From an uncultured Gammaproteobacteria bacterium (GTDB taxonomy: Bacteria; Patescibacteriota; Microgenomatia; Levybacterales; GWA1-39-11): DNA of 64,000 bases. The position numbers and the translations under genes are program-made. The notes beneath the pieces are model-generated. The model saw only the letters and a list, made by a program, of their open reading frames with translations, was not told the DNA's origin and ran no database searches. The stretch spans positions 1,067-65,066 of the forward strand of contig CAYPEN010000002.1 of NCBI GenBank assembly GCA_964409875.1. Direction: 5' to 3'. Positions 1 to 64,000 of the stretch are shown here, piece after piece. How positions within the stretch are numbered: position 1 is the stretch's first letter; the number at the start of each line of letters is the position of its first letter.

Positions 1-215
1 TTGTGATGCTCCGCATCCTCTACGCGCCGCGCTTCAGCGATGACGCTGTCGCACTGCTCGCAGGGAAGGTGGATCTCGACCGTCGCACGAGCGCGCTCGT
101 TGATGATCCTACCCAAGGCGTAATCCTTGAGCAGAAGGTTGCTGGGGTGACCACTGTCTGGCATTTCTTTACCCCTCCTTGGGGCTTTGCGGATTCCACC
201 GCGGGACTAGTCTTC

Positions 216-590
216 TCAGGCAACAGCCCTTGAAGATGCACGCTTGGTCGGCCTCCTTCGGCGCGATTTCTCACGCCGCAATTGTTCCGACCGCTGCTTG
301 GCCTTGCAAAAGTCATCGAGATACATCCACTCAGTGGCTCGAAGACCTTTGCGACCTTCGGAAACCCGCAAGCGGATCTCCAAGCCTCGGGCCGCATCCC
401 GTTGACTTGCTGAACGGGAGTACGCAACTCCGTTTGGGGTGGGGTACGGCTGAACTCGCTGGTTCTCGTGGAGGAAAATCCGCTCCACGGTTCCGTCGCC
501 TCGGGCGAACCCGAAGACAGAATCGAACCAGACTATCTGACCCACGATGAATGCCATACCATTCTCCTCGAACAGTGTCTCTCCCGGCAT
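216..590 (-). CDS. hypothetical protein (about 124 aa)
   Basis: High-GC ORF. I chose the internal ATG at 588-590 (MPGETLFEENG...), which sits 13 nt after the stop of the upstream gene. The frame choice is uncertain in this high-GC region. Confidence 0.3.
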   Translation of the reverse strand: MPGETLFEENGMAFIVGQIVWFDSVFGFARGDGTVERIFLHENQRVQPYPTPNGVAYSRSASQRDAARGLEIRLRVSEGRKGLRATEWMYLDDFCKAKQRSEQLRREKSRRRRPTKRASSRAVA

Positions 591-603
591 AACCGGGCCG
601 ATG

Positions 604-1101
604 TTATCCCACCGATACACTGGTAGGGGTTTGCGCGAGCTGGACGGAAACCGTCCCAACTCTGCACTCCCCCTCAGGGTATCGAAGCGAGATAGTGTCG
701 TTAAGCACTCCGAGTGCAGCCTGGGCGTAATCCCCAACCGCCTCATTGAGCGCTTGTATGGTCGGAGGGTAATGGTCCGCAAAACGGAGCACTCCCTGCC
801 AGAACGTTGGGGAGACCACGGTGTCATAAAAGGCACCTATCTCCTTTGTGATAATGACTTCAAGCGAGACTTTGTAGAGTTCTCCTCCATGGAGGACATC
901 AACATCTACTTGTTCGCTTCTTGGGGAAGGCGCTAACTCGGCCGCTGATGCTATCGGTCCTACTGTTCTATTGGTAAAGCCTATCAGCAGAATACCGACC
1001 AAAGCGATGAAAGCTAGCACTCCCATGCCTGTATTTAGCTGATGAAGGAAAACAACACCAGCCATACCAAGTACGAAAAGAACGACTTGCCTACTGGGCA
1101 T
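604..1101 (-). CDS. hypothetical membrane protein (165 aa)
   Basis: N-terminal hydrophobic helices. A strong SD (caaaggagggtgcgATG) lies directly upstream, and an AT-rich promoter-like unit lies further upstream at 1130-1420. Confidence 0.5.
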   Translation of the reverse strand: MPSRQVVLFVLGMAGVVFLHQLNTGMGVLAFIALVGILLIGFTNRTVGPIASAAELAPSPRSEQVDVDVLHGGELYKVSLEVIITKEIGAFYDTVVSPTFWQGVLRFADHYPPTIQALNEAVGDYAQAALGVLNDTISLRYPEGECRVGTVSVQLAQTPTSVSVG

Positions 1102-1411
1102 CGCACCCTCCTTTGTTTTTGTTTCCGCAATGACGAAGACAACAGATATATCTTCACCATAGCGGAAACAATACTTAGGCTGCGCTCAGTCTATCAATTT
1201 ACTCACTTGTTCGTAAAATCTCTCACAGATTGTTAAAGTGCAAAGCACTTCAAGCTATGCTTAAAGTGCACTACTTCAAGCTATGCTTAATGTGCAAGAT
1301 AATGTACCGCAAACGTGCTTCAGTTTGCGCGAATTAATGCCAGAGCATTATATCATTTGGATAAATTGGAAACAATTATTATGGGTCTTTATTGCTGGAA
1401 GTGAATTTTTG

Positions 1412-1507
1412 TGGTTAGCCCCACCCCTTCTATTTGAAGAGGTAGGGCCGTTGGTGTCCTTGGTTTGCTTTTATCAAACCTTAGACGCTTGCGAAAGATT
1501 GGTCGCT
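1412..1507. repeat. Repeat A copy 1 (about 90 bp with internal hairpin ccccacccc...ggtagggc); likely terminator
   Basis: About 90% identical to 3075-3166. It sits downstream (3') of the minus-strand gene set 1978->1571. Confidence 0.6.
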
Positions 1508-1570
1508 AATGTTGGTTCATTGCTATCCAGGCAACGGCCACGAGTGTAACAACGGTGACAAACACCCGGC

Positions 1571-1756
1571 TCAAGAATTTGGAGCCTGGGGCTTTTCTTG
1601 TCCGTCATCTTCAACCCACTGGGCCTGGATTCGGGCGACGGCCTCATCCCCCCAGTCGGGGGAACATGACTCGTCGAAATTGTTGTACAGGATGTACTCC
1701 AGCTCGCTGGCTGAAGGTGGTTGAACGCTGGGAGTTGCTCTGGGTGCGCTCGCCAT
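1571..1756 (-). CDS. hypothetical small acidic protein (61 aa)
   Basis: ORF directly downstream of, and translationally coupled to, 1760..1978. Confidence 0.3.
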   Translation of the reverse strand: MASAPRATPSVQPPSASELEYILYNNFDESCSPDWGDEAVARIQAQWVEDDGQEKPQAPNS

Positions 1757-1759
1757 CTT

Positions 1760-1978
1760 CTAGCGGTTATCCCACCAGATCTTGGCAAGCACTGCTGTTG
1801 CAGGCAGATACACCAGTACCGCTGCCAACATGAACCAGACAGACCTCCAGAGCCGTTTTCGCTCGGCCTCCTCTGCTGCTATCATCTTCCTGGAATCTCG
1901 GAAGGCCAGCGCCGTGACGACAATGATCCCAAGACCCAAGAGGAGAATGGACACTCCCCGGTCATCGATATGTACCAT
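1760..1978 (-). CDS. hypothetical small membrane protein (72 aa, 2 predicted TM)
   Basis: Strong SD (aaggagg) 7 nt upstream of the ATG, and two hydrophobic segments. Confidence 0.5.
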   Translation of the reverse strand: MVHIDDRGVSILLLGLGIIVVTALAFRDSRKMIAAEEAERKRLWRSVWFMLAAVLVYLPATAVLAKIWWDNR

Positions 1979-2066
1979 GTGATACGCCCCTCCTTGAGGC
2001 GTTTTCGTATTGTGAGCTCAGTTCGAATTGACGAACCCGATGTTGCCAAAGCAGAGCTGAAAAGCT

Positions 2067-2303
2067 CTACTCGCCCTCTTCTTCTGAACCCTGGTGAGGG
2101 TTCCTTTTCCGCTCGATGAATTCGGTGACACGCTCGAAAGCGCGTAGAACATCCTGTGCGATACGCGCCAGGTCTGTAAGGTCTTTTCCTGCAGTGTGGG
2201 CCGTATCAACGATGATGTGAACACGACCAAAGCGCCGCGGAACGGCACTCTCACCGCGGGAACGGGCAACCTGGTCCCGAATTGAGTTGAGATCCATTTT
2301 CAC
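2067..2303 (-). CDS. hypothetical protein (78 aa)
   Basis: SD (gaggag) upstream. Coding-like composition. Confidence 0.45.
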   Translation of the reverse strand: MKMDLNSIRDQVARSRGESAVPRRFGRVHIIVDTAHTAGKDLTDLARIAQDVLRAFERVTEFIERKRNPHQGSEEEGE

Positions 2304-2307
2304 TCCT

Positions 2308-2709
2308 CTAGACTACAGGTGTGTCGGTAGTTGCCGACCGCGCTTGCCGTTGTTCGAACTTGAGGACGTATTTGTCCCAGAGGGACTTTATGGTCCAAGG
2401 CGAGGCTTTGTACTTGCCGTTTTGTTGAGCATGCAAGTCAAAGTGCAACACCAAATCGCACACGACACGGGGGAACCAAAATGTGGCCTCATCAATCGAG
2501 GCAACGCGATAGCTCACCCTACCTTTGAAGATGCAAACCATCTTAAAGGTGTCAAAGTGGAAAAAGATGTCTTGTCCATGAGTGAGCTCATAGAGCTCGG
2601 TGTTGTTGGGTGGCCGGATAAATCCGAACCTCCCGTAGTAGTGGACGGCTTCTACCGGTGCCTCCGCCCCTCTTAGAATTTTCATCCATACCTCTTGGCT
2701 CATGACCAA
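2308..2709 (-). CDS. cold-shock-domain-like (OB-fold) protein, paralog of 4371..4772
   Basis: The motif YGRFGFIRPP...GQDIFFHFDTF resembles the CSD consensus KGFGFI..G.DVFVHF. It is about 35% identical to the product of 4371..4772. Confidence 0.5.
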   Translation of the reverse strand: MVMSQEVWMKILRGAEAPVEAVHYYGRFGFIRPPNNTELYELTHGQDIFFHFDTFKMVCIFKGRVSYRVASIDEATFWFPRVVCDLVLHFDLHAQQNGKYKASPWTIKSLWDKYVLKFEQRQARSATTDTPVV

Positions 2710-2830
2710 TACTCACCCACAATCGCTTGCAGATGGCAACCAAACTACTAACCAATAACTTATAGCTACTAGCTAATAATGTTGTTGCCACCTGCAAAAC
2801 TTCGAAAAGTTTGAAACAAACTTTTCTCAA
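2708..2830. repeat. Repeat B copy 1 (about 120 bp, low GC) at the 5' end of a promoter-like unit
   Basis: Near-identical to 4801-4922 (aaccaaactactaaccaataacttatagctactagctaataatgttgttgccacctgcaa...). It sits immediately upstream of the CSD-like gene start. Confidence 0.65.
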
Positions 2831-3074
2831 AATGTGTTTTATGGCACTTACTTTAGCAAATGCCAGCGATTTTGCTACGCAAAATCTTTCGCAAGCTGTA
2901 AAAGAGCGTTTGCAGGGATTTGCACGCTAATTCGCAAATCTTTCAAACACAAGGGAAAATTATAACAGAACCGCAAATTCAAAGCAAATACTATAGGGCA
3001 AAAAATATGCAAGGCGAAAATTTTTACAAAAAAAGGATTGTTTGAGTGAAGATAACTGATGTATATGTAGGGAA

Positions 3075-3166
3075 TAGCCCCACCCCTTCTGTTTGAAGAG
3101 GTGGGGCCGTTGGTGTCCTTAGTTTTATTACAAAACCATGGACGCTTGCGAAAGATCTAGTCGTCA
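3075..3166. repeat. Repeat A copy 2 (hairpin-containing, terminator-like)
   Basis: Matches 1412-1507. It is immediately downstream of the minus-strand gene 3157..3447. Confidence 0.6.
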
Positions 3167-3447
3167 GACTGGGGATAGCGAGGCCGTTCTCCGGCGAGAA
3201 ACGCCTCGTAGGAGACAAACTCACCGACTGGCCCGATGTTGCTGAAGATGCGCGACGTTGCGTACACCTTCTCGATCCCAACAGCTGGTTTCCTGCCCGT
3301 AAAAGGCGTGTACTCGATGGTAGTCCTGCCTTCTCCAAGGCAATCGCGGCATACGACGCCGACACCTTTCGGTTCGGCGTAACCGCGATAGACCCCTGTA
3401 CCGCCACAAGGGCGGCACTCGACTTCGAGCTTGACTTTGTCTGTCAT
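3157..3447 (-). CDS. zinc-ribbon protein with two CxxCxGxG motifs (DnaJ-type zinc-finger-like)
   Basis: Contains CRPCGGTG and CRDCLGEG. An SD lies upstream. Confidence 0.5.
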   Translation of the reverse strand: MTDKVKLEVECRPCGGTGVYRGYAEPKGVGVVCRDCLGEGRTTIEYTPFTGRKPAVGIEKVYATSRIFSNIGPVGEFVSYEAFLAGERPRYPQSDD

Positions 3448-3477
3448 GCTTACCTTTCTGCTTTCTCCAGGACTGGA

Positions 3478-4038
3478 CTACGCCTTGGGGCCGATTTTAC
3501 CCGCCGACTGGCGGTACAGCGGAGCGACCTGCAGGATTTGACCTGATTGCGTTCCGTTAATCACAAGTGTCGCACTCGGTGCGGTGTAGCTTCCGAAATA
3601 ACTCTCAAGAAGCGCAATCGCCACCGAATAGAACTCGTCGTCTGTCTTGTAGCCGCTGGGCTTGCTGAACAAGGCGCCGGCAAGCTTCGTCCCCATAGTC
3701 TGTATCTGGTTGCTCGCGCCGGCAGGATCGGTGAAACATCCCATGACGCGGATGCCGATCACCGGATCGGGTGCCCCCTTCTCGTGGTACTCAGTCCCCG
3801 TGGGGAAGAGCGCGTCGAAAAGGACTATGACTGCCCCACCGGTGCAGCGGACACTCCGCTGTCCCGAAGGAACTGTTGAGCGTGGAATAACAGTTGGACT
3901 TTGCACAGGTTGGATAGGACCAACGGGTGCTGAGAGGGTTGGTACCGGCGTTACTGCTGGTGTCGGTTTTTCCGCTCTGTCACCGCATCCTACGGCAACA
4001 ACGGCCACCATCAAGGCGGCCACGATAACGACTTTCAT
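3478..4038 (-). CDS. putative lipoprotein (186 aa)
   Basis: Signal peptide MKVVIVAALMVAVVAVGC with a lipobox Cys. SD ggagagg upstream. Confidence 0.55.
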   Translation of the reverse strand: MKVVIVAALMVAVVAVGCGDRAEKPTPAVTPVPTLSAPVGPIQPVQSPTVIPRSTVPSGQRSVRCTGGAVIVLFDALFPTGTEYHEKGAPDPVIGIRVMGCFTDPAGASNQIQTMGTKLAGALFSKPSGYKTDDEFYSVAIALLESYFGSYTAPSATLVINGTQSGQILQVAPLYRQSAGKIGPKA

Positions 4039-4107
4039 GTGTATCCTCTCCAGTTGGGTTCGTGCCGAAAACCTCGGTCAGGTCCCCCGAGGGGGTCGTA
4101 GCCGAAG

Positions 4108-4375
4108 CTAAGCTGTTGCGAGCTGGCGAGCTGGCTCGCCCAGGAGACGCGCGTAGTAGCGCTCCTCGATCTTTTTGGCCACTGCCTCCATCGCCTTGAT
4201 GAGGTCGTGGCCGGACAGCACCTGCACGATGAGCCTGGTACCTTGCCAGAACTTGTGTTCGATGGAGACTTCTTGGCCCTCCGCCATCCTGGCGGTGTAG
4301 GTGAAGATGTCGTCCCGGATCTGAGCGGCCACCCGCAGTGCGAATGGAAGCTCGTCGTTGGTGTTGATGATCATC
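4108..4375 (-). CDS. hypothetical protein (89 aa)
   Basis: I chose the internal ATG (MIINTNDELPF...) because it has a strong SD (aaaggag) 7 nt upstream. Confidence 0.45.
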
Positions 4376-4772
4376 GTGAAGCTCCTTTGATTTCGGTGTG
4401 GGGTTGAGTTGATGGCTGGCTGTAGAGACGTGTCCATTCGAGGACCGCGTCATCCCAGAAGGGTTTGGGGCACCATTTCTGTGCCCTGAATCCCTTTGTT
4501 GTCCTTTGGAGTTCGAATGCGATTTCCTTCCCCCGCTTGAGGAAGGTTTCCGCCTTTTCGATCTCTTTGGGAGTTGGTGTTTCGGTTCCGAACTCTACTC
4601 CTCCGGCTGTTATAACCGGCAGAAAGAGAGCGTCCAAGTGCAGGAGGATGTCCTGCCCCTGGGTAAGCCTTGCGGCTTGGGAGCCCTTCGGAGGATGGAG
4701 AAATCCATACCTCCTTTCTTCCCGGCGGAAATATGTATCCACCGGAGCGCTTAGCGGAGTCGCTAAACTCAC
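4371..4772 (-). CDS. cold-shock-domain-like protein, paralog of 2308..2709
   Basis: RYGFLHPPKGS...GQDILLHLDALF. Homologous to the 2308..2709 product. Confidence 0.5.
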   Translation of the reverse strand: MSLATPLSAPVDTYFRREERRYGFLHPPKGSQAARLTQGQDILLHLDALFLPVITAGGVEFGTETPTPKEIEKAETFLKRGKEIAFELQRTTKGFRAQKWCPKPFWDDAVLEWTRLYSQPSTQPHTEIKGASR

Positions 4773-4800
4773 CTGCCTACCTACCTGATTGCCTTTCGGC

Positions 4801-4922
4801 GATACTCATCCACAATCACTTGCAGATGGCAACCAAACTACTAACCAATAACTTATAGCTACTAGCTAATAATGTTGTTGCCACCTGCAATACTTCGAAA
4901 AGTTTGAAATAAAATTCTCTCA
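4801..4922. repeat. Repeat B copy 2
   Basis: Near-identical to 2708-2830. It is followed by a promoter-like AT-rich unit homologous to 2830-3075 and 1130-1410. Confidence 0.65.
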
Positions 4923-5560
4923 TAAGGTATCTTGTGGTCTTCGCAATAAATTGTTCAGCCCAAAGATTTTCCTTGCATGCTCGTAAAAAATCTAGCATGC
5001 GACAGTTGTCGTATCGAAGATTTCTCACTTCGTTCAAAATCTTTCGCAAGTTGTTAAAGTGCAAAACAAAGCCAAAAGTATTTTTGTGCTTCAAGCTTTG
5101 TATAATTTTCTTTCTTTGCCCTTTCAAAACATGCAATACGTTTTTTCGAGGCAAAAACAGACAGAAAGTATACCAAAAAACAAGAGGAAATGCAAATACT
5201 ATGGGTTATATTTTATGTGTATTTTTGTGCTACAATCACAACTATGGAAAGAGTTGAATTGCCATCAATTGTCCAGGAGGCAAGCAAACAAATTATATTG
5301 TTTGCTGGTATAGCAGTACGACTTGCGGTATGTCCTGGAGATGATATAGCCCTCGTAAGTGGCACATTTGCAGCCGGTACCGGCCGTGACAATGGGGTCA
5401 TGAGGCAATGATGCCTACTCCACTTGAATTGGACTTAGCGGATAAAAGAAACAGGCGGTTGCCAAAAAGTCTTCGCTAGCCTCAGCCGAGATAGTCAGAC
5501 CTCGCTTAACGTCTCTATATCATAGAATTAATTGCAGCAAAGCTGTGATAACACGATGTA

Positions 5561-6550
5561 TCACGCGGCATTAAGACGGGAAAGGAAGGTGTTGTTTGCG
5601 TGTGCAACCACATTTGAAACAGCAGTCGGATACAATCCTCTATCAAGCATCCCATCCACCCATCGTTCAAAAACATCAACCGTAGCCTGGCGATAATGTG
5701 CCAGTATAATAGCACCCCTTGGAACATTCAAAGGCATGTCTTCAATATTTGCATACCAATTGAGTGGCAAAAAACCCATTTGCTCATTCCAGTCAGTTGT
5801 ATACTCACTAAAAGCTCCTCCGGGAGGCCTCACATACGGCTTGGTTGTCTGATTGAATTTTTCGACCAACCAATCCTCTGCTGCATATAAATCTTCTTTA
5901 AAAACATCCCATGTGGGAGGCACCCCTGGCACCGGTGAATTACGCTGGTCGCGGTGCGTTTCGGTATGATTACCGTATTCGACTATTTCAGAATCCGCCA
6001 ACATTTGCACCATATCGGGATACGCTTTACGCTGTTGACCTTTCATAAAATCAGTAAAGGTTATTCCCTTTTTTTGGGCAATCGCAAGTATGGTTTTTAT
6101 CGCCTGTTTGTCAAATCCATCATCAATGGTGAGGGCAACGAGCGGAGCATCCGTTTCTATCACTCGTAGTGGTTCATTAGTGCCTCGAGGGGTCTTTGTC
6201 AAATTTCTCATCTGCTCGTAGGTATATTCTGGCTTGCGAGCAATAAACTTAGTTTCTTTTCTAACCTCTTTTTTTGTCGGCTGTACAATTTCTTCTCCCC
6301 TGGCAATTCCGGGAATAACTAGTTGATGCTTTTGAGGCTGATCAACCACCGGAGTCGCTTCAGCACCCTGTTGCAAGGAATTCAATCCAGTTTTGATTTG
6401 AAACAACCGCTCTTCCGGGCTCAACGAATAGAGGCTTGCTCTTTGAGCTCTCTTACGAGCGGGTTCTTTGCTGGTTGCAATACCGATAGCAGCTGCAATG
6501 CCTCCTAGGGCAACTCTCCCAAATTTGCCTCTGTCTATTCGTCTTTCCAT
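5561..6550 (-). CDS. polysaccharide deacetylase (NodB-homology domain), N-terminally anchored
   Basis: Contains TIDDGFD, HTETHRD and an N-terminal hydrophobic segment. The start is set at ATG 6548-6550 (MERRIDRG) because the longer ORF-track frame runs through the tRNA gene. Confidence 0.8.
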   Translation of the reverse strand: MERRIDRGKFGRVALGGIAAAIGIATSKEPARKRAQRASLYSLSPEERLFQIKTGLNSLQQGAEATPVVDQPQKHQLVIPGIARGEEIVQPTKKEVRKETKFIARKPEYTYEQMRNLTKTPRGTNEPLRVIETDAPLVALTIDDGFDKQAIKTILAIAQKKGITFTDFMKGQQRKAYPDMVQMLADSEIVEYGNHTETHRDQRNSPVPGVPPTWDVFKEDLYAAEDWLVEKFNQTTKPYVRPPGGAFSEYTTDWNEQMGFLPLNWYANIEDMPLNVPRGAIILAHYRQATVDVFERWVDGMLDRGLYPTAVSNVVAHANNTFLSRLNAA

Positions 6551-6601
6551 ATGAGGTGAAATATACGCTTTTGAGTAGAAAATAGCAAGAAAAATTTTTT
6601 G

Positions 6602-6673
6602 AGCCGATGGGGAGAATCGAACTCCCGACCTATTCTTTACGAAAGAACCGCTCTGCCACTGAGCCACATCGGC
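6602..6673 (-). tRNA. tRNA-Thr (anticodon CGU)
   Basis: Cloverleaf read by eye: acceptor GCCGATG/CATCGGC, D-arm GCTC-AGTGGCA-GAGC, anticodon loop TTCGTAA, T-arm GGGAG-TTCGATT-CTCCC. CCA is not encoded. Confidence 0.85.
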
Positions 6674-6685
6674 ACAATTTAAATT

Positions 6686-6800
6686 ATAACTCAAATCTGG
6701 GGTGGCAAGCGGAGGGGGACCCCCGTCGAGCGCCCGCAACCTGAGCTTGCGAATGGTGAGGATGTCGGACGGGGAGGAGCGCAGACAGGACCCCATCGTC
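6686..6800. repeat. GC-rich element copy 1 (about 110 nt), immediately 5' of tRNA-Thr
   Basis: About 70% identical to 10612-10720 and 28697-28822. It shares the blocks ggggtggc..cgactggg/ggaggggg..ccc and gagga..gacaggacc. Confidence 0.6.
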
Positions 6801-7018
6801 AATCTTCCATACCATATTTTATATTTCCATGAGGCTACTTTTCAATCTTAAACGCCTTATTTTTCACGGAATCGCAATTTGTAACACTATTATAAACCAA
6901 AAACAAACACTTTTATGATTTTTAATTGCACAAACAGCGCTAAATACATCAATATATATCATTTGAAGCTGGGCAATATTTTCGTCTTTGATCACAATAA
7001 GTGCCCAAAGCCACAAAA

Positions 7019-7039
7019 AACCACGCATTTTGCGTGGTT
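7019..7039. terminator. Perfect palindrome aaccacgca-ttt-tgcgtggtt
   Basis: 9-bp stem in the AT-rich intergenic region. Confidence 0.4.
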
Positions 7040-7562
7040 AAAGGTGTAGATAAGCCTCGCACAAAATCTTGAGCTAGTTTAGTTTCTGCCGAAACGAAAC
7101 TTCGATGAAGCGAGGCTTTATTTCGAGGCTTAAAGAAACAAGCTCGCTTACGACGTACTGCGTTCACTTGTATAATTTCTGCTCTTAAGCAAAGCTTGAG
7201 AGCTAATAATTCCTGCTCTTAAGAGAATGAAAAATGGCGATTCCCCGAAACATAAGTTGGGAAAAGCTCACCCTCGGACCTAAATCTGAGCGTATCTGCT
7301 TTCTTTGTGCCGGAAAATCCGGTACATACCCTGTTTCGAAAGTTGTAGAGGAAAACACGACCATTTTCCATCTACTCAAGAGCATATCTAGTATATCGCG
7401 CGCCATTAACAAGTCAAGTCTTGACATCACATTTTCTTTGTGGAATTAGCAAGGGGGAGCTATCAAAACAACAAACAATATAATCATCTACTACTATACC
7501 GGTGCTATTCCTAACAATTTTTCCTCTTCTCATTCTGTGCTCCTTTCCTATATACTAATTTT

Positions 7563-8333
7563 ATGGACATTATACATGTAGTAATACTTGGGGTAATTGA
7601 AGGACTTACGGAATTTCTCCCCATCTCCTCTACTGCTCATCAAATTTTAGCCTCCCATGTCCTACAGATCCCTCAATCAGAATTTCTCACTACTTTTGAG
7701 ATTGCAATTCAAGTAGGTGCAATCGCTGCTGTTGTTGTCGTGTACTACAAAAAGATACTTTCAAACAAACCACTTTTCTATAAAGCGTGTGTCGCCTTCT
7801 TGCCGACGGGCGTATTGGGATTTCTTTTTTTCAAACATATCAAAAGCCTTCTTACCAGCTCTTTTGTACCTGTTGTTACACTTCTTGTTGGAGGAATTGT
7901 AATAATTGCTATTGAAATGTTTTTGAAAAATTCAAAACATAAAATGAAAACTACCAAGGATTTGACATACAAAGACGCGTTACTGGTAGGTTTGATACAG
8001 TCAATTTCAATGATTCCAGGGGTATCACGCTCTGCCGCTTCAATTTTTGGGGGCATGGCCATTCGCCTAAACCGGGAATCGGCCGTCGAATTTTCTTTTC
8101 TTTTAGCAATTCCGACAATGGTAGCAGCAACAGGTTTGGACCTCATCAAAGAATCAAAAACTATTACGTCAGGTCAGATATTTGAGCTAATTTTAGGTAC
8201 TCTGATAGCTTTTGTAGTAGCACTTCTTGTCATAAAGTGGCTACTTAAGTATGTTCAGAAGAATAATTTTGTGGGATTTGGTATATACCGAATTGCACTT
8301 GCTATCCTCTACTACTTAATATTTCTTAGATAG
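7563..8333 (+). CDS. uppP: undecaprenyl-diphosphate phosphatase
   Basis: Signature EGLTEFLPISSTAH and a polytopic membrane profile. Confidence 0.9.
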   Translation: MDIIHVVILGVIEGLTEFLPISSTAHQILASHVLQIPQSEFLTTFEIAIQVGAIAAVVVVYYKKILSNKPLFYKACVAFLPTGVLGFLFFKHIKSLLTSSFVPVVTLLVGGIVIIAIEMFLKNSKHKMKTTKDLTYKDALLVGLIQSISMIPGVSRSAASIFGGMAIRLNRESAVEFSFLLAIPTMVAATGLDLIKESKTITSGQIFELILGTLIAFVVALLVIKWLLKYVQKNNFVGFGIYRIALAILYYLIFLR

Positions 8334-8340
8334 GAACTGA

Positions 8341-8360
8341 GCCCGCCATGAAGGCGGGCC
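8341..8360. terminator. GC hairpin gcccgcc-atgaa-ggcgggc
   Basis: 7-bp GC stem directly after the uppP stop. It is also the left boundary of a high-GC island. Confidence 0.6.
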
Positions 8361-8377
8361 CGTAGTGTCGAACGTGC

Positions 8378-8905
8378 TCAGAATGTCCAGTTGAGCCGAC
8401 CGCCATGCTCCTGCAGGAGCTTGACGATGTTAGCCCGATTGGGGTTGGCTCGAGCTTGGACCTTGTTCACGACCCGGATAAGGAACTCCCGAACGACTTC
8501 TTCGTCCGAGGCCTCAGAAAGACCGGAGCCGCCAAGCGATATCCCGGCCATGAACACTCCGCCGAACCAGCCGACCGCACCGATGGGAAGTACGGCTGGA
8601 CGACGAGCCCAAACCTGCGAAAGGGTTTGCTGGAAACGGTGTGTCAGCTCCGCCTTCGCCCGGGCGTTGTTCCGGAATCGCGAAGCGAGGTCGCTGTTAC
8701 CGACCTGCTTCTCCCAGAGAAATGCGCTCTCCCATGCTTCCTGCATGAGCAAGGACGTTAAACGCTCGTATGTGAGCGTCGGATTGACGAGGGAGAGGTG
8801 GAAGCCGTCCCGCTCCTGCGCTTTCATCAGATCGCGCAGCATCGGTTCAACCTCCACGAAAGCTGCTTCGCAGTCCTCGGGTGTCAGGAAAAACGGTTTG
8901 TCCAA
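8378..8905 (-). CDS. hypothetical protein (175 aa) in a high-GC island
   Basis: TTG start with SD agaaaggata upstream. The overlapping plus-strand ORF is Arg/Ser-rich and looks like an off-frame artefact. Confidence 0.4.
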   Translation of the reverse strand: MDKPFFLTPEDCEAAFVEVEPMLRDLMKAQERDGFHLSLVNPTLTYERLTSLLMQEAWESAFLWEKQVGNSDLASRFRNNARAKAELTHRFQQTLSQVWARRPAVLPIGAVGWFGGVFMAGISLGGSGLSEASDEEVVREFLIRVVNKVQARANPNRANIVKLLQEHGGRLNWTF

Positions 8906-9016
8906 GATTTATCCTTTCTGTTAGTTGGGCTTGTCCGAAGGCTTCGGACACGAGCACGGCTTCCGCCGCCGGACAATTTGCCGTTGTTATCCCTCGCTAT
9001 CGCGAGGCTGGTCGAG

Positions 9017-9466
9017 TCACGCTCGTCGGCGAGCGTGGGTAGGAAGCGCGATTCTGGGATGGCGAATGTAGCATTCGCAACCCGTGTGCATATCGCGCAG
9101 CGCAAAAGCGACGTGGGCCGTATAGACGGGCCCGTCCGCCTCGGGAAGGATGATGACCGGCTCGACACTTCCGGTCTTTTCAACCTCACCGTCTCGCGGG
9201 TCGCTTTTGGCTGTCCAGGAGAGACTTACGACGAGCTCACGCCCATTAAAGCCTATCTCCCGGATTTCTCCCCACAGGTCACCGATGCGCTTTGGGCGCC
9301 GAACCTGCAGGAGCATGCCGGAAAGTTCCCGGCACGCAACGAAGTCTGCCCAGGGTATCGCAGTGAACACATGTCCTCCTGTTATACCCCGCCTCACAAT
9401 TTCCGTATAAGAAACTCTGAGGCAAGGTAAACAGAAAGTGTTTTTGCACGTTCTGTTAAAGAGCAA
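9017..9466 (-). CDS. hypothetical protein (high-GC island)
   Basis: The most protein-like frame in this stretch. The start is uncertain. Confidence 0.25.
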   Translation of the reverse strand: MLFNRTCKNTFCLPCLRVSYTEIVRRGITGGHVFTAIPWADFVACRELSGMLLQVRRPKRIGDLWGEIREIGFNGRELVVSLSWTAKSDPRDGEVEKTGSVEPVIILPEADGPVYTAHVAFALRDMHTGCECYIRHPRIALPTHARRRA

Positions 9467-9790
9467 ATCGTGAGTCCGGCATGCTGTTGCCAGACAACAA
9501 CTTACTCAGCAATTATATCAAGTGTGAAGCTAATTTCAATACTATAAGTTAAAAACCGTGAAGTTAATTGCCACGCTTCAGCCTGTGTATAATTTATTAC
9601 ATAATTTTCATTGCGTTTACATAGCAGTTTGGTAATTCTGTTACATGTCTAGTCTTGATGGAGTTTATTTAGCTGAAGAACACCCCGTAGATGAGGCGTT
9701 GGGATGCATGGTTCCGATTGCTCTGGCGATAGCCGGGCTTTTATTTTTTTTAACGAAACTCATTGCTTTTTAAGTATATTTGCCTCCTAT

Positions 9791-9827
9791 TTTCAGAAAG
9801 TTTTAAATTAAAACTTTCGCATACAAT
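9791..9827. repeat. Hairpin-GCATACAAT element copy 1
   Basis: Palindrome gaaagtttt-aaattaaaactttc followed by gcatacaat. Related to 9888-9920 and 11568-11610. Confidence 0.55.
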
Positions 9828-9842
9828 AAGTTAAGAAGATTA

Positions 9843-9950
9843 GTGAAGCGACTGAATAGGAGCGGAACAAAAACTCTTTACCATTTTTCAGGAACTTTTT
9901 AAAAAAGTTCCGCATACAATTTTGAAAAGAGGTTTACATCCCTTTTTGTT
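9843..9950. repeat. Hairpin-GCATACAAT element copy 2 (longer unit gtgaagcgactgaataggagcgg...ggaactttttaaaaaagttccgcatacaat)
   Basis: About 80% identical to 11526-11640. Contains a perfect palindrome. Confidence 0.6.
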
Positions 9951-10215
9951 GAATGCCTAAAAGATAAAGAACTGCTTCTTTCTTATATCTTCTATCCCCT
10001 CGGGAGTTTATGCGGATAGCGGGTAACTTACCTCTTTTCCCCCATCTTTTAATGGTTAAGGGACTGACCCGCAATAATTCGGCAACTTCACGGACTGTTA
10101 GAAGGTCTGGGAGAGATTCGATTGATATATTTTGATTAGCCATTTTCTGCCTTAAATTAACACTATCACTATCAAATGTATATTCAGAGTAGCAAAGAAT
10201 ATCATACCTTGTCAA
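9934..10215 (-). CDS. excisionase-family helix-turn-helix DNA-binding protein
   Basis: LLTVREVAELLRVSPLTIKRWGKRGKLPAIRI matches the Xis/MerR-type HTH pattern. Confidence 0.65.
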   Translation of the reverse strand: MTRYDILCYSEYTFDSDSVNLRQKMANQNISIESLPDLLTVREVAELLRVSPLTIKRWGKRGKLPAIRINSRGDRRYKKEAVLYLLGIQQKGM

Positions 10216-10343
10216 TACCCTAAATTGACTAATTTAGTTTTGTCAAAGACTCTCTACGATATTCATGCCCTACACTATGACACAACCTGTGACAAAAATA
10301 AGAAACGCAGGAAATTTTTGAAAGATTTGAAAATTCCGAAAGT

Positions 10344-11228
10344 CTAAGAAAAACGCTCTCTTAGAACTGCATATGCAAATCTTGGCAACGCAAGTTGTCT
10401 TTTAATTCTCCACGGCTGCATTGCAAGTCGGAATGCCCACTCCATCCCCATATCTCTCATAAACTTTGGTGCTCGTCTCACTTTCCCCGATACATAATCA
10501 AAAGCACCCCCTACTCCCATAGCAACTGTTACATCGATACTATCAAGATTTTTTGCAATCCACTCCTCCTGCTTTGGCGCACCGAAGGCAACAAAAAGGA
10601 TATCTATATGGGGTCTGGTAAGGGGTGGCTCGACTGGGGGACCCCCATTGTCCACCCGCAACCCAAACGAAGCGCGTGGTGAGGATGACGAATGGGGGTG
10701 AGGAGAGACAGGACCCCAAACTTCATTCTTCCACTTTTCACCTACAAAAACTACTCTAAGCCCCGGGTACTTTTCACGCAAGCACTCCGAAGCCTTCTCT
10801 GCTACACCCCTACTACCCCCTAAAAAGCCTATGTTAATAGGACGATTTGATGCTACAGCACATATTTTTTCCATTAGATCGGTACCAGTTATTCGTCCTA
10901 TAATTTTCTTTTTGAGTATCCTACCGGCTATGAGTACACCTATCCCATCGGGAAGGCTGAGGGTAGCACCATTTAGAACGTCTTGGAACCTCTTTGAGCG
11001 TGTGCCTAACATCAAAATTTCGGGATTTGGTGTTACTATATAGAATTTTTTTGAAGGGTTTTCCAGTCTTTTGAAGATATACTCTAAGACTTCACTTTCG
11101 GAAGCTGTCGTTATATCGGTTCCTAATATTTTTACGGAAGGTAAATTTTTTCCCATACTATACACTTTTTCGATTCTTTTCGTATGATTTTTCAAAGCTC
11201 TCTGTTGTTCATTTTTTTTACCCCTCAA
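10344..11228 (-). CDS. WecB/TagA/CpsF-family glycosyltransferase carrying an in-frame GC-rich insertion
   Basis: Contains ILGTDI...IVTPNPE...DGIGV...ILFVAFGAPKQEEWI. The true start may be the internal MGKNLPSVKILG. The insertion lies at 10612-10720. Confidence 0.75.
   Translation of the reverse strand: MRGKKNEQQRALKNHTKRIEKVYSMGKNLPSVKILGTDITTASESEVLEYIFKRLENPSKKFYIVTPNPEILMLGTRSKRFQDVLNGATLSLPDGIGVLIAGRILKKKIIGRITGTDLMEKICAVASNRPINIGFLGGSRGVAEKASECLREKYPGLRVVFVGEKWKNEVWGPVSPHPHSSSSPRASFGLRVDNGGPPVEPPLTRPHIDILFVAFGAPKQEEWIAKNLDSIDVTVAMGVGGAFDYVSGKVRRAPKFMRDMGMEWAFRLAMQPWRIKRQLALPRFAYAVLRERFS
10612..10720. repeat. GC-rich element copy 2, in frame inside the glycosyltransferase CDS
   Basis: Encodes VWGPVSPHPHSSSSPRASFGLRVDNGGPPVEPPLTRPH, placed where TagA homologs have a short acidic helix. 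Confidence 0.6.
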
Positions 11229-11525
11229 TTTAGCCTATGAATTCAGTCTAAGTTGCTTTTTGCACTCTCCGGTAAAGTAAAGAGCAGAACAACTCTATAA
11301 TTTATAATATATGATATATCAAAATAGTGTTTTTATCAAAAATCGTGAAAATATTTGACATATTGATAATTTTTCACATTCCTACAAGATAAAACTCACA
11401 GATTTTGAATGTCTAATATTTATTTATTAAAGGTCGCTTGCTTTCCTACTAATTTCTTACGTTTCACTCTCCTTTCTCTTATGCTTCGATTTATTTTTTT
11501 GCCATTCAACTAATACTCATTTTTA

Positions 11526-11640
11526 GTGAAACGACTGCATAGGAGCGGAGCCAAGACTCTTTTCCTATTCTCTGGAAGTTTTTGAAATAAAACTTCCGCA
11601 TACAATCAAAAAAAGAGGCTTATTTATATACTCCTCTTTA
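11526..11640. repeat. Hairpin-GCATACAAT element copy 3
   Basis: Homologous to 9843-9950. With copy 2 it brackets the excisionase-family gene and the glycosyltransferase. Confidence 0.6.
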
Positions 11641-11751
11641 ATTTCCTATTGATAGATTTCTTAGCGCAGCCCAGAAATCTTCCCCTGACCTAGTATTCAT
11701 TCCTATTGATAGATTTCTTAGCGCAGCCAAGAAAAGCATATCTTAATATTC
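11639..11751. repeat. Two degenerate tandem duplications (about 60-bp period) of the mreB 3' end
   Basis: attcctattgatagatttcttagcgcagcc occurs twice and matches the mreB terminal codons attcctgttgatgcttttcttatac. Confidence 0.6.
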
Positions 11752-12762
11752 ATTCCTGTTGATGCTTTTCTTATACAGTTCCAAATTTTCCAATGCTACT
11801 CCCGTTCCCCGTGCAACACAGTAGAGAGGGTCTTCTGCAATATAAGCGGGCACACCGGTTTCTCGCGTTATGTATTTATCCATATTTCGAAGAAGCGTTG
11901 TTCCTCCGGAAAGAACGATACCTTTATCTATAATGTCTGAAGCCAACTCAGGCGGTGTCATTTCGAAGGTTTCACGGATTGCACCAATCATTGCCTTCAA
12001 AACAGGCTGTATTGCTTCATTTATCTCAAATTCGTTGACCTCAACAGAACGTGGAAGACCTGACACACTATCCCTTCCCTTAACTTCCATCTTTTTTGTC
12101 GAAGTTGAAGCTGGGATAGCGTTTGCCATACTGACCTTTATTTCCTCTGCCGTCTGCTCCCCCACCATAAGATTGAACTTTTTCTTAATGTACGTGCCTA
12201 TCGACTCTTCCAATTTATCCCCTGCCACCCGGATAGACTTGTGGACCACAACTCCACCTAAGGAAATGACGGCAACATCGCTCGTCCCACCCCCCGAGTC
12301 CAAAATCATATGCCCGTTAGGTTGAGCGATTGGGATTTTTGCCCCGATTGCTGCAGCCAATGGCTCTTCAATGAGGTACACGGAACGCGCACCAGCAGCC
12401 ATCGTTGCGTCTAAAACCGCTCTTTTTTCTACTTGAGTAATACCAGACGGAATGCATACCATAACCTCCGGCTTCAAAAATCGGCTCTTTCCGGATACTT
12501 TTTCGATGAAATATGAAAGCATCGCCTCCGTTATGACATAATCGGCAATAACTCCGTCTTTTAAGGGCCGTGTTGCTACAATATTGCCGGGTGTGCGACC
12601 CAACATCTCTTTTGCTTCACTTCCAACTGCTACCACCTTGTTGTCATCTGCCCTTACGGCAACAACCGTTGGCTCATTGAGAACCACACCTTTCCCCCCT
12701 AAATATACCAGTGTATTTGCTGTTCCCAAATCGATACCGATGCGTTTGTTAAATATGCTCAT
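11743..12762 (-). CDS. mreB: rod-shape-determining protein MreB
   Basis: MSIFNKRIGIDLGTANTLVY... is actin-like ATPase sequence along its full length. Confidence 0.95.
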   Translation of the reverse strand: MSIFNKRIGIDLGTANTLVYLGGKGVVLNEPTVVAVRADDNKVVAVGSEAKEMLGRTPGNIVATRPLKDGVIADYVITEAMLSYFIEKVSGKSRFLKPEVMVCIPSGITQVEKRAVLDATMAAGARSVYLIEEPLAAAIGAKIPIAQPNGHMILDSGGGTSDVAVISLGGVVVHKSIRVAGDKLEESIGTYIKKKFNLMVGEQTAEEIKVSMANAIPASTSTKKMEVKGRDSVSGLPRSVEVNEFEINEAIQPVLKAMIGAIRETFEMTPPELASDIIDKGIVLSGGTTLLRNMDKYITRETGVPAYIAEDPLYCVARGTGVALENLELYKKSINRNEY

Positions 12763-12913
12763 TTTTTATATATCACACTATACAATTTCTGCATCATTTG
12801 CAGCTGCTATATCCAATATACCTTATTTCTCTTGAAATTAACAGTCATGCGTCACGCTTCTTCTTGCACTTGACCCAAAAAGTGTATAATGAGTAAGAAC
12901 GAAAGGAATTTCT

Positions 12914-14113
12914 ATGCCCAAAAAGACACTTTTTACTACAGTTATTGTACTTCTTCTCGTAAGTCTTGTTGCCTATGCTTTTATTCTATATGGCAAAGGC
13001 TATCGCCTCAATTTATCCGGTAAAGGAAGCAAGATACTTGCAGGTACCGGGCTTCTCGTTCTGACAAGTACGCCAAATGGGGCTCGCGTGTATCTTAATG
13101 ACAATTTCACAACCGCAACGGACGACACGATAAATTTACCGCCCGGTGACTATGACGTTCGAATAGAAAAAGACGGATATTATCCTTGGAAAAAGCATGT
13201 CGTACTCAAAAATGAGGCTGTTACAAAAACGGATGCGGTTCTTTTCCCCGTTGTTCCTAAGCTTGAAGGCGTTACTCTTCTTGGGGCAGAACAACCATTG
13301 GTAGATAAAACCGGAAGTTTTGTGGCCTATAAAGTAAGCTCTTCTTCTGCTGAGAACAACGGCATTTATATTCTTAACATCAATAGGCCTATCATTTCGT
13401 TTGGAAGCTCTTCAAAGCAGATTGCAAGTGATAAGGTTGATAATTTCTCAAAAGCAACAATGGAATTTTCCCCCGATGGACTTGCGCTTCTTGCAACAAT
13501 TCCTGCCCCTGCAGGAGACAGGATTTATCTCTTAAAAACAGATATGCTCAATACGGAACCTCAAAATGTAACATTTACTATCGAACAGGTTAAAAAACAA
13601 TGGGAACTTATGCAACAGCAGTTGGACAAGAAATTCATAACAAGCCTCCCGCAGGCAACACGTACATTCGTACAGGAAAACTTTTCAGAACCACAACTCT
13701 CTCCTGAGGGCGACAAAATTCTTTATATTGCTTCACAAAGCGCTACAATGCCCCACTTCATAAATCCTCCTCTTCCCTCAACAAACTCAACAGTTGAAAC
13801 AAGAAATCTAGTAAAAGGATATGCATACGTCTATCAAATAAAAGAAGACAAAAACTACCTTCTGTATGCTTTAAGTGATGGCGGACAATTACCTCATTTC
13901 ATATGGCACCCCTCTTCTGCGCACTTAGTGTTCATTGAGAACAAAAGGATAGTTTCGATGGAATATGACGGTGGTAATAAAACTACGCTGTATGCAGGTC
14001 CATTTGACCCCTCTTTTCTCTATACATGGCCTGATGGCTCAGGACTTATTATACTTACCAACTTTAACGATGAAACAGTACCTCCCAATTTGTACCGCGT
14101 AGGCCTCAGATAA
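12914..14113 (+). CDS. N-anchored PEGA-domain protein with beta-propeller-like C-terminal region
   Basis: N-terminal TM segment. PEGA-like NGARVYLNDNFTTATDDTINLPPGDYDVRIEKDGY. SD gaaagga upstream. Confidence 0.65.
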   Translation: MPKKTLFTTVIVLLLVSLVAYAFILYGKGYRLNLSGKGSKILAGTGLLVLTSTPNGARVYLNDNFTTATDDTINLPPGDYDVRIEKDGYYPWKKHVVLKNEAVTKTDAVLFPVVPKLEGVTLLGAEQPLVDKTGSFVAYKVSSSSAENNGIYILNINRPIISFGSSSKQIASDKVDNFSKATMEFSPDGLALLATIPAPAGDRIYLLKTDMLNTEPQNVTFTIEQVKKQWELMQQQLDKKFITSLPQATRTFVQENFSEPQLSPEGDKILYIASQSATMPHFINPPLPSTNSTVETRNLVKGYAYVYQIKEDKNYLLYALSDGGQLPHFIWHPSSAHLVFIENKRIVSMEYDGGNKTTLYAGPFDPSFLYTWPDGSGLIILTNFNDETVPPNLYRVGLR

Positions 14114-14234
14114 ATTATTGCTAATAGTCAATAGTCGATAGCTAATAGTCAAAACTATTATTTCAAATTATTCATTTAACTTAATGCTTCCCACTACTAG
14201 CTTTTTGCTCTTAACTATTAGTTTTTAAGTTAAT

Positions 14235-14266
14235 CCGGGGCGCTGAGTTGTGCTCAAACGCCCCGG
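14235..14266. terminator. GC hairpin ccggggcg...cgccccgg
   Basis: 8-bp GC stem downstream of the minus-strand operon. It is the left boundary of a high-GC island. Confidence 0.5.
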
Positions 14267-14282
14267 AAGGAACAGGTCAGTG

Positions 14283-14699
14283 CTAGCCGTGGCCCTGAAG
14301 GAGGACCTCGTTTTGCATAGCTGCGGCAAAGGCCGGAGTCAGCTGGTCAGGACGGATGTCCACGGGTTCACCCGGATGGTGAACCTCTCCATGCAGCTGA
14401 AGATCCGAACGAAGCCTTGCAAGATCAGCCACAGGCAAACCGAGTGCCGTGGCCGTTTTGGCGTCTTGCCTCTCTCGCGCCCTGCGCTCTCGGCCGTTCA
14501 CCCAGCGGTGAAGCTGGAAGAGCAAAACCTCCGCCTCCCTGAGCTTTTCAGGCTCAAATTGGAGAAGGATTTCGCCTTCCCCGCCGGCCTGCTTGAGCTC
14601 ATCGTTCTCGACTCGGGTCCGAAAACCCTCGTCGCTGTAGATGCGAGCCAGCTGTAGGGCCAGCTCAAGGACGTCTTTGTCAGGAATAATATCAGTCAC
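14283..14699 (-). CDS. hypothetical protein (138 aa, GTG start), high-GC island
   Basis: SD aaggaagagg upstream of the GTG. Confidence 0.45.
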   Translation of the reverse strand: MTDIIPDKDVLELALQLARIYSDEGFRTRVENDELKQAGGEGEILLQFEPEKLREAEVLLFQLHRWVNGRERRARERQDAKTATALGLPVADLARLRSDLQLHGEVHHPGEPVDIRPDQLTPAFAAAMQNEVLLQGHG

Positions 14700-14744
14700 T
14701 CTGCCTCTTCCTTACTGGTGGAAGAACCGGAAGCCGTAGTCGGC

Positions 14745-15065
14745 TTAGTGTTCTTCCATGAGCTGCCGGTCGAGCCGGATTTGCTGCGCCACCCTTCTCT
14801 CGTGCCGTCCTTTTTCAAGAGCACAAACAGCTCCCTCAATGAAGCTCACCACGAAATAAAGGAGAAGTGCCCAAAGGGCTCCTGCCGTAACCCAGAGGAT
14901 TGCGGACGGAAACACAGCCCCACCACTGATAAAAACGCCCGATGTGGCGAGTTGTGGCAGGGTCATCCACCTGATGGTTTTCTGGCCAAGCTTGTAAGCC
15001 TGCCATACTCCCACGAGTGGCAAGGAGAGCACGAAGAGCATCTCCCAGAACGCAAGTTCGCTCAT
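14745..15065 (-). CDS. hypothetical membrane protein (106 aa)
   Basis: Three hydrophobic helices. SD aaaaggaaac upstream. Confidence 0.45.
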   Translation of the reverse strand: MSELAFWEMLFVLSLPLVGVWQAYKLGQKTIRWMTLPQLATSGVFISGGAVFPSAILWVTAGALWALLLYFVVSFIEGAVCALEKGRHERRVAQQIRLDRQLMEEH

Positions 15066-15547
15066 CTTGTTGTTTCCTTTTCGAAGCTGAGGCGCTCAGC
15101 CGTTTCGGGCTGGGTGCCAACGTAGATGGTCATCTTTCCTTGGTAGGAAGGATATGTCTTGACGATGTCCTGAGCGATGGTTGCCGCTTCGGTTTTTACT
15201 TCGAGGGCGCTTTTGAAAGGCGTCACCTCATTGTGTTGATACAGAACTTCCTTGACTTGTTCATAGAACATGTCGAGGGTTTGTGGGGCCACGAACAAAG
15301 CGGGGTCTACACACGCGGTGAAAACCAACCCGGTAACGGTGACATTCTTCCCGTTCCCGCCTGTAACGGTAAAATGAGCATGTTGCAGCTCTTTTTTTAC
15401 CGGTGACAGTTTCTTGCACGACGTAAGTGGCGTGCCGACGGCGATGTACGAGGCCTTTGGAGAACTCGTACTGTGGTCTACGGAGTAGGCCAGGACGACG
15501 GCGCATAACGCCAAAATAATGATGCTGATTGAGATGCGGGGTCCCAT
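15062..15547 (-). CDS. hypothetical secreted protein (161 aa)
   Basis: Start at MGPRISISIIILALCAVVLAYS (signal peptide) with SD gggagaggaaga upstream. Confidence 0.45.
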   Translation of the reverse strand: MGPRISISIIILALCAVVLAYSVDHSTSSPKASYIAVGTPLTSCKKLSPVKKELQHAHFTVTGGNGKNVTVTGLVFTACVDPALFVAPQTLDMFYEQVKEVLYQHNEVTPFKSALEVKTEAATIAQDIVKTYPSYQGKMTIYVGTQPETAERLSFEKETTR

Positions 15548-15816
15548 GTCTTCCTCTCCCTGGAAGTGTCTGGTGCAGGGCATTTCTGTCCTGCGGGTTC
15601 GGATACTGACCTGTTGTTAATGTGCGTGAGCGCAAAACGCGCGCCCAGCATGCAAAAAAACACCAGGCGGCGCAATGCGCCAAACATCAAATTATATCAA
15701 AAAACACAATCCATTTCAAATACTACGGGATAGTATTTGAGGCTGACATATGCACTTGTAAGTTGAATAAAAATACTAAATACTAAAGGTACAACCGTTT
15801 TTAACGGCTTTATTCT

Positions 15817-16695
15817 ATGTGGGAAAAAAAGCACATTAAAAGAATTCAGGTAATTGCCATCTGCGTCATTTTTGCGTTAGTGTTATCGGTAAGACTTCAA
15901 GCAGTTACCCTTTACCCTAAATTCTCAAAAAGTGGTGACAGCGTTGTAACGGCTACTGTCGGTCAGTTTCATATTACTGTTTCAGGCTACCAGTCCCCCT
16001 ATGCCTCCATCATATTAAAAACACAAAACGGAACATTCCTCGCCTCCACAACTGCTGATGCAAAAGGGTATTTTTCTATATCAAACATACTTATTAATAG
16101 CTCAAATTTGCAGTATTGTTTTCAAGCAGTGGACTTTAAGAGGATTGGAGAATCTGATTCATGTATTACCATTACAGGAACTATTAATAAAGATTTAACG
16201 TATTCGGACATATTTCTGCCTCCGACCATAGGACTTTCCAAAAAACAAATTAATGCGGGTCAAGATGGGGTAATTTTCGGGTACTCAATGCCGGGGGCAA
16301 CTGTTTCACTCGATATTGAAGGAAAAATTGTGACGGTTACAGCCGACAGCACCGGGTATTATACCTATACATATAAAAATGTTCCTGAAGGAGTATTCCG
16401 GATTTCCGCTTCAGCAGAGCTTTCAAGCAAAAAGTCACTCGCGCCTACCAACGATGTTGTTCTTGAATCACTTTCAGTACCCCAACAGATAACGGAAACC
16501 GGCAAGAAAGTTGTTCAAAAAATTGAGAAGAAAGTTCCGTTTGATTTCTTTCCTTTCCTTCTTATCGCGCTTGCCTTCCTGGTTGCGATAGGAATTCTCC
16601 TCTATAAATTAAGGTTCAAAGTATGGGTTATATTTATTGATTTTATTAGGCGCAGAAAAAAGATGCATCATGACTGGTTCCTTGATAGATGGTAA
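15817..16695 (+). CDS. surface protein with signal peptide and C-terminal TM anchor
   Basis: Signal peptide, beta-rich middle region, C-terminal hydrophobic helix followed by basic residues. Confidence 0.6.
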   Translation: MWEKKHIKRIQVIAICVIFALVLSVRLQAVTLYPKFSKSGDSVVTATVGQFHITVSGYQSPYASIILKTQNGTFLASTTADAKGYFSISNILINSSNLQYCFQAVDFKRIGESDSCITITGTINKDLTYSDIFLPPTIGLSKKQINAGQDGVIFGYSMPGATVSLDIEGKIVTVTADSTGYYTYTYKNVPEGVFRISASAELSSKKSLAPTNDVVLESLSVPQQITETGKKVVQKIEKKVPFDFFPFLLIALAFLVAIGILLYKLRFKVWVIFIDFIRRRKKMHHDWFLDRW

Positions 16696-16784
16696 TATCC
16701 GTGAAAAATCGTGAAAAATGTGATGTAGGCTCTTGACATATACATACCTTTCTGTTTCTAATAGTAATAGCATTTAGATAAAAT

Positions 16785-18248
16785 ATGCACTTATTGTATT
16801 CAATTAGCCTCAAAAAGCTAGCACTTATTAGCGGTGTTTTTGTCGTATTGTGCATATTGTCAACTCGAATAACCCATGCAGCTTCTCTTTCTTCTGCTTC
16901 CGCAACACTTACTACTTCCCGTCCCTCTGCCTCCTCCCCGGTAAGCGCAGATGCAGCATCAGGCGTGGGCCAACTCTCAATTTTTAATAACGGCTCACGG
17001 TATTTGGCTTCCGATTCAGCCCAAATTGTGAGAGGTACGGGAATTATTAGCAATAACCCGCTAAGAATCGCTTCACAATCCGCAGCACTAACAACCGTCT
17101 ATATTTCAGGAACGCTAGGAACGGCTGCAGGAGCCGGCGCTGATGTATTGTATGTTCCTATTACTGCAATGCACACGGTAGGATTCACTGCAAATACTAC
17201 CATTCCAAGCAGCGGTAAAATTGTTATTACTTATCCCGGAACATTTACAAATAGCGCTTCGCCTTCTGCTTCTACATTTGCATTCAACGGACTTACGACA
17301 GGGAATGTAAAGTCATTCCCTGCTTCTGCCTGCAATTCTGTTTCGATTTCCTCAAGCGGCGCGCCTACAATTACCTGTACGACAAACGCAGTTCAAACTG
17401 CAGGAACCAACATACAAATTTATATCGGTTGTTCTGCTGTCGGTGGCTCTGGAGGCTGCACTACACAGGTTCCGACGTTAATCAATCCGACAAAGGCAGC
17501 AACTGCTGGTACTGCTGACATATGGAAAATCGGAGTCCAAACACAAGATGCATCTTCCGTCACCCTGGATAATTCAACGGTTGCAATAGGAACGGTCGAG
17601 TCGGTAACCGTACGTGCTACTATCGACCCGAGCCTTACATTCAGTATCGCTGGCATCAATTCGGGTGTCGCAGTAAACAACGGGAATGGAGGCTGTAGTG
17701 AGTCAGAACTCACTAATAGCGGCATCAACTCTTCAGCCACAGAGGTAGGTCTTGGCGTATTGTCAATTGCCCCCGCGGTTAATACAAAACTCAATAATAT
17801 AGCAGCCCAATTGTTAACAGTAACGACAAATGGAGCCAACGGATACTCAATCACCGCAACCTCCCCTGCTTCACTTATCAATCCAAGCACAGGATTCTTC
17901 CTCAACTCCAACACTACGCCACAGCTATTCCCTGCAACCGGACATTTCTTCGGCCTGCACGCATGTGGAGTTGACGCAGACTATTTGAGCACTAAATGGA
18001 CATCAACTACCAGTGACACTAACTGTAACTCGTATATAACAGGCTCTGCAGGAAATGTATGTAAGTATGGATGGCCGACTGCAACAACGCCCTTTGTTAT
18101 CGCACAAGACACCTCAGGTCCTATCGGGAACGGAGTACCTACAGGAAACGGGTTAACGTCAATATCATACGCCGCGACACAGGATGTGACGCTGCCACCT
18201 GGACAATATCAGACGGTTATAACGTACGTTGCGACACCGTCGTTCTAA
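16785..18248 (+). CDS. secreted Thr/Ser/Gly/Ala-rich surface protein (487 aa), paralog of 19411..20871
   Basis: Signal peptide. About 50% identical to the 19411..20871 product. Extreme C-terminus PGQYQTVITYVATPSF. Confidence 0.7.
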   Translation: MHLLYSISLKKLALISGVFVVLCILSTRITHAASLSSASATLTTSRPSASSPVSADAASGVGQLSIFNNGSRYLASDSAQIVRGTGIISNNPLRIASQSAALTTVYISGTLGTAAGAGADVLYVPITAMHTVGFTANTTIPSSGKIVITYPGTFTNSASPSASTFAFNGLTTGNVKSFPASACNSVSISSSGAPTITCTTNAVQTAGTNIQIYIGCSAVGGSGGCTTQVPTLINPTKAATAGTADIWKIGVQTQDASSVTLDNSTVAIGTVESVTVRATIDPSLTFSIAGINSGVAVNNGNGGCSESELTNSGINSSATEVGLGVLSIAPAVNTKLNNIAAQLLTVTTNGANGYSITATSPASLINPSTGFFLNSNTTPQLFPATGHFFGLHACGVDADYLSTKWTSTTSDTNCNSYITGSAGNVCKYGWPTATTPFVIAQDTSGPIGNGVPTGNGLTSISYAATQDVTLPPGQYQTVITYVATPSF

Positions 18249-18347
18249 TAGCTAATAGTCGATAGACAATAGGTAATAGAAAGAGCTAGTTTGAGTTATT
18301 GAACCAATTTAGCTATTAGCTATAAACTATTAACTATAAATTAAATT

Positions 18348-19346
18348 ATGTCTACTGCTCGGAAGTGCAAAACTAAATATTTGGCAAAAAGTGGCCTCAT
18401 TTATCTGGTCATATCTTTTGGCCTCATATTGAGCGCAAAAATGATTTTTGCGCAACAGCAGCAGACCATCCGCACTATCACCATTGTTCCCCCATCCGTT
18501 GACTCAAAGTCCGACCCGGGTGACAAAAAAGAAGGAATCTTAAAAGTTGTTAATTCAAGCGACCAACCACTTACTTTTAAGGCACAGGTCAAGGATTTTG
18601 TTGTGGAAGATACTGTCGGAACCCCTCATATTCTCCCCGACAACACTTTATCCAAAAAATACTCAGCTTCATCCTGGATTGCTGTCGTTCCTGACACTTT
18701 TACTATCCAACCTGGTAAAACACAACAGTTAAATTACTATCTTCAAGTTCCGGCTGATGCACGTCCAGGAGGCCACTATGCAGCAATTGTCTATGAGCCC
18801 CAGGAGTTAATAGGTGTTCAAGGAACAGGAACTGGCGTTGAAACGCACGTTGGTACCCTCTTCTATGTAAGGGTTAATGGCACTATTGTTGAGAATGCAA
18901 CTGTCAAAAAATTTGTGGCAGACCCATCGATAGCCGAATATGGTCCTGCTACAATCAAGACGCAAATCATAAACTATAGTGACTCACACATCCGACCTAT
19001 TGGAACAGTTTCAGTCAAAAATCTACTCGGCCAAATGGTTTACAGCGAAAAACTGGAAGAGCACAATATCTTTCCTGAGGCAACGCGTGACTTTACAACA
19101 ACTATCGGCAAAAAGCTGATGTTTGGGCCATATACAGCAGAACTTAAGGCAAATTACGGGACCAACAACAACCTCACACTTTTTGCAACGACTACATTCT
19201 TTATTTTCCCATGGAAGATTGTATCTGTTGCCCTCCTTGCAATAGTTGCTCTTATTCTCTTCTTCATCTTCTGGAGAAAGAACAAGAAAAAGAATACGCC
19301 TGTTGCTGCTCCTCAGCCTCAAATGCCTCAACAACCGGTTGCTTAA
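18348..19346 (+). CDS. surface protein with signal peptide and C-terminal TM anchor (DUF916/CscA-like architecture, by inference)
   Basis: Signal peptide, beta-rich domain, C-terminal TM followed by KNKKKN. Resembles 35906..36874. Confidence 0.65.
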   Translation: MSTARKCKTKYLAKSGLIYLVISFGLILSAKMIFAQQQQTIRTITIVPPSVDSKSDPGDKKEGILKVVNSSDQPLTFKAQVKDFVVEDTVGTPHILPDNTLSKKYSASSWIAVVPDTFTIQPGKTQQLNYYLQVPADARPGGHYAAIVYEPQELIGVQGTGTGVETHVGTLFYVRVNGTIVENATVKKFVADPSIAEYGPATIKTQIINYSDSHIRPIGTVSVKNLLGQMVYSEKLEEHNIFPEATRDFTTTIGKKLMFGPYTAELKANYGTNNNLTLFATTTFFIFPWKIVSVALLAIVALILFFIFWRKNKKKNTPVAAPQPQMPQQPVA

Positions 19347-19410
19347 CATAGGCGTGACACAAAACTCTTATTTGACAATTCTTGTTGAAATTGGCTTAAA
19401 TGGAAGATGT

Positions 19411-20871
19411 ATGAAATTTGTAGCGCAAGTTGTCTTTGTAGTGGTTTTTATTCTTTTGTTCATGTCTGTTGCCAAAACCGAGGCTGCTTCTTTAACCAGC
19501 GCAAACGATACACTCTCAACATCACGCCCTTCTCCTTCAAGCCCTCTGAATGCGAATGCATCCTCATCTGACGGTTCTTTGACTATCTTTGACAACGGCT
19601 CACGGTATTTGGCTTCCGATTCAGGAATACTGATACAAAAAGGGACAACCAATATTATAAAAACAGGCATTCCTATTGCATCTCAATCCTCAACGCTTAC
19701 TTCAGTGTACCTCAGCGGCACCGTGGGTGCCGGAGCCGGAGCGGGAGCAGATGTATTGATAGTTCCTATTACGGCGATGCATACAGTGCAATTTACGGCT
19801 GCAACCACAATTCCTATCGGAGGAACTATCGTCATTACCTTTCCCGGTTCGGCGAATAATACTGCTTCTCCTTCAGCATCCACCTTTGCTTTTAACAATC
19901 TTTCAACCGGAAATATAAAGGCAAATTTTTCGGCTGGGACAGGAGCCTGTACTTTCAGTGTAAATGCTCCTACCGTAACATGTACTGTCGGAACAGGTGC
20001 TGTCACTGCCGGAACAATTGTAACTATACTTATTGGATGCTCTTTAAATTCAGGTTCAAGCTGCACTACTCAAGTACCCACCCTCATCAATCCTACAAAA
20101 GGGAACCAAACAGCAGGTGCTGCTGATGTCTGGAAAATAAACATTAAGACAACAGATGGAGTCAGCGACCTTGATACTGCTACTGTATCGGTAGGAACAA
20201 TAGAATCAGTAACAGTACGTGCAAACATTGACCCTTCCCTCACTTTTACCATTACCGGGGTAAATAATGGAACGGCAGTCAACAACGGCAACACAACAGG
20301 CTGCCTTCAGACGGAAACGACCAATACAGGCATAAATGCTACTGCTACCGAGGTAAACCTAGGAACACTTTCCAATTCCCCTACAGCTACAGATACAAAA
20401 GTAGGAAATATTGCTGCCCAGCTTATCACTATTTCGACAAATGCTGCCAACGGATATGTTTTGACGGCTACCTCATCCGGCCACCTACGAAATCCGTCTA
20501 CTGGCTATTTCCTGACAGATAACACGACTCCTCAAGTCTTTCCGGCAAGTGGTGCAAACTTTTTTGGATTCCATGCCTGTGGGCTTGATACGTACAATTC
20601 AGATATTGGAACAACATTTTGGAATTCTACAGCTTCAAATACTGCGTGCAACAGTTATATCAACGGCTCAACCGGTAATATTTGCAAATACGGCTGGCCT
20701 ACCACTGTGTCTCAAATATTATTGGCATCAGACACAACAGGTCCAATAGGAAATTCGCTTGTGGCCGGAAATGGACTCACTTCGGTCTCTTACGCAGCCG
20801 GAGCTGATGCAGGAGTACCTCCAGGACAATATTCTACGGTTGTAACGTACGTTGCAACCCCAGCATTCTGA
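19411..20871 (+). CDS. secreted Thr/Ser/Gly-rich surface protein, paralog of 16785..18248
   Basis: Start set at MKFVAQVVFVVVFILLF, because the ORF-track extension overlaps the previous gene. C-terminus PGQYSTVVTYVATPAF. Confidence 0.7.
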   Translation: MKFVAQVVFVVVFILLFMSVAKTEAASLTSANDTLSTSRPSPSSPLNANASSSDGSLTIFDNGSRYLASDSGILIQKGTTNIIKTGIPIASQSSTLTSVYLSGTVGAGAGAGADVLIVPITAMHTVQFTAATTIPIGGTIVITFPGSANNTASPSASTFAFNNLSTGNIKANFSAGTGACTFSVNAPTVTCTVGTGAVTAGTIVTILIGCSLNSGSSCTTQVPTLINPTKGNQTAGAADVWKINIKTTDGVSDLDTATVSVGTIESVTVRANIDPSLTFTITGVNNGTAVNNGNTTGCLQTETTNTGINATATEVNLGTLSNSPTATDTKVGNIAAQLITISTNAANGYVLTATSSGHLRNPSTGYFLTDNTTPQVFPASGANFFGFHACGLDTYNSDIGTTFWNSTASNTACNSYINGSTGNICKYGWPTTVSQILLASDTTGPIGNSLVAGNGLTSVSYAAGADAGVPPGQYSTVVTYVATPAF

Positions 20872-20874
20872 TTG

Positions 20875-20918
20875 GTATTTAGTATCTGCCATATACAACA
20901 TACCAGATACTAAATACT
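20875..20918. terminator. Bidirectional hairpin ggtatttagtatctg...cagatactaaatac
   Basis: 14-15-bp inverted repeat between convergent genes. Confidence 0.55.
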
Positions 20919-20930
20919 AACCATTCTCTC

Positions 20931-22637
20931 CTAGTTCATCATTGTTTTTGGTTGAGAAACATATTGAGGTGAATGAAATGGCAATGTGACGAACACTGAT
21001 GTTCCTTCACCTACAGTTGAATTAAGCCATATCTTTCCATCGTGCTCACCTACAATCGCCTTTGAAATATAAAGTCCCAACCCGGTTCCTTTTGCCCGAT
21101 TGTGATAGTTAGCCTGTATAAAAGGCCTGAAAAGGCCCTCAATTTTCTCCCTTTCTATCCCACTTCCATGGTCTTTTACTTCAATTTCTACCGAACCTTC
21201 TTTTTTTCTACTATATACTTCGACTATCGTGTGCTCTTCTGAGAATTTGATTGCGTTGGACAACAAATTTACGATTACCTGCCCTATTCTAAGAGGATCA
21301 AAGGCAAAGACGGGTATCGTATCATCCAAGTGATTTTCCAGCAAAATTGCCCTACTGGAAGCGGCATAGGACAATTCTTCAGTGGCTTTTCTTATAACAT
21401 CATTAATATTTGCATCACTTTTTTGAATAGTAAGCTTTCCTGCCTCAATTTTGGCACTATCCAACATATCATCAATGTCTTCAAGAAGCCTTTCAGATGC
21501 GCTTTTAATGATAAGCCGCATTTTTACTTTATCCTCTTCATGTGTTTGTGAGTCCATGAGTAAATCCGCAGCACCTTTAATCGCGGTCAGTGGCGCCCTC
21601 AGTTCATGAATCATCATGTTGGTGAAAGCCTCCCTCATTTTCCTGACTTCAGCCTCACGCGTCACATCTTGCATTGTCAAGGCTACACCGATAATTCTAT
21701 CGCTCTTGTAAGAAAAGACAGGTGTAACATAAATATTGAATTTGAGGCCATGTATGTCAATATCGCGGTATATCGTACTCTTTTTCTGGAATATGACATC
21801 TTTCATTTCTGAAATAAGGTTAGGCTTGAGGTTAAAACTTGAGAGGACTTTTATGAGCTCAGGGTTGGCTTCGGAAATTTTCAAAAACCTCAGAGCTGCA
21901 TGATTGATAGTCGCAAGGGTTAATCCCTCACGCTCAAGCGTAAAGAATATTTCTCCTGATGTGAGACTTTTGACGAGCGATTCGACTTTGCCTTTTTCTG
22001 TCTCAATAACGTATTCCAGCCGGCCTATCGCAAGCTGTGCTTTATTTACGATTTTATACATCATACTCATATCCTCCTCCTGATATGCCCGGAGGTTTTT
22101 TGATGTAATATTGATGATTCCGGTAAAACGGTTGTTGAGAACCAGTGGAATGTTAAAATAACTAAGGGGAAGCGCATCATATTGTATCGAAGTGTCTACT
22201 AGTAACTCAGCTTGTGGGTCGATATGAGCCCCTTTTGCCTTTTCCACAATCGGCATATTTTTAAGGGTTTCGTCTATTCCATATACTCCTTGCAGGACCG
22301 ACTCTCTCACTCCGTGAATGTACTGGGGACCGACATTTTCGTGTGTCGTTGTCACCAATTCTAAATGGTCAGTCTCTATAATCGCATACGAAACCGAGGT
22401 GACTTGGAAGATTTTTTCGACCGTTGCAGCAATGGTAGATGCAATATCCCTAGAAGAAAGCGAATATCCTATCTTCTCGGACAATTCGCTCAAAATTGTG
22501 AGTTCAAACAATTCACGGGCTTTATCACGCTTCTCTTTGTGATATTTTTCTCGGGTATTTTTAAGCTCAAAATAGAAGTATACCGCTGTCAAAAACGCAA
22601 TCAAAAACCCGAACATAAAAAAACTTTCCCAGAACAT
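20931..22637 (-). CDS. sensor histidine kinase (TM, PAS, HisKA, HATPase)
   Basis: H-box HELRAPLTAIKGAADLL. G-boxes GSGIEREKIEGLF...GTGLGLYISK. Confidence 0.9.
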   Translation of the reverse strand: MFWESFFMFGFLIAFLTAVYFYFELKNTREKYHKEKRDKARELFELTILSELSEKIGYSLSSRDIASTIAATVEKIFQVTSVSYAIIETDHLELVTTTHENVGPQYIHGVRESVLQGVYGIDETLKNMPIVEKAKGAHIDPQAELLVDTSIQYDALPLSYFNIPLVLNNRFTGIINITSKNLRAYQEEDMSMMYKIVNKAQLAIGRLEYVIETEKGKVESLVKSLTSGEIFFTLEREGLTLATINHAALRFLKISEANPELIKVLSSFNLKPNLISEMKDVIFQKKSTIYRDIDIHGLKFNIYVTPVFSYKSDRIIGVALTMQDVTREAEVRKMREAFTNMMIHELRAPLTAIKGAADLLMDSQTHEEDKVKMRLIIKSASERLLEDIDDMLDSAKIEAGKLTIQKSDANINDVIRKATEELSYAASSRAILLENHLDDTIPVFAFDPLRIGQVIVNLLSNAIKFSEEHTIVEVYSRKKEGSVEIEVKDHGSGIEREKIEGLFRPFIQANYHNRAKGTGLGLYISKAIVGEHDGKIWLNSTVGEGTSVFVTLPFHSPQYVSQPKTMMN

Positions 22638-22700
22638 ATTTCTAGAATATAGAATTTTGAATTATGAAGCAAGAAGCTAGGAGGTATGGAAAGAGAAAAA

Positions 22701-23042
22701 CTACTTGGTTAAATTCTCAAGTTTGTCGATGGTTCTTTTGCTTCCGATAACGATAATGTACATTCCAATGACAAAACATGCGCCTTTTATAAGAAATACT
22801 CCTACCGAATACACACTACTGTAGCTTATTTGAAGATATGAATTGAGTGCATCAACAATTATTCCCATGGCCAAGAAAAGAACTCCTGTTCCAATAGTCT
22901 TAAAACCATGCGCCAGAATGCCTGAACCGAATTTCTTTGTGACTTGATACATAATGACCGCGGCCGCAATAGCCGCAAAAGCTGCTATGAATGAAATTCC
23001 ATTCACAACAATGGTTAAAAACTGTACGCTATTAAATTGCAT
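22701..23042 (-). CDS. hypothetical membrane protein (113 aa)
   Basis: Four hydrophobic helices. Lies within the HK/RR operon. Confidence 0.5.
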   Translation of the reverse strand: MQFNSVQFLTIVVNGISFIAAFAAIAAAVIMYQVTKKFGSGILAHGFKTIGTGVLFLAMGIIVDALNSYLQISYSSVYSVGVFLIKGACFVIGMYIIVIGSKRTIDKLENLTK

Positions 23043-23082
23043 ATATTAATAATATCTGAAAACTTTCTCAACTTGCAATCTC

Positions 23083-23709
23083 TTACACCTGTGCCTGTGT
23101 TGGTTGAGCAGTAGGTTGAGTCTCCGTTGATAATGGCGCATTCGCAAGTTCTTCGAGTGCTTTGTTCAAGTCCTGCATCTCTTGTGAGGTAAATGGTTGT
23201 GGACCACTCACTGATTTTTCGTTATTTTCTGATTTTGTATCCAATCCATCAAAATGAACAGCAGTCATGGGAGGAGGCTCATGAGGGACTGATGAAGATA
23301 CAACAGTATCATTTGGAGTAGAAGTTTGAGCGGTAGTTTGGGATGCTGGAATTGAGCTTGTCGTAGCTTGCACTGATATACTAGGGGTAGGTTGTTGTGT
23401 TGAGGATTGTAAACCTCCTCCAAAAGCAGTTGAGGTCGCCATGGCCATCATCCCCGGATAACTTGTCAAAATTGATTCCATCGTTTTTTTGACTATCATA
23501 CCTGAAAGCTCCACAAACTGGTTTATCAGCCCCTGAAGCATTTGCTGTGGGTCACCTTCAAGCTTGATTACATCCCCATTTACGTCCACTGTTAATCCGA
23601 TTACATTTTTTACTTTTGCAAGGGTAATATCAGGACCCAAAACGAGCATCTGCTTTTTAATCAACTCGGAGAAAAGTTTTTTGTAGTCTGTATCGCTATT
23701 GGGCATCAT
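23083..23709 (-). CDS. hypothetical protein (208 aa) with Ser/Thr/Gln-rich C-terminus
   Basis: ORF between the receiver and kinase genes, on the same strand. Confidence 0.45.
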   Translation of the reverse strand: MMPNSDTDYKKLFSELIKKQMLVLGPDITLAKVKNVIGLTVDVNGDVIKLEGDPQQMLQGLINQFVELSGMIVKKTMESILTSYPGMMAMATSTAFGGGLQSSTQQPTPSISVQATTSSIPASQTTAQTSTPNDTVVSSSVPHEPPPMTAVHFDGLDTKSENNEKSVSGPQPFTSQEMQDLNKALEELANAPLSTETQPTAQPTQAQV

Positions 23710-23821
23710 ATGGACAGGTAATGCAAATTTTTAAATTCAAATTTACAATTTTTAATTATAAGTGAAGTTCTAAAATTTAATCATTTGAATTTGATTAAAA
23801 ATTTAAAATTTCAAATTATTA

Positions 23822-24193
23822 TCATTCCCCAAGTATCCCTTTGACCTTTTTCAAAAGATCTTCATGGGAAATTTGGTATTTTAAAATGTAATCAATAGCT
23901 CCCCTATTTAATGACTCCTTTACTAGCTCGTCATGAGAAAAATTTGTAAGCATCGCAACCGGCACTTTTGCGGTAGCAGGGTCATCTTTTATCGCCTTCA
24001 GAGCATCCGTTCCACTCATATCAGGCATCATCTGATCCATGAGAATGAGATCAAAGTTGCCTGTTTTTGAGATAGATACTGCTGACGTGCCATTATTTGC
24101 GATTGTCACCTCAAAACCGCCTTGCTTGAGAACCGTTTCAAAAACTGTTGCTGTATCCTGCTCGTCGTCCACGAGAAGTATTTTCTTAGACAT
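23822..24193 (-). CDS. single-domain response regulator (CheY-like receiver)
   Basis: LLVDDE...DLILMDQMMPDMSG...K. Confidence 0.85.
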   Translation of the reverse strand: MSKKILLVDDEQDTATVFETVLKQGGFEVTIANNGTSAVSISKTGNFDLILMDQMMPDMSGTDALKAIKDDPATAKVPVAMLTNFSHDELVKESLNRGAIDYILKYQISHEDLLKKVKGILGE

Positions 24194-24322
24194 AACTTCA
24201 GGCTATCAAGTATTGTGTAAAAAATCAAGCCCTACTGAAAGGAAAAATCCGAAAGATACACAAGCAAACGTAACCTATACTATAAGCTTGCATTTTGAGG
24301 CTGAAAACTGTATAATATCTGT

Positions 24323-26638
24323 ATGTCACGTCCAGAAGTTGCATTAAATCTTCGTCCTGAATATGTTGAGCCTCAGCCTTCATTTGAAGCGGGATCTGTG
24401 AGAATTACGCATATATCCGATGCTCCACAGGGGATCCAGTTTGAAACTACTGGAAAGCTTAGGCGTGGCCAATTAAGAAACAAACCATTTCATGAACTTA
24501 TCCCTCTTGATTCAGAGCTCGGGCAAACTGTAAGTCAGAAAACGAGGGCTGACGTTGATTTTGCCCTCACTAAGGCTCTTGGCGAAATACCCACAACCCT
24601 CTCAACTGAAAATGAGAACTACGACAACGCACAACAAGCGCTACATTACCATGACACTGAAAAACTAAAAGCCCTCCTCTCCCCAGAGGAATTTGAGGCA
24701 CACATTTCTGAAAAGCGGGCACTTGAGGCTAGAAAAGCAAGGGTTAACAAAATTCATTCAATGACAGATGAGGAAAGAAGAAAGTTTATGGATATCTATG
24801 CCTCGATGCACAAACTTGGCATTCGGTTCCCTCAATATGATAAAGAAACAGATACATTCAAGGGTGAAATTGTAGGTATTCCTTATTGGTTCTATAAATT
24901 GCTTTCTGAGCCTCGGCTCGGGAATGAAATCGTAAATTTGGGCGCAATAGGAGCAGGAACTTTAAATCTTATTACCGCTGATGGAAAAGTAATCAAGCAA
25001 ACGAGAGCAAAAAGTAATGGAAAATTCCAAAGAGATTTAGGCAACAGCGCGTCAGGACTGCAAGACATAGCTTTCAATCATGGAGAAAAGGGACATGCGA
25101 TGGGAGAATCTGACACTACTCTTAAAAGAGGCAACTTGAAAGAATTGAGTGAAGAGATAGGAATTAAGCCTGACGTTGTTACTCATGGTATTGAATCAGT
25201 CGGCACGCAAGATATTCTTGAGTCTGCAAAAGACAAGCTGTTCGCCGAAACACTTGAACAAAATGATCTTGATAAAAAAATTGTACTTTCTGACTTTAAG
25301 ATCCTTGGTACCGCCGAGGATCCTTTGAGTCCGCATGATGAGTTTTTGATGTTTGCAAGAATCAACCTTACTGCACAGGAAGTTATTGATAGAGCGAGAC
25401 ACGCTAGACGCCATGCAAAGAAAAGTGACCGAGACTTTGCCGAACATTTTATTGTCATGGATGCCACTCCGGAAGCCTTTGAGAAAGTCCTTACCGATCC
25501 AAATTTCCAGGATTCCCCTCCAACACACGCTGCCTGCGATATTGTAACAGGCCGTTATCTTATGATGGAGCGTGAAGGTGTTGGAGCCGCTAACCAATGG
25601 CTTGAACAGTTGAAGCCAAAAATGGATGACGCATGGGCAACAAGCATAGCAAAAAGAAAAGAATTCTTTGCAAATCATCCCGAGGTTGTTGCTCAAAATC
25701 CGAATATTGACCTTGAGAAATACGACCCGAATTTTGATGATGTTACAAATGGGTTTAGACCCCTTGAAGAGCGTATCCTTGAAGCAGGAATTGAAGCAGA
25801 TATAGAACGTACTTATGAAAAAGCATACATGTTTGACTGTGATGGAGTTCTAACTGACCTTGATAGCCAGGAGCTGAGATATACCGAAATTTTGGATAGA
25901 ACTATTGCCCTTCTTGATAATAACGCAGTTTCTCTTTGTAGCGGACGCCCTTCAAAATGGATTATTGATGAACTACTTAACCCACTTATTCATCGCATTG
26001 ACGAAACACAAAAAAGCAGAGATTTACTCAAAAATTTGGTCGTAATTGCCGAATCTGGAGGAGTTATTGTTGAAATCGATAACCAAGGAGAACTTAAAAG
26101 TTACAAGGATACTGCCCACTCCGTACCGACAAATATGCAGGACATTATCCGCACCCTCATAGATGTGAAATATGGAAACGCGATTAAATTTGATGAGGAT
26201 AAAGAAAGCATGGCAACAGCCGTGAAGCGCCGGGAGGCAACAAAGGACGAGTTTGAAAAAGCTCGTGTATCTTTCATGAAAGACGCAGAATTACTGTTAA
26301 AACAGTATCTTGAATCTGGTGATTACACTATGGACCCTACTGCTATAGCTGTAGATTTCAAACATAAGGACGTTGACAAAAGGCGGGCTGCTGAATTTTT
26401 TGTCGACTCCCTAAGACGTAAAGGTATATCCGTAAAGAGATTTGAAGTCGTTGGAGATAGCTCCTCCGATATTCTAATGGCAGTTGGACTCGAGCAAGAA
26501 GGTAAAATTGTGTCCTATCAACACGTTGGCAAAGATCCAATTGAAAATCCGGAACAGTATACTTTCCCGGTTATCCACAGGTTAAGAACCAACGATCAAC
26601 TCATGCTTGATTACCTCCGTGAACAAACGTCCGCTTAA
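24323..26638 (+). CDS. large hypothetical protein (771 aa) with C-terminal HAD-like hydrolase domain
   Basis: C-terminal FDCDGVLTD (motif I) and VGDSSSD (motif III). N-terminal 500 aa unassigned. Confidence 0.65.
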   Translation: MSRPEVALNLRPEYVEPQPSFEAGSVRITHISDAPQGIQFETTGKLRRGQLRNKPFHELIPLDSELGQTVSQKTRADVDFALTKALGEIPTTLSTENENYDNAQQALHYHDTEKLKALLSPEEFEAHISEKRALEARKARVNKIHSMTDEERRKFMDIYASMHKLGIRFPQYDKETDTFKGEIVGIPYWFYKLLSEPRLGNEIVNLGAIGAGTLNLITADGKVIKQTRAKSNGKFQRDLGNSASGLQDIAFNHGEKGHAMGESDTTLKRGNLKELSEEIGIKPDVVTHGIESVGTQDILESAKDKLFAETLEQNDLDKKIVLSDFKILGTAEDPLSPHDEFLMFARINLTAQEVIDRARHARRHAKKSDRDFAEHFIVMDATPEAFEKVLTDPNFQDSPPTHAACDIVTGRYLMMEREGVGAANQWLEQLKPKMDDAWATSIAKRKEFFANHPEVVAQNPNIDLEKYDPNFDDVTNGFRPLEERILEAGIEADIERTYEKAYMFDCDGVLTDLDSQELRYTEILDRTIALLDNNAVSLCSGRPSKWIIDELLNPLIHRIDETQKSRDLLKNLVVIAESGGVIVEIDNQGELKSYKDTAHSVPTNMQDIIRTLIDVKYGNAIKFDEDKESMATAVKRREATKDEFEKARVSFMKDAELLLKQYLESGDYTMDPTAIAVDFKHKDVDKRRAAEFFVDSLRRKGISVKRFEVVGDSSSDILMAVGLEQEGKIVSYQHVGKDPIENPEQYTFPVIHRLRTNDQLMLDYLREQTSA

Positions 26639-27480
26639 TTTTTTACCCACCACTTTACTCCATCGGAAATAATTTCTACGTCGCCTTTGAGCGTATTTCT
26701 AGTGGGGATACCATGCTGTTGTAACAGCTTTATGACTTCAGGAGCAGGATGATGATACCGGTTGTGATAGCCGTAGGAAAGAACTGCCAACTTTGGAACC
26801 AAATGCTGAAATGTAAATTCATCCACTCCAGTTTTTGAACCATGATGAGGTGGTTTAAACACATCAAGACTATCTATCAGGGGCATAATTGAGTTCAAAT
26901 ATGTCGATGGTATATCACCATCTAATAAAGCCCTAAATTTGTTATACCGAACCATCTGTACCAATGAGTAATCATTTGTGTCTTTACTCTTCTGATTGAG
27001 AAATTCCTGCGTTGGCCAAAATGTATCAATAGTGATCCCATCAGGAGATTTCAAAACGTCACCCCTAAAAACATAATGCACGGGTATATTTTCTTTTTTT
27101 AATATTTTCATCAACTCCTCATAAACACCTGTGTCTTTTGGAGCTTTTGACGTTCCAAAAAATGATACATTATAGGATTTTATAACTCCGATAAGACCTG
27201 TTAAATGGTCGGCATCAGGATGAGTCATAAAAACCGCTTCAATTTTTCTATCCCAAAATGGCAGATGACGGGAAAGACACTTTGTCATTGAATTTTCTCG
27301 TGGTCCTCCATCAATAATGACATCAATTCCTTGAGGACTCCTTATCAATATGCCGTCCCCTTGACCGACGTTACAAAAAATTAGATGAAAATTGTTATCA
27401 GAGAACCTCACCAAGTGATAGCTACTAAAAAGTGCTAAAACGGCACATGATAACAGCAAAAACATCAAAATTCGCCTCAT
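26635..27480 (-). CDS. comEC: ComEC/Rec2 metallo-beta-lactamase domain protein (separate ORF)
   Basis: HPDADHLTGL in an MBL-fold. It has its own N-terminal hydrophobic segment. Overlaps the upstream ORF by ATGA. Confidence 0.75.
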   Translation of the reverse strand: MRRILMFLLLSCAVLALFSSYHLVRFSDNNFHLIFCNVGQGDGILIRSPQGIDVIIDGGPRENSMTKCLSRHLPFWDRKIEAVFMTHPDADHLTGLIGVIKSYNVSFFGTSKAPKDTGVYEELMKILKKENIPVHYVFRGDVLKSPDGITIDTFWPTQEFLNQKSKDTNDYSLVQMVRYNKFRALLDGDIPSTYLNSIMPLIDSLDVFKPPHHGSKTGVDEFTFQHLVPKLAVLSYGYHNRYHHPAPEVIKLLQQHGIPTRNTLKGDVEIISDGVKWWVKN

Positions 27481-28694
27481 TTTATTTTTACTCTGCTCTT
27501 ACTTACCTGAATTACTAATGCAAACAATATCAAATAGTAACCTCCAACAAGTGTTGCTGGGAGATTATCGACAGAAATCTGACTACCCAAGCCTGAGAAG
27601 AATACTATTATACCGGTAAAGTACGCCAAAAATGGATAACATAGGAGCATAAACGGCAATGCGAGCGTAGGAGAAATAATGGAGACAATTGCGCCTATCC
27701 CGCCAAAAATCATAATAACCGGTATGGTCCATAGAACCAAGATGTTGATAGGAAATGAAAGCAATGAATACGCTCCAAATGAGGCCAACATCACAGGAAA
27801 TGTTGCTATCTGAGCCGAAAGTGTAGTTGTTATATCATCTTTGATAAAAGCTACACGCCGCCACGTGCCTAGTCCATCCAATATTGGTTTTATTGTGAGT
27901 ATCCCCAACGTTGAAAGAAATGAAAGCTGGAATGAAATGTCGGCAATCTCACCCGGCTGGAAAAATACCATACCCCAAGCAGTAAGAAACAACGCATACA
28001 GACTGCTTGTTTGCCTCCCTGCAAGTTGCCCTGCAAATGCCATAATTGCCATGACCGCAGCTCTTACAATGGGCGGGTCAAATCCGGTCAGGGTGGCATA
28101 TCCCATAATCCCCAAAATCGTGAAAAGTAATGCAAGTTTTCTTTTCACAAGCCTCAAAAAAATTGCTAAAAGAAGTCCCGCGGCGATACTTACATTTTGT
28201 CCTGAGGCTGCGATGACGTGCAAAACTCCCGCCTTTTTAAGAAGCGCATAATACTCATTATCTATCTTGTCCCGCACTCCCAAAACAACACCTAACAATA
28301 GTCCCGCTTCCCTTTCCGGCAACACCTTAATCGCCGCCTCCTCGACCCTTTCTCTTATAAATTTTGATAGTAAAAGTACGACATCCGTTTTCTCGATTTT
28401 TGATATAACCGGATTTTGGACAACCAAAAGCTCTCCTTTGTCACTCTTCTTTTTGGAAATGATACCATCTATAGACACCGTATCCCCATACCGGTATGTC
28501 GGATACAAAGCCGTTGTTACCATTATCCCGTCGACAAAAAAGTACTGGGAGTGGTTATTCTTCTTCGGTTCGTGAGTTATGCTATAGGTTTTTTTGAATG
28601 GCTCGTTTTCTCTATAAATATGCCGCTCATTAAAATAGAAAAACTCCCGTGTTGTAAGCAACAAAAGAAGAATAAAAATAAATAAATACTTCAT
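27477..28694 (-). CDS. comEC: ComEC/Rec2 competence membrane-channel domain protein
   Basis: Polytopic membrane profile with VIAASGQNVSI (competence domain). Start set at MKYLFIF because the upstream extension is a GC-rich repeat element. Confidence 0.75.
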   Translation of the reverse strand: MKYLFIFILLLLLTTREFFYFNERHIYRENEPFKKTYSITHEPKKNNHSQYFFVDGIMVTTALYPTYRYGDTVSIDGIISKKKSDKGELLVVQNPVISKIEKTDVVLLLSKFIRERVEEAAIKVLPEREAGLLLGVVLGVRDKIDNEYYALLKKAGVLHVIAASGQNVSIAAGLLLAIFLRLVKRKLALLFTILGIMGYATLTGFDPPIVRAAVMAIMAFAGQLAGRQTSSLYALFLTAWGMVFFQPGEIADISFQLSFLSTLGILTIKPILDGLGTWRRVAFIKDDITTTLSAQIATFPVMLASFGAYSLLSFPINILVLWTIPVIMIFGGIGAIVSIISPTLALPFMLLCYPFLAYFTGIIVFFSGLGSQISVDNLPATLVGGYYLILFALVIQVSKSRVKIK

Positions 28695-28696
28695 AT

Positions 28697-28822
28697 AGAT
28701 GTGGGGTGGCGCGACTGGGCCCAGTTGAGAACCTAACGCAAGCGAACCCATAATCTTCTCATAAGTAGAGCGGGCGGCAAGGCTTGCAAACTGGGTGCAG
28801 GAGCGACAGGACCTCACCGATT
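28697..28822. repeat. GC-rich element copy 3, between comEA and comEC
   Basis: Homologous to 6686-6800 and 10612-10720. Confidence 0.55.
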
Positions 28823-29488
28823 TTACTCGACCGTTATCTTATCCTTTAGCCCGTCAAATGTCTTTTGACCAAGAATCTTCTTCGTAACCAAGTCTTCAAT
28901 CTTGCTGTACGGCCTACCTGATATGATCTTTTGAGCTGTCACCTGCCCCACTTTAGGAAGAGAATCAAGTTGATTAACAGTTGCAGAATTTATATTAATC
29001 AGGCCAGAGTTGTCACCAACTGTCAAATTAGCACCATCGTTTGAGTTCAAATTTTGCTCTACTGATGTAACTGTAGTTGTTTGCTCGCCTTTTTGCGGAA
29101 TGTACACCTTTGCTCCGTCTATAAGCTTTTGGGCTAAATTAAAATGTTTTGATACATAATCTCTATCTGCTGTAGAGCTCATTCCTCCCGAGGCTATAAG
29201 CGCGTCTTGAACCCTTGCCCCTTCCCTTAATTTGTAAACTCCGGGTTTTTGAACTGCACCTTCTATATCAATAGAAATTTCCTTTGTGCTTGCTGTGCCT
29301 GCAACTGCCTTTGTGTCCGAAGGTACAAAAACAGCTTCATCTTTTGTGCTTTTTGTACTCAAGTATTGGAAAACTCCTATCAACAAAAGAAGGACACCAA
29401 GGCAAATTAGGCCTACAAATAATGGGTTGTTGCGGACAAACTCTTCCCCTCTTTTTACAAAAGATTTCTTCTCAGTTTCCTCCTCCAT
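28823..29488 (-). CDS. comEA: competence protein ComEA (TM, SLBB, helix-hairpin-helix)
   Basis: C-terminal INSATVNQLDSLPKVGQVTAQKII HhH motif. Confidence 0.8.
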   Translation of the reverse strand: MEEETEKKSFVKRGEEFVRNNPLFVGLICLGVLLLLIGVFQYLSTKSTKDEAVFVPSDTKAVAGTASTKEISIDIEGAVQKPGVYKLREGARVQDALIASGGMSSTADRDYVSKHFNLAQKLIDGAKVYIPQKGEQTTTVTSVEQNLNSNDGANLTVGDNSGLININSATVNQLDSLPKVGQVTAQKIISGRPYSKIEDLVTKKILGQKTFDGLKDKITVE

Positions 29489-29529
29489 ACCTCATATTAG
29501 AGAAGTTTGAGAATAAGTTTCAAGGGGTA

Positions 29530-32500
29530 TTAAATTACAACATTCACAATCTTGCCGGGGATATATATGACTCTTTTGACCGTAACACCTTCTGTGTGTT
29601 TTGAAACTGCCTCAAGCGCTCTCTTTTCCGCTTCTTTTTGGTCTGTAATCTTAGAGCTTTCAAGCTCGAATTCTCCTCTTTTTTTGCCGTTCACCTGAAC
29701 GATAATAAGGACCGTATCTAAAACAAGCTGCTTTTGGTCGAACTTTGGCCACTCTTGCAGATGAATTGAGCTGTTATTTCCCAGCATATTCCATAATTCC
29801 TCAGTCATATGAGGCGCGAAAGGTGCCAAGAGCCTAAGGTAGGTATTGGCTTCTAATTTAGTTATGTCTTTCTCCTTATTAAGCGCGTTATACCATTCCA
29901 TAAGCTTTGCAATGGCTGTGTTATATCCAAATTCTTCTATATCTTTTGTTACTCCTTGTATAGTTTTGTGCATCAAACGAGCTCTTTCACTACTCAACTC
30001 TTCATTTTCTCCTACTCTTTCTGACAACAGCTTCCATACTTTGCGGATAAACCTTCCCATACCCTCAATACCACTATCCCGAAAGTCCCCTCCATCGCTA
30101 TATGGCCCTAAAAACATCAAATAAGTTCTTAATGTATCGGCGCCATACTTTGATATATATTCATCCGGAACGACCACATTTCCCTTACTTTTACTCATTT
30201 TTGCACCGTCTTTTATGATAAGTCCATGTGCGAAGAAGTTGGTAAATGGCTCCTCAAAATCTATAAATTTCAAATCACATAATACCATCGTGACAAAACG
30301 TGAATACAAGAGGTGTAGCACAGAATGCTCTGCTCCGCCAATATACTGGTTGACCGGTAACCACTTTTTAGTCCTTTCTGTATCAAAAGCTACATTTTCT
30401 ACATCAGTACTCGGGTATCTTAAAAAATACCAACTACTATCAAGAAAAGTGTCGCTTACGTCGGTCTCTCGGGTTGCATCCCCTCCACAGTGTGGGCATT
30501 TTGTTTTATAGAACTCAGGATGGTTGGCAAGAGGTGACTTGCCGGTCCCCATTGGCTTCCAATCTGCAACATCAGGAAGAAGAACAGGGAGTTCAGCCTC
30601 AGGAACCGAGAACCAACCACTCATTCCTTCTACCTCAAATTCGCCATTTTTTTGGCAAGTTGAGCAATAAACCATCGGTATTGGAGGCCCCCAATACCGC
30701 TGGCGGGAGATGAGCCAATCCCTGAGGTGATAATTGGCCTTACGTTTCCCTAGAGCTTTCTCTTCTAGCCAATTTAAAACCTTTCCCATTTCCTTTGGAA
30801 CCTCAAGACCGTTCCATTCTTTAGAATTAATAAGTACCCCTGCTCCTTCGTAGGGCTCTTCTGTATTCTGTCTTTTGTCTTCTGTCTTCTGAATTACCTC
30901 AATTATCGGCAAATTATATTTTTTGGCGAATGCAAAATCCCTACCATCATGCGCCGGAACGGCCATAATTGCACCCGTGCCATATCCTGAAAGCACGTAA
31001 TCGGCAACCCACACCGGAATGTTCTCTCCGTTTACCGGATTTATGGTATAAAGTCCTAAAAATACACCTGTTTTTTCCTTTCCTTCTCCCGTTCTTTCAA
31101 TTTCGTTTTTTGCCTTAGCCTTTTCAACATATGCTGCAACTTCACCTCTTATCTTTTCATCAACTCCAAAACTCCCCTCAACTATCTGAGAGACAAGCGC
31201 GTGCTCGGGAGCAACCACCATGAATGTCGCGCCAAACAATGTGTCAGGACGTGTAGTAAAGACCTTGAGGCTTTCAACAATCTCATTCAAGACGGCCGGT
31301 TCTGCCCCGTTTGTATTAAAATGAGGCGTATTGGCAGTAACTTCCACAAATTTTGCCCCAAGTCTTGCAGCAATTTCTTCCGGCTGAGAAGGAATAATTA
31401 CATCGTCGTGGAGATCTTTTAGCACGATAGCACTCCCCACTCTTTCTTTAACAGCCTCAAAATCAAATTTCCAATCACATGCTTTGGTTAATTCAGGCCT
31501 CTCAACTCCATCCAAAAACTCTGGCTTTAAAGGAGGCGCTATCATAATTAACTTATGAATATTCGTTTTCAGTTTTGGAAGTAATTTTAATGCAACATCT
31601 CCCCCCAAACTGTGGGTAACAACCACCGTCTTTGAGTCAAAGGTATGCTTTTCTAGGAGGAAATTAACTTGGGTGTCAATATCGGGGTTGCCGTTAGTTG
31701 GCAGATCATACATTTCAACTGTTGAACCCCTCTTCTCAAGTTCGGTTTTGAGCCATTGCCAAAAATCTTTTTTTTGTCCGCCATTGTGCCCATGAATAAA
31801 TATGTACTTATTCTTTGTAGCTACTTCAAATTCAACCTCTGCTCCCTCGCTTTTGCCTATCCAATTCCTCTGGGCAATTTTTACTTTCTCTGTCCAATTG
31901 AGTCCTTCGATGTTTTTAAGTAAACGATCTGCATAGTTTGTTATACGGAAAAACCATTGCTCCAGATTTTTCTTTTCAACTTTTGTTCCACAACGCTCAC
32001 AGCACCCATCTATCACTTGCTCATCAGATAAAACTGTCATGTCCTTTGGACACCAGTTGACTAATGCTGTATCGCGGTAGGCAAGTCCTGCTTTGAAAAG
32101 CTGAATAAAAAGCCATTGTGTCCATTTGTAATAATCAGGGTTATATGTCTCAACCGTCCTATTCCAATCGAATGAATTGCCGATTGAACGGAGTTGGCGG
32201 TAGAAATTCTTCTCTGCTATTTGGGCCTGAACTTTTGGGTGACGGCCCACTTTCAGTGCATAGTTTTCTGAATGGATTCCGAATCCATCAAGCCCAATCG
32301 GCTCCAAGACATCCTTCCCTTGCATCCTGTTAAACCGTGCGTATACATCAGCACCCGTAAAAGCGTACATATTGCCTACATGAAGTCCTTCTGCTGAAGG
32401 GTAAGGAAACATCATGAGGTTAAAATAGGGGTTCTTCGCTGCTGTTATATCAGGAGAAAAAGTGTTGTCACTCTCCCATTTTTCCTGCCATTTCGGTTCA

Positions 32501-32538
32501 ATTTCTGATGGATTATAGCGCGGCTCATTAACTTTCAT
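29530..32538 (-). CDS. leuS: leucyl-tRNA synthetase with inserted YdeN/RBBP9-family serine hydrolase domain
   Basis: HVGNMY (HIGH-like), KMSKSKGN and TTRPDT (editing) motifs. An extra domain of about 180 aa lies at 31258-31803. Confidence 0.9.
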   Translation of the reverse strand: MKVNEPRYNPSEIEPKWQEKWESDNTFSPDITAAKNPYFNLMMFPYPSAEGLHVGNMYAFTGADVYARFNRMQGKDVLEPIGLDGFGIHSENYALKVGRHPKVQAQIAEKNFYRQLRSIGNSFDWNRTVETYNPDYYKWTQWLFIQLFKAGLAYRDTALVNWCPKDMTVLSDEQVIDGCCERCGTKVEKKNLEQWFFRITNYADRLLKNIEGLNWTEKVKIAQRNWIGKSEGAEVEFEVATKNKYIFIHGHNGGQKKDFWQWLKTELEKRGSTVEMYDLPTNGNPDIDTQVNFLLEKHTFDSKTVVVTHSLGGDVALKLLPKLKTNIHKLIMIAPPLKPEFLDGVERPELTKACDWKFDFEAVKERVGSAIVLKDLHDDVIIPSQPEEIAARLGAKFVEVTANTPHFNTNGAEPAVLNEIVESLKVFTTRPDTLFGATFMVVAPEHALVSQIVEGSFGVDEKIRGEVAAYVEKAKAKNEIERTGEGKEKTGVFLGLYTINPVNGENIPVWVADYVLSGYGTGAIMAVPAHDGRDFAFAKKYNLPIIEVIQKTEDKRQNTEEPYEGAGVLINSKEWNGLEVPKEMGKVLNWLEEKALGKRKANYHLRDWLISRQRYWGPPIPMVYCSTCQKNGEFEVEGMSGWFSVPEAELPVLLPDVADWKPMGTGKSPLANHPEFYKTKCPHCGGDATRETDVSDTFLDSSWYFLRYPSTDVENVAFDTERTKKWLPVNQYIGGAEHSVLHLLYSRFVTMVLCDLKFIDFEEPFTNFFAHGLIIKDGAKMSKSKGNVVVPDEYISKYGADTLRTYLMFLGPYSDGGDFRDSGIEGMGRFIRKVWKLLSERVGENEELSSERARLMHKTIQGVTKDIEEFGYNTAIAKLMEWYNALNKEKDITKLEANTYLRLLAPFAPHMTEELWNMLGNNSSIHLQEWPKFDQKQLVLDTVLIIVQVNGKKRGEFELESSKITDQKEAEKRALEAVSKHTEGVTVKRVIYIPGKIVNVVI
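31258..31803 (-). other. Inserted alpha/beta serine hydrolase domain (YdeN/RBBP9-like) within leuS
   Basis: YIFIHGHNGG...FWQWLKTEL...VVVTHSLGGDVALKLL...LKDLHDDVIIP...TPHF aligns by eye with B. subtilis YdeN (IIHGY..HWFPWLKKRL..LVAHSLGC..SKDDQIVPF..HGGHF). Confidence 0.7.
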
Positions 32539-32725
32539 ATAGTAAAAGAATTGTACCAAACTTTTGCCTCAAATTATAGCCCATATGTACTTATGGTAAA
32601 ATGGCGCTGTCACTCATGCGGCCAATTCGCAAAAAGCTTGCGTTTTCGGGCTCTTGAGCAGACCGCCTAGGCTCGCCTCGGCGAGACTGGCACATTGAAA
32701 ACGCAGGAAAAGAAAGGATTAACCA

Positions 32726-32995
32726 TTGACTAAAAAGCATAAGGTTCAGCATCCGCAGCTCAACGACCTCATCAAGGCAGGGATAGTGATGGATGGCACC
32801 CTCATGATGGCCTACCACCACTACCAGGAACTCTTCGGCAGGAGAGACTCCACGGAGCACTTGTTGGAGAGGGAGAGATCTCCTCTCGAAAATCTCGTAA
32901 CCGAGATTGGCATCGCCATCGAAAAACAACAGGAGTTCCAAGCAGCCCTTACAGCATATCTCGCCTCAAACGAGTACAAAGCTGGGCAACACTAG
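32726..32995 (+). CDS. hypothetical small protein (89 aa, TTG start), high-GC island
   Basis: More protein-like than the overlapping minus-strand frame. Confidence 0.3.
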   Translation: MTKKHKVQHPQLNDLIKAGIVMDGTLMMAYHHYQELFGRRDSTEHLLERERSPLENLVTEIGIAIEKQQEFQAALTAYLASNEYKAGQH

Positions 32996-33263
32996 CCCGG
33001 GGCGGTATCCACCCCTAAGCCAACTACTCAAAAGGAGGCTGACCGAATCGACCGTCGTTTAACAACGACCCACACTCATTCCCTCTAAGGAGCAAGAACG
33101 TGGCCCACAAACCAAACGGCTTCGGACGCCTCAAAAAGCGTCCGGGTCTCCGACAAAACGGCCAGAATAGGGGGCCGGCGTGGATAGCTTCCACATCGAT
33201 GACCTCCTCAAGAGCCAACTGGAAGCTCAAACTTCAGGAACTCGGCCTGAGAAAGGTTAACAA

Positions 33264-33677
33264 GTGACACCCAACGACGAACGTACGCTTGTTCTGGTGA
33301 AGCCGGACGCGTACGCGAAGGCTCAAGAAATCGAAGAGCGGTACCGCAGGGCAGGTCTTACCATCTGCTCGCATAAGACCGTCAAGCCCACACGCCCACT
33401 CATCGAGGAGCACTATCGTGAGCACGTCGGCAAACCCTACTACAGAGGGACCGTCGAGTTCATGCTTTCAGGTGATATCTTCGCCATTGTACTCGTCGGC
33501 CCCAACGTCATTGAGCGCGTGCGGGAGCTGCATGGCCCTACTGACCCCACGAAGGCAAAACCCGGAAACATCCGGCATGACTTCGGAGGGAGGCAAATGC
33601 CGGCCAATGCTGTCCACGCGAGCGACAGCGTCGAGTCTGCAAAGCGTGAACTCGCGCTGTGGTTCCCTGGCATATAA
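33264..33677 (+). CDS. ndk: nucleoside diphosphate kinase (GTG start)
   Basis: LVLVKPDA...NAVHASDSVESAKRELALWF. The gene lies in a high-GC patch. Confidence 0.9.
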   Translation: MTPNDERTLVLVKPDAYAKAQEIEERYRRAGLTICSHKTVKPTRPLIEEHYREHVGKPYYRGTVEFMLSGDIFAIVLVGPNVIERVRELHGPTDPTKAKPGNIRHDFGGRQMPANAVHASDSVESAKRELALWFPGI

Positions 33678-33689
33678 TGCCACCTGCGT

Positions 33690-33740
33690 TCTCCCGAATT
33701 CTCGGGAGAAAAACTTGGCGGCCCGGTTCTCCGGGCCGTC
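33690..33740. terminator. Two GC hairpins (ctcccgaattctcgggag; ggcccggttctccgggcc) after ndk
   Basis: Perfect inverted repeats immediately 3' of the ndk stop. Confidence 0.55.
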
Positions 33741-33786
33741 TCAAGCCTCACTAGAATTCCCCTTTTATATCTGCTACCATGAGATT

Positions 33787-34407
33787 ATGAAGCAGCGGCA
33801 AATTATCGAAAGCTTTTCCATCATTTTGAGTGTAGCTTTTGTTTTTTTTGTGGTTCAAGCAGGTTTTAGCAATTATTCCACTTACCTGCTAGCACTTCTT
33901 ATTATCTTCTTTGCTATATATATAAGTATAAAAAAAAGGTCGAAATCTGCATCAGGTTTTTTCTCGGCAAGCCCGCTGGAATTATTTGGCATTATTACAA
34001 TAGTACTGCTAATAGTCTCGTTGACTAATGGGCTTTTCTCTCCTCTGTTCTTTTTTCTCTACTTCATTTTATTCTTACTCGCATTTATGAACGAACCGCT
34101 TACAATTTGGATTTTTGCTTTATCAGTGCTGCTCTTTTTTGTTCCGCAAGCTTCAAATAACCTCACCCCTGACACGTTTATCAAACTCGGCTCTCTTTTG
34201 CTAATTTCACCTATCGCATTTTTTGTAGGCAACGAATTGGAGCGACGTCAAATTCTGAACAGAAAAATAGAGAGCAAAACCGACGAGATTCTTCAGGAGG
34301 CTACAATTCTGAAAGAGGAAGAGGGAACAAAAAATCCTGATGAGGCCGAGGCGATTGATGAAATAATTGAAGAAGCACAATCACTTCAAGATGACATAAA
34401 GGAATAA
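33787..34407 (+). CDS. hypothetical polytopic membrane protein with acidic C-terminal tail
   Basis: Start at ATG 33787 (MKQRQIIESF). The longer track ORF overlaps ndk. Confidence 0.55.
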   Translation: MKQRQIIESFSIILSVAFVFFVVQAGFSNYSTYLLALLIIFFAIYISIKKRSKSASGFFSASPLELFGIITIVLLIVSLTNGLFSPLFFFLYFILFLLAFMNEPLTIWIFALSVLLFFVPQASNNLTPDTFIKLGSLLLISPIAFFVGNELERRQILNRKIESKTDEILQEATILKEEEGTKNPDEAEAIDEIIEEAQSLQDDIKE

Positions 34408-34412
34408 CCCCC

Positions 34413-35183
34413 ATGAAAGCGTTCACAAAAAAACTATTTTCACCTGCTGGCTCTATTGCTTTTATAAGTGTCAATCTTCTGTTTTTTGTCCTATTCTACT
34501 CTTTTGAGGTTAATGCCCAGACCAGCATGTCCAATGGGTCCTACATTATCAAATTTCCCAATCTTAATTCTTTTGCCGGCAAACCGTCTAATGCACAGTA
34601 TAAATTAGGTATAACGGGAGGCCAAACTGCTCCCGGGCTTTACTCAGGCTCCAATTACAAAGTACGGGCAGGATTTCAATATCTACTCTCAAGTATCCCA
34701 TTTTCTTTTTCGATTTCTTCTCTATTCATCGATTTTGGCCCCATAACCCCCGGTGCTCCGGTAACACGCACCAATAACCTGACAGTTTCAAATGGTTCTG
34801 CTTATGGATATACAGTGTTAGTGAGAGAAAACCACCCTCTGAGGGTCAATCCTTCTGGTTTTTCAATTCCCGATACAACATGCGATTCGGGAACATGCAA
34901 CGAACAAACGTCAGGCACGTGGAACAACCTTACCACTTTCGGCTTCGGATACAGATGCGACAATATCACCGGAGCTGATTGCCAATCCGGTTTTTCAGGC
35001 GCAAATGACTACAGACAGTTTCCTTCCAGTGAATCGGCTGAGTTGGCATTCCCCATAATGCGTGGCGTCAACAGAGGCCGTAATATTCAGTCACAAGTAA
35101 CATATAAAGTAAATGTATCAACAACACAAGCGGCTGGATTATATGAAAACGCAATTACCTTCATCGCCGTTCCTTCCATTTAA
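34413..35183 (+). CDS. secreted hypothetical protein sharing its C-terminal motif with 16785/19411 products
   Basis: Signal peptide. C-terminus AGLYENAITFIAVPSI. Confidence 0.6.
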   Translation: MKAFTKKLFSPAGSIAFISVNLLFFVLFYSFEVNAQTSMSNGSYIIKFPNLNSFAGKPSNAQYKLGITGGQTAPGLYSGSNYKVRAGFQYLLSSIPFSFSISSLFIDFGPITPGAPVTRTNNLTVSNGSAYGYTVLVRENHPLRVNPSGFSIPDTTCDSGTCNEQTSGTWNNLTTFGFGYRCDNITGADCQSGFSGANDYRQFPSSESAELAFPIMRGVNRGRNIQSQVTYKVNVSTTQAAGLYENAITFIAVPSI

Positions 35184-35905
35184 TAATTGATCCAGACTTT
35201 GTTTATTTAATCGCATTGAGGCTGTGAAAAGATATACATTCAAGATACTACCCTTGGTAGCTTAATTTTAAAAATACCGCAATATCTTCATATTATAACC
35301 GCATTAGCCTCATGAAATGCTCTTTTTACAGCGTAAAAAGAGCAGAAAATATTTTCACAGTGAATAAACAGGGGCCTACACTTTTAAGGAGTTATCTCGC
35401 ATCTATCTTTTTCCAACGTACCGTGAAAAAGATAGTTTTTTTTAATATTAAATTATATGTTAATCGTGAAATCAAAATTACTATAGGAAAATAAGAGGTA
35501 TAATGTAATTATACCGATATATCAAATTAAAAACCGATTCCTCTAATTTATATTGAATTATCAATCCAAAATACCATTTTTAGCTTCAGTCACTCAGCTC
35601 TTTTAATTGCTATTACGCAAGTGTTTTGCAAAAGAAATTACCTGATATAGATTGATATAGATACGTATTTTCACGGCTTTTTCTCTTTTGCTTCATTATA
35701 GATCTGCCTCGTCTTCTATAACTATTACCGCACTATTCGAAAAATACTTGCAATTTGAACTGATTTTATATTACCGCACATACTAATTTGGCATGAAAAT
35801 AGGTATACTTCACATAAGCAATTTGCCTACGAATATATATCTATTTCCAGTTAGTTTTATACGCCCTAACTTTCATTTTTTGGGTAGGTACGGTAGTATT
35901 AGTGT

Positions 35906-36874
35906 ATGAGAAGATACTCTGTTCTATTCACAGTTCTTTTTATCATACTATTGGCCGTCGTTCCACGGGTTGATGCCCAGGGCCAATCGGTTAGTATTTA
36001 TCCTCCTGTTATTGAGGTGCAAACGAGCCCCCCATCCTCTCCCACAGTCCCAATTGTAATTCAAAACAACAATAGCGAAGATGTAACATTAAAGATACAA
36101 CTTATACCGTTTAAGACAAATGATACCTCAGGCGAGGTCATACTTATGCCTGATGAGATTAACAAAGGGTTTTACCCCTATTACCGGGATCGAATCCAAT
36201 TTCTTATTGATTCAAAAAAAACCGACACTATTGTATTGCAAGCCTTAGAGTCAAAGCAAATTGAACTCAACATAAATCTTTCAAAAGGTGACCCTCCGGG
36301 TGATTTCTATTATTCGATAGTCTTTATTTCAGAAGGTCAAAAAACAGGTGAAAGCAGTGTTTCTAGCCTACCGACAGGTATCGCAACCAATCTACTGTTA
36401 TCAATTGGGCCCAAGGATCAATCCTCCGGCGGAATTAGCCAATTTTCTACCTCGTCATTTAAGTCGAAAGGCCCTGTAGAATTCACTTTGAAGCTACATA
36501 ATGCAAGCAAACATCTGATAAATCCAACAGGAAATATCGAAATAACAAACACTTTTGGCAAACCTGTAGGTTCGGTCAAACTTTTATCACAATATGTATT
36601 ATCCCGCTCCGACCGATACCTCATCGATACAAGCCAAAGCACCGCTTCTGCTCAAACAACTACTATTTTAGACTCTATTCCAAAGGTAATTTGGCCTGAA
36701 AAATTTCTTTTTGGATGGTACAAAGCAAAAGTCTCAGTTCAACTTGATGAAAATGGACCCATTTACTACGCTTACACCTATTTCTTCGCCTTCCCCCTCT
36801 ACCTCTTTTTCCCACTTGTTATAGTGCTATTTATCATTTTTAGCGTTTACCTTCGCATAAGGCGCAAGATTTAG
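35906..36874 (+). CDS. surface protein with signal peptide and C-terminal TM anchor (paralogous architecture to 18348..19346)
   Basis: Signal peptide. QSVSIYPPVIEV...TLKIQL resembles TITIVPPSVDS...ILKVVN. C-terminal TM followed by RIRRKI. Confidence 0.65.
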   Translation: MRRYSVLFTVLFIILLAVVPRVDAQGQSVSIYPPVIEVQTSPPSSPTVPIVIQNNNSEDVTLKIQLIPFKTNDTSGEVILMPDEINKGFYPYYRDRIQFLIDSKKTDTIVLQALESKQIELNINLSKGDPPGDFYYSIVFISEGQKTGESSVSSLPTGIATNLLLSIGPKDQSSGGISQFSTSSFKSKGPVEFTLKLHNASKHLINPTGNIEITNTFGKPVGSVKLLSQYVLSRSDRYLIDTSQSTASAQTTTILDSIPKVIWPEKFLFGWYKAKVSVQLDENGPIYYAYTYFFAFPLYLFFPLVIVLFIIFSVYLRIRRKI

Positions 36875-37582
36875 TTACTAATTTTATATAAAGACTCGTA
36901 GTAAATTAAATTAGTAAAAAATTGGCCGCCACTCTACTTTCATAACGGCTATCCTTTTTAATGTACTATTCTGATAACGTATAAAGCTTATTAATTTCAA
37001 ATTGTAACGGTTTAGATTATATTAATAGGATTTTTTTAGATAACAATTCTTATCACACTGAACATATCTTTGCTTATCAACGTCGTATAGTGATTAATTT
37101 ATGTAAGATACTTTTAATAATTATACGCGATTTATATATCCTAATAGTAATTTCTTTTCATGCTATAGTTTTTCACGGACCTCATTTTTAATGGAATTCA
37201 TTTGCACTAATTTGATACGAAATGCTAGCACTACATTGTCTTAAGTGCAGATTTTGAGGCTATTTGAGGCTTAATGTTTGTAAATTCTTGTCAATTTTAT
37301 CAAGTTTTAAAAACTTCATTTTGTCCGTGAAAATGGTCGCAGCAATAACTATATCATAAGGTTATAAAATATATCATAGCCTCGGTACTCCTCTTGACAG
37401 CATGATGTATATTTATTTAATCTGTTTATAGGCCTTATGAAACACCCGTGTAAACAGTATAATCGGTATAATTTTGAACTTGATATATTCCTTTGCGGTA
37501 ATATTTTTTACAACAGAAATCGCGTAAAAAATCTTTGTAAAAACTCTTGCTCATTCTTTTCACGCTAATTTAAATTCTGCCC

Positions 37583-40500
37583 ATGGATATTCTTGAATTA
37601 TTTAAAGAACAACTACTCAAAGACCGCTCTACATCTTCAAAAAGCACATTGAAGAACTATCTCTCTGACGTGCGGCATTTCATCTCCTGGTTTGAAAAAT
37701 CTACACATTCAACTTTTGAGGTGAAAGATATAACACCTGACGTTATTGTTTTGTATGAGCAGTCTTTAGGTGGCCTCATTGAGGATGCAAAACTTAATGT
37801 CGCAACCCAACTCTCCGCTGCCTCCATGAAACGCCATCTTTCTTCCCTCCGCAAATTTTTTGCTCTTCTTGAAAGAGAAGGACACATTTCACACAATCCC
37901 TTTACACAAATTCAACCGGAAGCAAGCGAGGTTCCAACCGACCTTTGGCATCTTAAATCTTTTAAAGACGCACTTCTTCTCCAGAAAGCCTCAAAGATTA
38001 CCGTGAAAAATTATCTCTCGGATATTTCAGGCTTCGCAAAATGGTATGAAGAAACGATATTGCCCGGCCTTGAGAAGCCACTGAGTGCTACGGGTGGTTT
38101 TTATCTTTTGACCCAGGAGATTATTGAAGATTACCGCAAGAGGCTCCTTGAAGTTCAGAATGCCGCCCCAAGAACTGTTAACCGAAAACTATCGGCCCTT
38201 AGGCGCTACCTTAACTTTGTAACGGAGAAAGGGTTTGTAAGTTTAAACGAGCTTAGCATTGATCCGGTAAGAGTCTTTGAAGAGAGAATGACCTCAGTTG
38301 AGAGTCCAAGCGTTGAACTTACTGAACTCCCTGTCGTAACAAAAAAAGAAAAAACCCATTCCAAATTTCCACCCGTACGGTTACTTCAAAAACTTGTTAT
38401 TTTCCCTTATCTTGCTCTTGAGGAGAAGGCCGCAACGTCAATTGCAACTTTCATTTCAGGAAAACCTTTGAATGGTCTTGATAAGCTTCCCCCAAAACTG
38501 GCATCTATTGTTGAAGCAAAGAACGTGCTTCGCGGTAAAACAAATTCAATCAGCAACATTCTAGGTGTACGAAATGTTTCAAAAGAGTTTTATGCGCCGG
38601 ATAAAGTTTCACTTCTGGGAACCCCCCTCTACAAAAGGCTTATTTATCACGCCAAATTTACAAGGCCTAACTGGTACAAAAGATATCACAACTACTCTTT
38701 TGTACACTACGTACACTTTGCCCTCCTTGTGATATTTGCATCGGGCGTCGGTGTTGCCCTCTATCAAAACTTGGTTGCCAAAAAACAAGCGCCAACTTTT
38801 GCTGCAGCGACCGCTCCTCCCAGGATAATTTCCTTTCAAGGAAGGCTTACCGATAACCTCGATAACCCCATAACCTCAACCTCAGCGTTGAGGTTTGCCA
38901 TTTATAATGACGCCTCGGCGTCAGGCGGCGCACTACTCTGGCAGGAGGCTATAACCAATATCACTCCAGACCAAGACGGGATATTTTCAATCCTTCTGGG
39001 GGGTGGTACGCAAATTCCATCTACTGTCTTTACCGATAATTCTCAAATATACCTCGGTGTTACTGTCGGCACTACCTCAGAGCTTTCTCCACGGCAAAGA
39101 ATTGCGAGTGTAGGATATGCAACAAATTCCGAATTTTTGCAGGGTCAGCCTCCGACGACCCAGGCGGGCATTACTTCATTCACAAATGTTATACTTGCTC
39201 TTGACTCTTCAGGGAACCTTACTCTTGCCGATAGTGCAACGACAAATCACACCTTCCAGGTCTCAAACGGCGCATTTAATCTCAAAGGACAAACACTCTA
39301 TCTTACGACCAACTCAGGCTCTGGAGGGAACGTTATTCTTTCTCCTGACGGGTTGGGCAAGATTGATATCCAACGTCCTATTATCAACACTACTACTATG
39401 GGAAACATTGTCCCAGGAGGCGTTGAAGTAAATGATAAGTTTGGTGTTCTTGCTACCGAATCAGCAGTAGCCGCTTTTACCGTTAACAACAACACCTCGG
39501 GTGGAGACATCCTAGCCGCTTCCTCATCTGGCACTACACGCTTTAAGATTGCTAACGACGGGACCCTAACCGATGGCGTGTATAACACCGCCGGCGGAAT
39601 ATTTTACGGTTCAAATACAAACGGAACTTTTGCTCAAACTACTGCCGGCTCCCTAGGACAATGTCTTCAGTCAACCGCAGGTGGGGCTCCTACGTGGAGC
39701 ACGTGCGGAGGCTCTGATTGGAGAACAAATCTTGGAACCCTCTCCCCCAACAACGATACTCTTGACCTTCTCGTTGGCGGAAACACCACAGCGTCTGCTA
39801 AATTTAGATTTGTAAATGTAAATACGGGAACTCCAGTTGCCTCAGTGTCTGCAAATAGCGGCAATAATTCTACTTTTATATCAGGAGATGGAACACTTGG
39901 CACTACTAATCGTGCTACGCTAACTATTGGTAACTCATCAACCTACAATACAACAGGCAACCTCCTCTTTAACCCGAATGGGATTGGAAGAATTGGCATA
40001 GGTACAACTTCTCCGCTAATAGGATTTGATCTTCGTGGAAATTCAGGCACTACTGCAGCAGCCTCAATATCTGCAAATACTTCATTTGCTACGCTTTTGG
40101 TTGACAACTCAGGCTCAGGAGATCTCATTGCGGCAAGCGCTTCAGGTGTACCGAATTTTGTTGTAAAAAATAATGGTGATGTGATTATTGGTCAAGGTGG
40201 CGCAGGAAAATTAACCGCAAGTGTCATCGACCCTTACCTTGTCCAAAATCAGAAAACAACAGGCACTCAAAGTCTTACATTTCAGACAATGGGGGCTACG
40301 AACGCTGACTTTATATTTAAAAACACTTCCACAACCCTATCAACTCTCACTCAAGCAGGACAATTGCAATTGCCGGTTACGGGTTCTACGGGCGGTATAG
40401 TTATCGGCGGAGATACGCAAATATTCAGGGGCGCTGCTGATAGACTGGATGTTGCATCAGGAGACTCATTTAATGTCGTGAATGGAAATCTTCAAATTGG

Positions 40501-43500
40501 TGGCACGACAGTTATTGATTCATCCCGAAACGGTACCTTCCAAACACTTAATATTACAGGTGGCTGTACCGGATGTACTGTTGGCGCACCATCGCCTTTC
40601 CAAGCTCTTAGCGGTGCAATTGTTCCACTCAATGGAACCCTTGATTTATTAGTGGGTTCACAAGCAACAACCAGTGCTAAATTCTCTGTTCTTAATATAT
40701 CAAATGGTACTCCTACTGCATCAGTTTCGGCGACATCAACCGGAGCTGGACTTTCAATTGCAGGAGATGGAACACTTCAAGGAACACTGAATAACAATAT
40801 TGTTATCGGAGGAAATACAACCGGAGCTATTCAGTTCAAACCAAACAACAGTTCTGTCAGTATGTTCTTAAGCGGAGCAAATGTTGCGATAGGCAATCAA
40901 ACCCCACAGGCCTCTCTTGATGTTTCTCAAAATTCTCACTTGTCAGCAGCGGTTGATAAAATAATTTTCGGCTCAATAGGCAATACCATTGGCGTCCTTG
41001 GATATGACGGCGCTGCAAATGATGAAATACGAATAGGCGCCCAAAGCAACAAGGGACTTGAGCTCTTGACCAACAACACAACACAAGCATACATTACAAA
41101 TACCGGCAACTTTGGCATTGGTTCCACTTCCCCCACGGCAAAACTTGATGTAAATGGAACTGCTTCGGTTTCCGGTGCATTTAAGATATATGGCACCCCT
41201 ACCATCCAGTCTACTTCGAATCAAACACTAACCCTTGGGGGCGACACAACGGGAGATATTCAGTTAAAACCTGGAAATGCGACGAACCCAACTGTGTATT
41301 TTGCAACAGGAGGAAATGTTGGAATAAATATATCAACTCCAACCAACCTACTTACCATTAACCAAGGCTCTAATACGACAACCAATACTATTGCATCTTA
41401 TGGCTTTAATCTATTTAATCAAGGAGTTACTAATTTCACGATTGGTTCTGATGCAAGTTATGCGTACCTTCAAAGCTGGGCAAGCAAGCCACTCCAAATT
41501 AACAACCAAGGAAATAATGTGTTACTTAATATAAATACAGGGTTGGTAGGAATAGGTACTACCGCACCGGTAGCAAAATTACAAATAAATGGCGGAAATG
41601 AGGGTGGCAATTCTGCATTCATTGTAAATCAAACCGGAGTATCCACAAACGACATTTTTGCAGCTTCTGCCTCCGGCACCACTAAATTTACAATCAAAAA
41701 CGATGGGACTGCTTCTTCATCAGCAGGCTTTACAATTAATGGAACCGGTGCACTTCAGAGCACAAAGAATCAAACACTAACCATTGGCGGCAATAGTACC
41801 GGTGCAATAGTACTCTCCCCTAACAATGGTGCTGGGACGCTACAGTTTACCAATTTCACAACAAATGGGGGTATTTTGTATACAAATACTGCTGGTGTAT
41901 TATCACAGACTGCAGGCGGCACAGGAACTCAGTGCTTATTGGGCAATTTGAGCTGGGGTTCCTGCGGAACGGGTACAACAAGCACACCCTTTTATGAATC
42001 ATTAGGCGCTATTGTTCCATTCCAAGGGAGTGAGGATTTTCTTATCGGTGCACAGGCAACAACAAGCGCAAAATTTGCAGTTCTTAATGTAAATAACGGC
42101 ACTCCTACCGCTTCTGTTTCATCAGGCCTTAATGGAACGAGTGCATATTTTGACGCCAATGGCAACTTCAGAACGGCAAATAAGATGTCTCTTACGCTGG
42201 GGGGCGGAAATACAGGAAATATTACTATCCAAGGTAACAACACGCTCTATCTTATTGACCAGGCAATAAACTTGAGCGCTATCAACCCGACGCTTAGTGC
42301 TAACGGCTCTAGCACTTTAACGCTTAACAATAATTCAACTGGGAACATTCAGTTCTTCTCATCCTCAAACACCCTGACGAATGCCGGAGCTCTTACTATT
42401 GCTGGAAGCGCGACAATTAACGGTGGGACTGTTCAGCTTGCAAACGGTGCCCAGGGAACAATTCAAACCGCTTCAAACGCCGATATAGTAATAACAGCCG
42501 GCTCGGGAACCATCAATTTGAACACAGTCAGTAACGGACCTGTTTTGACCGGCTCCGGGCTCACTACTCTGGGAGGCGGACTAACGGTAAATGGTGCTAC
42601 AACCACCTTTGGGAATGCTGCCCCACTCATAACAACTGGCACCAACACCGATTTGACCATTACCCCCAACGGAACCGGCAACCTTATTATTACTTCTGAC
42701 TTCAATACCGGGGTAAGAATTGGCTCATCATCAAACACCCCTGCACTTCTTAGTGTGAGCGGTGGCATTGGCTCAAATGCCGGGTTTATTTTGAACCGTG
42801 TCGGTGCAACTGATGATATCTTCGCTGCTTCATCATCCGGCACTACAAAATTTGTTATCAAAAATGACGGGACAGCATCGACTTCAGGAAACCTAGTACT
42901 TGACGGCACTGGCAGCCTACAAACAACCAAAAACCAGACGCTTACTATCGGCGGAACTAGCACAGGAAATATTGTTCTTTCACCAAATAACGGGTCTGGA
43001 AACATACGGTTCTCAAACTTCAGCACTAATAATGGTCTACTCTACACTAACGGAAGCGGAGTTCTCTCTCAGACAGGAGCCGGTGGTGCACTTCAATGTC
43101 TTTTAGGGGACCTTACGTGGGGTTCCTGCGGCACCGGAACCAGTCGTACCCCCTTTCAGGAGTTGTTAGGCGCAGTAGTTCAAAACAATACTACGGAAGA
43201 CTTCCTTGCAGGAGGACAGGCATCAACATCCGCAGTACTCAAAGTCACTGGACAAGGCAATCCCTTTGCCGGAACCTTAGTAGGTGCATCTATATCAGCA
43301 AATACCTCGTTTGCCGGATTTCTTGCAGATAACAAAGGCGTTGGTGATTTATTTACTGCCTCCTCCTCCGGAGTTACACAATTTGTTATCCGAAACAATG
43401 GAGCTGTCGGGATTGGAACAAATGTTCCAGGAGCAATGCTTGATGTTAACGGGAATCTTCTGTTGGGTGCAAATTCCACAATTGATGCACGCGCATCAGG

Positions 43501-46500
43501 AACGATAACTATTGGAAATGGAACAAATACGACAGGTTTAACGCTTGGGAAAGCAGGTACAACGACGACTTTTAATGCTACGTCATGGACGGCTACTCCA
43601 ACTATCTCAGGTTTAGTTACCGGCACTCTCGGTTTTTCTGTTGCAGCTGGCCAATCGTATACTGGAGCAGGAGCTGTTACACTTTCTTCTGCTTCAAATA
43701 ATGACCTTACTGTTACCGCTCAAGGGTCCGGAAACACTATTATCACAAGCGATTTTGACACAGGAGTTCGGATTGGGGCATCCACAAATACACCGGCTGC
43801 TCTTTCGGTATCAGGAGGCATCGGATCTAACGCTGGATTTATCCTAAATAGAGTTGGGACAACTGATGATATTTTTGCGGCTAGTTCAGCAGGCACAACA
43901 AAATTTGTTATCAAAAACGATGGGACTGCTTCTTCATCAGCAGGATTTACTATAAATGGAGCCGGTAACATCCAGTCAACCAGAAATCAAACCCTTACCC
44001 TTGGCGGGAACTCAACAGGCACAATTCTGCTTCAACCCAACAATGGCTCGGGAAATGTTGGGATAAATAATTCAAATCCTTTCTCAGCGTTATCTGTTGA
44101 TGGTAATATTGAACTTGGCACAGGAGTTACAACAAGACAACTTACCGCATATAATTCTACTCGCACCAACCACGGCACCCTCGAATTATATAATTTAGCA
44201 ACCGGCAGCCTCACCCTCTCAACTGATTTTTCAACAGGAAATATAGTGCTCACACCGGGAGCATCGGGAAGCATTCAAATGACCAATTTCACCTCAAACG
44301 GTGGGCTACTCTACACAAATGGCTCGGGAGTCCTTTCCCAAGTGACAGCAGGTTCTACCTCCCAGTGTCTTTTTGGAGGCACAACACCTTCATTTAATAA
44401 CTGCGCGGCCGGATTTGGCTCTCCGTTCCGTGAATTCAGCGGAGCAATTGTACAACTTAACACAACCGAGGATTTTCTAGCCGGTGGCCAAGCATCAACC
44501 TCAGCAACATTCAAAGTTACCGGCCAGGGAAATCCTTTTGCAGGAACATTGGTTGGTGCCTCAATATCGGCAAACACTTCATTTGCAGGATTTGTGGTAG
44601 ACAACAAAGGCGTGGGTGATATATTTACTGCTTCCTCATCCGGAGTTCCACAGTTTGTGATAAAAAATAATGGAAATGTCGGAATCGGACTTGGAACGGG
44701 TACGGCAGGCATTCCTACTGCCAAGCTTGACGTGAACGGTACAGCTTCTATTTCTTCTGCACTTACATTCAGAACAGGAACTGGAAGTATCCAGACAACG
44801 GCAAACAACACGCTGACACTAGGTGGAGGGACAACTGGAAACCTAATCGTGGGCCGTACATCTCAAGTAATTACACTCCCCGGCTTTGACTGTTCAGCCC
44901 AGACAAATGGAGGGAAATTAACAACAACTACAGGAGGAATTCTGGCTTGTTCTGCTGATACATCAGGGGTATCCGGATTCGCCTCTCCATTCAGAGAATC
45001 AAGCAACCCAGCAGGTTCAATTTTTGCTCTCAACTCAACCGAGGATATCCTTCTCGGCGGGCCGTCATCAACTTCGGCGGCACTCCGAATAATCGGCCAG
45101 GAAAATCCCTTTAAAGGAACTCTTGCTGCTGCAACAATAAGCGCCAATACCTCGTTTGCAGGATTTGTGGTAGATAACAAAGGCGTTGGAGACCTATTCA
45201 CAGCTTCTTCTTCGGGTGTGACTCAGTTCCAAATTAAAAATGGCGGGGCTGTTGGAATTGGCGCCATTGCCGCAAATAGGCCAACTGCCATGCTTGATGT
45301 AGTAGGCACTGCTTCTATATCGTCGCAACTAGCTTTTAGGACAGGTGCTGGCAGTATCCAGACAACCGCTATGAACCCACTTACCATTGGGGGCTCAACA
45401 ACCGGAAATGTATCTATAAAATCCTCTAATACTACTGTCTTTCAAGCTCCGGGTACTGCAAACATATTCGTTGGAGCAGATGCAGGCCGCATAAATTCAA
45501 GCGGATCTCATAATTCTTTCTTTGGATATCAAACCGGATATAATAACACTACCGGAAGCTTCAATTTCTTCTTAGGAGATTCTGCAGGATTTGCTAACAT
45601 AGGGGGATCCAATAATTCATTTATTGGCCTTCAGGCAGGAGTTGCAAACCAATCTGGCGGCAATAACTTGTTTTTAGGAAATTCGTCAGGAGCAACAAAT
45701 ATTTCTGGTAGCTCTAATACATTTGTCGGAGAAAGTTCAGGGTTTTCTAATACCGCAAGCTTCAATACATTTATAGGTAACAGTGCAGGCTATTCTAACG
45801 GAGCCGGTACAGGAAATGTATTTATTGGCTATCTAGCAGGAGATACTTCAAATAATGCTAACGCTAACCTTACAGGAAATAATAATACATTTATTGGTTA
45901 CCAGTCAGGCCCGGCTACTACAACGCAACTTACAAATGCGACAGCGTTAGGCTATCAAGCACTTGTTTCCTCCTCTAATTCTCTCATTTTGGGTGGCACA
46001 GGTGCAAATGCAGTTAAGGCAGGAATTGGAACACAATCACCCACAGGTGTTCTTGATATTCAGGGGGGATTTATGGGTGGGAATGCTGCTCTAATTATCA
46101 ATCAAACAGGTTCATCAAATAATAATATCCTTACAGCATCATCGTCTGGCATCACAAAATTTGTAGTTGGCAATGATGGTCAAGTACTATTCGGCAACGC
46201 AGCAGCAGACCCGAGTACGGCGCTTGGAGCCGGCTCAGTCTACTATAACTCAGGGAGCCAGGCCTTGAAATTCTACAACGGCTCAACTTGGTCAACTATC
46301 GGTTCAGGCAACTCATCGAGCCCCTTCAAAGAAGCGTTGGGAGCAATACTGCAAAATCAACCGACCGAAGACTTTTTGCTGGGCGGAAATGCAACCTCAT
46401 CCGCAGACTTTGCGGTACTTAACCTTAATTCAGGCACACCCACCGCATCGGTCTCAGCTACCGCTACGGGCAAAGGACTTTCGCTCGCCGGGGACGGAAC

Positions 46501-48760
46501 TATTCAGGCCCTGCGGTACAACACCCTTACTATCGGAGGAAATACCACCGGCGATATTGCATTTACACCTGGCAATATTACTGCCAAAAACGGTCTTTAT
46601 CTCTCCTCAAACGGAAATGTCAGCATCGGTAACATTAATGCACCACAGAATACGCTATTACCTAATCCTAAATTCCAAATATTTGGTTCCATTGGCCACG
46701 CACCCGTTGCTTCAATTTCTGCTCAACCAACTGCAGTTGCGCCTACTTTGCTTCTAACAGTAGACGGAACCAACGACGTTTTTGTAGCAAGTAAATCCGG
46801 TCAACCTATATTTAGAATTGATAGTTCCGGTGCAGTTCATGCTGGAGGAAATTACTCCAATGATTATGGGGCTGACGTTGCCGAGTATTACCGAAAAGCT
46901 AACCCTAACGAACAATTCCAACCTGGCCAATTAGTGTGTCTTACCGGTACAGACGTAACTAAATGTTCCAGTAACAACCCGCAGCAAAAAATCGTAGGGG
47001 TAATTTCTGACCGGGCAATGCTTGTCGGATTTGGAAAATACAGCAACGACCCTAATTATGTGCTTGTAGGTATGGTTGGTCAACTTGGGGTATGGACCAC
47101 CGGTGACATAAAAGCAGGTGACCCCCTAACACTCTCCACGACACCGGGCGTTGCCACCATTGCAAAAGGCGAAGGGAACATAATTGGTTATGCCCGCGAG
47201 GATAACAACAACCAGTTGAAGAGAATAGAATCTGTAATTCAACCCAACTATTTCAATCCGAATACTGCTCTTCAAACTGACAACGTATTCAATTCATTGA
47301 CGCTTAGTATACAAAATGGCGTTTATAATGTTTTTGATGCATTTGGGAATAGTATAAATCACATTGATGCATTCTCAAAAGCACTCATCGGCAACCTGAC
47401 TGCAGGATTTGCCAGCATTCAAACCCTAGTTGTAAATACATTTACTGCCACTACTTCGTCTCTTGGGAATGCAACTGCTTCTACATTCGCCGTTGCTGCC
47501 AACACTATAACGATAGGAGGACAGGATATCCGGCAATTTATAATTGATACCGTCAGAAATGCCGGGTTTGGACAAAATACACTTACCACCCCGTTGGCCA
47601 CTGGAGCTATAGAAACCAACGTTATTTCCCCCCTTGCTGACAACAGCACGGTTCAATTGAATGTGAACAAGGATAATGTTGAGGTTAAAAATACAGATAC
47701 CGGTAAAACAGTAGCCTGGTTCAATAATCAAGGAAATGCAACCCTTAGCGGACAGTTAACATCAGAAGGCGTACAAACAACCAATGCCACAGTTTCTGGA
47801 ACGCTCGCAGCCAACTCCATAACTACTACAGATGCATCAGTATCAGGTACGATAACAGCCAATACGATAGTAGCCACTAACATTTCAGGGCTTGACCAAA
47901 AACTTGCTACTCTTGCAGCTGCCCTTCAAAACAACAATTCAGCCTCGAATTCAAGTCAAGTTAACAACAATTATCTTGCATCTGACACTATACATGCCAA
48001 CTTCGGCATTTTTGAGCAAGGAATAACCTCAATGGGTCCTGTCACCTCAAATATCATAACAGCGACAGACCAACTTGCCGTAGGCAATAGCTTTACAATC
48101 ACCAACAACTCTATCAATACGGTAGGAGCGGATTTGCAAATCCAGTCTTTGAGGCAAGGCAATATCGCATTTGAGGGAGGGCTCATTAAAATGGATACTG
48201 ACGGAAATATGTTGGTGAGCGGCAATTTGAATCTGCTGGGAGAGATCGACGCCGTCCATGGCGTATTCTCAGGAACGCTCACCGCACCAGCTTTAGCAAC
48301 CGGCCTTATTTCTCCTCTTCCCGGAGATGATTTGGACATAAAGCTATCAGATTCGGCATCAACCTCAGGACGGCTTAAAATTGTAAATCAGCAAAATCAA
48401 GAGGTTCTCTCAATTAATAGCCATGGGGATCTTAATGCCTCAGGAAGCGGAACTTTTGCAAAGCTGAATTTCAATCTGGTCGGCAAAGCCGAAGCAACTT
48501 CCTTGACCGAGGCGGTTGCAACGGGAAGTGCCGGATTTGCAACGTTAAGACAAGGACAAGTGGAGCTTACTATCAAAAACCCAATCATCACCTCAAAATC
48601 GCTCATTTATATAACGCCATATGGCGATACCAACAACAAAGTCATCTATCTTTTGAGACAGGTTCCTCAATCTGAGGTTGATGACGGCTCATTCACTGTC
48701 GGCATTTCAGGTACTCCCGCCCCTGCCGACATCCAGTTCAACTGGCTCATCGTTAATTAG
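37583..48760 (+). CDS. giant membrane protein (3725 aa): two N-terminal integrase-type SAM-like domains, one TM, long beta-helix/tail-fibre-like repeat ectodomain
   Basis: Single uninterrupted ORF. TM segment near aa 375 (YSFVHYVHFALLVIFASGVGVALY). Repeat units of about 350 aa (…NGSGVLSQT…QCLLG…WGSCG…). C-terminal tail-fibre-like F-x-G repeats. Confidence 0.85.
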   Translation: MDILELFKEQLLKDRSTSSKSTLKNYLSDVRHFISWFEKSTHSTFEVKDITPDVIVLYEQSLGGLIEDAKLNVATQLSAASMKRHLSSLRKFFALLEREGHISHNPFTQIQPEASEVPTDLWHLKSFKDALLLQKASKITVKNYLSDISGFAKWYEETILPGLEKPLSATGGFYLLTQEIIEDYRKRLLEVQNAAPRTVNRKLSALRRYLNFVTEKGFVSLNELSIDPVRVFEERMTSVESPSVELTELPVVTKKEKTHSKFPPVRLLQKLVIFPYLALEEKAATSIATFISGKPLNGLDKLPPKLASIVEAKNVLRGKTNSISNILGVRNVSKEFYAPDKVSLLGTPLYKRLIYHAKFTRPNWYKRYHNYSFVHYVHFALLVIFASGVGVALYQNLVAKKQAPTFAAATAPPRIISFQGRLTDNLDNPITSTSALRFAIYNDASASGGALLWQEAITNITPDQDGIFSILLGGGTQIPSTVFTDNSQIYLGVTVGTTSELSPRQRIASVGYATNSEFLQGQPPTTQAGITSFTNVILALDSSGNLTLADSATTNHTFQVSNGAFNLKGQTLYLTTNSGSGGNVILSPDGLGKIDIQRPIINTTTMGNIVPGGVEVNDKFGVLATESAVAAFTVNNNTSGGDILAASSSGTTRFKIANDGTLTDGVYNTAGGIFYGSNTNGTFAQTTAGSLGQCLQSTAGGAPTWSTCGGSDWRTNLGTLSPNNDTLDLLVGGNTTASAKFRFVNVNTGTPVASVSANSGNNSTFISGDGTLGTTNRATLTIGNSSTYNTTGNLLFNPNGIGRIGIGTTSPLIGFDLRGNSGTTAAASISANTSFATLLVDNSGSGDLIAASASGVPNFVVKNNGDVIIGQGGAGKLTASVIDPYLVQNQKTTGTQSLTFQTMGATNADFIFKNTSTTLSTLTQAGQLQLPVTGSTGGIVIGGDTQIFRGAADRLDVASGDSFNVVNGNLQIGGTTVIDSSRNGTFQTLNITGGCTGCTVGAPSPFQALSGAIVPLNGTLDLLVGSQATTSAKFSVLNISNGTPTASVSATSTGAGLSIAGDGTLQGTLNNNIVIGGNTTGAIQFKPNNSSVSMFLSGANVAIGNQTPQASLDVSQNSHLSAAVDKIIFGSIGNTIGVLGYDGAANDEIRIGAQSNKGLELLTNNTTQAYITNTGNFGIGSTSPTAKLDVNGTASVSGAFKIYGTPTIQSTSNQTLTLGGDTTGDIQLKPGNATNPTVYFATGGNVGINISTPTNLLTINQGSNTTTNTIASYGFNLFNQGVTNFTIGSDASYAYLQSWASKPLQINNQGNNVLLNINTGLVGIGTTAPVAKLQINGGNEGGNSAFIVNQTGVSTNDIFAASASGTTKFTIKNDGTASSSAGFTINGTGALQSTKNQTLTIGGNSTGAIVLSPNNGAGTLQFTNFTTNGGILYTNTAGVLSQTAGGTGTQCLLGNLSWGSCGTGTTSTPFYESLGAIVPFQGSEDFLIGAQATTSAKFAVLNVNNGTPTASVSSGLNGTSAYFDANGNFRTANKMSLTLGGGNTGNITIQGNNTLYLIDQAINLSAINPTLSANGSSTLTLNNNSTGNIQFFSSSNTLTNAGALTIAGSATINGGTVQLANGAQGTIQTASNADIVITAGSGTINLNTVSNGPVLTGSGLTTLGGGLTVNGATTTFGNAAPLITTGTNTDLTITPNGTGNLIITSDFNTGVRIGSSSNTPALLSVSGGIGSNAGFILNRVGATDDIFAASSSGTTKFVIKNDGTASTSGNLVLDGTGSLQTTKNQTLTIGGTSTGNIVLSPNNGSGNIRFSNFSTNNGLLYTNGSGVLSQTGAGGALQCLLGDLTWGSCGTGTSRTPFQELLGAVVQNNTTEDFLAGGQASTSAVLKVTGQGNPFAGTLVGASISANTSFAGFLADNKGVGDLFTASSSGVTQFVIRNNGAVGIGTNVPGAMLDVNGNLLLGANSTIDARASGTITIGNGTNTTGLTLGKAGTTTTFNATSWTATPTISGLVTGTLGFSVAAGQSYTGAGAVTLSSASNNDLTVTAQGSGNTIITSDFDTGVRIGASTNTPAALSVSGGIGSNAGFILNRVGTTDDIFAASSAGTTKFVIKNDGTASSSAGFTINGAGNIQSTRNQTLTLGGNSTGTILLQPNNGSGNVGINNSNPFSALSVDGNIELGTGVTTRQLTAYNSTRTNHGTLELYNLATGSLTLSTDFSTGNIVLTPGASGSIQMTNFTSNGGLLYTNGSGVLSQVTAGSTSQCLFGGTTPSFNNCAAGFGSPFREFSGAIVQLNTTEDFLAGGQASTSATFKVTGQGNPFAGTLVGASISANTSFAGFVVDNKGVGDIFTASSSGVPQFVIKNNGNVGIGLGTGTAGIPTAKLDVNGTASISSALTFRTGTGSIQTTANNTLTLGGGTTGNLIVGRTSQVITLPGFDCSAQTNGGKLTTTTGGILACSADTSGVSGFASPFRESSNPAGSIFALNSTEDILLGGPSSTSAALRIIGQENPFKGTLAAATISANTSFAGFVVDNKGVGDLFTASSSGVTQFQIKNGGAVGIGAIAANRPTAMLDVVGTASISSQLAFRTGAGSIQTTAMNPLTIGGSTTGNVSIKSSNTTVFQAPGTANIFVGADAGRINSSGSHNSFFGYQTGYNNTTGSFNFFLGDSAGFANIGGSNNSFIGLQAGVANQSGGNNLFLGNSSGATNISGSSNTFVGESSGFSNTASFNTFIGNSAGYSNGAGTGNVFIGYLAGDTSNNANANLTGNNNTFIGYQSGPATTTQLTNATALGYQALVSSSNSLILGGTGANAVKAGIGTQSPTGVLDIQGGFMGGNAALIINQTGSSNNNILTASSSGITKFVVGNDGQVLFGNAAADPSTALGAGSVYYNSGSQALKFYNGSTWSTIGSGNSSSPFKEALGAILQNQPTEDFLLGGNATSSADFAVLNLNSGTPTASVSATATGKGLSLAGDGTIQALRYNTLTIGGNTTGDIAFTPGNITAKNGLYLSSNGNVSIGNINAPQNTLLPNPKFQIFGSIGHAPVASISAQPTAVAPTLLLTVDGTNDVFVASKSGQPIFRIDSSGAVHAGGNYSNDYGADVAEYYRKANPNEQFQPGQLVCLTGTDVTKCSSNNPQQKIVGVISDRAMLVGFGKYSNDPNYVLVGMVGQLGVWTTGDIKAGDPLTLSTTPGVATIAKGEGNIIGYAREDNNNQLKRIESVIQPNYFNPNTALQTDNVFNSLTLSIQNGVYNVFDAFGNSINHIDAFSKALIGNLTAGFASIQTLVVNTFTATTSSLGNATASTFAVAANTITIGGQDIRQFIIDTVRNAGFGQNTLTTPLATGAIETNVISPLADNSTVQLNVNKDNVEVKNTDTGKTVAWFNNQGNATLSGQLTSEGVQTTNATVSGTLAANSITTTDASVSGTITANTIVATNISGLDQKLATLAAALQNNNSASNSSQVNNNYLASDTIHANFGIFEQGITSMGPVTSNIITATDQLAVGNSFTITNNSINTVGADLQIQSLRQGNIAFEGGLIKMDTDGNMLVSGNLNLLGEIDAVHGVFSGTLTAPALATGLISPLPGDDLDIKLSDSASTSGRLKIVNQQNQEVLSINSHGDLNASGSGTFAKLNFNLVGKAEATSLTEAVATGSAGFATLRQGQVELTIKNPIITSKSLIYITPYGDTNNKVIYLLRQVPQSEVDDGSFTVGISGTPAPADIQFNWLIVN

Positions 48761-48767
48761 TTCCAAA

Positions 48768-48845
48768 CTAATTAACGATATAGGTAGATTCATTAAAGTT
48801 TGGTTTTTATAAAAAACCAAACTGATTCTTAATTAGATGCTAGCT
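48768..48845. repeat. Terminator-containing 3' module copy 1 (hairpin aagtttggttttt-ataaaaaaccaaact)
   Basis: Direct repeat of 48957-49033. Contains a rho-independent terminator-like hairpin followed by a T-tract. Confidence 0.6.
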
Positions 48846-48956
48846 ATATTGTGAATAGAATGAAATCAATGGGCTATATGACTTCTTACCTTAAAGTTAA
48901 TTTTCTTAAGAAAGTTAACTGCTACTAATGAAGGAAGTCATATTGTGAACCTGGAA

Positions 48957-49033
48957 CTAATTAATGATATAGGTAGCTTCATTAAAGTTTGGTTTTCATA
49001 AAAACCAAACTGATTCTTAATTAGATGCTACCT
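48957..49033. repeat. Terminator-containing 3' module copy 2
   Basis: About 93% identical to copy 1. Sits between convergent genes. Confidence 0.6.
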
Positions 49034-49064
49034 CTATAGTTAACTAGCATACTATATTCATTTC

Positions 49065-49985
49065 TTAATTCTTCTCTCTTTCCTCAAATTTTATCAGAGA
49101 GTAGCGAGCCAGACGCTCAATGCTAGGATTCTTATCTTTCATTACATCAAAATACCTCATAACGATTCCTAATGCATCTTTCCACTCTCCAAGGTAAACT
49201 TCTGACAAAGGCTTGACACTATGCTTACCGGTTGCGACACGGCGGATAAATTCAATAACTTCACCGACATTTCTATTAGGCCACTCTTCTCCCCAAACGA
49301 CCATTGATGAAAATTCTTTTTTTAAATTCTTTTTTATGAGCTCATCTATTTTTTTGTATTCGCGCTCCACCCACTCGCCGTCAATGTTATTCAGCTTTTG
49401 TGCTAATTCCTCAGAAATATGAGGCTTAGGAAGTATTTTTTGCTCAATACCAGCTTTAAGAGGGGTTTCCTTCTTTTCTCTTGAGAATTTTCCCTGTTTT
49501 CTTTTTATATGCATCGACTCGATTGAACCTCTTATATACTCTGACATGGGATGCTCTCCCCAAAGAGCCGATGCCTCCTTGAGACTATCCTCAAGCGTCA
49601 TTTTATTACGAGGAGCTGGCATTGAGCTTTGTCTATGATTGACATATAAATAGGAAAAAGCGGTAAGAAGATTGTCCCGGTCACAAACAGAAACACTTGA
49701 ATAGTTATTTCCTCTCTGTTCTGTTGTTATACAATCAAACCTTTTAAGAACCGCGAGACGGTTGTTAAGCCTGTTATAATTTTCCTCCTGATTTAGTCTA
49801 TATATAGGAAGCATTGAAGGAGACATGTTGTGAAGTGTTGCATTCAAGTTATAGGCGCTTTCATCAAACCTTACGGCATTTTCACTCAGCGTATTTAAGA
49901 ATTTCTGAAAGTCTGGATTTCCTATTTTGTCGAGTTCCTCATATGTAATAAGCGGCAGGGATTGAGAATGAGGCTGTTTTTCCAT
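49065..49985 (-). CDS. hypothetical protein (306 aa)
   Basis: Clean ORF with no recognisable motif. Confidence 0.5.
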   Translation of the reverse strand: MEKQPHSQSLPLITYEELDKIGNPDFQKFLNTLSENAVRFDESAYNLNATLHNMSPSMLPIYRLNQEENYNRLNNRLAVLKRFDCITTEQRGNNYSSVSVCDRDNLLTAFSYLYVNHRQSSMPAPRNKMTLEDSLKEASALWGEHPMSEYIRGSIESMHIKRKQGKFSREKKETPLKAGIEQKILPKPHISEELAQKLNNIDGEWVEREYKKIDELIKKNLKKEFSSMVVWGEEWPNRNVGEVIEFIRRVATGKHSVKPLSEVYLGEWKDALGIVMRYFDVMKDKNPSIERLARYSLIKFEEREKN

Positions 49986-50106
49986 AAGATATAAAGTTTT
50001 GAAATCCTCCAGGAATTAGTATATGCCGAATTTATATTTTTTCAACCTCAACCGCTGCATTCCCCCAAACCCACCAACACATTCCGTGATATACAATATT
50101 CTTTAT

Positions 50107-50165
50107 ACTCCCGTCCCTCTTCTCTATCCTTGACATTCCCATTTGAACGTAGCAAAAATTAAATT
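50107..50165. promoter_or_regulatory. Conserved upstream element E copy 1 (ccctcttctct..cttgacattccc.tttgaacgtagcaa)
   Basis: About 85% identical to 51298-51352. Contains a TTGACA -35-like hexamer. Confidence 0.45.
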
Positions 50166-50188
50166 ACCCAAGAACTATATAGAATATA

Positions 50189-50518
50189 ATGACAAGAATT
50201 ATCTACTACACAGATGCCTCATCAAATCCGGTAAAAGACTTTATCGATTCACTCGATAACAAGCAAAAAGCTAAAATATTTAGGATATTTCAATACATAG
50301 AAGTCTATGGATTATTATCTGTTTTGCCTCATGTTAAGAAGCTTTCGGGAACAGACCTTTGGGAAATTCGAATTCTTGGCAAAGACAACCTACGGATAAT
50401 TTATGTAACTATTACTCCAGAATCAATTGTAGTGCTTCATGGATTTATCAAGAAAACTCAAAAAACATCTTCCAAAGATCTTAGTATCGCACTAAAAAGG
50501 CGAGCTAATTTGAAGTAA
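50189..50518 (+). CDS. type II toxin, RelE/ParE superfamily (HigB-like)
   Basis: Toxin-first gene order. LWEIRI...RIIY...LHGFIKKTQKT. Confidence 0.6.
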   Translation: MTRIIYYTDASSNPVKDFIDSLDNKQKAKIFRIFQYIEVYGLLSVLPHVKKLSGTDLWEIRILGKDNLRIIYVTITPESIVVLHGFIKKTQKTSSKDLSIALKRRANLK

Positions 50519-50557
50519 AATATTGAATTTTGATATCATTTATGATATCATCACTCT

Positions 50558-50848
50558 ATGAGAACGAAAAATAAGATTTATACATTTAAAGAACACCTTA
50601 AAGAAAGCCTTAATGATTCGGATTTTAAAAAAGAGTGGGAGGCATCTGAAGCTGACTATCTTCTTGCTTGTCATATAATTGAGGCTAGACTCAAAAAAAA
50701 TCTTTCACAAAGAGAGCTTGCAAAAAAAATAGGCACTTCCCAGGCAGCTATTTCCCGCATCGAAAGCATGAATGGAAATCCTTCCCTTTCACTACTCAAA
50801 AGGATTGCCAACTCCCTCAGTATGAAGCTCAAAATCTCTTTCTCTTAA
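50558..50848 (+). CDS. XRE-family HTH antitoxin (HigA-like)
   Basis: LSQRELAKKIGTSQAAISRIE HTH. Immediately downstream of the toxin. Confidence 0.65.
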   Translation: MRTKNKIYTFKEHLKESLNDSDFKKEWEASEADYLLACHIIEARLKKNLSQRELAKKIGTSQAAISRIESMNGNPSLSLLKRIANSLSMKLKISFS

Positions 50849-50959
50849 TATAATTTGCTATCATTCATTTCAATTCACTGACCTACATGCGCGCCGATTA
50901 ATGGAAATAATTGATCTACTTCATTGACTTTGAAAAAAAATGGTCCTAAGATAAATAAT

Positions 50960-51256
50960 ATGGACACTCCTGCCCAACAGAATCAAAACCCACAAACAGT
51001 ACCACCTTGGAAACAACCACACATTCCCGTGACTCAAAAGGATATGACAGGGTTGAACCCTGTCAACTTGGAGGAATATGCATATTCAAGTTTGTCTACC
51101 TATAATAATCCTCCACAGAGACCTTGGATTGAAACAAAAACTATTCTTCAATATTTTGAATCAAGTAAAAACCCTGCCACTTCATATATGGAATTTGTCC
51201 GGATGATTGATGAAGATGAACCGGAATTATCCCTACTCACCATCGAAGATGAATAA
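50960..51256 (+). CDS. small hypothetical protein sharing its N-terminus with the 51395 gene product
   Basis: MDTPAQQNQNPQTVPP...HIPVTQKDM resembles MDPTAQQNQNPPPQTV...HLPVTPQEM, and the similarity extends to the DNA level. Confidence 0.35.
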   Translation: MDTPAQQNQNPQTVPPWKQPHIPVTQKDMTGLNPVNLEEYAYSSLSTYNNPPQRPWIETKTILQYFESSKNPATSYMEFVRMIDEDEPELSLLTIEDE

Positions 51257-51264
51257 ATAATCAG

Positions 51265-51289
51265 TTGACAGGGTTCAACCCTGTCAACT
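51265..51289. terminator. REP-like perfect palindrome gttgacaggg-ttcaa-ccctgtcaac
   Basis: 10-bp stem. Related copies at 51045-51066 and 57297-57319. Confidence 0.55.
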
Positions 51290-51297
51290 GTATTTCA

Positions 51298-51352
51298 CAT
51301 ACTTTCCCTCTTCTCTCTTGACTTTCCCTTTTGAACGTAGCAATATTAAAAT
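51298..51352. promoter_or_regulatory. Conserved upstream element E copy 2
   Basis: Matches 50107-50165. Lies upstream of the sulfatase-like gene. Confidence 0.45.
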
Positions 51353-51394
51353 AAGGTATATTTTTTAGAAATTAGTAATTAGAAATTATCTAAT

Positions 51395-52987
51395 ATGGAT
51401 CCAACTGCCCAACAAAACCAAAACCCACCTCCTCAGACAGTGGCTGAACAAATGCGCGCATCGCACTTGCCTGTAACTCCACAGGAAATGCAAATAGCAC
51501 CACCCCCAACTCGTAGTTCTTTCAATTTGAAAAGCCCTTTAATTTTTGTACTGATGATTATATTTATTTTTACCGCCGGACTAACCTATCGATATTTATC
51601 TTCTAAAAGCACGCTAATTTCAAAAAAAGAAACAGCTCTTACTACTAGCGAGCAAAAAAATAAAAAGAATATAATTGTTATTGATATCTGCAGCGCCCGT
51701 GCCGACCACTTCTCGTACAATGGATATTTTAGACAGACAACTCCAAATATCGACAAGTTGGCTGCAAAATCAACCGTCTTTACCAATGGCTGGACTCAGT
51801 CTGGCTGGTGCCTCCCAAATTTTGCAACAATGCTTACGGGAACCCGGCCCCATGTTAATAAAATAATTACTCCAAATAGCGACTTGTCCCATTTAGATAA
51901 GAATCTTTTAACAATCCAACAAATTCTTCAAAAAGCTGGATATAGTACCGCAGGCTTTTCAGGCACACGCTGGCTTACAAAAGACACGTTTGGTCTTGTT
52001 GATAAAGGATTTGATATATTTGAAAATCCTTATGATGTTAAAAACGCTCATCCAATGGTAGGGATGTCATTTGCAAATAATCTTCCGCTGGTAAATGACT
52101 TCTTAAAGTCACAAAAGACATCTTCCCAGCCTTTTTTCCTTTATATAACTGTTGATGACCTACATTCACCCTATGCGTCACCAAATCCTAATAAATATGA
52201 CCCTAGCTATAAAGGCATACTCGATAATATACCAAATGACATGGATCAAATGTCAGATTACAGCATAGCAGGAGGCGTTTTTGACAAAATTTACAATAAC
52301 AGCGCTGATTTAAATCAAAACGATAAAGTTACAAACCAGTTAAAAAATGCTGTAGAGGAATTTAAAAAAGATCCTAAAAACATGGAACATCTTATTGCAA
52401 GATATGATGCTTCATTAAATTACGTTGACAGCATGGTTGGAAAAGTTTTAGATGAATTAGATAATGACCAATTAATGAAAAATTCAATTGTTATAATAAC
52501 GGGTCATCAAGGAGAACAATTCGGAGAGCATAATTTACTGGGACATACTGAAAGCCTTTATGAGCCGATTTTACGGGTTCCCTTCATAATCTATGATCCT
52601 GAAACCTCAAATGGATCAAGAAGAGATCAACTTGTTGAACGTATTGATATTCCCGCCACTATCCTCGATGCAACAAATCAATTACAAAGTCATCAAAATC
52701 AATTTACAGGCACAAGCCTCCTGCCCTTGCTTAAAGATAACAATATAAATTGGAAAACCACAATTTTTGCAGAGTCAAAACCTCCCCGTACACAGAAGGT
52801 AACAAATAGGGATATTGAGGAAAAAGCAGTACGAAACAAACAGTATAAATTAATCTGGGATTCAAATAAGAAAGATCAATATCAGCTTTATGATTTGACA
52901 GCAGATCCTAAGGAAACTAAAAACTTAGCATTATCTTTACCCAATGTAGTATCTGAATTAAAATTAGAGTTGGATAAAAATAATTAG
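51395..52987 (+). CDS. N-anchored sulfatase-like hydrolase/transferase (alkaline-phosphatase superfamily)
   Basis: NIIVIDICSARADHF...GW...PNFATMLTG. The canonical C-x-P-x-R sulfatase motif is not intact (CSARA). Confidence 0.65.
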   Translation: MDPTAQQNQNPPPQTVAEQMRASHLPVTPQEMQIAPPPTRSSFNLKSPLIFVLMIIFIFTAGLTYRYLSSKSTLISKKETALTTSEQKNKKNIIVIDICSARADHFSYNGYFRQTTPNIDKLAAKSTVFTNGWTQSGWCLPNFATMLTGTRPHVNKIITPNSDLSHLDKNLLTIQQILQKAGYSTAGFSGTRWLTKDTFGLVDKGFDIFENPYDVKNAHPMVGMSFANNLPLVNDFLKSQKTSSQPFFLYITVDDLHSPYASPNPNKYDPSYKGILDNIPNDMDQMSDYSIAGGVFDKIYNNSADLNQNDKVTNQLKNAVEEFKKDPKNMEHLIARYDASLNYVDSMVGKVLDELDNDQLMKNSIVIITGHQGEQFGEHNLLGHTESLYEPILRVPFIIYDPETSNGSRRDQLVERIDIPATILDATNQLQSHQNQFTGTSLLPLLKDNNINWKTTIFAESKPPRTQKVTNRDIEEKAVRNKQYKLIWDSNKKDQYQLYDLTADPKETKNLALSLPNVVSELKLELDKNN

Positions 52988-52992
52988 AAAAA

Positions 52993-53772
52993 ATGAGCAC
53001 AAAATTTTTGACGGCTGTAGCTTTACTTGTATTAATCGGTGTAATCGGTGTAACAGTGTATTTATATATACTCAATCATTCAAGTTCAAAACAAACAGAA
53101 AATAATACTGTTCAAACACAGATCACTGACAAAGTACGTGATACGGCTATTCATATATGCGACAAAAAAGTATATACCTCACTTAATGAAGCTCTCAAAA
53201 ATCCGGAAAAAGTCTGTACACTCGACCTCTCAGGCCAAAAGCTGGCAACGCTTCCTTCAGGAATTTCAAAACTAACAAATTTAGAGTCACTTTATATAGG
53301 AAATAACCAGCTGAAAGAATTACCTGGTGAAATATTTCAGCTTAAGCTTTTAGTAAGACTAGATGCACCAGGCAATCAAGTTCAATTTATTCCAAGTGAA
53401 ATTGAAAATCTTACCAATCTTCAAATCCTTAACCTTAATAATAACCAAATTTTGATTGTACCAAAGCAGATTGGGAATCTTAAAAATTTAACAGACCTTC
53501 TCCTGGGAAATAATTCCCGTCAATTATCAGCAAATGTAAATTCTAAAGATGATGTTCCGCATCAAAAATTAAGTCAACTGCCTGATGAGATTAAAAACCT
53601 TACCAGTCTTTCAAATTTGGTCCTAATTAACGATGGGTTTGATAATGCTGAAAAAATGAGAATAAAGCAGCTAATGGGAAGGCCGGGTGTTGTTCATTTT
53701 GATACCCTTACTACAATTGAGTCAGAAATTATTCCCTCTGCATCACCTACGGCGGGTCCGACAAATAAGTAA
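52993..53772 (+). CDS. N-anchored leucine-rich-repeat protein
   Basis: Repeated LxxLxxLxLxxNxL units (LTNLESLYIGNNQLKELP...). Confidence 0.7.
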   Translation: MSTKFLTAVALLVLIGVIGVTVYLYILNHSSSKQTENNTVQTQITDKVRDTAIHICDKKVYTSLNEALKNPEKVCTLDLSGQKLATLPSGISKLTNLESLYIGNNQLKELPGEIFQLKLLVRLDAPGNQVQFIPSEIENLTNLQILNLNNNQILIVPKQIGNLKNLTDLLLGNNSRQLSANVNSKDDVPHQKLSQLPDEIKNLTSLSNLVLINDGFDNAEKMRIKQLMGRPGVVHFDTLTTIESEIIPSASPTAGPTNK

Positions 53773-53953
53773 TACTCGAGGCATTTCTTAGTAAGCCATA
53801 GAGACAATATTATTGCTTAAAGGTAAGTTAAATTTATTAAGTCTATGCCAATACTAAAAAGCGTTTCTGTGATATTCTGCTGTAGAATAGTAAAAACAGC
53901 ATCCGCGCTATAGAAAGATAATTACAAACTACAATAAACAGCTTAAAAACTTT

Positions 53954-56900
53954 TTAATAGCACCCTAGTGGACCTTGCGGCGACAGGCACACAACACCTG
54001 AACCCATACACATATCTCCGCTCAAAGCACACGATGCATTTCCATTTATTGCAGTTTGTCCACAGGACACTGTTGTCGCAGTCGTCGATGAACAACTAGT
54101 GTTACCAGCTGACGAACAGAACGCTGAACCACAACAACCTACGTAATTCGGGGGAGGGCCGCAATCGTAACCTACACATTGGCTGGTCTGAACAATTGCA
54201 GCACAAACATATCCAGAAAATTGACCATTTGCGCTCGTACCTAAGTAACTTGTCATAGAATTACTGCAATTGTAGTCAAAGCTCCCATCTCCTCTGTTTG
54301 TAGTCTGGTAGCTTCCACTGTATCCTGGGTTGGCAGTTGCATTGCCATCGTAACAATCAAGGCCAGATGAAGTTGCTCGATACCCTGAAGGAAGTGAAGC
54401 ACCTGAGCATACATTTGAAGGTGTTGTGCTCGTTGTGTACCCATCACCGTCAGAATCCTGATACCCACTCAAATTCTGCCATTTTGTCGCGTCGCTATCA
54501 TTACAATCGGTACCCGGACTTGAATTAAATCCCGCAGGCAAAGCGCCTCCAGAACAAACAGGCGTAGCGGAATTTCCAACTACCCCGTCCTTGTCCCCAT
54601 CAACATAGGCATTTAAATTTTGGTATAAATTTATATTATTGTCATTACAATCGTTAGCATTCATAGACCATGGACCTGTGGGAGTATTATTGGCTACGCA
54701 AAGTGTTGTCGTTGCATAATTTGACCTAAGTCCGAATATAATTACACCTCCATATCCGGAAGACGACAAAGTTGCGCTTTTTACGCCTGTTGGACCTGCA
54801 CTATTCTGCATAACATCTGATATTGATACCATTCTTCCTCCTGTATTATTTGTATCCGCCCTCTCTGTCATGCCTGCAGGTGGCGTCCAAGAAGCTAACC
54901 CTGAACTTCTATATGCACCCGCAACCACAACAATCAATTCATAAGGGTATGATGTAGTTATTCCGGAAGAAGTTTGAAAAGCTGTTTGGAGAGAGTTATT
55001 ATTCCCAATTACAGTCACCTGAGAAGTATCAACTGGACTTGAGGAATTCACATTATCATATGCAACAATGTTACCTGCAAATGCCGTTACATTAGGACTT
55101 GCACTCCATGTATATGATGCAGGTTCTCCTCCTACTGCTACTTTATAGTAAACCGCAGTAGAAGACACTGTGGGCGAATTGTTGTCTACACGGTTTATCA
55201 AATTCCAACCTGCTGGAGGGGTTAATACTATGCTCGAACCACCAAAGGTAATGGATGCGATCAAAACAACTCCACTATCTACTCCTGCTGCAGGATTGTT
55301 AATAGTGACACTTGCCGTGGAGCCTGTATTATATCCTGTGCCTGCTGCACTTCCCTTAAATTGTATTGTTGAACTTGCTCCATTATGATCACCGTCGTTG
55401 TCGGCATACACAGTCGTATTTACGCAGCTTGAGGGGGTTGTGACATACGATGTTGCGGATGCTGTACCTGCACCTGCTGCATTTTTGGCCTTAACTGCAT
55501 ATCCATAAGTAGTGGTTTGCGAGACGGTGTTGTCAGTATAAGAAGTCAAAGCAGTGCTTGTTAATGTTGCAGAAGGTGAACATGATCCGTTTGTGCAGCG
55601 CAATAAATCATATCCATTGGTTATCGACGGCACTGCACCGCCTGTCTGAGTTCCACTCCAACTAATTGAGGTCTGGTTATAGGCAGGAGCCGAAACATTC
55701 ACTGTCGTTGGTGCGCAAGGCGTGCCATTAGAATCGTCCTGACAGTCGGTTGCCCCGCTTCCTAATGCGCTTCCCGCATCCATATATGTATATGCGCCTG
55801 GAGTAGCGCTCGTGGTAAAAGGCAAAACCGCCGTGTCGTACCGTGTACCATTTGCATTTGTTGCCATAACACAGAAGTAATAGGTTTGATTTGCCGAAAG
55901 GCTAGGCAATGTTGCTTGTGTCGTGGCACCGGATAAATTTGATGTCCCAGTTAGCCCTGTTGGCCCGGCAAGCGTATTCGGCTGGAGGTTACATGCAACG
56001 CCGGGCGTAGTTCCCCACAGATAGCTGATGCTGGTGCTTGCACCATTTGGATTTACTGTTGAGTTAAGTATTGCCGAATTCGTCGTAAGACTGCTCGCCG
56101 CACTTGTTGTAACAGTTGGCGCTGCAGGGGGCGTACTCCATACCATTGCATAAAGGCCGGTACATCGTTCAGTCGATGAGGTACTACCATTTAAAACACC
56201 TATTTCGATTGCATCAAGAGTCGCTGTTGTCCAACCAGACCCATTATTTGGATTTGTGTCATTGAGTTTAGCTAAAGATGCATAGGCTCCTATACCAGGA
56301 TCACTAGAAGTTGTATCACTATTAGTGATACCTGGAGAATTTGTCCGTAAACGGACTATAGTACCAGGAGAACTACCAGCTTCTGTTTTGCATATAGTTA
56401 ATGTTTTAACTGTTCCAATTCCATTAGATACTCCAGCAGTCGAACTGCTGTCGACAGTAAATGTAGATACATTTCCAGCTGTGTTTGCATCGCGGATATA
56501 GGTAGTATCTCCATTTGGCGGCACTTCATTAACCTGATTATACGCTGTTCCTGTTCCAGTTCCCCATAATTGAGCAAAACCAGCTCCTTTCGGCTTTAAA
56601 ATATTTACCTGCCCCGCCCCGGGATAAGCAGAATCGCTTATTGCAACATCGTCATAGTACCAATTGGCTGTATATGAATTTATCGGATCACCTAGAACAA
56701 GTTGATCCTGTGTGTAATTATAAGATGTCCATGTTTGAGGAGTCCCACCATCCACTTTGGCTTCACTTAGTCCGTTAGAAACGATTTTTGCCTCAATTCT
56801 ATACCATGTACCAGCGTTAAGAGTGGCTATATTTGCAGAGAAGCCGCTAGCACCAAATCCTGTTAGTACACCGGAAGAATTCACATAGAGACTTGCTATA

Positions 56901-57280
56901 TTGTTACTACCAGAATCTCTCCATGCAGAAATAAGCAAATTGCTTCCAGGCAAACTTCCCATATAGAAATAAAAGGTATAATACGTGGCAGCTGTGCGCC
57001 CTAAGAATGCACCATTACCATTGGTTGCTAAACCACGAATGGTAACGCCTCCATTTGTTCCACTAGGATTTATGCGAAGTGCATAATTTCCAGTACGCTT
57101 AGTTAATGACTGAATAGAATAAGTTCCATTTGTACTATATAATTCGGAAGAATCACCTGTCTCAAATCCAGTTATATTTAAATAAGCAGCTTCGGATTTT
57201 TGAACGAAGGCGAAACCACTGAAAATAACCAACAGCAAGCTAGCAAGTACTATTTTGTTAATAAATCCTATTTTTTTCAT
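53954..57280 (-). CDS. large secreted adhesin-like protein (1108 aa) with MopE-type metal-binding motifs and Cys-rich C-terminus
   Basis: Signal peptide MKKIGFINKIVLASLLLVIFSGFAFVQKSEA. D-x-D-x-D-G motifs. Shares a domain with the 978-aa protein. Confidence 0.7.
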   Translation of the reverse strand: MKKIGFINKIVLASLLLVIFSGFAFVQKSEAAYLNITGFETGDSSELYSTNGTYSIQSLTKRTGNYALRINPSGTNGGVTIRGLATNGNGAFLGRTAATYYTFYFYMGSLPGSNLLISAWRDSGSNNIASLYVNSSGVLTGFGASGFSANIATLNAGTWYRIEAKIVSNGLSEAKVDGGTPQTWTSYNYTQDQLVLGDPINSYTANWYYDDVAISDSAYPGAGQVNILKPKGAGFAQLWGTGTGTAYNQVNEVPPNGDTTYIRDANTAGNVSTFTVDSSSTAGVSNGIGTVKTLTICKTEAGSSPGTIVRLRTNSPGITNSDTTSSDPGIGAYASLAKLNDTNPNNGSGWTTATLDAIEIGVLNGSTSSTERCTGLYAMVWSTPPAAPTVTTSAASSLTTNSAILNSTVNPNGASTSISYLWGTTPGVACNLQPNTLAGPTGLTGTSNLSGATTQATLPSLSANQTYYFCVMATNANGTRYDTAVLPFTTSATPGAYTYMDAGSALGSGATDCQDDSNGTPCAPTTVNVSAPAYNQTSISWSGTQTGGAVPSITNGYDLLRCTNGSCSPSATLTSTALTSYTDNTVSQTTTYGYAVKAKNAAGAGTASATSYVTTPSSCVNTTVYADNDGDHNGASSTIQFKGSAAGTGYNTGSTASVTINNPAAGVDSGVVLIASITFGGSSIVLTPPAGWNLINRVDNNSPTVSSTAVYYKVAVGGEPASYTWSASPNVTAFAGNIVAYDNVNSSSPVDTSQVTVIGNNNSLQTAFQTSSGITTSYPYELIVVVAGAYRSSGLASWTPPAGMTERADTNNTGGRMVSISDVMQNSAGPTGVKSATLSSSGYGGVIIFGLRSNYATTTLCVANNTPTGPWSMNANDCNDNNINLYQNLNAYVDGDKDGVVGNSATPVCSGGALPAGFNSSPGTDCNDSDATKWQNLSGYQDSDGDGYTTSTTPSNVCSGASLPSGYRATSSGLDCYDGNATANPGYSGSYQTTNRGDGSFDYNCSNSMTSYLGTSANGQFSGYVCAAIVQTSQCVGYDCGPPPNYVGCCGSAFCSSAGNTSCSSTTATTVSCGQTAINGNASCALSGDMCMGSGVVCLSPQGPLGCY

Positions 57281-57296
57281 TGTTTCGTTTCACTCC

Positions 57297-57319
57297 GTGA
57301 CAGGGTTGGACCCTGTCAC
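57297..57319. repeat. REP-like palindrome gtgacagggttggaccctgtcac overlapping a stop codon
   Basis: Same core as 51265-51289. Sits between the small anchored gene and the 1108-aa gene. Confidence 0.5.
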
Positions 57320-57711
57320 TTCACTACCACCTTTCCTTTATGGCCTGCTTCATCTACATATGTATATGTACCATCCTTTTCAAACAGGCTTGTTGCAATA
57401 TCATGCCCATTGAAGACAAACTCCTTGGAGTATTGCACCTCACCCTCCCACTTCAAAAGCACTTTTTTATCCAGTGGGTTGGTGAAGCGCACTAACATTC
57501 CTTTTGAAATGACGATTTCTTTTGGCGAAAAACCTGACGGCAACACCCGCACAACTGCAAAGCTCGGCTCTTTGGTGGGAGTTGGCCCTGTCATAGAAGT
57601 ACTGGTGCTTTTTCCACCCTTTTTAGGCGAGAGAAAACCAAATCCCAGCGCAACAAGACCGATAAGTACGGCGACTCCTATAAGTAATAATGCTACTCGT
57701 TTTGTTTCCAT
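57316..57711 (-). CDS. small N-anchored beta-rich protein (family member 1 of 4; cupredoxin-like fold suspected, no Cu ligand set)
   Basis: N-terminal TM followed by a beta-rich domain of about 100 aa ending GKVVVK. Confidence 0.6.
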   Translation of the reverse strand: METKRVALLLIGVAVLIGLVALGFGFLSPKKGGKSTSTSMTGPTPTKEPSFAVVRVLPSGFSPKEIVISKGMLVRFTNPLDKKVLLKWEGEVQYSKEFVFNGHDIATSLFEKDGTYTYVDEAGHKGKVVVK

Positions 57712-57751
57712 ATTCTCTTAACTTTCCCTTTAAACTTCCAACTTCTATCAC

Positions 57752-60580
57752 CTAATTCGGCCCGCTTCCATCGTTATAGTACGTTCGTCCATTAAAGACT
57801 GCTGAGGCTCCGACGCATTGAGGTCCGGCGGCTGTCGCAGTTTTATATCCATCATTATCAGCGTCTCTAACCATATTGGGCAATGTTCTATATGCATAAG
57901 CAGAATTATTATTACAGTCATATGTAGCGCTGGCTGAAGCTATCTTCCACGAGTAATTAAATACGCTGCTTATTGTGTTCCTCCTGATAAATTCAGTAGC
58001 GGCCGAAGGAGTTGAGCCCACATATTGAATTGTGTCATCAAGATAATTATCACGGTCTTTGTCATGAACAAATACTCCACCCGCAGCAAGAGTACCTCCC
58101 CGAGCAACAGCAAGTATCGCTCCTCTTCCTAGCGAAACGGAACCAAACGCAACTTTTTGACCCGCAGTAATAGAAAGTCTTGCTCCGGCGGGAATGGTAA
58201 GCTGTGCGGTATTTCTTGTTCCTGTGCCTGAATCTACTCCACCGATTGTTCCTGTGAAATTACAAACAGCGCCTGCCGGAATAGTCATGTTACCAGCTGA
58301 GGGCGCATCACATGGACCTGAAGGGCCGTCAGGAGTTGTAAATGAAATTACACCGCTGGTTCCTCCACTCGTAGCCCCTGTTGTGTAGTTAACCGAGCTA
58401 ACCGTGTTCACTGCATATGCACAGTAATAATATGTGGTGTTAGGATATAACCAGGTGCTTGCATTAAAAGGAATCTGATAGTTAAAGTTCACCGGCGAAC
58501 TTCCACTCCCCAAATCTATATCAGGGAAGTTACCGGACCCTTCCGGATACCGAATACCACCCGTATCGGATGTTGCAGCACAGCTAGCAGGTGCGCTGGT
58601 AAATACCCTAAAATGACCGTTGGTTGGGTAACCATTCGGGTTAGCTGACCCTTTCAAATTCACATAATACGATTGGGGGGCATCATTGCTAACGGTGGTT
58701 ACAGATGTCGGCGCAGGATTTAGCGTTGAAAATGTGCCAAGCGTATAAGCTGTACCATAAGAATTGGTTGCATACGCATTAAATGAATAGGCAGTATTGG
58801 GTTGTAAATTACTAATATTTACTGTAAATACTCCGGTTGTCGTCGCCCCTTGTGGAGTACAGGTTACACCCGAACCAACCAATTGTGGGTTATTGTTAGT
58901 AGATGTAACTGCATAGCAAATACCTCTTGCTGTTAACGATGAGCCTCCAATTGATGTAACGTTGCCACCAAGTGTAGCCGATGAAACCGTGACTGAGGCA
59001 CTAGTAGGCGAAGTTATTGTTGCAACACCTGCAGTCGTTGAAAAGGTATCATCTGTGGAATATGTAGTCCCAAATGCATTTGTAGCATAAGACCTGAAGT
59101 GGTAAAGAGTACTTGGACTTAAATTGTTGAATGTAACTGTGTAGCCCCCAGTAGTTCCAGTAGCTGTTAAGCAATTTCCACCTATAGAAGGGTTAGCGCC
59201 AGTGCCAACACAAACTCCACGACTAGTTATTGTTGAACCCCCATCATTATTTACATAACCGACCAAAGTTGCGCCTGTAGCCGAAATACCACTAACACTT
59301 TGTATTGTTACAGTAATACGATAATGGTCAATGCTATATGTATAAGAACCACTACCAACAATATTTGACTCCTGTACTCTCATTCCGAACGTGGCACTAT
59401 TGATATCGGTTGGTGTGAAAGTTGTTCCCCAGAGATCTGAAGATGATCCGGCAGACCCATATTGCATAGTTGTGTTGATGCTAATATATCTTCCATTACT
59501 GTTAGTACATCCATAACTACCACCTGAGGTTTGATTCGCACAAGTGGAAAGGAATGTATACCAGCTGTCAGTTCCCGACGAAACAGAGCTTTTAGCTTCA
59601 GCCTTTATCCCCAGAATTGAAGCGCTTACTGGTATATTAAATCCAAAACCATAACCCCACAAAAGACTCGTATATCTACCATAAAGAGAACCGTCCAAAA
59701 CTGAAGTTGCATATTGACCGTCTGCTGTATTTGCATATGAAGGATTGGTCCAGGGTTTTGAATATGCATCATAATTATCAGACCAAACAGTTGTTGGATT
59801 CATTGGACCAACATCAATTGTCCCGTTTGTTCCACTTGTGTTACTCATTGTCGGCGCTAAGGGTTGGGTTCGAAGAGCAATTGTAACAACACCTGCTGTT
59901 GCAGTTTCAGATACAGTGGAAGTAAATGATCCTGTCGTTCCAATAGAAGCCTGAGCAATATCAAACATTGCAGTACTTCTACACGATGCGTTATTTGTTG
60001 AAGCTCGTGAGGAAGTACCCGTTGGCGTTGTCCACGTATCACCCAGACAACCCGAAGAATAACCATTATAGAAAAGCAGAACCATATCATTTGCAACAGT
60101 TGTTGTTAGAGCAGTTGTTGCGTGAGTGGTGGAAGTTGCTTGACCTGCAATCGTATGCACATCAATTGGAGTGGAGTTGTTAACTCCCGAATAGGCAACA
60201 ACTCCGGCAGACCAACAGAGACCGCTTCCATAGCTATTAGTCCACGTATAGCTTGCAGGTTCAGATGATACAACTCTGTAATATGTATAAACATTTAGGC
60301 CGTTTGTTGCATCATTTAAATTATCGATAAGAGTCCATCCTGTAGGCGTAGTCCAAGTACCTGAAGTGCCTGAATAGATGTTGGCTATCATAACATCCCC
60401 GTTTTGCACTCCTGCAGGCACATTAATAACAGCATTGGTGGGAGAACAAGCACTACCACTATTAGCAGTTGATGCTGCTCTAAACGTTATTGCAGCCTCA
60501 ACTCTTGTTGGCTTACTTAATAATAACGCAAATATTACCAAACTAAATCCAGACAATAATAATAATTTTTTAAATTTCAT
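57752..60580 (-). CDS. large secreted adhesin-like protein (about 942 aa) with Fn3-like repeats and MopE-type motifs
   Basis: Start at MKFKKLLLLSGFSLVIFALLL (signal peptide). Shares the domain P.GW.LI...YY.V...EPASYTW with the 1108-aa protein. Confidence 0.7.
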   Translation of the reverse strand: MKFKKLLLLSGFSLVIFALLLSKPTRVEAAITFRAASTANSGSACSPTNAVINVPAGVQNGDVMIANIYSGTSGTWTTPTGWTLIDNLNDATNGLNVYTYYRVVSSEPASYTWTNSYGSGLCWSAGVVAYSGVNNSTPIDVHTIAGQATSTTHATTALTTTVANDMVLLFYNGYSSGCLGDTWTTPTGTSSRASTNNASCRSTAMFDIAQASIGTTGSFTSTVSETATAGVVTIALRTQPLAPTMSNTSGTNGTIDVGPMNPTTVWSDNYDAYSKPWTNPSYANTADGQYATSVLDGSLYGRYTSLLWGYGFGFNIPVSASILGIKAEAKSSVSSGTDSWYTFLSTCANQTSGGSYGCTNSNGRYISINTTMQYGSAGSSSDLWGTTFTPTDINSATFGMRVQESNIVGSGSYTYSIDHYRITVTIQSVSGISATGATLVGYVNNDGGSTITSRGVCVGTGANPSIGGNCLTATGTTGGYTVTFNNLSPSTLYHFRSYATNAFGTTYSTDDTFSTTAGVATITSPTSASVTVSSATLGGNVTSIGGSSLTARGICYAVTSTNNNPQLVGSGVTCTPQGATTTGVFTVNISNLQPNTAYSFNAYATNSYGTAYTLGTFSTLNPAPTSVTTVSNDAPQSYYVNLKGSANPNGYPTNGHFRVFTSAPASCAATSDTGGIRYPEGSGNFPDIDLGSGSSPVNFNYQIPFNASTWLYPNTTYYYCAYAVNTVSSVNYTTGATSGGTSGVISFTTPDGPSGPCDAPSAGNMTIPAGAVCNFTGTIGGVDSGTGTRNTAQLTIPAGARLSITAGQKVAFGSVSLGRGAILAVARGGTLAAGGVFVHDKDRDNYLDDTIQYVGSTPSAATEFIRRNTISSVFNYSWKIASASATYDCNNNSAYAYRTLPNMVRDADNDGYKTATAAGPQCVGASAVFNGRTYYNDGSGPN

Positions 60581-60581
60581 T

Positions 60582-60998
60582 TTATTTAATAGTAATTGAA
60601 ACCTTATTATTCGTATCGTTAGATAACCAAGAAGTAAATTCGCCTGATTTACCAAACACTTGCGTATTAGTGGTTTTTCCGGGCCCAACTGTTATATCAG
60701 AACTCATAAGCCCACTTGTTTTTATCGTAACCTCTTTTGCAGTATTATTTTTGACTATTAATGCATTACCTACCTTCACCTCTATCGTATGTGGAGATAG
60801 ACCATCTGATGTCACAAAAAGTGTTCCAGATGGTACTGGTATGGCTGTTGGATTTATTGCTGTATTTTTCATAGATGTAGTTGGCTTTTGAGTTAGAACT
60901 TCGATTTTTGTTTGAGATTTCGACTTAAAGAGAATAATAATACCAAAAAGAACAATTAATCCCATACCTAATATAATTACTATCACTTTTCTATTCAT
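60582..60998 (-). CDS. small N-anchored beta-rich protein (family member 2 of 4)
   Basis: N-terminal TM, beta-rich domain, C-terminus VSITIK. Confidence 0.6.
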   Translation of the reverse strand: MNRKVIVIILGMGLIVLFGIIILFKSKSQTKIEVLTQKPTTSMKNTAINPTAIPVPSGTLFVTSDGLSPHTIEVKVGNALIVKNNTAKEVTIKTSGLMSSDITVGPGKTTNTQVFGKSGEFTSWLSNDTNNKVSITIK

Positions 60999-60999
60999 A

Positions 61000-62028
61000 T
61001 TACCTATTTATTCTAATGGACGATGTTGATGTATTTCCCAGACTATCTGTTCCTATCAAATCATACCCATACGTTCTGTTATAGGTATCCGTAACCTGCC
61101 AAGTTCCCGACCACGTTCCGCTCTGAGCAGTCCCTCCGCTTCGGGACAACGTAAATTCTCTCGCGTCGCCATCCGAGTATAATACTGCTTTAATTGAAGT
61201 AATATTTCCAACAGAATCATCTGCTTGCACTCTAATCGATTGCGCCTGGCCAATCGACTGGTATAACGGCATAATTGTTGCACTATATATATCAGGATTG
61301 GTACTTGCAGGATTCCCAAAGTCATAGGTAACAGAGCCTACAGGAGGAGTCGGGGTTGGAGTTGGGGTTGAGGACGGCAATGGAGTCGGTGTTGCGGTAG
61401 GATTGATGGTTTCTATTCCTCCGCCGCCAATTGAAGGCCCTGCAGCAAGTGCGTCACAATTGACAGCTCCTGACAATGTACATGCCCATGTGGCACCTGA
61501 GTAACCGGCAGGAACACAATTTGAAAGGGATGAAAGCGGACAAATATTGGTAAGCGCAGAGGACTTACTTACCTGCGCAAATACCACATTCCATTGAGGA
61601 CAGGCAGCTGATGTATCGGTACGATACTTATAACACGTCCCGCTGCCTCCATTACATTTCGGGTCCTGAGGAACCTTCTTCATATATACAGTGTTATTCA
61701 CCCTCCACTCGTTACCGAAAGGAATTTGCTGTGGGTAACATTTTTTATCACCATAGTAAAGATCCAAAGCGGTCTTAACCTGCTTCAAATCGGCAACTCT
61801 TTGAGCGTCTTGGCTTTTATTCAGCTGTCCTACGGGGTTGATGGTCAAAAGAATGCCGCCGATAAGTGTCGCAAGAATTGTTGCGGCAACAAGCACTTCA
61901 ATAAGAGTAAAACCTTCTTTAGAAGACAATAGACAATAGACACTAGACACTAGATTTTTTTTATTCAATCTTCTGTCTTCTCTCTTCTGTCTTTTGACTA
62001 ATATATTCTGTTGGGCAGATAATTTCAT
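61000..62028 (-). CDS. large type IV pilin/pseudopilin (class III signal peptide)
   Basis: KEGFTLIEVLVAATIL prepilin motif. The true start may be an internal GTG near 61950. About 290-aa C-terminal globular part. Confidence 0.75.
   Translation of the reverse strand: MKLSAQQNILVKRQKREDRRLNKKNLVSSVYCLLSSKEGFTLIEVLVAATILATLIGGILLTINPVGQLNKSQDAQRVADLKQVKTALDLYYGDKKCYPQQIPFGNEWRVNNTVYMKKVPQDPKCNGGSGTCYKYRTDTSAACPQWNVVFAQVSKSSALTNICPLSSLSNCVPAGYSGATWACTLSGAVNCDALAAGPSIGGGGIETINPTATPTPLPSSTPTPTPTPPVGSVTYDFGNPASTNPDIYSATIMPLYQSIGQAQSIRVQADDSVGNITSIKAVLYSDGDAREFTLSRSGGTAQSGTWSGTWQVTDTYNRTYGYDLIGTDSLGNTSTSSIRINR
61925..61992. repeat. Heptanucleotide tandem repeats (ACAATAG x2, ACACTAG x2; TCTTCTG/TCTTCTC x3) in the 5' end or leader of the pilin gene
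   Basis: Read directly from the sequence. The unit length is not a multiple of 3. Confidence 0.55.
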
Positions 62029-62532
62029 TTATTTAATAACTACAATTCCCGTCATTGACGGTTTTTCTTTACTTTTGTAGGTGAATGTGCCTGATGTATT
62101 AAAGGTTACTTGCTTGTATTCCCCGGGTGCAATTGCTCCTAAATTAAGTACAGCGCTGTTTGCATCATTTGCCTCGATAGTAATAGGGTCTGCGTCGATA
62201 TTAAGGAATTGAATGTAACCGCCTTTTGGAATGGTAACTGGAGAAGGATTAAACCTTCTCGAATTTAACATGACCGTTGAATTTTCTATTGGTGGAATTG
62301 TCGGATACGGGGTGAGGTTGACCTTTTTTGTAGGCTCGTTGGATGTGGAAGGGATATTGTTGTCAACGACGTTTTCTTTCCCTTTCCCAAAAAGCAAAAT
62401 TATTGAGAGCACCAGGAAAATAACAATTCCCCCCACTAAAATGCCCATGATTATTTTTTCGTTTTTGTTCATGGCGCGAGTAAGCTCATTTGAGATATAT
62501 CCTGCTTCTTTTGACTTGACTCTTTTTGGCAT
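62029..62532 (-). CDS. small N-anchored beta-rich protein (family member 3 of 4)
   Basis: N-terminal TM. C-terminus GTFTYKSKEKPSMTGIVVIK. Confidence 0.6.
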   Translation of the reverse strand: MPKRVKSKEAGYISNELTRAMNKNEKIIMGILVGGIVIFLVLSIILLFGKGKENVVDNNIPSTSNEPTKKVNLTPYPTIPPIENSTVMLNSRRFNPSPVTIPKGGYIQFLNIDADPITIEANDANSAVLNLGAIAPGEYKQVTFNTSGTFTYKSKEKPSMTGIVVIK

Positions 62533-62835
62533 ATCAATTTGTATAACTTTTTTATCTGTCGCAAATTGTAAGAAAAGGCCGACCTGCCAAAACTAAGCCA
62601 ACCGGAAGCTGCAACACTCCCTACCCAACGCACTACTGCATTGTGTAGTTTTAGTATATGTACCTTTTTTTTCCGTTGTCAAGAGAAGAAAACACTCAAA
62701 ATATATTAAATATATTAATTTCTCTATTTAGAAACGAGCTATTTCTCATTTCTTTGTATAATTTACTATAAATATAGATATCAAAATATAAAACAAACTA
62801 TCAATTATTCTTGATATTTATATGATATCTATTTG

Positions 62836-63726
62836 TCATTTATACGGTATTTCAGTTGTAACAGTTATCCCCATGCTATCGGTCGCTTGAATCCGTAAAA
62901 AATATTGCTTATTTATCGTATCAGTTATATTCCATATGCCATACCACGTTCCATTTGTGTTTTCACCATCTACAAGATGCAACGGATACGTATTTACCTG
63001 TGTATCAGTTCTTACTGTTACATTGACAGAATTGATTGGATTTGTTGAACGCGCTTCGATTGAGAATCTTTGCAAGCCGCGTGCTGCAGGATATGGACTA
63101 ATATTACCTGCTGTAAAATAGGGGTCAGTATTCATTGCAACGGTAAAATTCCCACCGGTAGCTGGCGTAGGGATGGGAGTCGAGGAAATTGACGGAACTG
63201 TAGTTGGCGTCACTTTATCACCATACTTTAATGCGGACGCTTGCAGTGACTGACAATCTACATCTCCTGATAGTTGGCAGGCCCATGAAGAGTTGTAGCC
63301 TGATGGCGCACATTTGGATAAGCTTGATAATACACATGCATCTCCATTGCTTGGCTGCTTATCGAGCTTTGCAAATACGATTCCCCATTGAGGACATGCT
63401 TTTGTATCTGTATAATAACTAAAGGGTACGTTGTTAGGATCTTGGGGAACCTTTTTCATATAAACGGTATTATTTTCTTTCCACTCTCCCCCATTTGTAA
63501 GCACATCGGAAAAAGAAGAATTTTTTGAAGGAAAACACTTTTTATCAGAATAATAAAGATTGAGTGCCTTTTTTATTTCCCGGATACTCTCCTGTCTCAC
63601 CACATCCTTTGCTTTTGTTGTCTGCCTGAAAGGGTTGATGCCTATCAAAACTCCAGCCCCAAGCGTTGCAAGAATCGTAAGTGCTACCAAAATTTCAACA
63701 AGAGTAAAACCTTTGTTCTCTAGCAT
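62836..63726 (-). CDS. large type IV pilin (paralog of 61000..62028)
   Basis: MLENK|GFTLVEILVALTIL canonical prepilin leader and hydrophobic stalk. Shares NTVYMKKVPQDP...CPQW with the other pilin. Confidence 0.8.
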   Translation of the reverse strand: MLENKGFTLVEILVALTILATLGAGVLIGINPFRQTTKAKDVVRQESIREIKKALNLYYSDKKCFPSKNSSFSDVLTNGGEWKENNTVYMKKVPQDPNNVPFSYYTDTKACPQWGIVFAKLDKQPSNGDACVLSSLSKCAPSGYNSSWACQLSGDVDCQSLQASALKYGDKVTPTTVPSISSTPIPTPATGGNFTVAMNTDPYFTAGNISPYPAARGLQRFSIEARSTNPINSVNVTVRTDTQVNTYPLHLVDGENTNGTWYGIWNITDTINKQYFLRIQATDSMGITVTTEIPYK

Positions 63727-63780
63727 ATCTTCTTTCGATGCTACTCTTTTATGCATAGTATTGAAATGTTAGGCTAAGTA

Positions 63781-64000
63781 TTTGCCAATTACTGAATTAC
63801 TATCGTTCCTTTTTGCTCCGGTATTAATTTATTGTAGTAACTAAATTGTCCGGGGGTTGAAAACTTTATAGGACTGGATGTACTTCCCACCTCAATTTTC
63901 CCAATTTTTAGATCATTATTCGCTGGAGCTGATAATATATTTGGCTCTATATCTATCACCTTCTCTGAAAAATTAGCAAAATTGATATATGTACCTTTTT
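63781..64000 (-). CDS. small beta-rich protein (family member 4 of 4), C-terminal part only; truncated by window edge
   Basis: Translation ...GQFSYYNKLIPEQKGTIVIQ* aligns with the C-termini of the other three members. Confidence 0.5.

Follow-up and report, generated by a model that had tools for sequence, protein, structure and literature searches.

A palindrome of heptanucleotide repeats inserted in frame in the leader-coding segment of a CPR type IV prepilin gene

Bacteria of the CPR/Patescibacteria are ultra-small and episymbiotic; their type IV pili serve attachment and DNA uptake, and they possess many pilin paralogs. We analyzed a stretch of DNA of 64,000 nucleotides (64 kb, hereafter the window) from a Levyibacteriota (CPR) bacterium, in which the 5' end of a prepilin gene contains tandem repeats of 7 nt. 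Seven is not a multiple of three, and a sequence-only reading had proposed that gain or loss of a unit acts as a phase-variation switch of the pilin. The location of the arrays is like that of classical contingency loci. What are these repeats, then, and do they make up a switch?

A prepilin with a long leader

The prepilin comprises a 39-aa leader, the sequence G39↓F40-T-L-I-E (the arrow marks the cleavage site), an N-terminal hydrophobic helix and, beyond it, a globular, Cys-containing domain connected by a Pro/Thr linker to a C-terminal domain (Table 1). The exact protein is present in public assemblies. PF07963 (N_methyl) matched residues 36-60 with E = 5.7e-6, above the gathering score, and the class III signal-peptide motif is present as KEG↓FTLIEVLVAATILATL, that is, G(-1)↓F(+1)-T-L-I/V-E(+5) plus the hydrophobic helix. 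Judging from this motif, prepilin peptidase would remove the 39-aa leader. The Gly39 codon lies at 61914-61912 (-), and both repeat arrays fall within codons 12-35, upstream of KEGFTLIE, as had been noticed from the sequence.

Is the repeat region translated? The N-terminus MK.(T/S/P)AQ is common to most homologs of the prepilin, regardless of leader length, and the frame was open at 26 of 26 anchored orthologous loci (0 stops, against 1-7 stops in the remaining two frames). Because the frame is kept stop-free in these orthologs and the N-terminus is conserved, ATG 62028, already proposed as the start, is the true one, and translation passes through the repeat element. Alternatively, the repeats might form an untranslated 5' leader, with the real start downstream at TTG 61929 or GTG 61950. 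The TTG would yield a leader of canonical size, the purine-rich arm of the repeats stands upstream of the ATG in L145-L148, and arrays elsewhere are typical of intergenic DNA. Yet we reject a downstream start on account of the stop-free frame in the 26 orthologs, and the conserved MK.TAQ N-terminus, the position of the ATG directly at the upstream stop and the avoidance of an in-frame TAG (see below) also argue against it; we give it next to no credence. Two short forms, MKREG and MSNTHG, were considered as frameshift alleles and rejected, since the upstream frame is intact in the DNA, which makes them gene-caller choices. The upstream cupredoxin-like gene and the prepilin gene are probably co-transcribed, and the best promoter-like site is at 62682-62653.

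Prepilin leaders are typically short and basic, about 5-25 aa, and the present one, with 39 aa, lies outside this norm. Across CPR pilin relatives, leaders ranged from 2 to 76 aa, with a median of 11-12 aa, and of 22.5 aa for those with an array. At three loci, the cleavage site was preceded by an in-frame fusion to a whole GIY-YIG domain, and duplications of about 30 nt were present in other pilin leaders. As for annotation, this means that long CPR prepilin leaders are real. The paralogous pilin of the window (62836-63756) has a 16-aa leader without array, in line with what the sequence-only reading had said of it.

Table 1. Position of the features of the prepilin locus and of related repeats in the window
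Feature	Position	Strand	Evidence
Type IV prepilin gene, 342 aa	61000..62028	(-)	ORF list, PF07963, 89 homologs
ATG start codon, abuts TAA stop (62029-62031) of the upstream gene	62026..62028	(-)	sequence
Leader-peptide coding segment, codons 1-39: MKLSAQQNILVKRQKREDRRLNKKNLVSSVYCLLSSKEG	61912..62028	(-)	homology
In-frame insertion, 78 nt (26 codons)	about 61921-61998	(-)	alignment with empty orthologs L149, L002, L144
5' purine-rich arm, sense GACAGAA GAGAGAA GACAGAA GA, (A/T)AGACAA family	61969..61993	(-)	TRF, sequence
A-rich spacer/loop, sense UUGAAUAAAAAAAA	61955..61968	(-)	sequence, folding
3' pyrimidine-rich arm, sense CTAGTGT CTAGTGT CTATTGT CTATTGT CTT, TGTCTAN family	61923..61954	(-)	TRF, sequence
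In-frame TTG, codon 34; candidate start giving canonical 6-aa leader MSSKEG	61927..61929	(-)	sequence
Upstream gene, small membrane-anchored cupredoxin-like protein	62029..62532	(-)	ORF and domain scan
Intergenic array (A)ATAGTC x4, ATAGNC family, in hairpin 14123-14200	14123..14152	(+)	TRF, scan
Intergenic hairpin, (TAG-N4)x5 + spacer + (N4-CTA)x5, related unit family	18248..18340	(+)	sequence scan
In-frame (CAGAAGA)x5 inside LeuRS, single arm without hairpin partner	30857..30891	(-)	TRF, domain scan

Anatomy and distribution of the repeat element

TRF returned two arrays of period 7, one at 61924-61954 (4.4 copies, 95% matches, unit AGACAAT on the + strand) and one at 61969-61993 (3.6 copies, 88% matches, unit TCTTCTG). 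The heptamer repeats at the pilin 5' end are thus real. They had been described as runs of four and three 7-nt units; the arrays stand, but at most two consecutive units are identical (CTAGTGT twice, CTATTGT twice), and the purine arm alternates GACAGAA and GAGAGAA. What had been missed is that the arrays are the complementary arms of a hairpin and together form an in-frame insertion of exactly 78 nt. The segments 61923-61947 and 61969-61993 are roughly reverse-complementary (72%), and the two arms form an imperfect hairpin with an RNA MFE of -28.4 kcal/mol (z = -2.4). The same two-arm build was found in L004, L008, L013, L064, L065 and L145, and A-rich spacers in L004, L008, L064 and L145. 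The third unit of the 3' arm reads TATTGTC, in the window and in L065 alike; TAGTGTC would make an in-frame TAG, which the 3' arm seems to avoid.

The ends of the insertion are ambiguous by a few nt owing to flanking AAAGA repeats, which occur at both ends of the element and may belong to the stem. Comparison of the proteins within the 90% cluster also supported a 26-codon insertion relative to empty relatives. We had considered the element-less orthologs (at least 90% protein identity) as close strains, but third codon positions were saturated, so that these are different species, and presence or absence of the element is a polymorphism between species and not between strains. Orthologs carried either the whole element, another heptamer family at the same place or nothing, and variants in unit number were absent. 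These families did not follow pilin identity: there was no element at 92% identity, a GTATTAC type at 81%, a TAGTAGA type at 75% and the AGACA type at 70%. Whole arrays were replaced between alleles whose mature 5' coding sequences are at least 88% identical.

The window as a whole is rich in such repeats. It contains 10 period-7 arrays against 0.4 expected from Markov-2 shuffles, about a 25-fold excess, and at a stricter threshold 8 against 0.1, with 0-4 arrays for other periods; the leader arrays are beyond chance. Besides the intergenic hairpins listed in Table 1, two more, at 20872-20925 and 23734-23817, are built like the leader element, and the LeuRS array is of the same unit type (TCTTCTG/AGACAGA) as the purine arm of the leader. 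The ATAGNC family had 12 matches in the 64-kb window against 2.5 expected, with sites at 14124-14150, 18248-18274 and 61929-61948. The pattern (TAG-N4)x3 occurred 10 times in the window against 0.27 expected, and at 18248 the triplet is invariant and the spacers variable. The string CTGCCCAA was rejected as a frequent genomic motif, with 3 matches only against about 2 expected, even if their positions are noteworthy. No second full-length copy of the leader palindrome was present within the 64-kb window, and no transposase, RAYT type included, among the 26 window ORFs scanned.

Seven was also the dominant tandem-repeat period in 607 kb of related CPR loci. Pilin 5' zones had 1.2 arrays per kb; the figure was 0.73 for the remaining intergenic DNA, 0.19 for 5' zones of non-pilin ORFs and 0.05 for coding interiors. 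Over 318 CPR pilin sites, array coverage was maximal 0-50 nt upstream of the Gly(-1) codon and zero downstream. About one in six CPR pilin genes has heptanucleotide arrays in its leader-coding region, and arrays covered 7-9% of pilin leaders, compared with about 2% of ordinary intergenic DNA, the latter being a rough estimate from 41 arrays, each about 30 nt long, over 56 kb. Some CPR paralogs have perfect tracts of 4-5 units, and homogenised units show that, on evolutionary time scales, slippage or turnover does take place. A second protein search returned no close alleles of one such paralog (L034) and served only as an independent sample of leaders. An in-frame start was kept in 62 of 63 array-bearing CPR pilin 5' regions, L051+3498 being the single OFF-like allele without one.

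Conservation of the element and its possible roles

The seven element-bearing lineages all have 4 left and 4-5 right units, even though these genes have reached saturation at synonymous sites. The AGACA/TGTCT cores are conserved across these lineages. Leader identity was similar at all three codon positions; at third positions it was 52-74%, compared with 33-50% for third positions of the mature-pilin coding sequence in these genes. This showed that the insert is under no peptide-level selection, and that unit family and unit number are conserved as nucleotides. Since cores and unit counts are conserved amid saturation, purely neutral DNA is not a sufficient explanation, and either a function or continual re-seeding from a dispersed family is needed. 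Antisense RNA was usually more stable than sense RNA, two-sided changes occurred in 3 of 21 pairs only, with an unfavourable covariation term, and Rfam covariance models gave no match to the element at E <= 1; a selected sense-mRNA structure was therefore rejected. An internal promoter or intrinsic terminator was likewise rejected, as consensus matches were no commoner than in shuffles and none lay in the element. Programmed frameshifting on slippery heptamers failed too: the pattern X XXY YYZ is not that of the element's units and fits only some units elsewhere, such as AAATTTC.

How can these observations be reconciled? On balance, we lean towards an STRR/REP-like palindrome of heptanucleotide repeats that is maintained as DNA and tolerated in the cleaved leader of the pilin. 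Both repeat runs are the arms of a single 78-nt palindrome, of a family abundant in this genome and in related CPR, sitting in a dispensable mid-leader position between the MK.(S/T)AQ N-terminus and the KEG↓FTLIE cleavage site. Because prepilin peptidase would cut off the leader, the insert should leave the mature pilin unaffected, and the leader may be a safe harbour, since cleavage would discard all that is encoded ahead of Gly(-1). Array densities, the coverage peak just before Gly(-1), the wide range of leader lengths, the GIY-YIG fusions and the leader duplications argue for the leader as a permissive site. The sole filter visible on the element concerns the frame, which is maintained, and stop codons, which are avoided. 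The element would have arisen and be maintained through events at the DNA level, for instance slippage, template switching, or conversion between its dispersed copies, rather than as a slipped-strand switch, and any effect would be that of a generic hairpin in operon mRNA or DNA. Still, a permissive site alone may not be sufficient to explain the several-fold excess of arrays in leaders.

A rival reading is a cis-acting regulatory element. Its periodic cores, with (A/U)AG-N4 in one arm and the complement in the other, and/or its hairpin would be bound by an RNA- or ssDNA-binding factor; or else they would affect how the pilin cistron is translated, processed or kept stable as part of the operon transcript, thereby tuning pilin output. 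The conservation of cores and unit number as nucleotides across saturated divergence, the clustering of arrays immediately ahead of Gly(-1) at the 318 sites, the excess of (TAG-N4)x3 in the window and a grammar like that of HutP sites all speak for it; moreover, TAACTGA repeats beside start codons have been proposed as sites of post-transcriptional regulators (PMC4679880). However, orthologs manage without the element or with unrelated heptamer families at that place, and members of the unit family turn up elsewhere, both in LeuRS and in unrelated intergenic DNA. The sense RNA being usually the less stable strand, the almost nil covariation, the lack of an Rfam match and promoter- or terminator-like signals at chance level count against it as well, and no candidate binding protein was found. 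We therefore regard a regulatory element as unlikely. A broader proposal, which we hold with equally low confidence, is that the CPR leader arrays are a conserved cis-acting system that sets or diversifies the expression of pilin paralogs, the arrays, often laid out as two complementary arms in the translated leader, being read as nucleic acid by a periodic RNA- or ssDNA-binding factor or serving as a substrate for recombination or slippage.

As to slipped-strand phase variation, gain or loss of heptamers would frameshift ATG 62028 and turn the pilin off or move the start to TTG or GTG. The frame arithmetic put forward for it holds: in simulation, plus or minus one unit truncated the ATG-initiated product at 18-58 aa, and TTG 61929-61927 stayed usable after any unit slip. 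In its favour are a 7-nt unit, indivisible by three, within the part of a surface-protein gene that encodes the leader; the enrichment of pilin 5' ends in heptamer arrays; the perfect tracts of 4-5 units in some CPR paralogs, along with homogenised units; and the OFF-like allele L051+3498. There is also a precedent: phase variation of H. influenzae hmw1A is driven by 7-bp SSRs (PMC8262952). The proposed switch nevertheless found no support in the comparison across relatives. Both tracts are short and imperfect, no more than two consecutive units being identical, and the seven lineages all keep 4 + 4-5 units over saturated synonymous divergence, which would not be expected of a hypermutable tract. 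None of the 26 orthologs was out of frame, all but one of the 63 array-bearing CPR 5' regions kept an in-frame start, and alleles differed by the entire element and not by single units. In addition, three distinct contigs from two sequencing runs matched the window exactly over 240 nt around the leader; strain-level variants had been sought here through the exact flanking proteins. The GTG at 61950-61948 (-), suggested as an alternative start, is indeed in frame (codon 27). All the same, phase variation is improbable. It is very improbable, too, that the hairpin arrays are a recombination hotspot promoting swaps of leaders or 5' segments among pilin alleles or paralogs. The incongruence between heptamer families and pilin similarity and the replacement of whole arrays between alleles at least 88% identical in mature 5' coding sequence would be expected from such cassette exchange, and class replacement is also described for the Nostoc P6b repeats (PMC4476775); yet no donor copy was found, the window paralog is without array, and independent gain and loss explains the pattern equally well.

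Under the preferred reading, a palindrome tolerated in a cleaved leader, the leader would offer selfish repeats a new safe harbour; otherwise, the element would be a cis-element of a kind not described before, situated within coding sequence. In either case, the unexplained excess of heptameric repeats in cyanobacteria, Xanthomonas and Beggiatoaceae now extends to CPR, and unit length alone is no ground for annotating repeats as phase-variable. If the conserved-system proposal were true, the arrays would set or diversify the expression of paralogs on which episymbiotic CPR depend. The pilin leader locus is concrete and easy to test.

Comparison with known repeat systems

Contingency loci with an SSR in the promoter or the signal-peptide coding region include Neisseria opa, with CTCTT repeats, and H. 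influenzae hmw1A, with 7-bp repeats (PMC8262952). The pilin element has in common with contingency loci a tandem repeat of non-multiple-of-3 unit near the beginning of a gene for a surface protein, with the corresponding ON/OFF frame arithmetic. Contingency tracts, however, are long and perfect, vary in number between strains and include many OFF alleles, whereas the pilin tracts are short and degenerate, do not vary in number from species to species and never leave the frame.

REP/BIME elements are dispersed, short, imperfect palindromes, mostly located between genes; they are not built of heptamers and not normally translated. Like them, the pilin element is present or absent at orthologous sites and belongs to a sequence family conserved among related species. 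Unlike them, it is heptamer-built and translated, and the scan of window ORFs turned up no transposase of the RAYT type. In the Bacillus hut terminator, HutP sites consist of two (XAG-N4)x3, joined by a linker of 12-17 nt and set in an intercistronic hairpin (PMC2425495). The likeness here is one of grammar only, with triplets recurring every 7 nt in two clusters, a linker and a hairpin, and the other heptamer families at the pilin site are without XAG.

Intergenic heptameric SSRs have been described as STRR in cyanobacteria, GGGAATC in Xanthomonas and GGGGAYT in Nostoc (PMC4692102), and TAACTGA repeats, sets of which adjoin start codons, in Beggiatoaceae, cyanobacteria and Bacteroidetes (PMC4679880). 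As in these systems, heptamers are the over-represented class in CPR, mostly intergenic, and some arrays are inverted and able to form stem-loops. Lineage and units differ, and neither PMC4692102 nor PMC4679880 reports a concentration in pilin leaders or conserved in-frame palindromes.

Finally, the P6b element of the Nostoc tRNA-Leu(UAA) group I intron carries heptanucleotide repeats of Class I (TDNGATT) and Class II (NNTGAGT); one class has taken the place of another without regard to the phylogeny of the host, lineages each conserve their repeat number, and an origin from mobile elements is suspected but unproven (PMC4476775). In both cases, the arms of a hairpin are tandem complementary 7-nt repeats at a tolerant position of a functional gene, and distinct repeat classes occupy the same site, here in pilin leader orthologs. 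The likeness is architectural only: the pilin units AGACAAN/TGTCTAN are without homology to TDNGATT, NNTGAGT, GGGGAYT or TAACTGA. Moreover, the host of P6b is a self-splicing intron RNA of cyanobacteria, whereas the pilin element lies in a translated CPR leader, where it is bound to stay in frame and free of stop codons.

Arrays and start codon of the pilin gene

ORF 61000-62028(-) encodes a 342-aa type IV prepilin, residues 36-60 of which match PF07963. Tandem Repeats Finder recovered two period-7 arrays in its 5' end, where the sequence-only reading had located them. In our own scan of the window against Markov-2 shuffles, period-7 arrays numbered 10 observed versus 0.4 expected. The other periods from 4 to 15 gave 0-4 arrays each, except period 14, whose 6 arrays are largely the same as those of period 7. 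These period-7 arrays are not a product of chance. The two pilin arrays are roughly reverse-complementary and were predicted to fold as one long imperfect hairpin (MFE -28.4 kcal/mol, z = -2.4 versus dinucleotide shuffles).

The lineage of the locus is Levyibacteriota (CPR, Microgenomates). Many MAG records holding such a CPR/Levyibacteriota pilin locus (L002, L004-L018 and others among the relatives' loci) are titled 'uncultured Gammaproteobacteria bacterium', which looks like a placeholder or erroneous label. The DNA compared came from 62 loci in genomes and 80 in metagenomes. Most of the 89 pilin homologs start with MK.(T/S/P)AQ regardless of the distance from the N-terminus to GFTL(I/V)E, the motif cleaved after its Gly, which ranges from 5 to 76 residues. 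The frame test was anchored on the nucleotide motif ATG..CTGCC and the Gly codon; 26 anchored loci had a spacing that was a multiple of 3, all orthologous loci being among them. The pilin frame contained 0 stops in every orthologous locus versus 1-7 in each of the other two frames. Because this frame is open in all orthologs and ATG 62028 directly adjoins the TAA that ends the upstream gene, ATG 62028 is the pilin start, and the repeats are translated within a 39-aa leader. The GTG at 61950, which had been named as an alternative start, is present and in frame, and so is a TTG at 61929. Unit 3 of the 3' arm reads TATTGTC in the window and in L065, exactly where TAGTGTC would create an in-frame stop; here a coding constraint on the element is visible.

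The motif CTGCCCAA occurs three times in the window, each time 9-15 nt past an ATG start, in the pilin gene and in two adjacent ORFs that are paralogs and begin MDTPAQQN and MDPTAQQN. Across the pilin orthologs NCT-GCC-CAA is kept at the nucleotide level and the first residue varies (T/P/S). This placement and conservation suggest a nucleic-acid signal at the 5' end.

Coordinates and sequences of the features
Feature	Coordinates	Strand	Details
Period-7 array	61924-61954		4.4 copies, 95% matches (Tandem Repeats Finder)
Period-7 array	61969-61993		3.6 copies, 88% matches (Tandem Repeats Finder)
Complementary arms	61923-61947, 61969-61993		25 nt, 72% complementary, 21 nt apart
Pilin 5' end before arrays		coding (-)	ATG AAA TTA TCT GCC CAA CAG AAT ATA TTA GTC AAA A
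5' arm		coding (-)	GACAGAA GAGAGAA GACAGAA GA
Between 5' and 3' arms		coding (-)	TTGAATAAAAAAAAT
3' arm		coding (-)	CTAGTGT CTAGTGT CTATTGT CTATTGT CT
After 3' arm		coding (-)	TCT AAA GAA GGT TTT ACT CTT ATT GAA
CTGCCCAA	62011-62018	-	
CTGCCCAA	50970-50977, 51405-51412	+	
Intergenic hairpins in window	18248-18340, 14123-14200, 20872-20925, 23734-23817		degenerate heptamer-repeat arms, same build as pilin element
LeuRS in-frame (CAGAAGA)x5 array	30857-30891 (gene 29530-32559)	-	encodes QKTEDKRQNTEE; unit is that of the other pilin arm
ComEC (split: Competence and MBL parts) and ComEA	26635-29488	-	adjoin LeuRS
Small membrane-anchored proteins	63789-63959, 62029-62532, 60582-60998, 57316-57711	-	
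Large fibronectin-like surface proteins	53954-57280, 57752-60688		
Repetitive protein, 3725 aa	37583-48760	+	spans 11 kb
GIY-YIG fusions	L029:~2800-3066; L068:~2450-3009; L109:~2270-2565		

Variation of the element among orthologs and constancy of unit number

Orthologs that share the window pilin's 90%-identity protein cluster carry leaders of 13-14 aa, e.g. MKLSAQNIIKREG and MKLSAQKIIHKEG, and aligning the window DNA with these orthologs revealed an exact, AAAGA-flanked 78-nt (26-codon) insertion at ~61921-61998. At third codon positions their identity to the window gene is only 41-52%; thus, they are not strains of the same species. In the long-leader orthologs whose DNA was examined, the best nucleotide period was usually 7 or 14; L012 scored weakly, at period 14, and L074 gave no period-7 signal. 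Most showed a purine-rich array, an A-rich spacer and a complementary pyrimidine-rich array, in that order. The 5' and 3' arm units were GTTAGGA and TCCCATC in L004, AGACAAT and CTAATGT in L008, AGAATAT and CAATATT in L013, and TAGTAGA and CTACATG in L064; the 5' arms of L066 and L153 belong to the GTATTAC family. These heptamer families are incongruent with pilin similarity: a 92% relative has no element, one at 81% is of the GTATTAC type, one at 75% of the TAGTAGA type, and one at 70% of the AGACA type, as in the window. The ATG of L145-L148 sits in the spacer, with the purine arm upstream of it; the reading frame therefore does not fix where the element lies.

A possibility raised by the sequence-only reading was that the arrays form a phase-variation switch. 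Its anatomy held, including the slip arithmetic, as gain or loss of one unit truncates the ATG-initiated product at 18-58 aa. The mechanism is not supported, the comparative signature of a hypermutable tract being missing. The tracts are short, never with more than two identical units in succession. The seven AGACA-type elements (window, L065, L150, L151, L152, L008, L145) align column for column at 69% mean identity, each with four units on the left and four to five on the right; third codon positions across the mature part of these genes are 33-50% identical, that is, saturated. The DNA of three distinct contigs, from two sequencing runs, was read and proved identical to the window across the 240 nt surrounding the leader; database records place the exact pilin protein on three contigs, the upstream flanking protein on four and the downstream one on three. 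No out-of-frame (OFF) allele was found among the pilin orthologs. Array-bearing CPR pilin 5' regions had an in-frame ATG in 60/63 cases, only an in-frame GTG or TTG in 2/63 and none in 1/63. Slipped-strand phase variation at the window pilin is not supported by these comparisons. Arrays do turn over in evolutionary time, as seen in homogenised units (L051 versus L052), whole-array replacement and the changing copy number of a ~10-nt unit at another pilin, which differs from a reversible switch at the window locus.

The only OFF-like allele found in the CPR loci, L051+3498 (~3448-3500), has an ATG followed by (AAACTCA)x4 that is one base out of frame with the pilin body, and lacks any in-frame start, unlike a close allele in L052, which is in frame. 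The ~10-nt unit, ATTCGYGTYN, is repeated two to five times just before the pilin ATG in L112, L117, L126, L120, L123 and L037; their mature 5' coding sequences are at least 88% identical, indicating genuine variation of copy number in the 5' untranslated region of a pilin gene.

Heptamer arrays beyond the pilin gene

AATAGAC, the unit that the pilin element shows on the + strand, is a member of the ATAGNC family, which also builds the arrays at 14124 and 18248 and has 12 matches in the window versus 2.5 expected. (TAG-N4)x3 was observed 10 times versus 0.27 expected. At 18248 the five units all keep TAG while their 4-nt spacers vary, and the array faces (CTA)x5. The LeuRS that carries an in-frame array also has a Pfam Ser_hydrolase / alpha-beta-hydrolase match at residues 253-416, between its catalytic and editing domains, an unusual insertion for LeuRS. 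Around the pilins, four small membrane-anchored proteins, with weak cupredoxin-like Pfam matches in two and similar C-termini in all (G.F.Y....G.VVIK), alternate with pilins and large fibronectin-like surface proteins.

Arrays of period 7 were far more numerous than those of any other period across CPR loci totalling 607 kb. Array density was 1.2 per kb in the 200-nt stretches preceding prepilin Gly(-1) codons, 0.73 in other intergenic DNA, 0.19 in the 5' zones of other ORFs and 0.05 in coding interiors. Over 318 CPR pilin sites, coverage was highest between -50 and 0 nt, at 7-9% of sites, and was zero downstream of the cleavage site, and median leader length was 22.5 aa with arrays versus 12 aa without. 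Many short leaders consist of an array, e.g. (AAATTTC)n, giving KFQISNF. In an independent sample of 113 CPR pseudopilins, leader lengths covered the same range, 2-49 aa.

In all AGACA-type leader pairs and the GTATTAC pair, identity differed little among the three codon positions (~60-70%; third positions 52-74%), and in the mature part of those genes positions 1 and 2 were conserved and position 3 random. This near-equality indicates an insert without peptide-level selection but with its unit family conserved in nucleotide sequence. The AGACA-type elements have invariant AGAC and GTCT cores, only 3/21 predicted pairs show two-sided changes, and sense RNA is in most cases less stable than antisense; conservation thus concerns sequence, not fold. 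Searches gave no Rfam family match and no excess over chance of promoter-like or terminator-like signals.

Interpretation and related systems

The best-supported reading is that the pilin element is one copy of a dispersed heptanucleotide-repeat palindrome family, which would be tolerated in the leader, the one stretch of a pilin gene that accepts nearly any sequence. Judging from the class III signal-peptide motif, prepilin peptidase would remove everything upstream of Gly(-1), which is why the leader may be so permissive; ~30-nt duplications in other leaders and in-frame GIY-YIG fusions in three loci illustrate this. A function for the pilin-leader arrays is a reading of low probability; in its favour, they are several-fold denser there than a rough estimate for ordinary intergenic DNA, and their element cores and unit number are conserved far beyond neutral expectation. 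The periodic (TAG-N4)x3 triplet grammar in the window recalls HutP-type sites (PMC2425495).

Other leaders had architectures of their own. A GIY-YIG nuclease domain (Pfam E ~1e-14) stands in frame directly upstream of prepilin GFTLIE in three independent CPR loci, followed in L068 by three copies of a ~120-nt repeat. In-frame tandem duplications of ~30 nt take in the cleavage-site codons (L009:2994-3105; homolog proteins P0032, P0038, P0138, P0141); GFTFLKKKQT is found x3 versus x1 in P0042 of the same 90% cluster, and degenerate extra 'GFTL' copies occur in several unrelated CPR pseudopilin leaders.

An excess of heptameric SSRs is known, and unexplained, in several bacterial groups (PMC4692102, PMC4679880). 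The literature searched gave no earlier description of an STRR/P6b-like heptamer-repeat hairpin in a CPR prepilin leader. Among described systems, the pilin element has its closest analogue in the P6b stem-loop of the Nostoc trnL intron, a hairpin of two complementary 7-nt repeat motifs whose classes are replaced independently of phylogeny, with repeat number conserved within lineages (PMC4476775). The pilin feature is a hairpin of this STRR/P6b-like heptamer-repeat kind, occurring in CPR and lying in frame within a prepilin leader.
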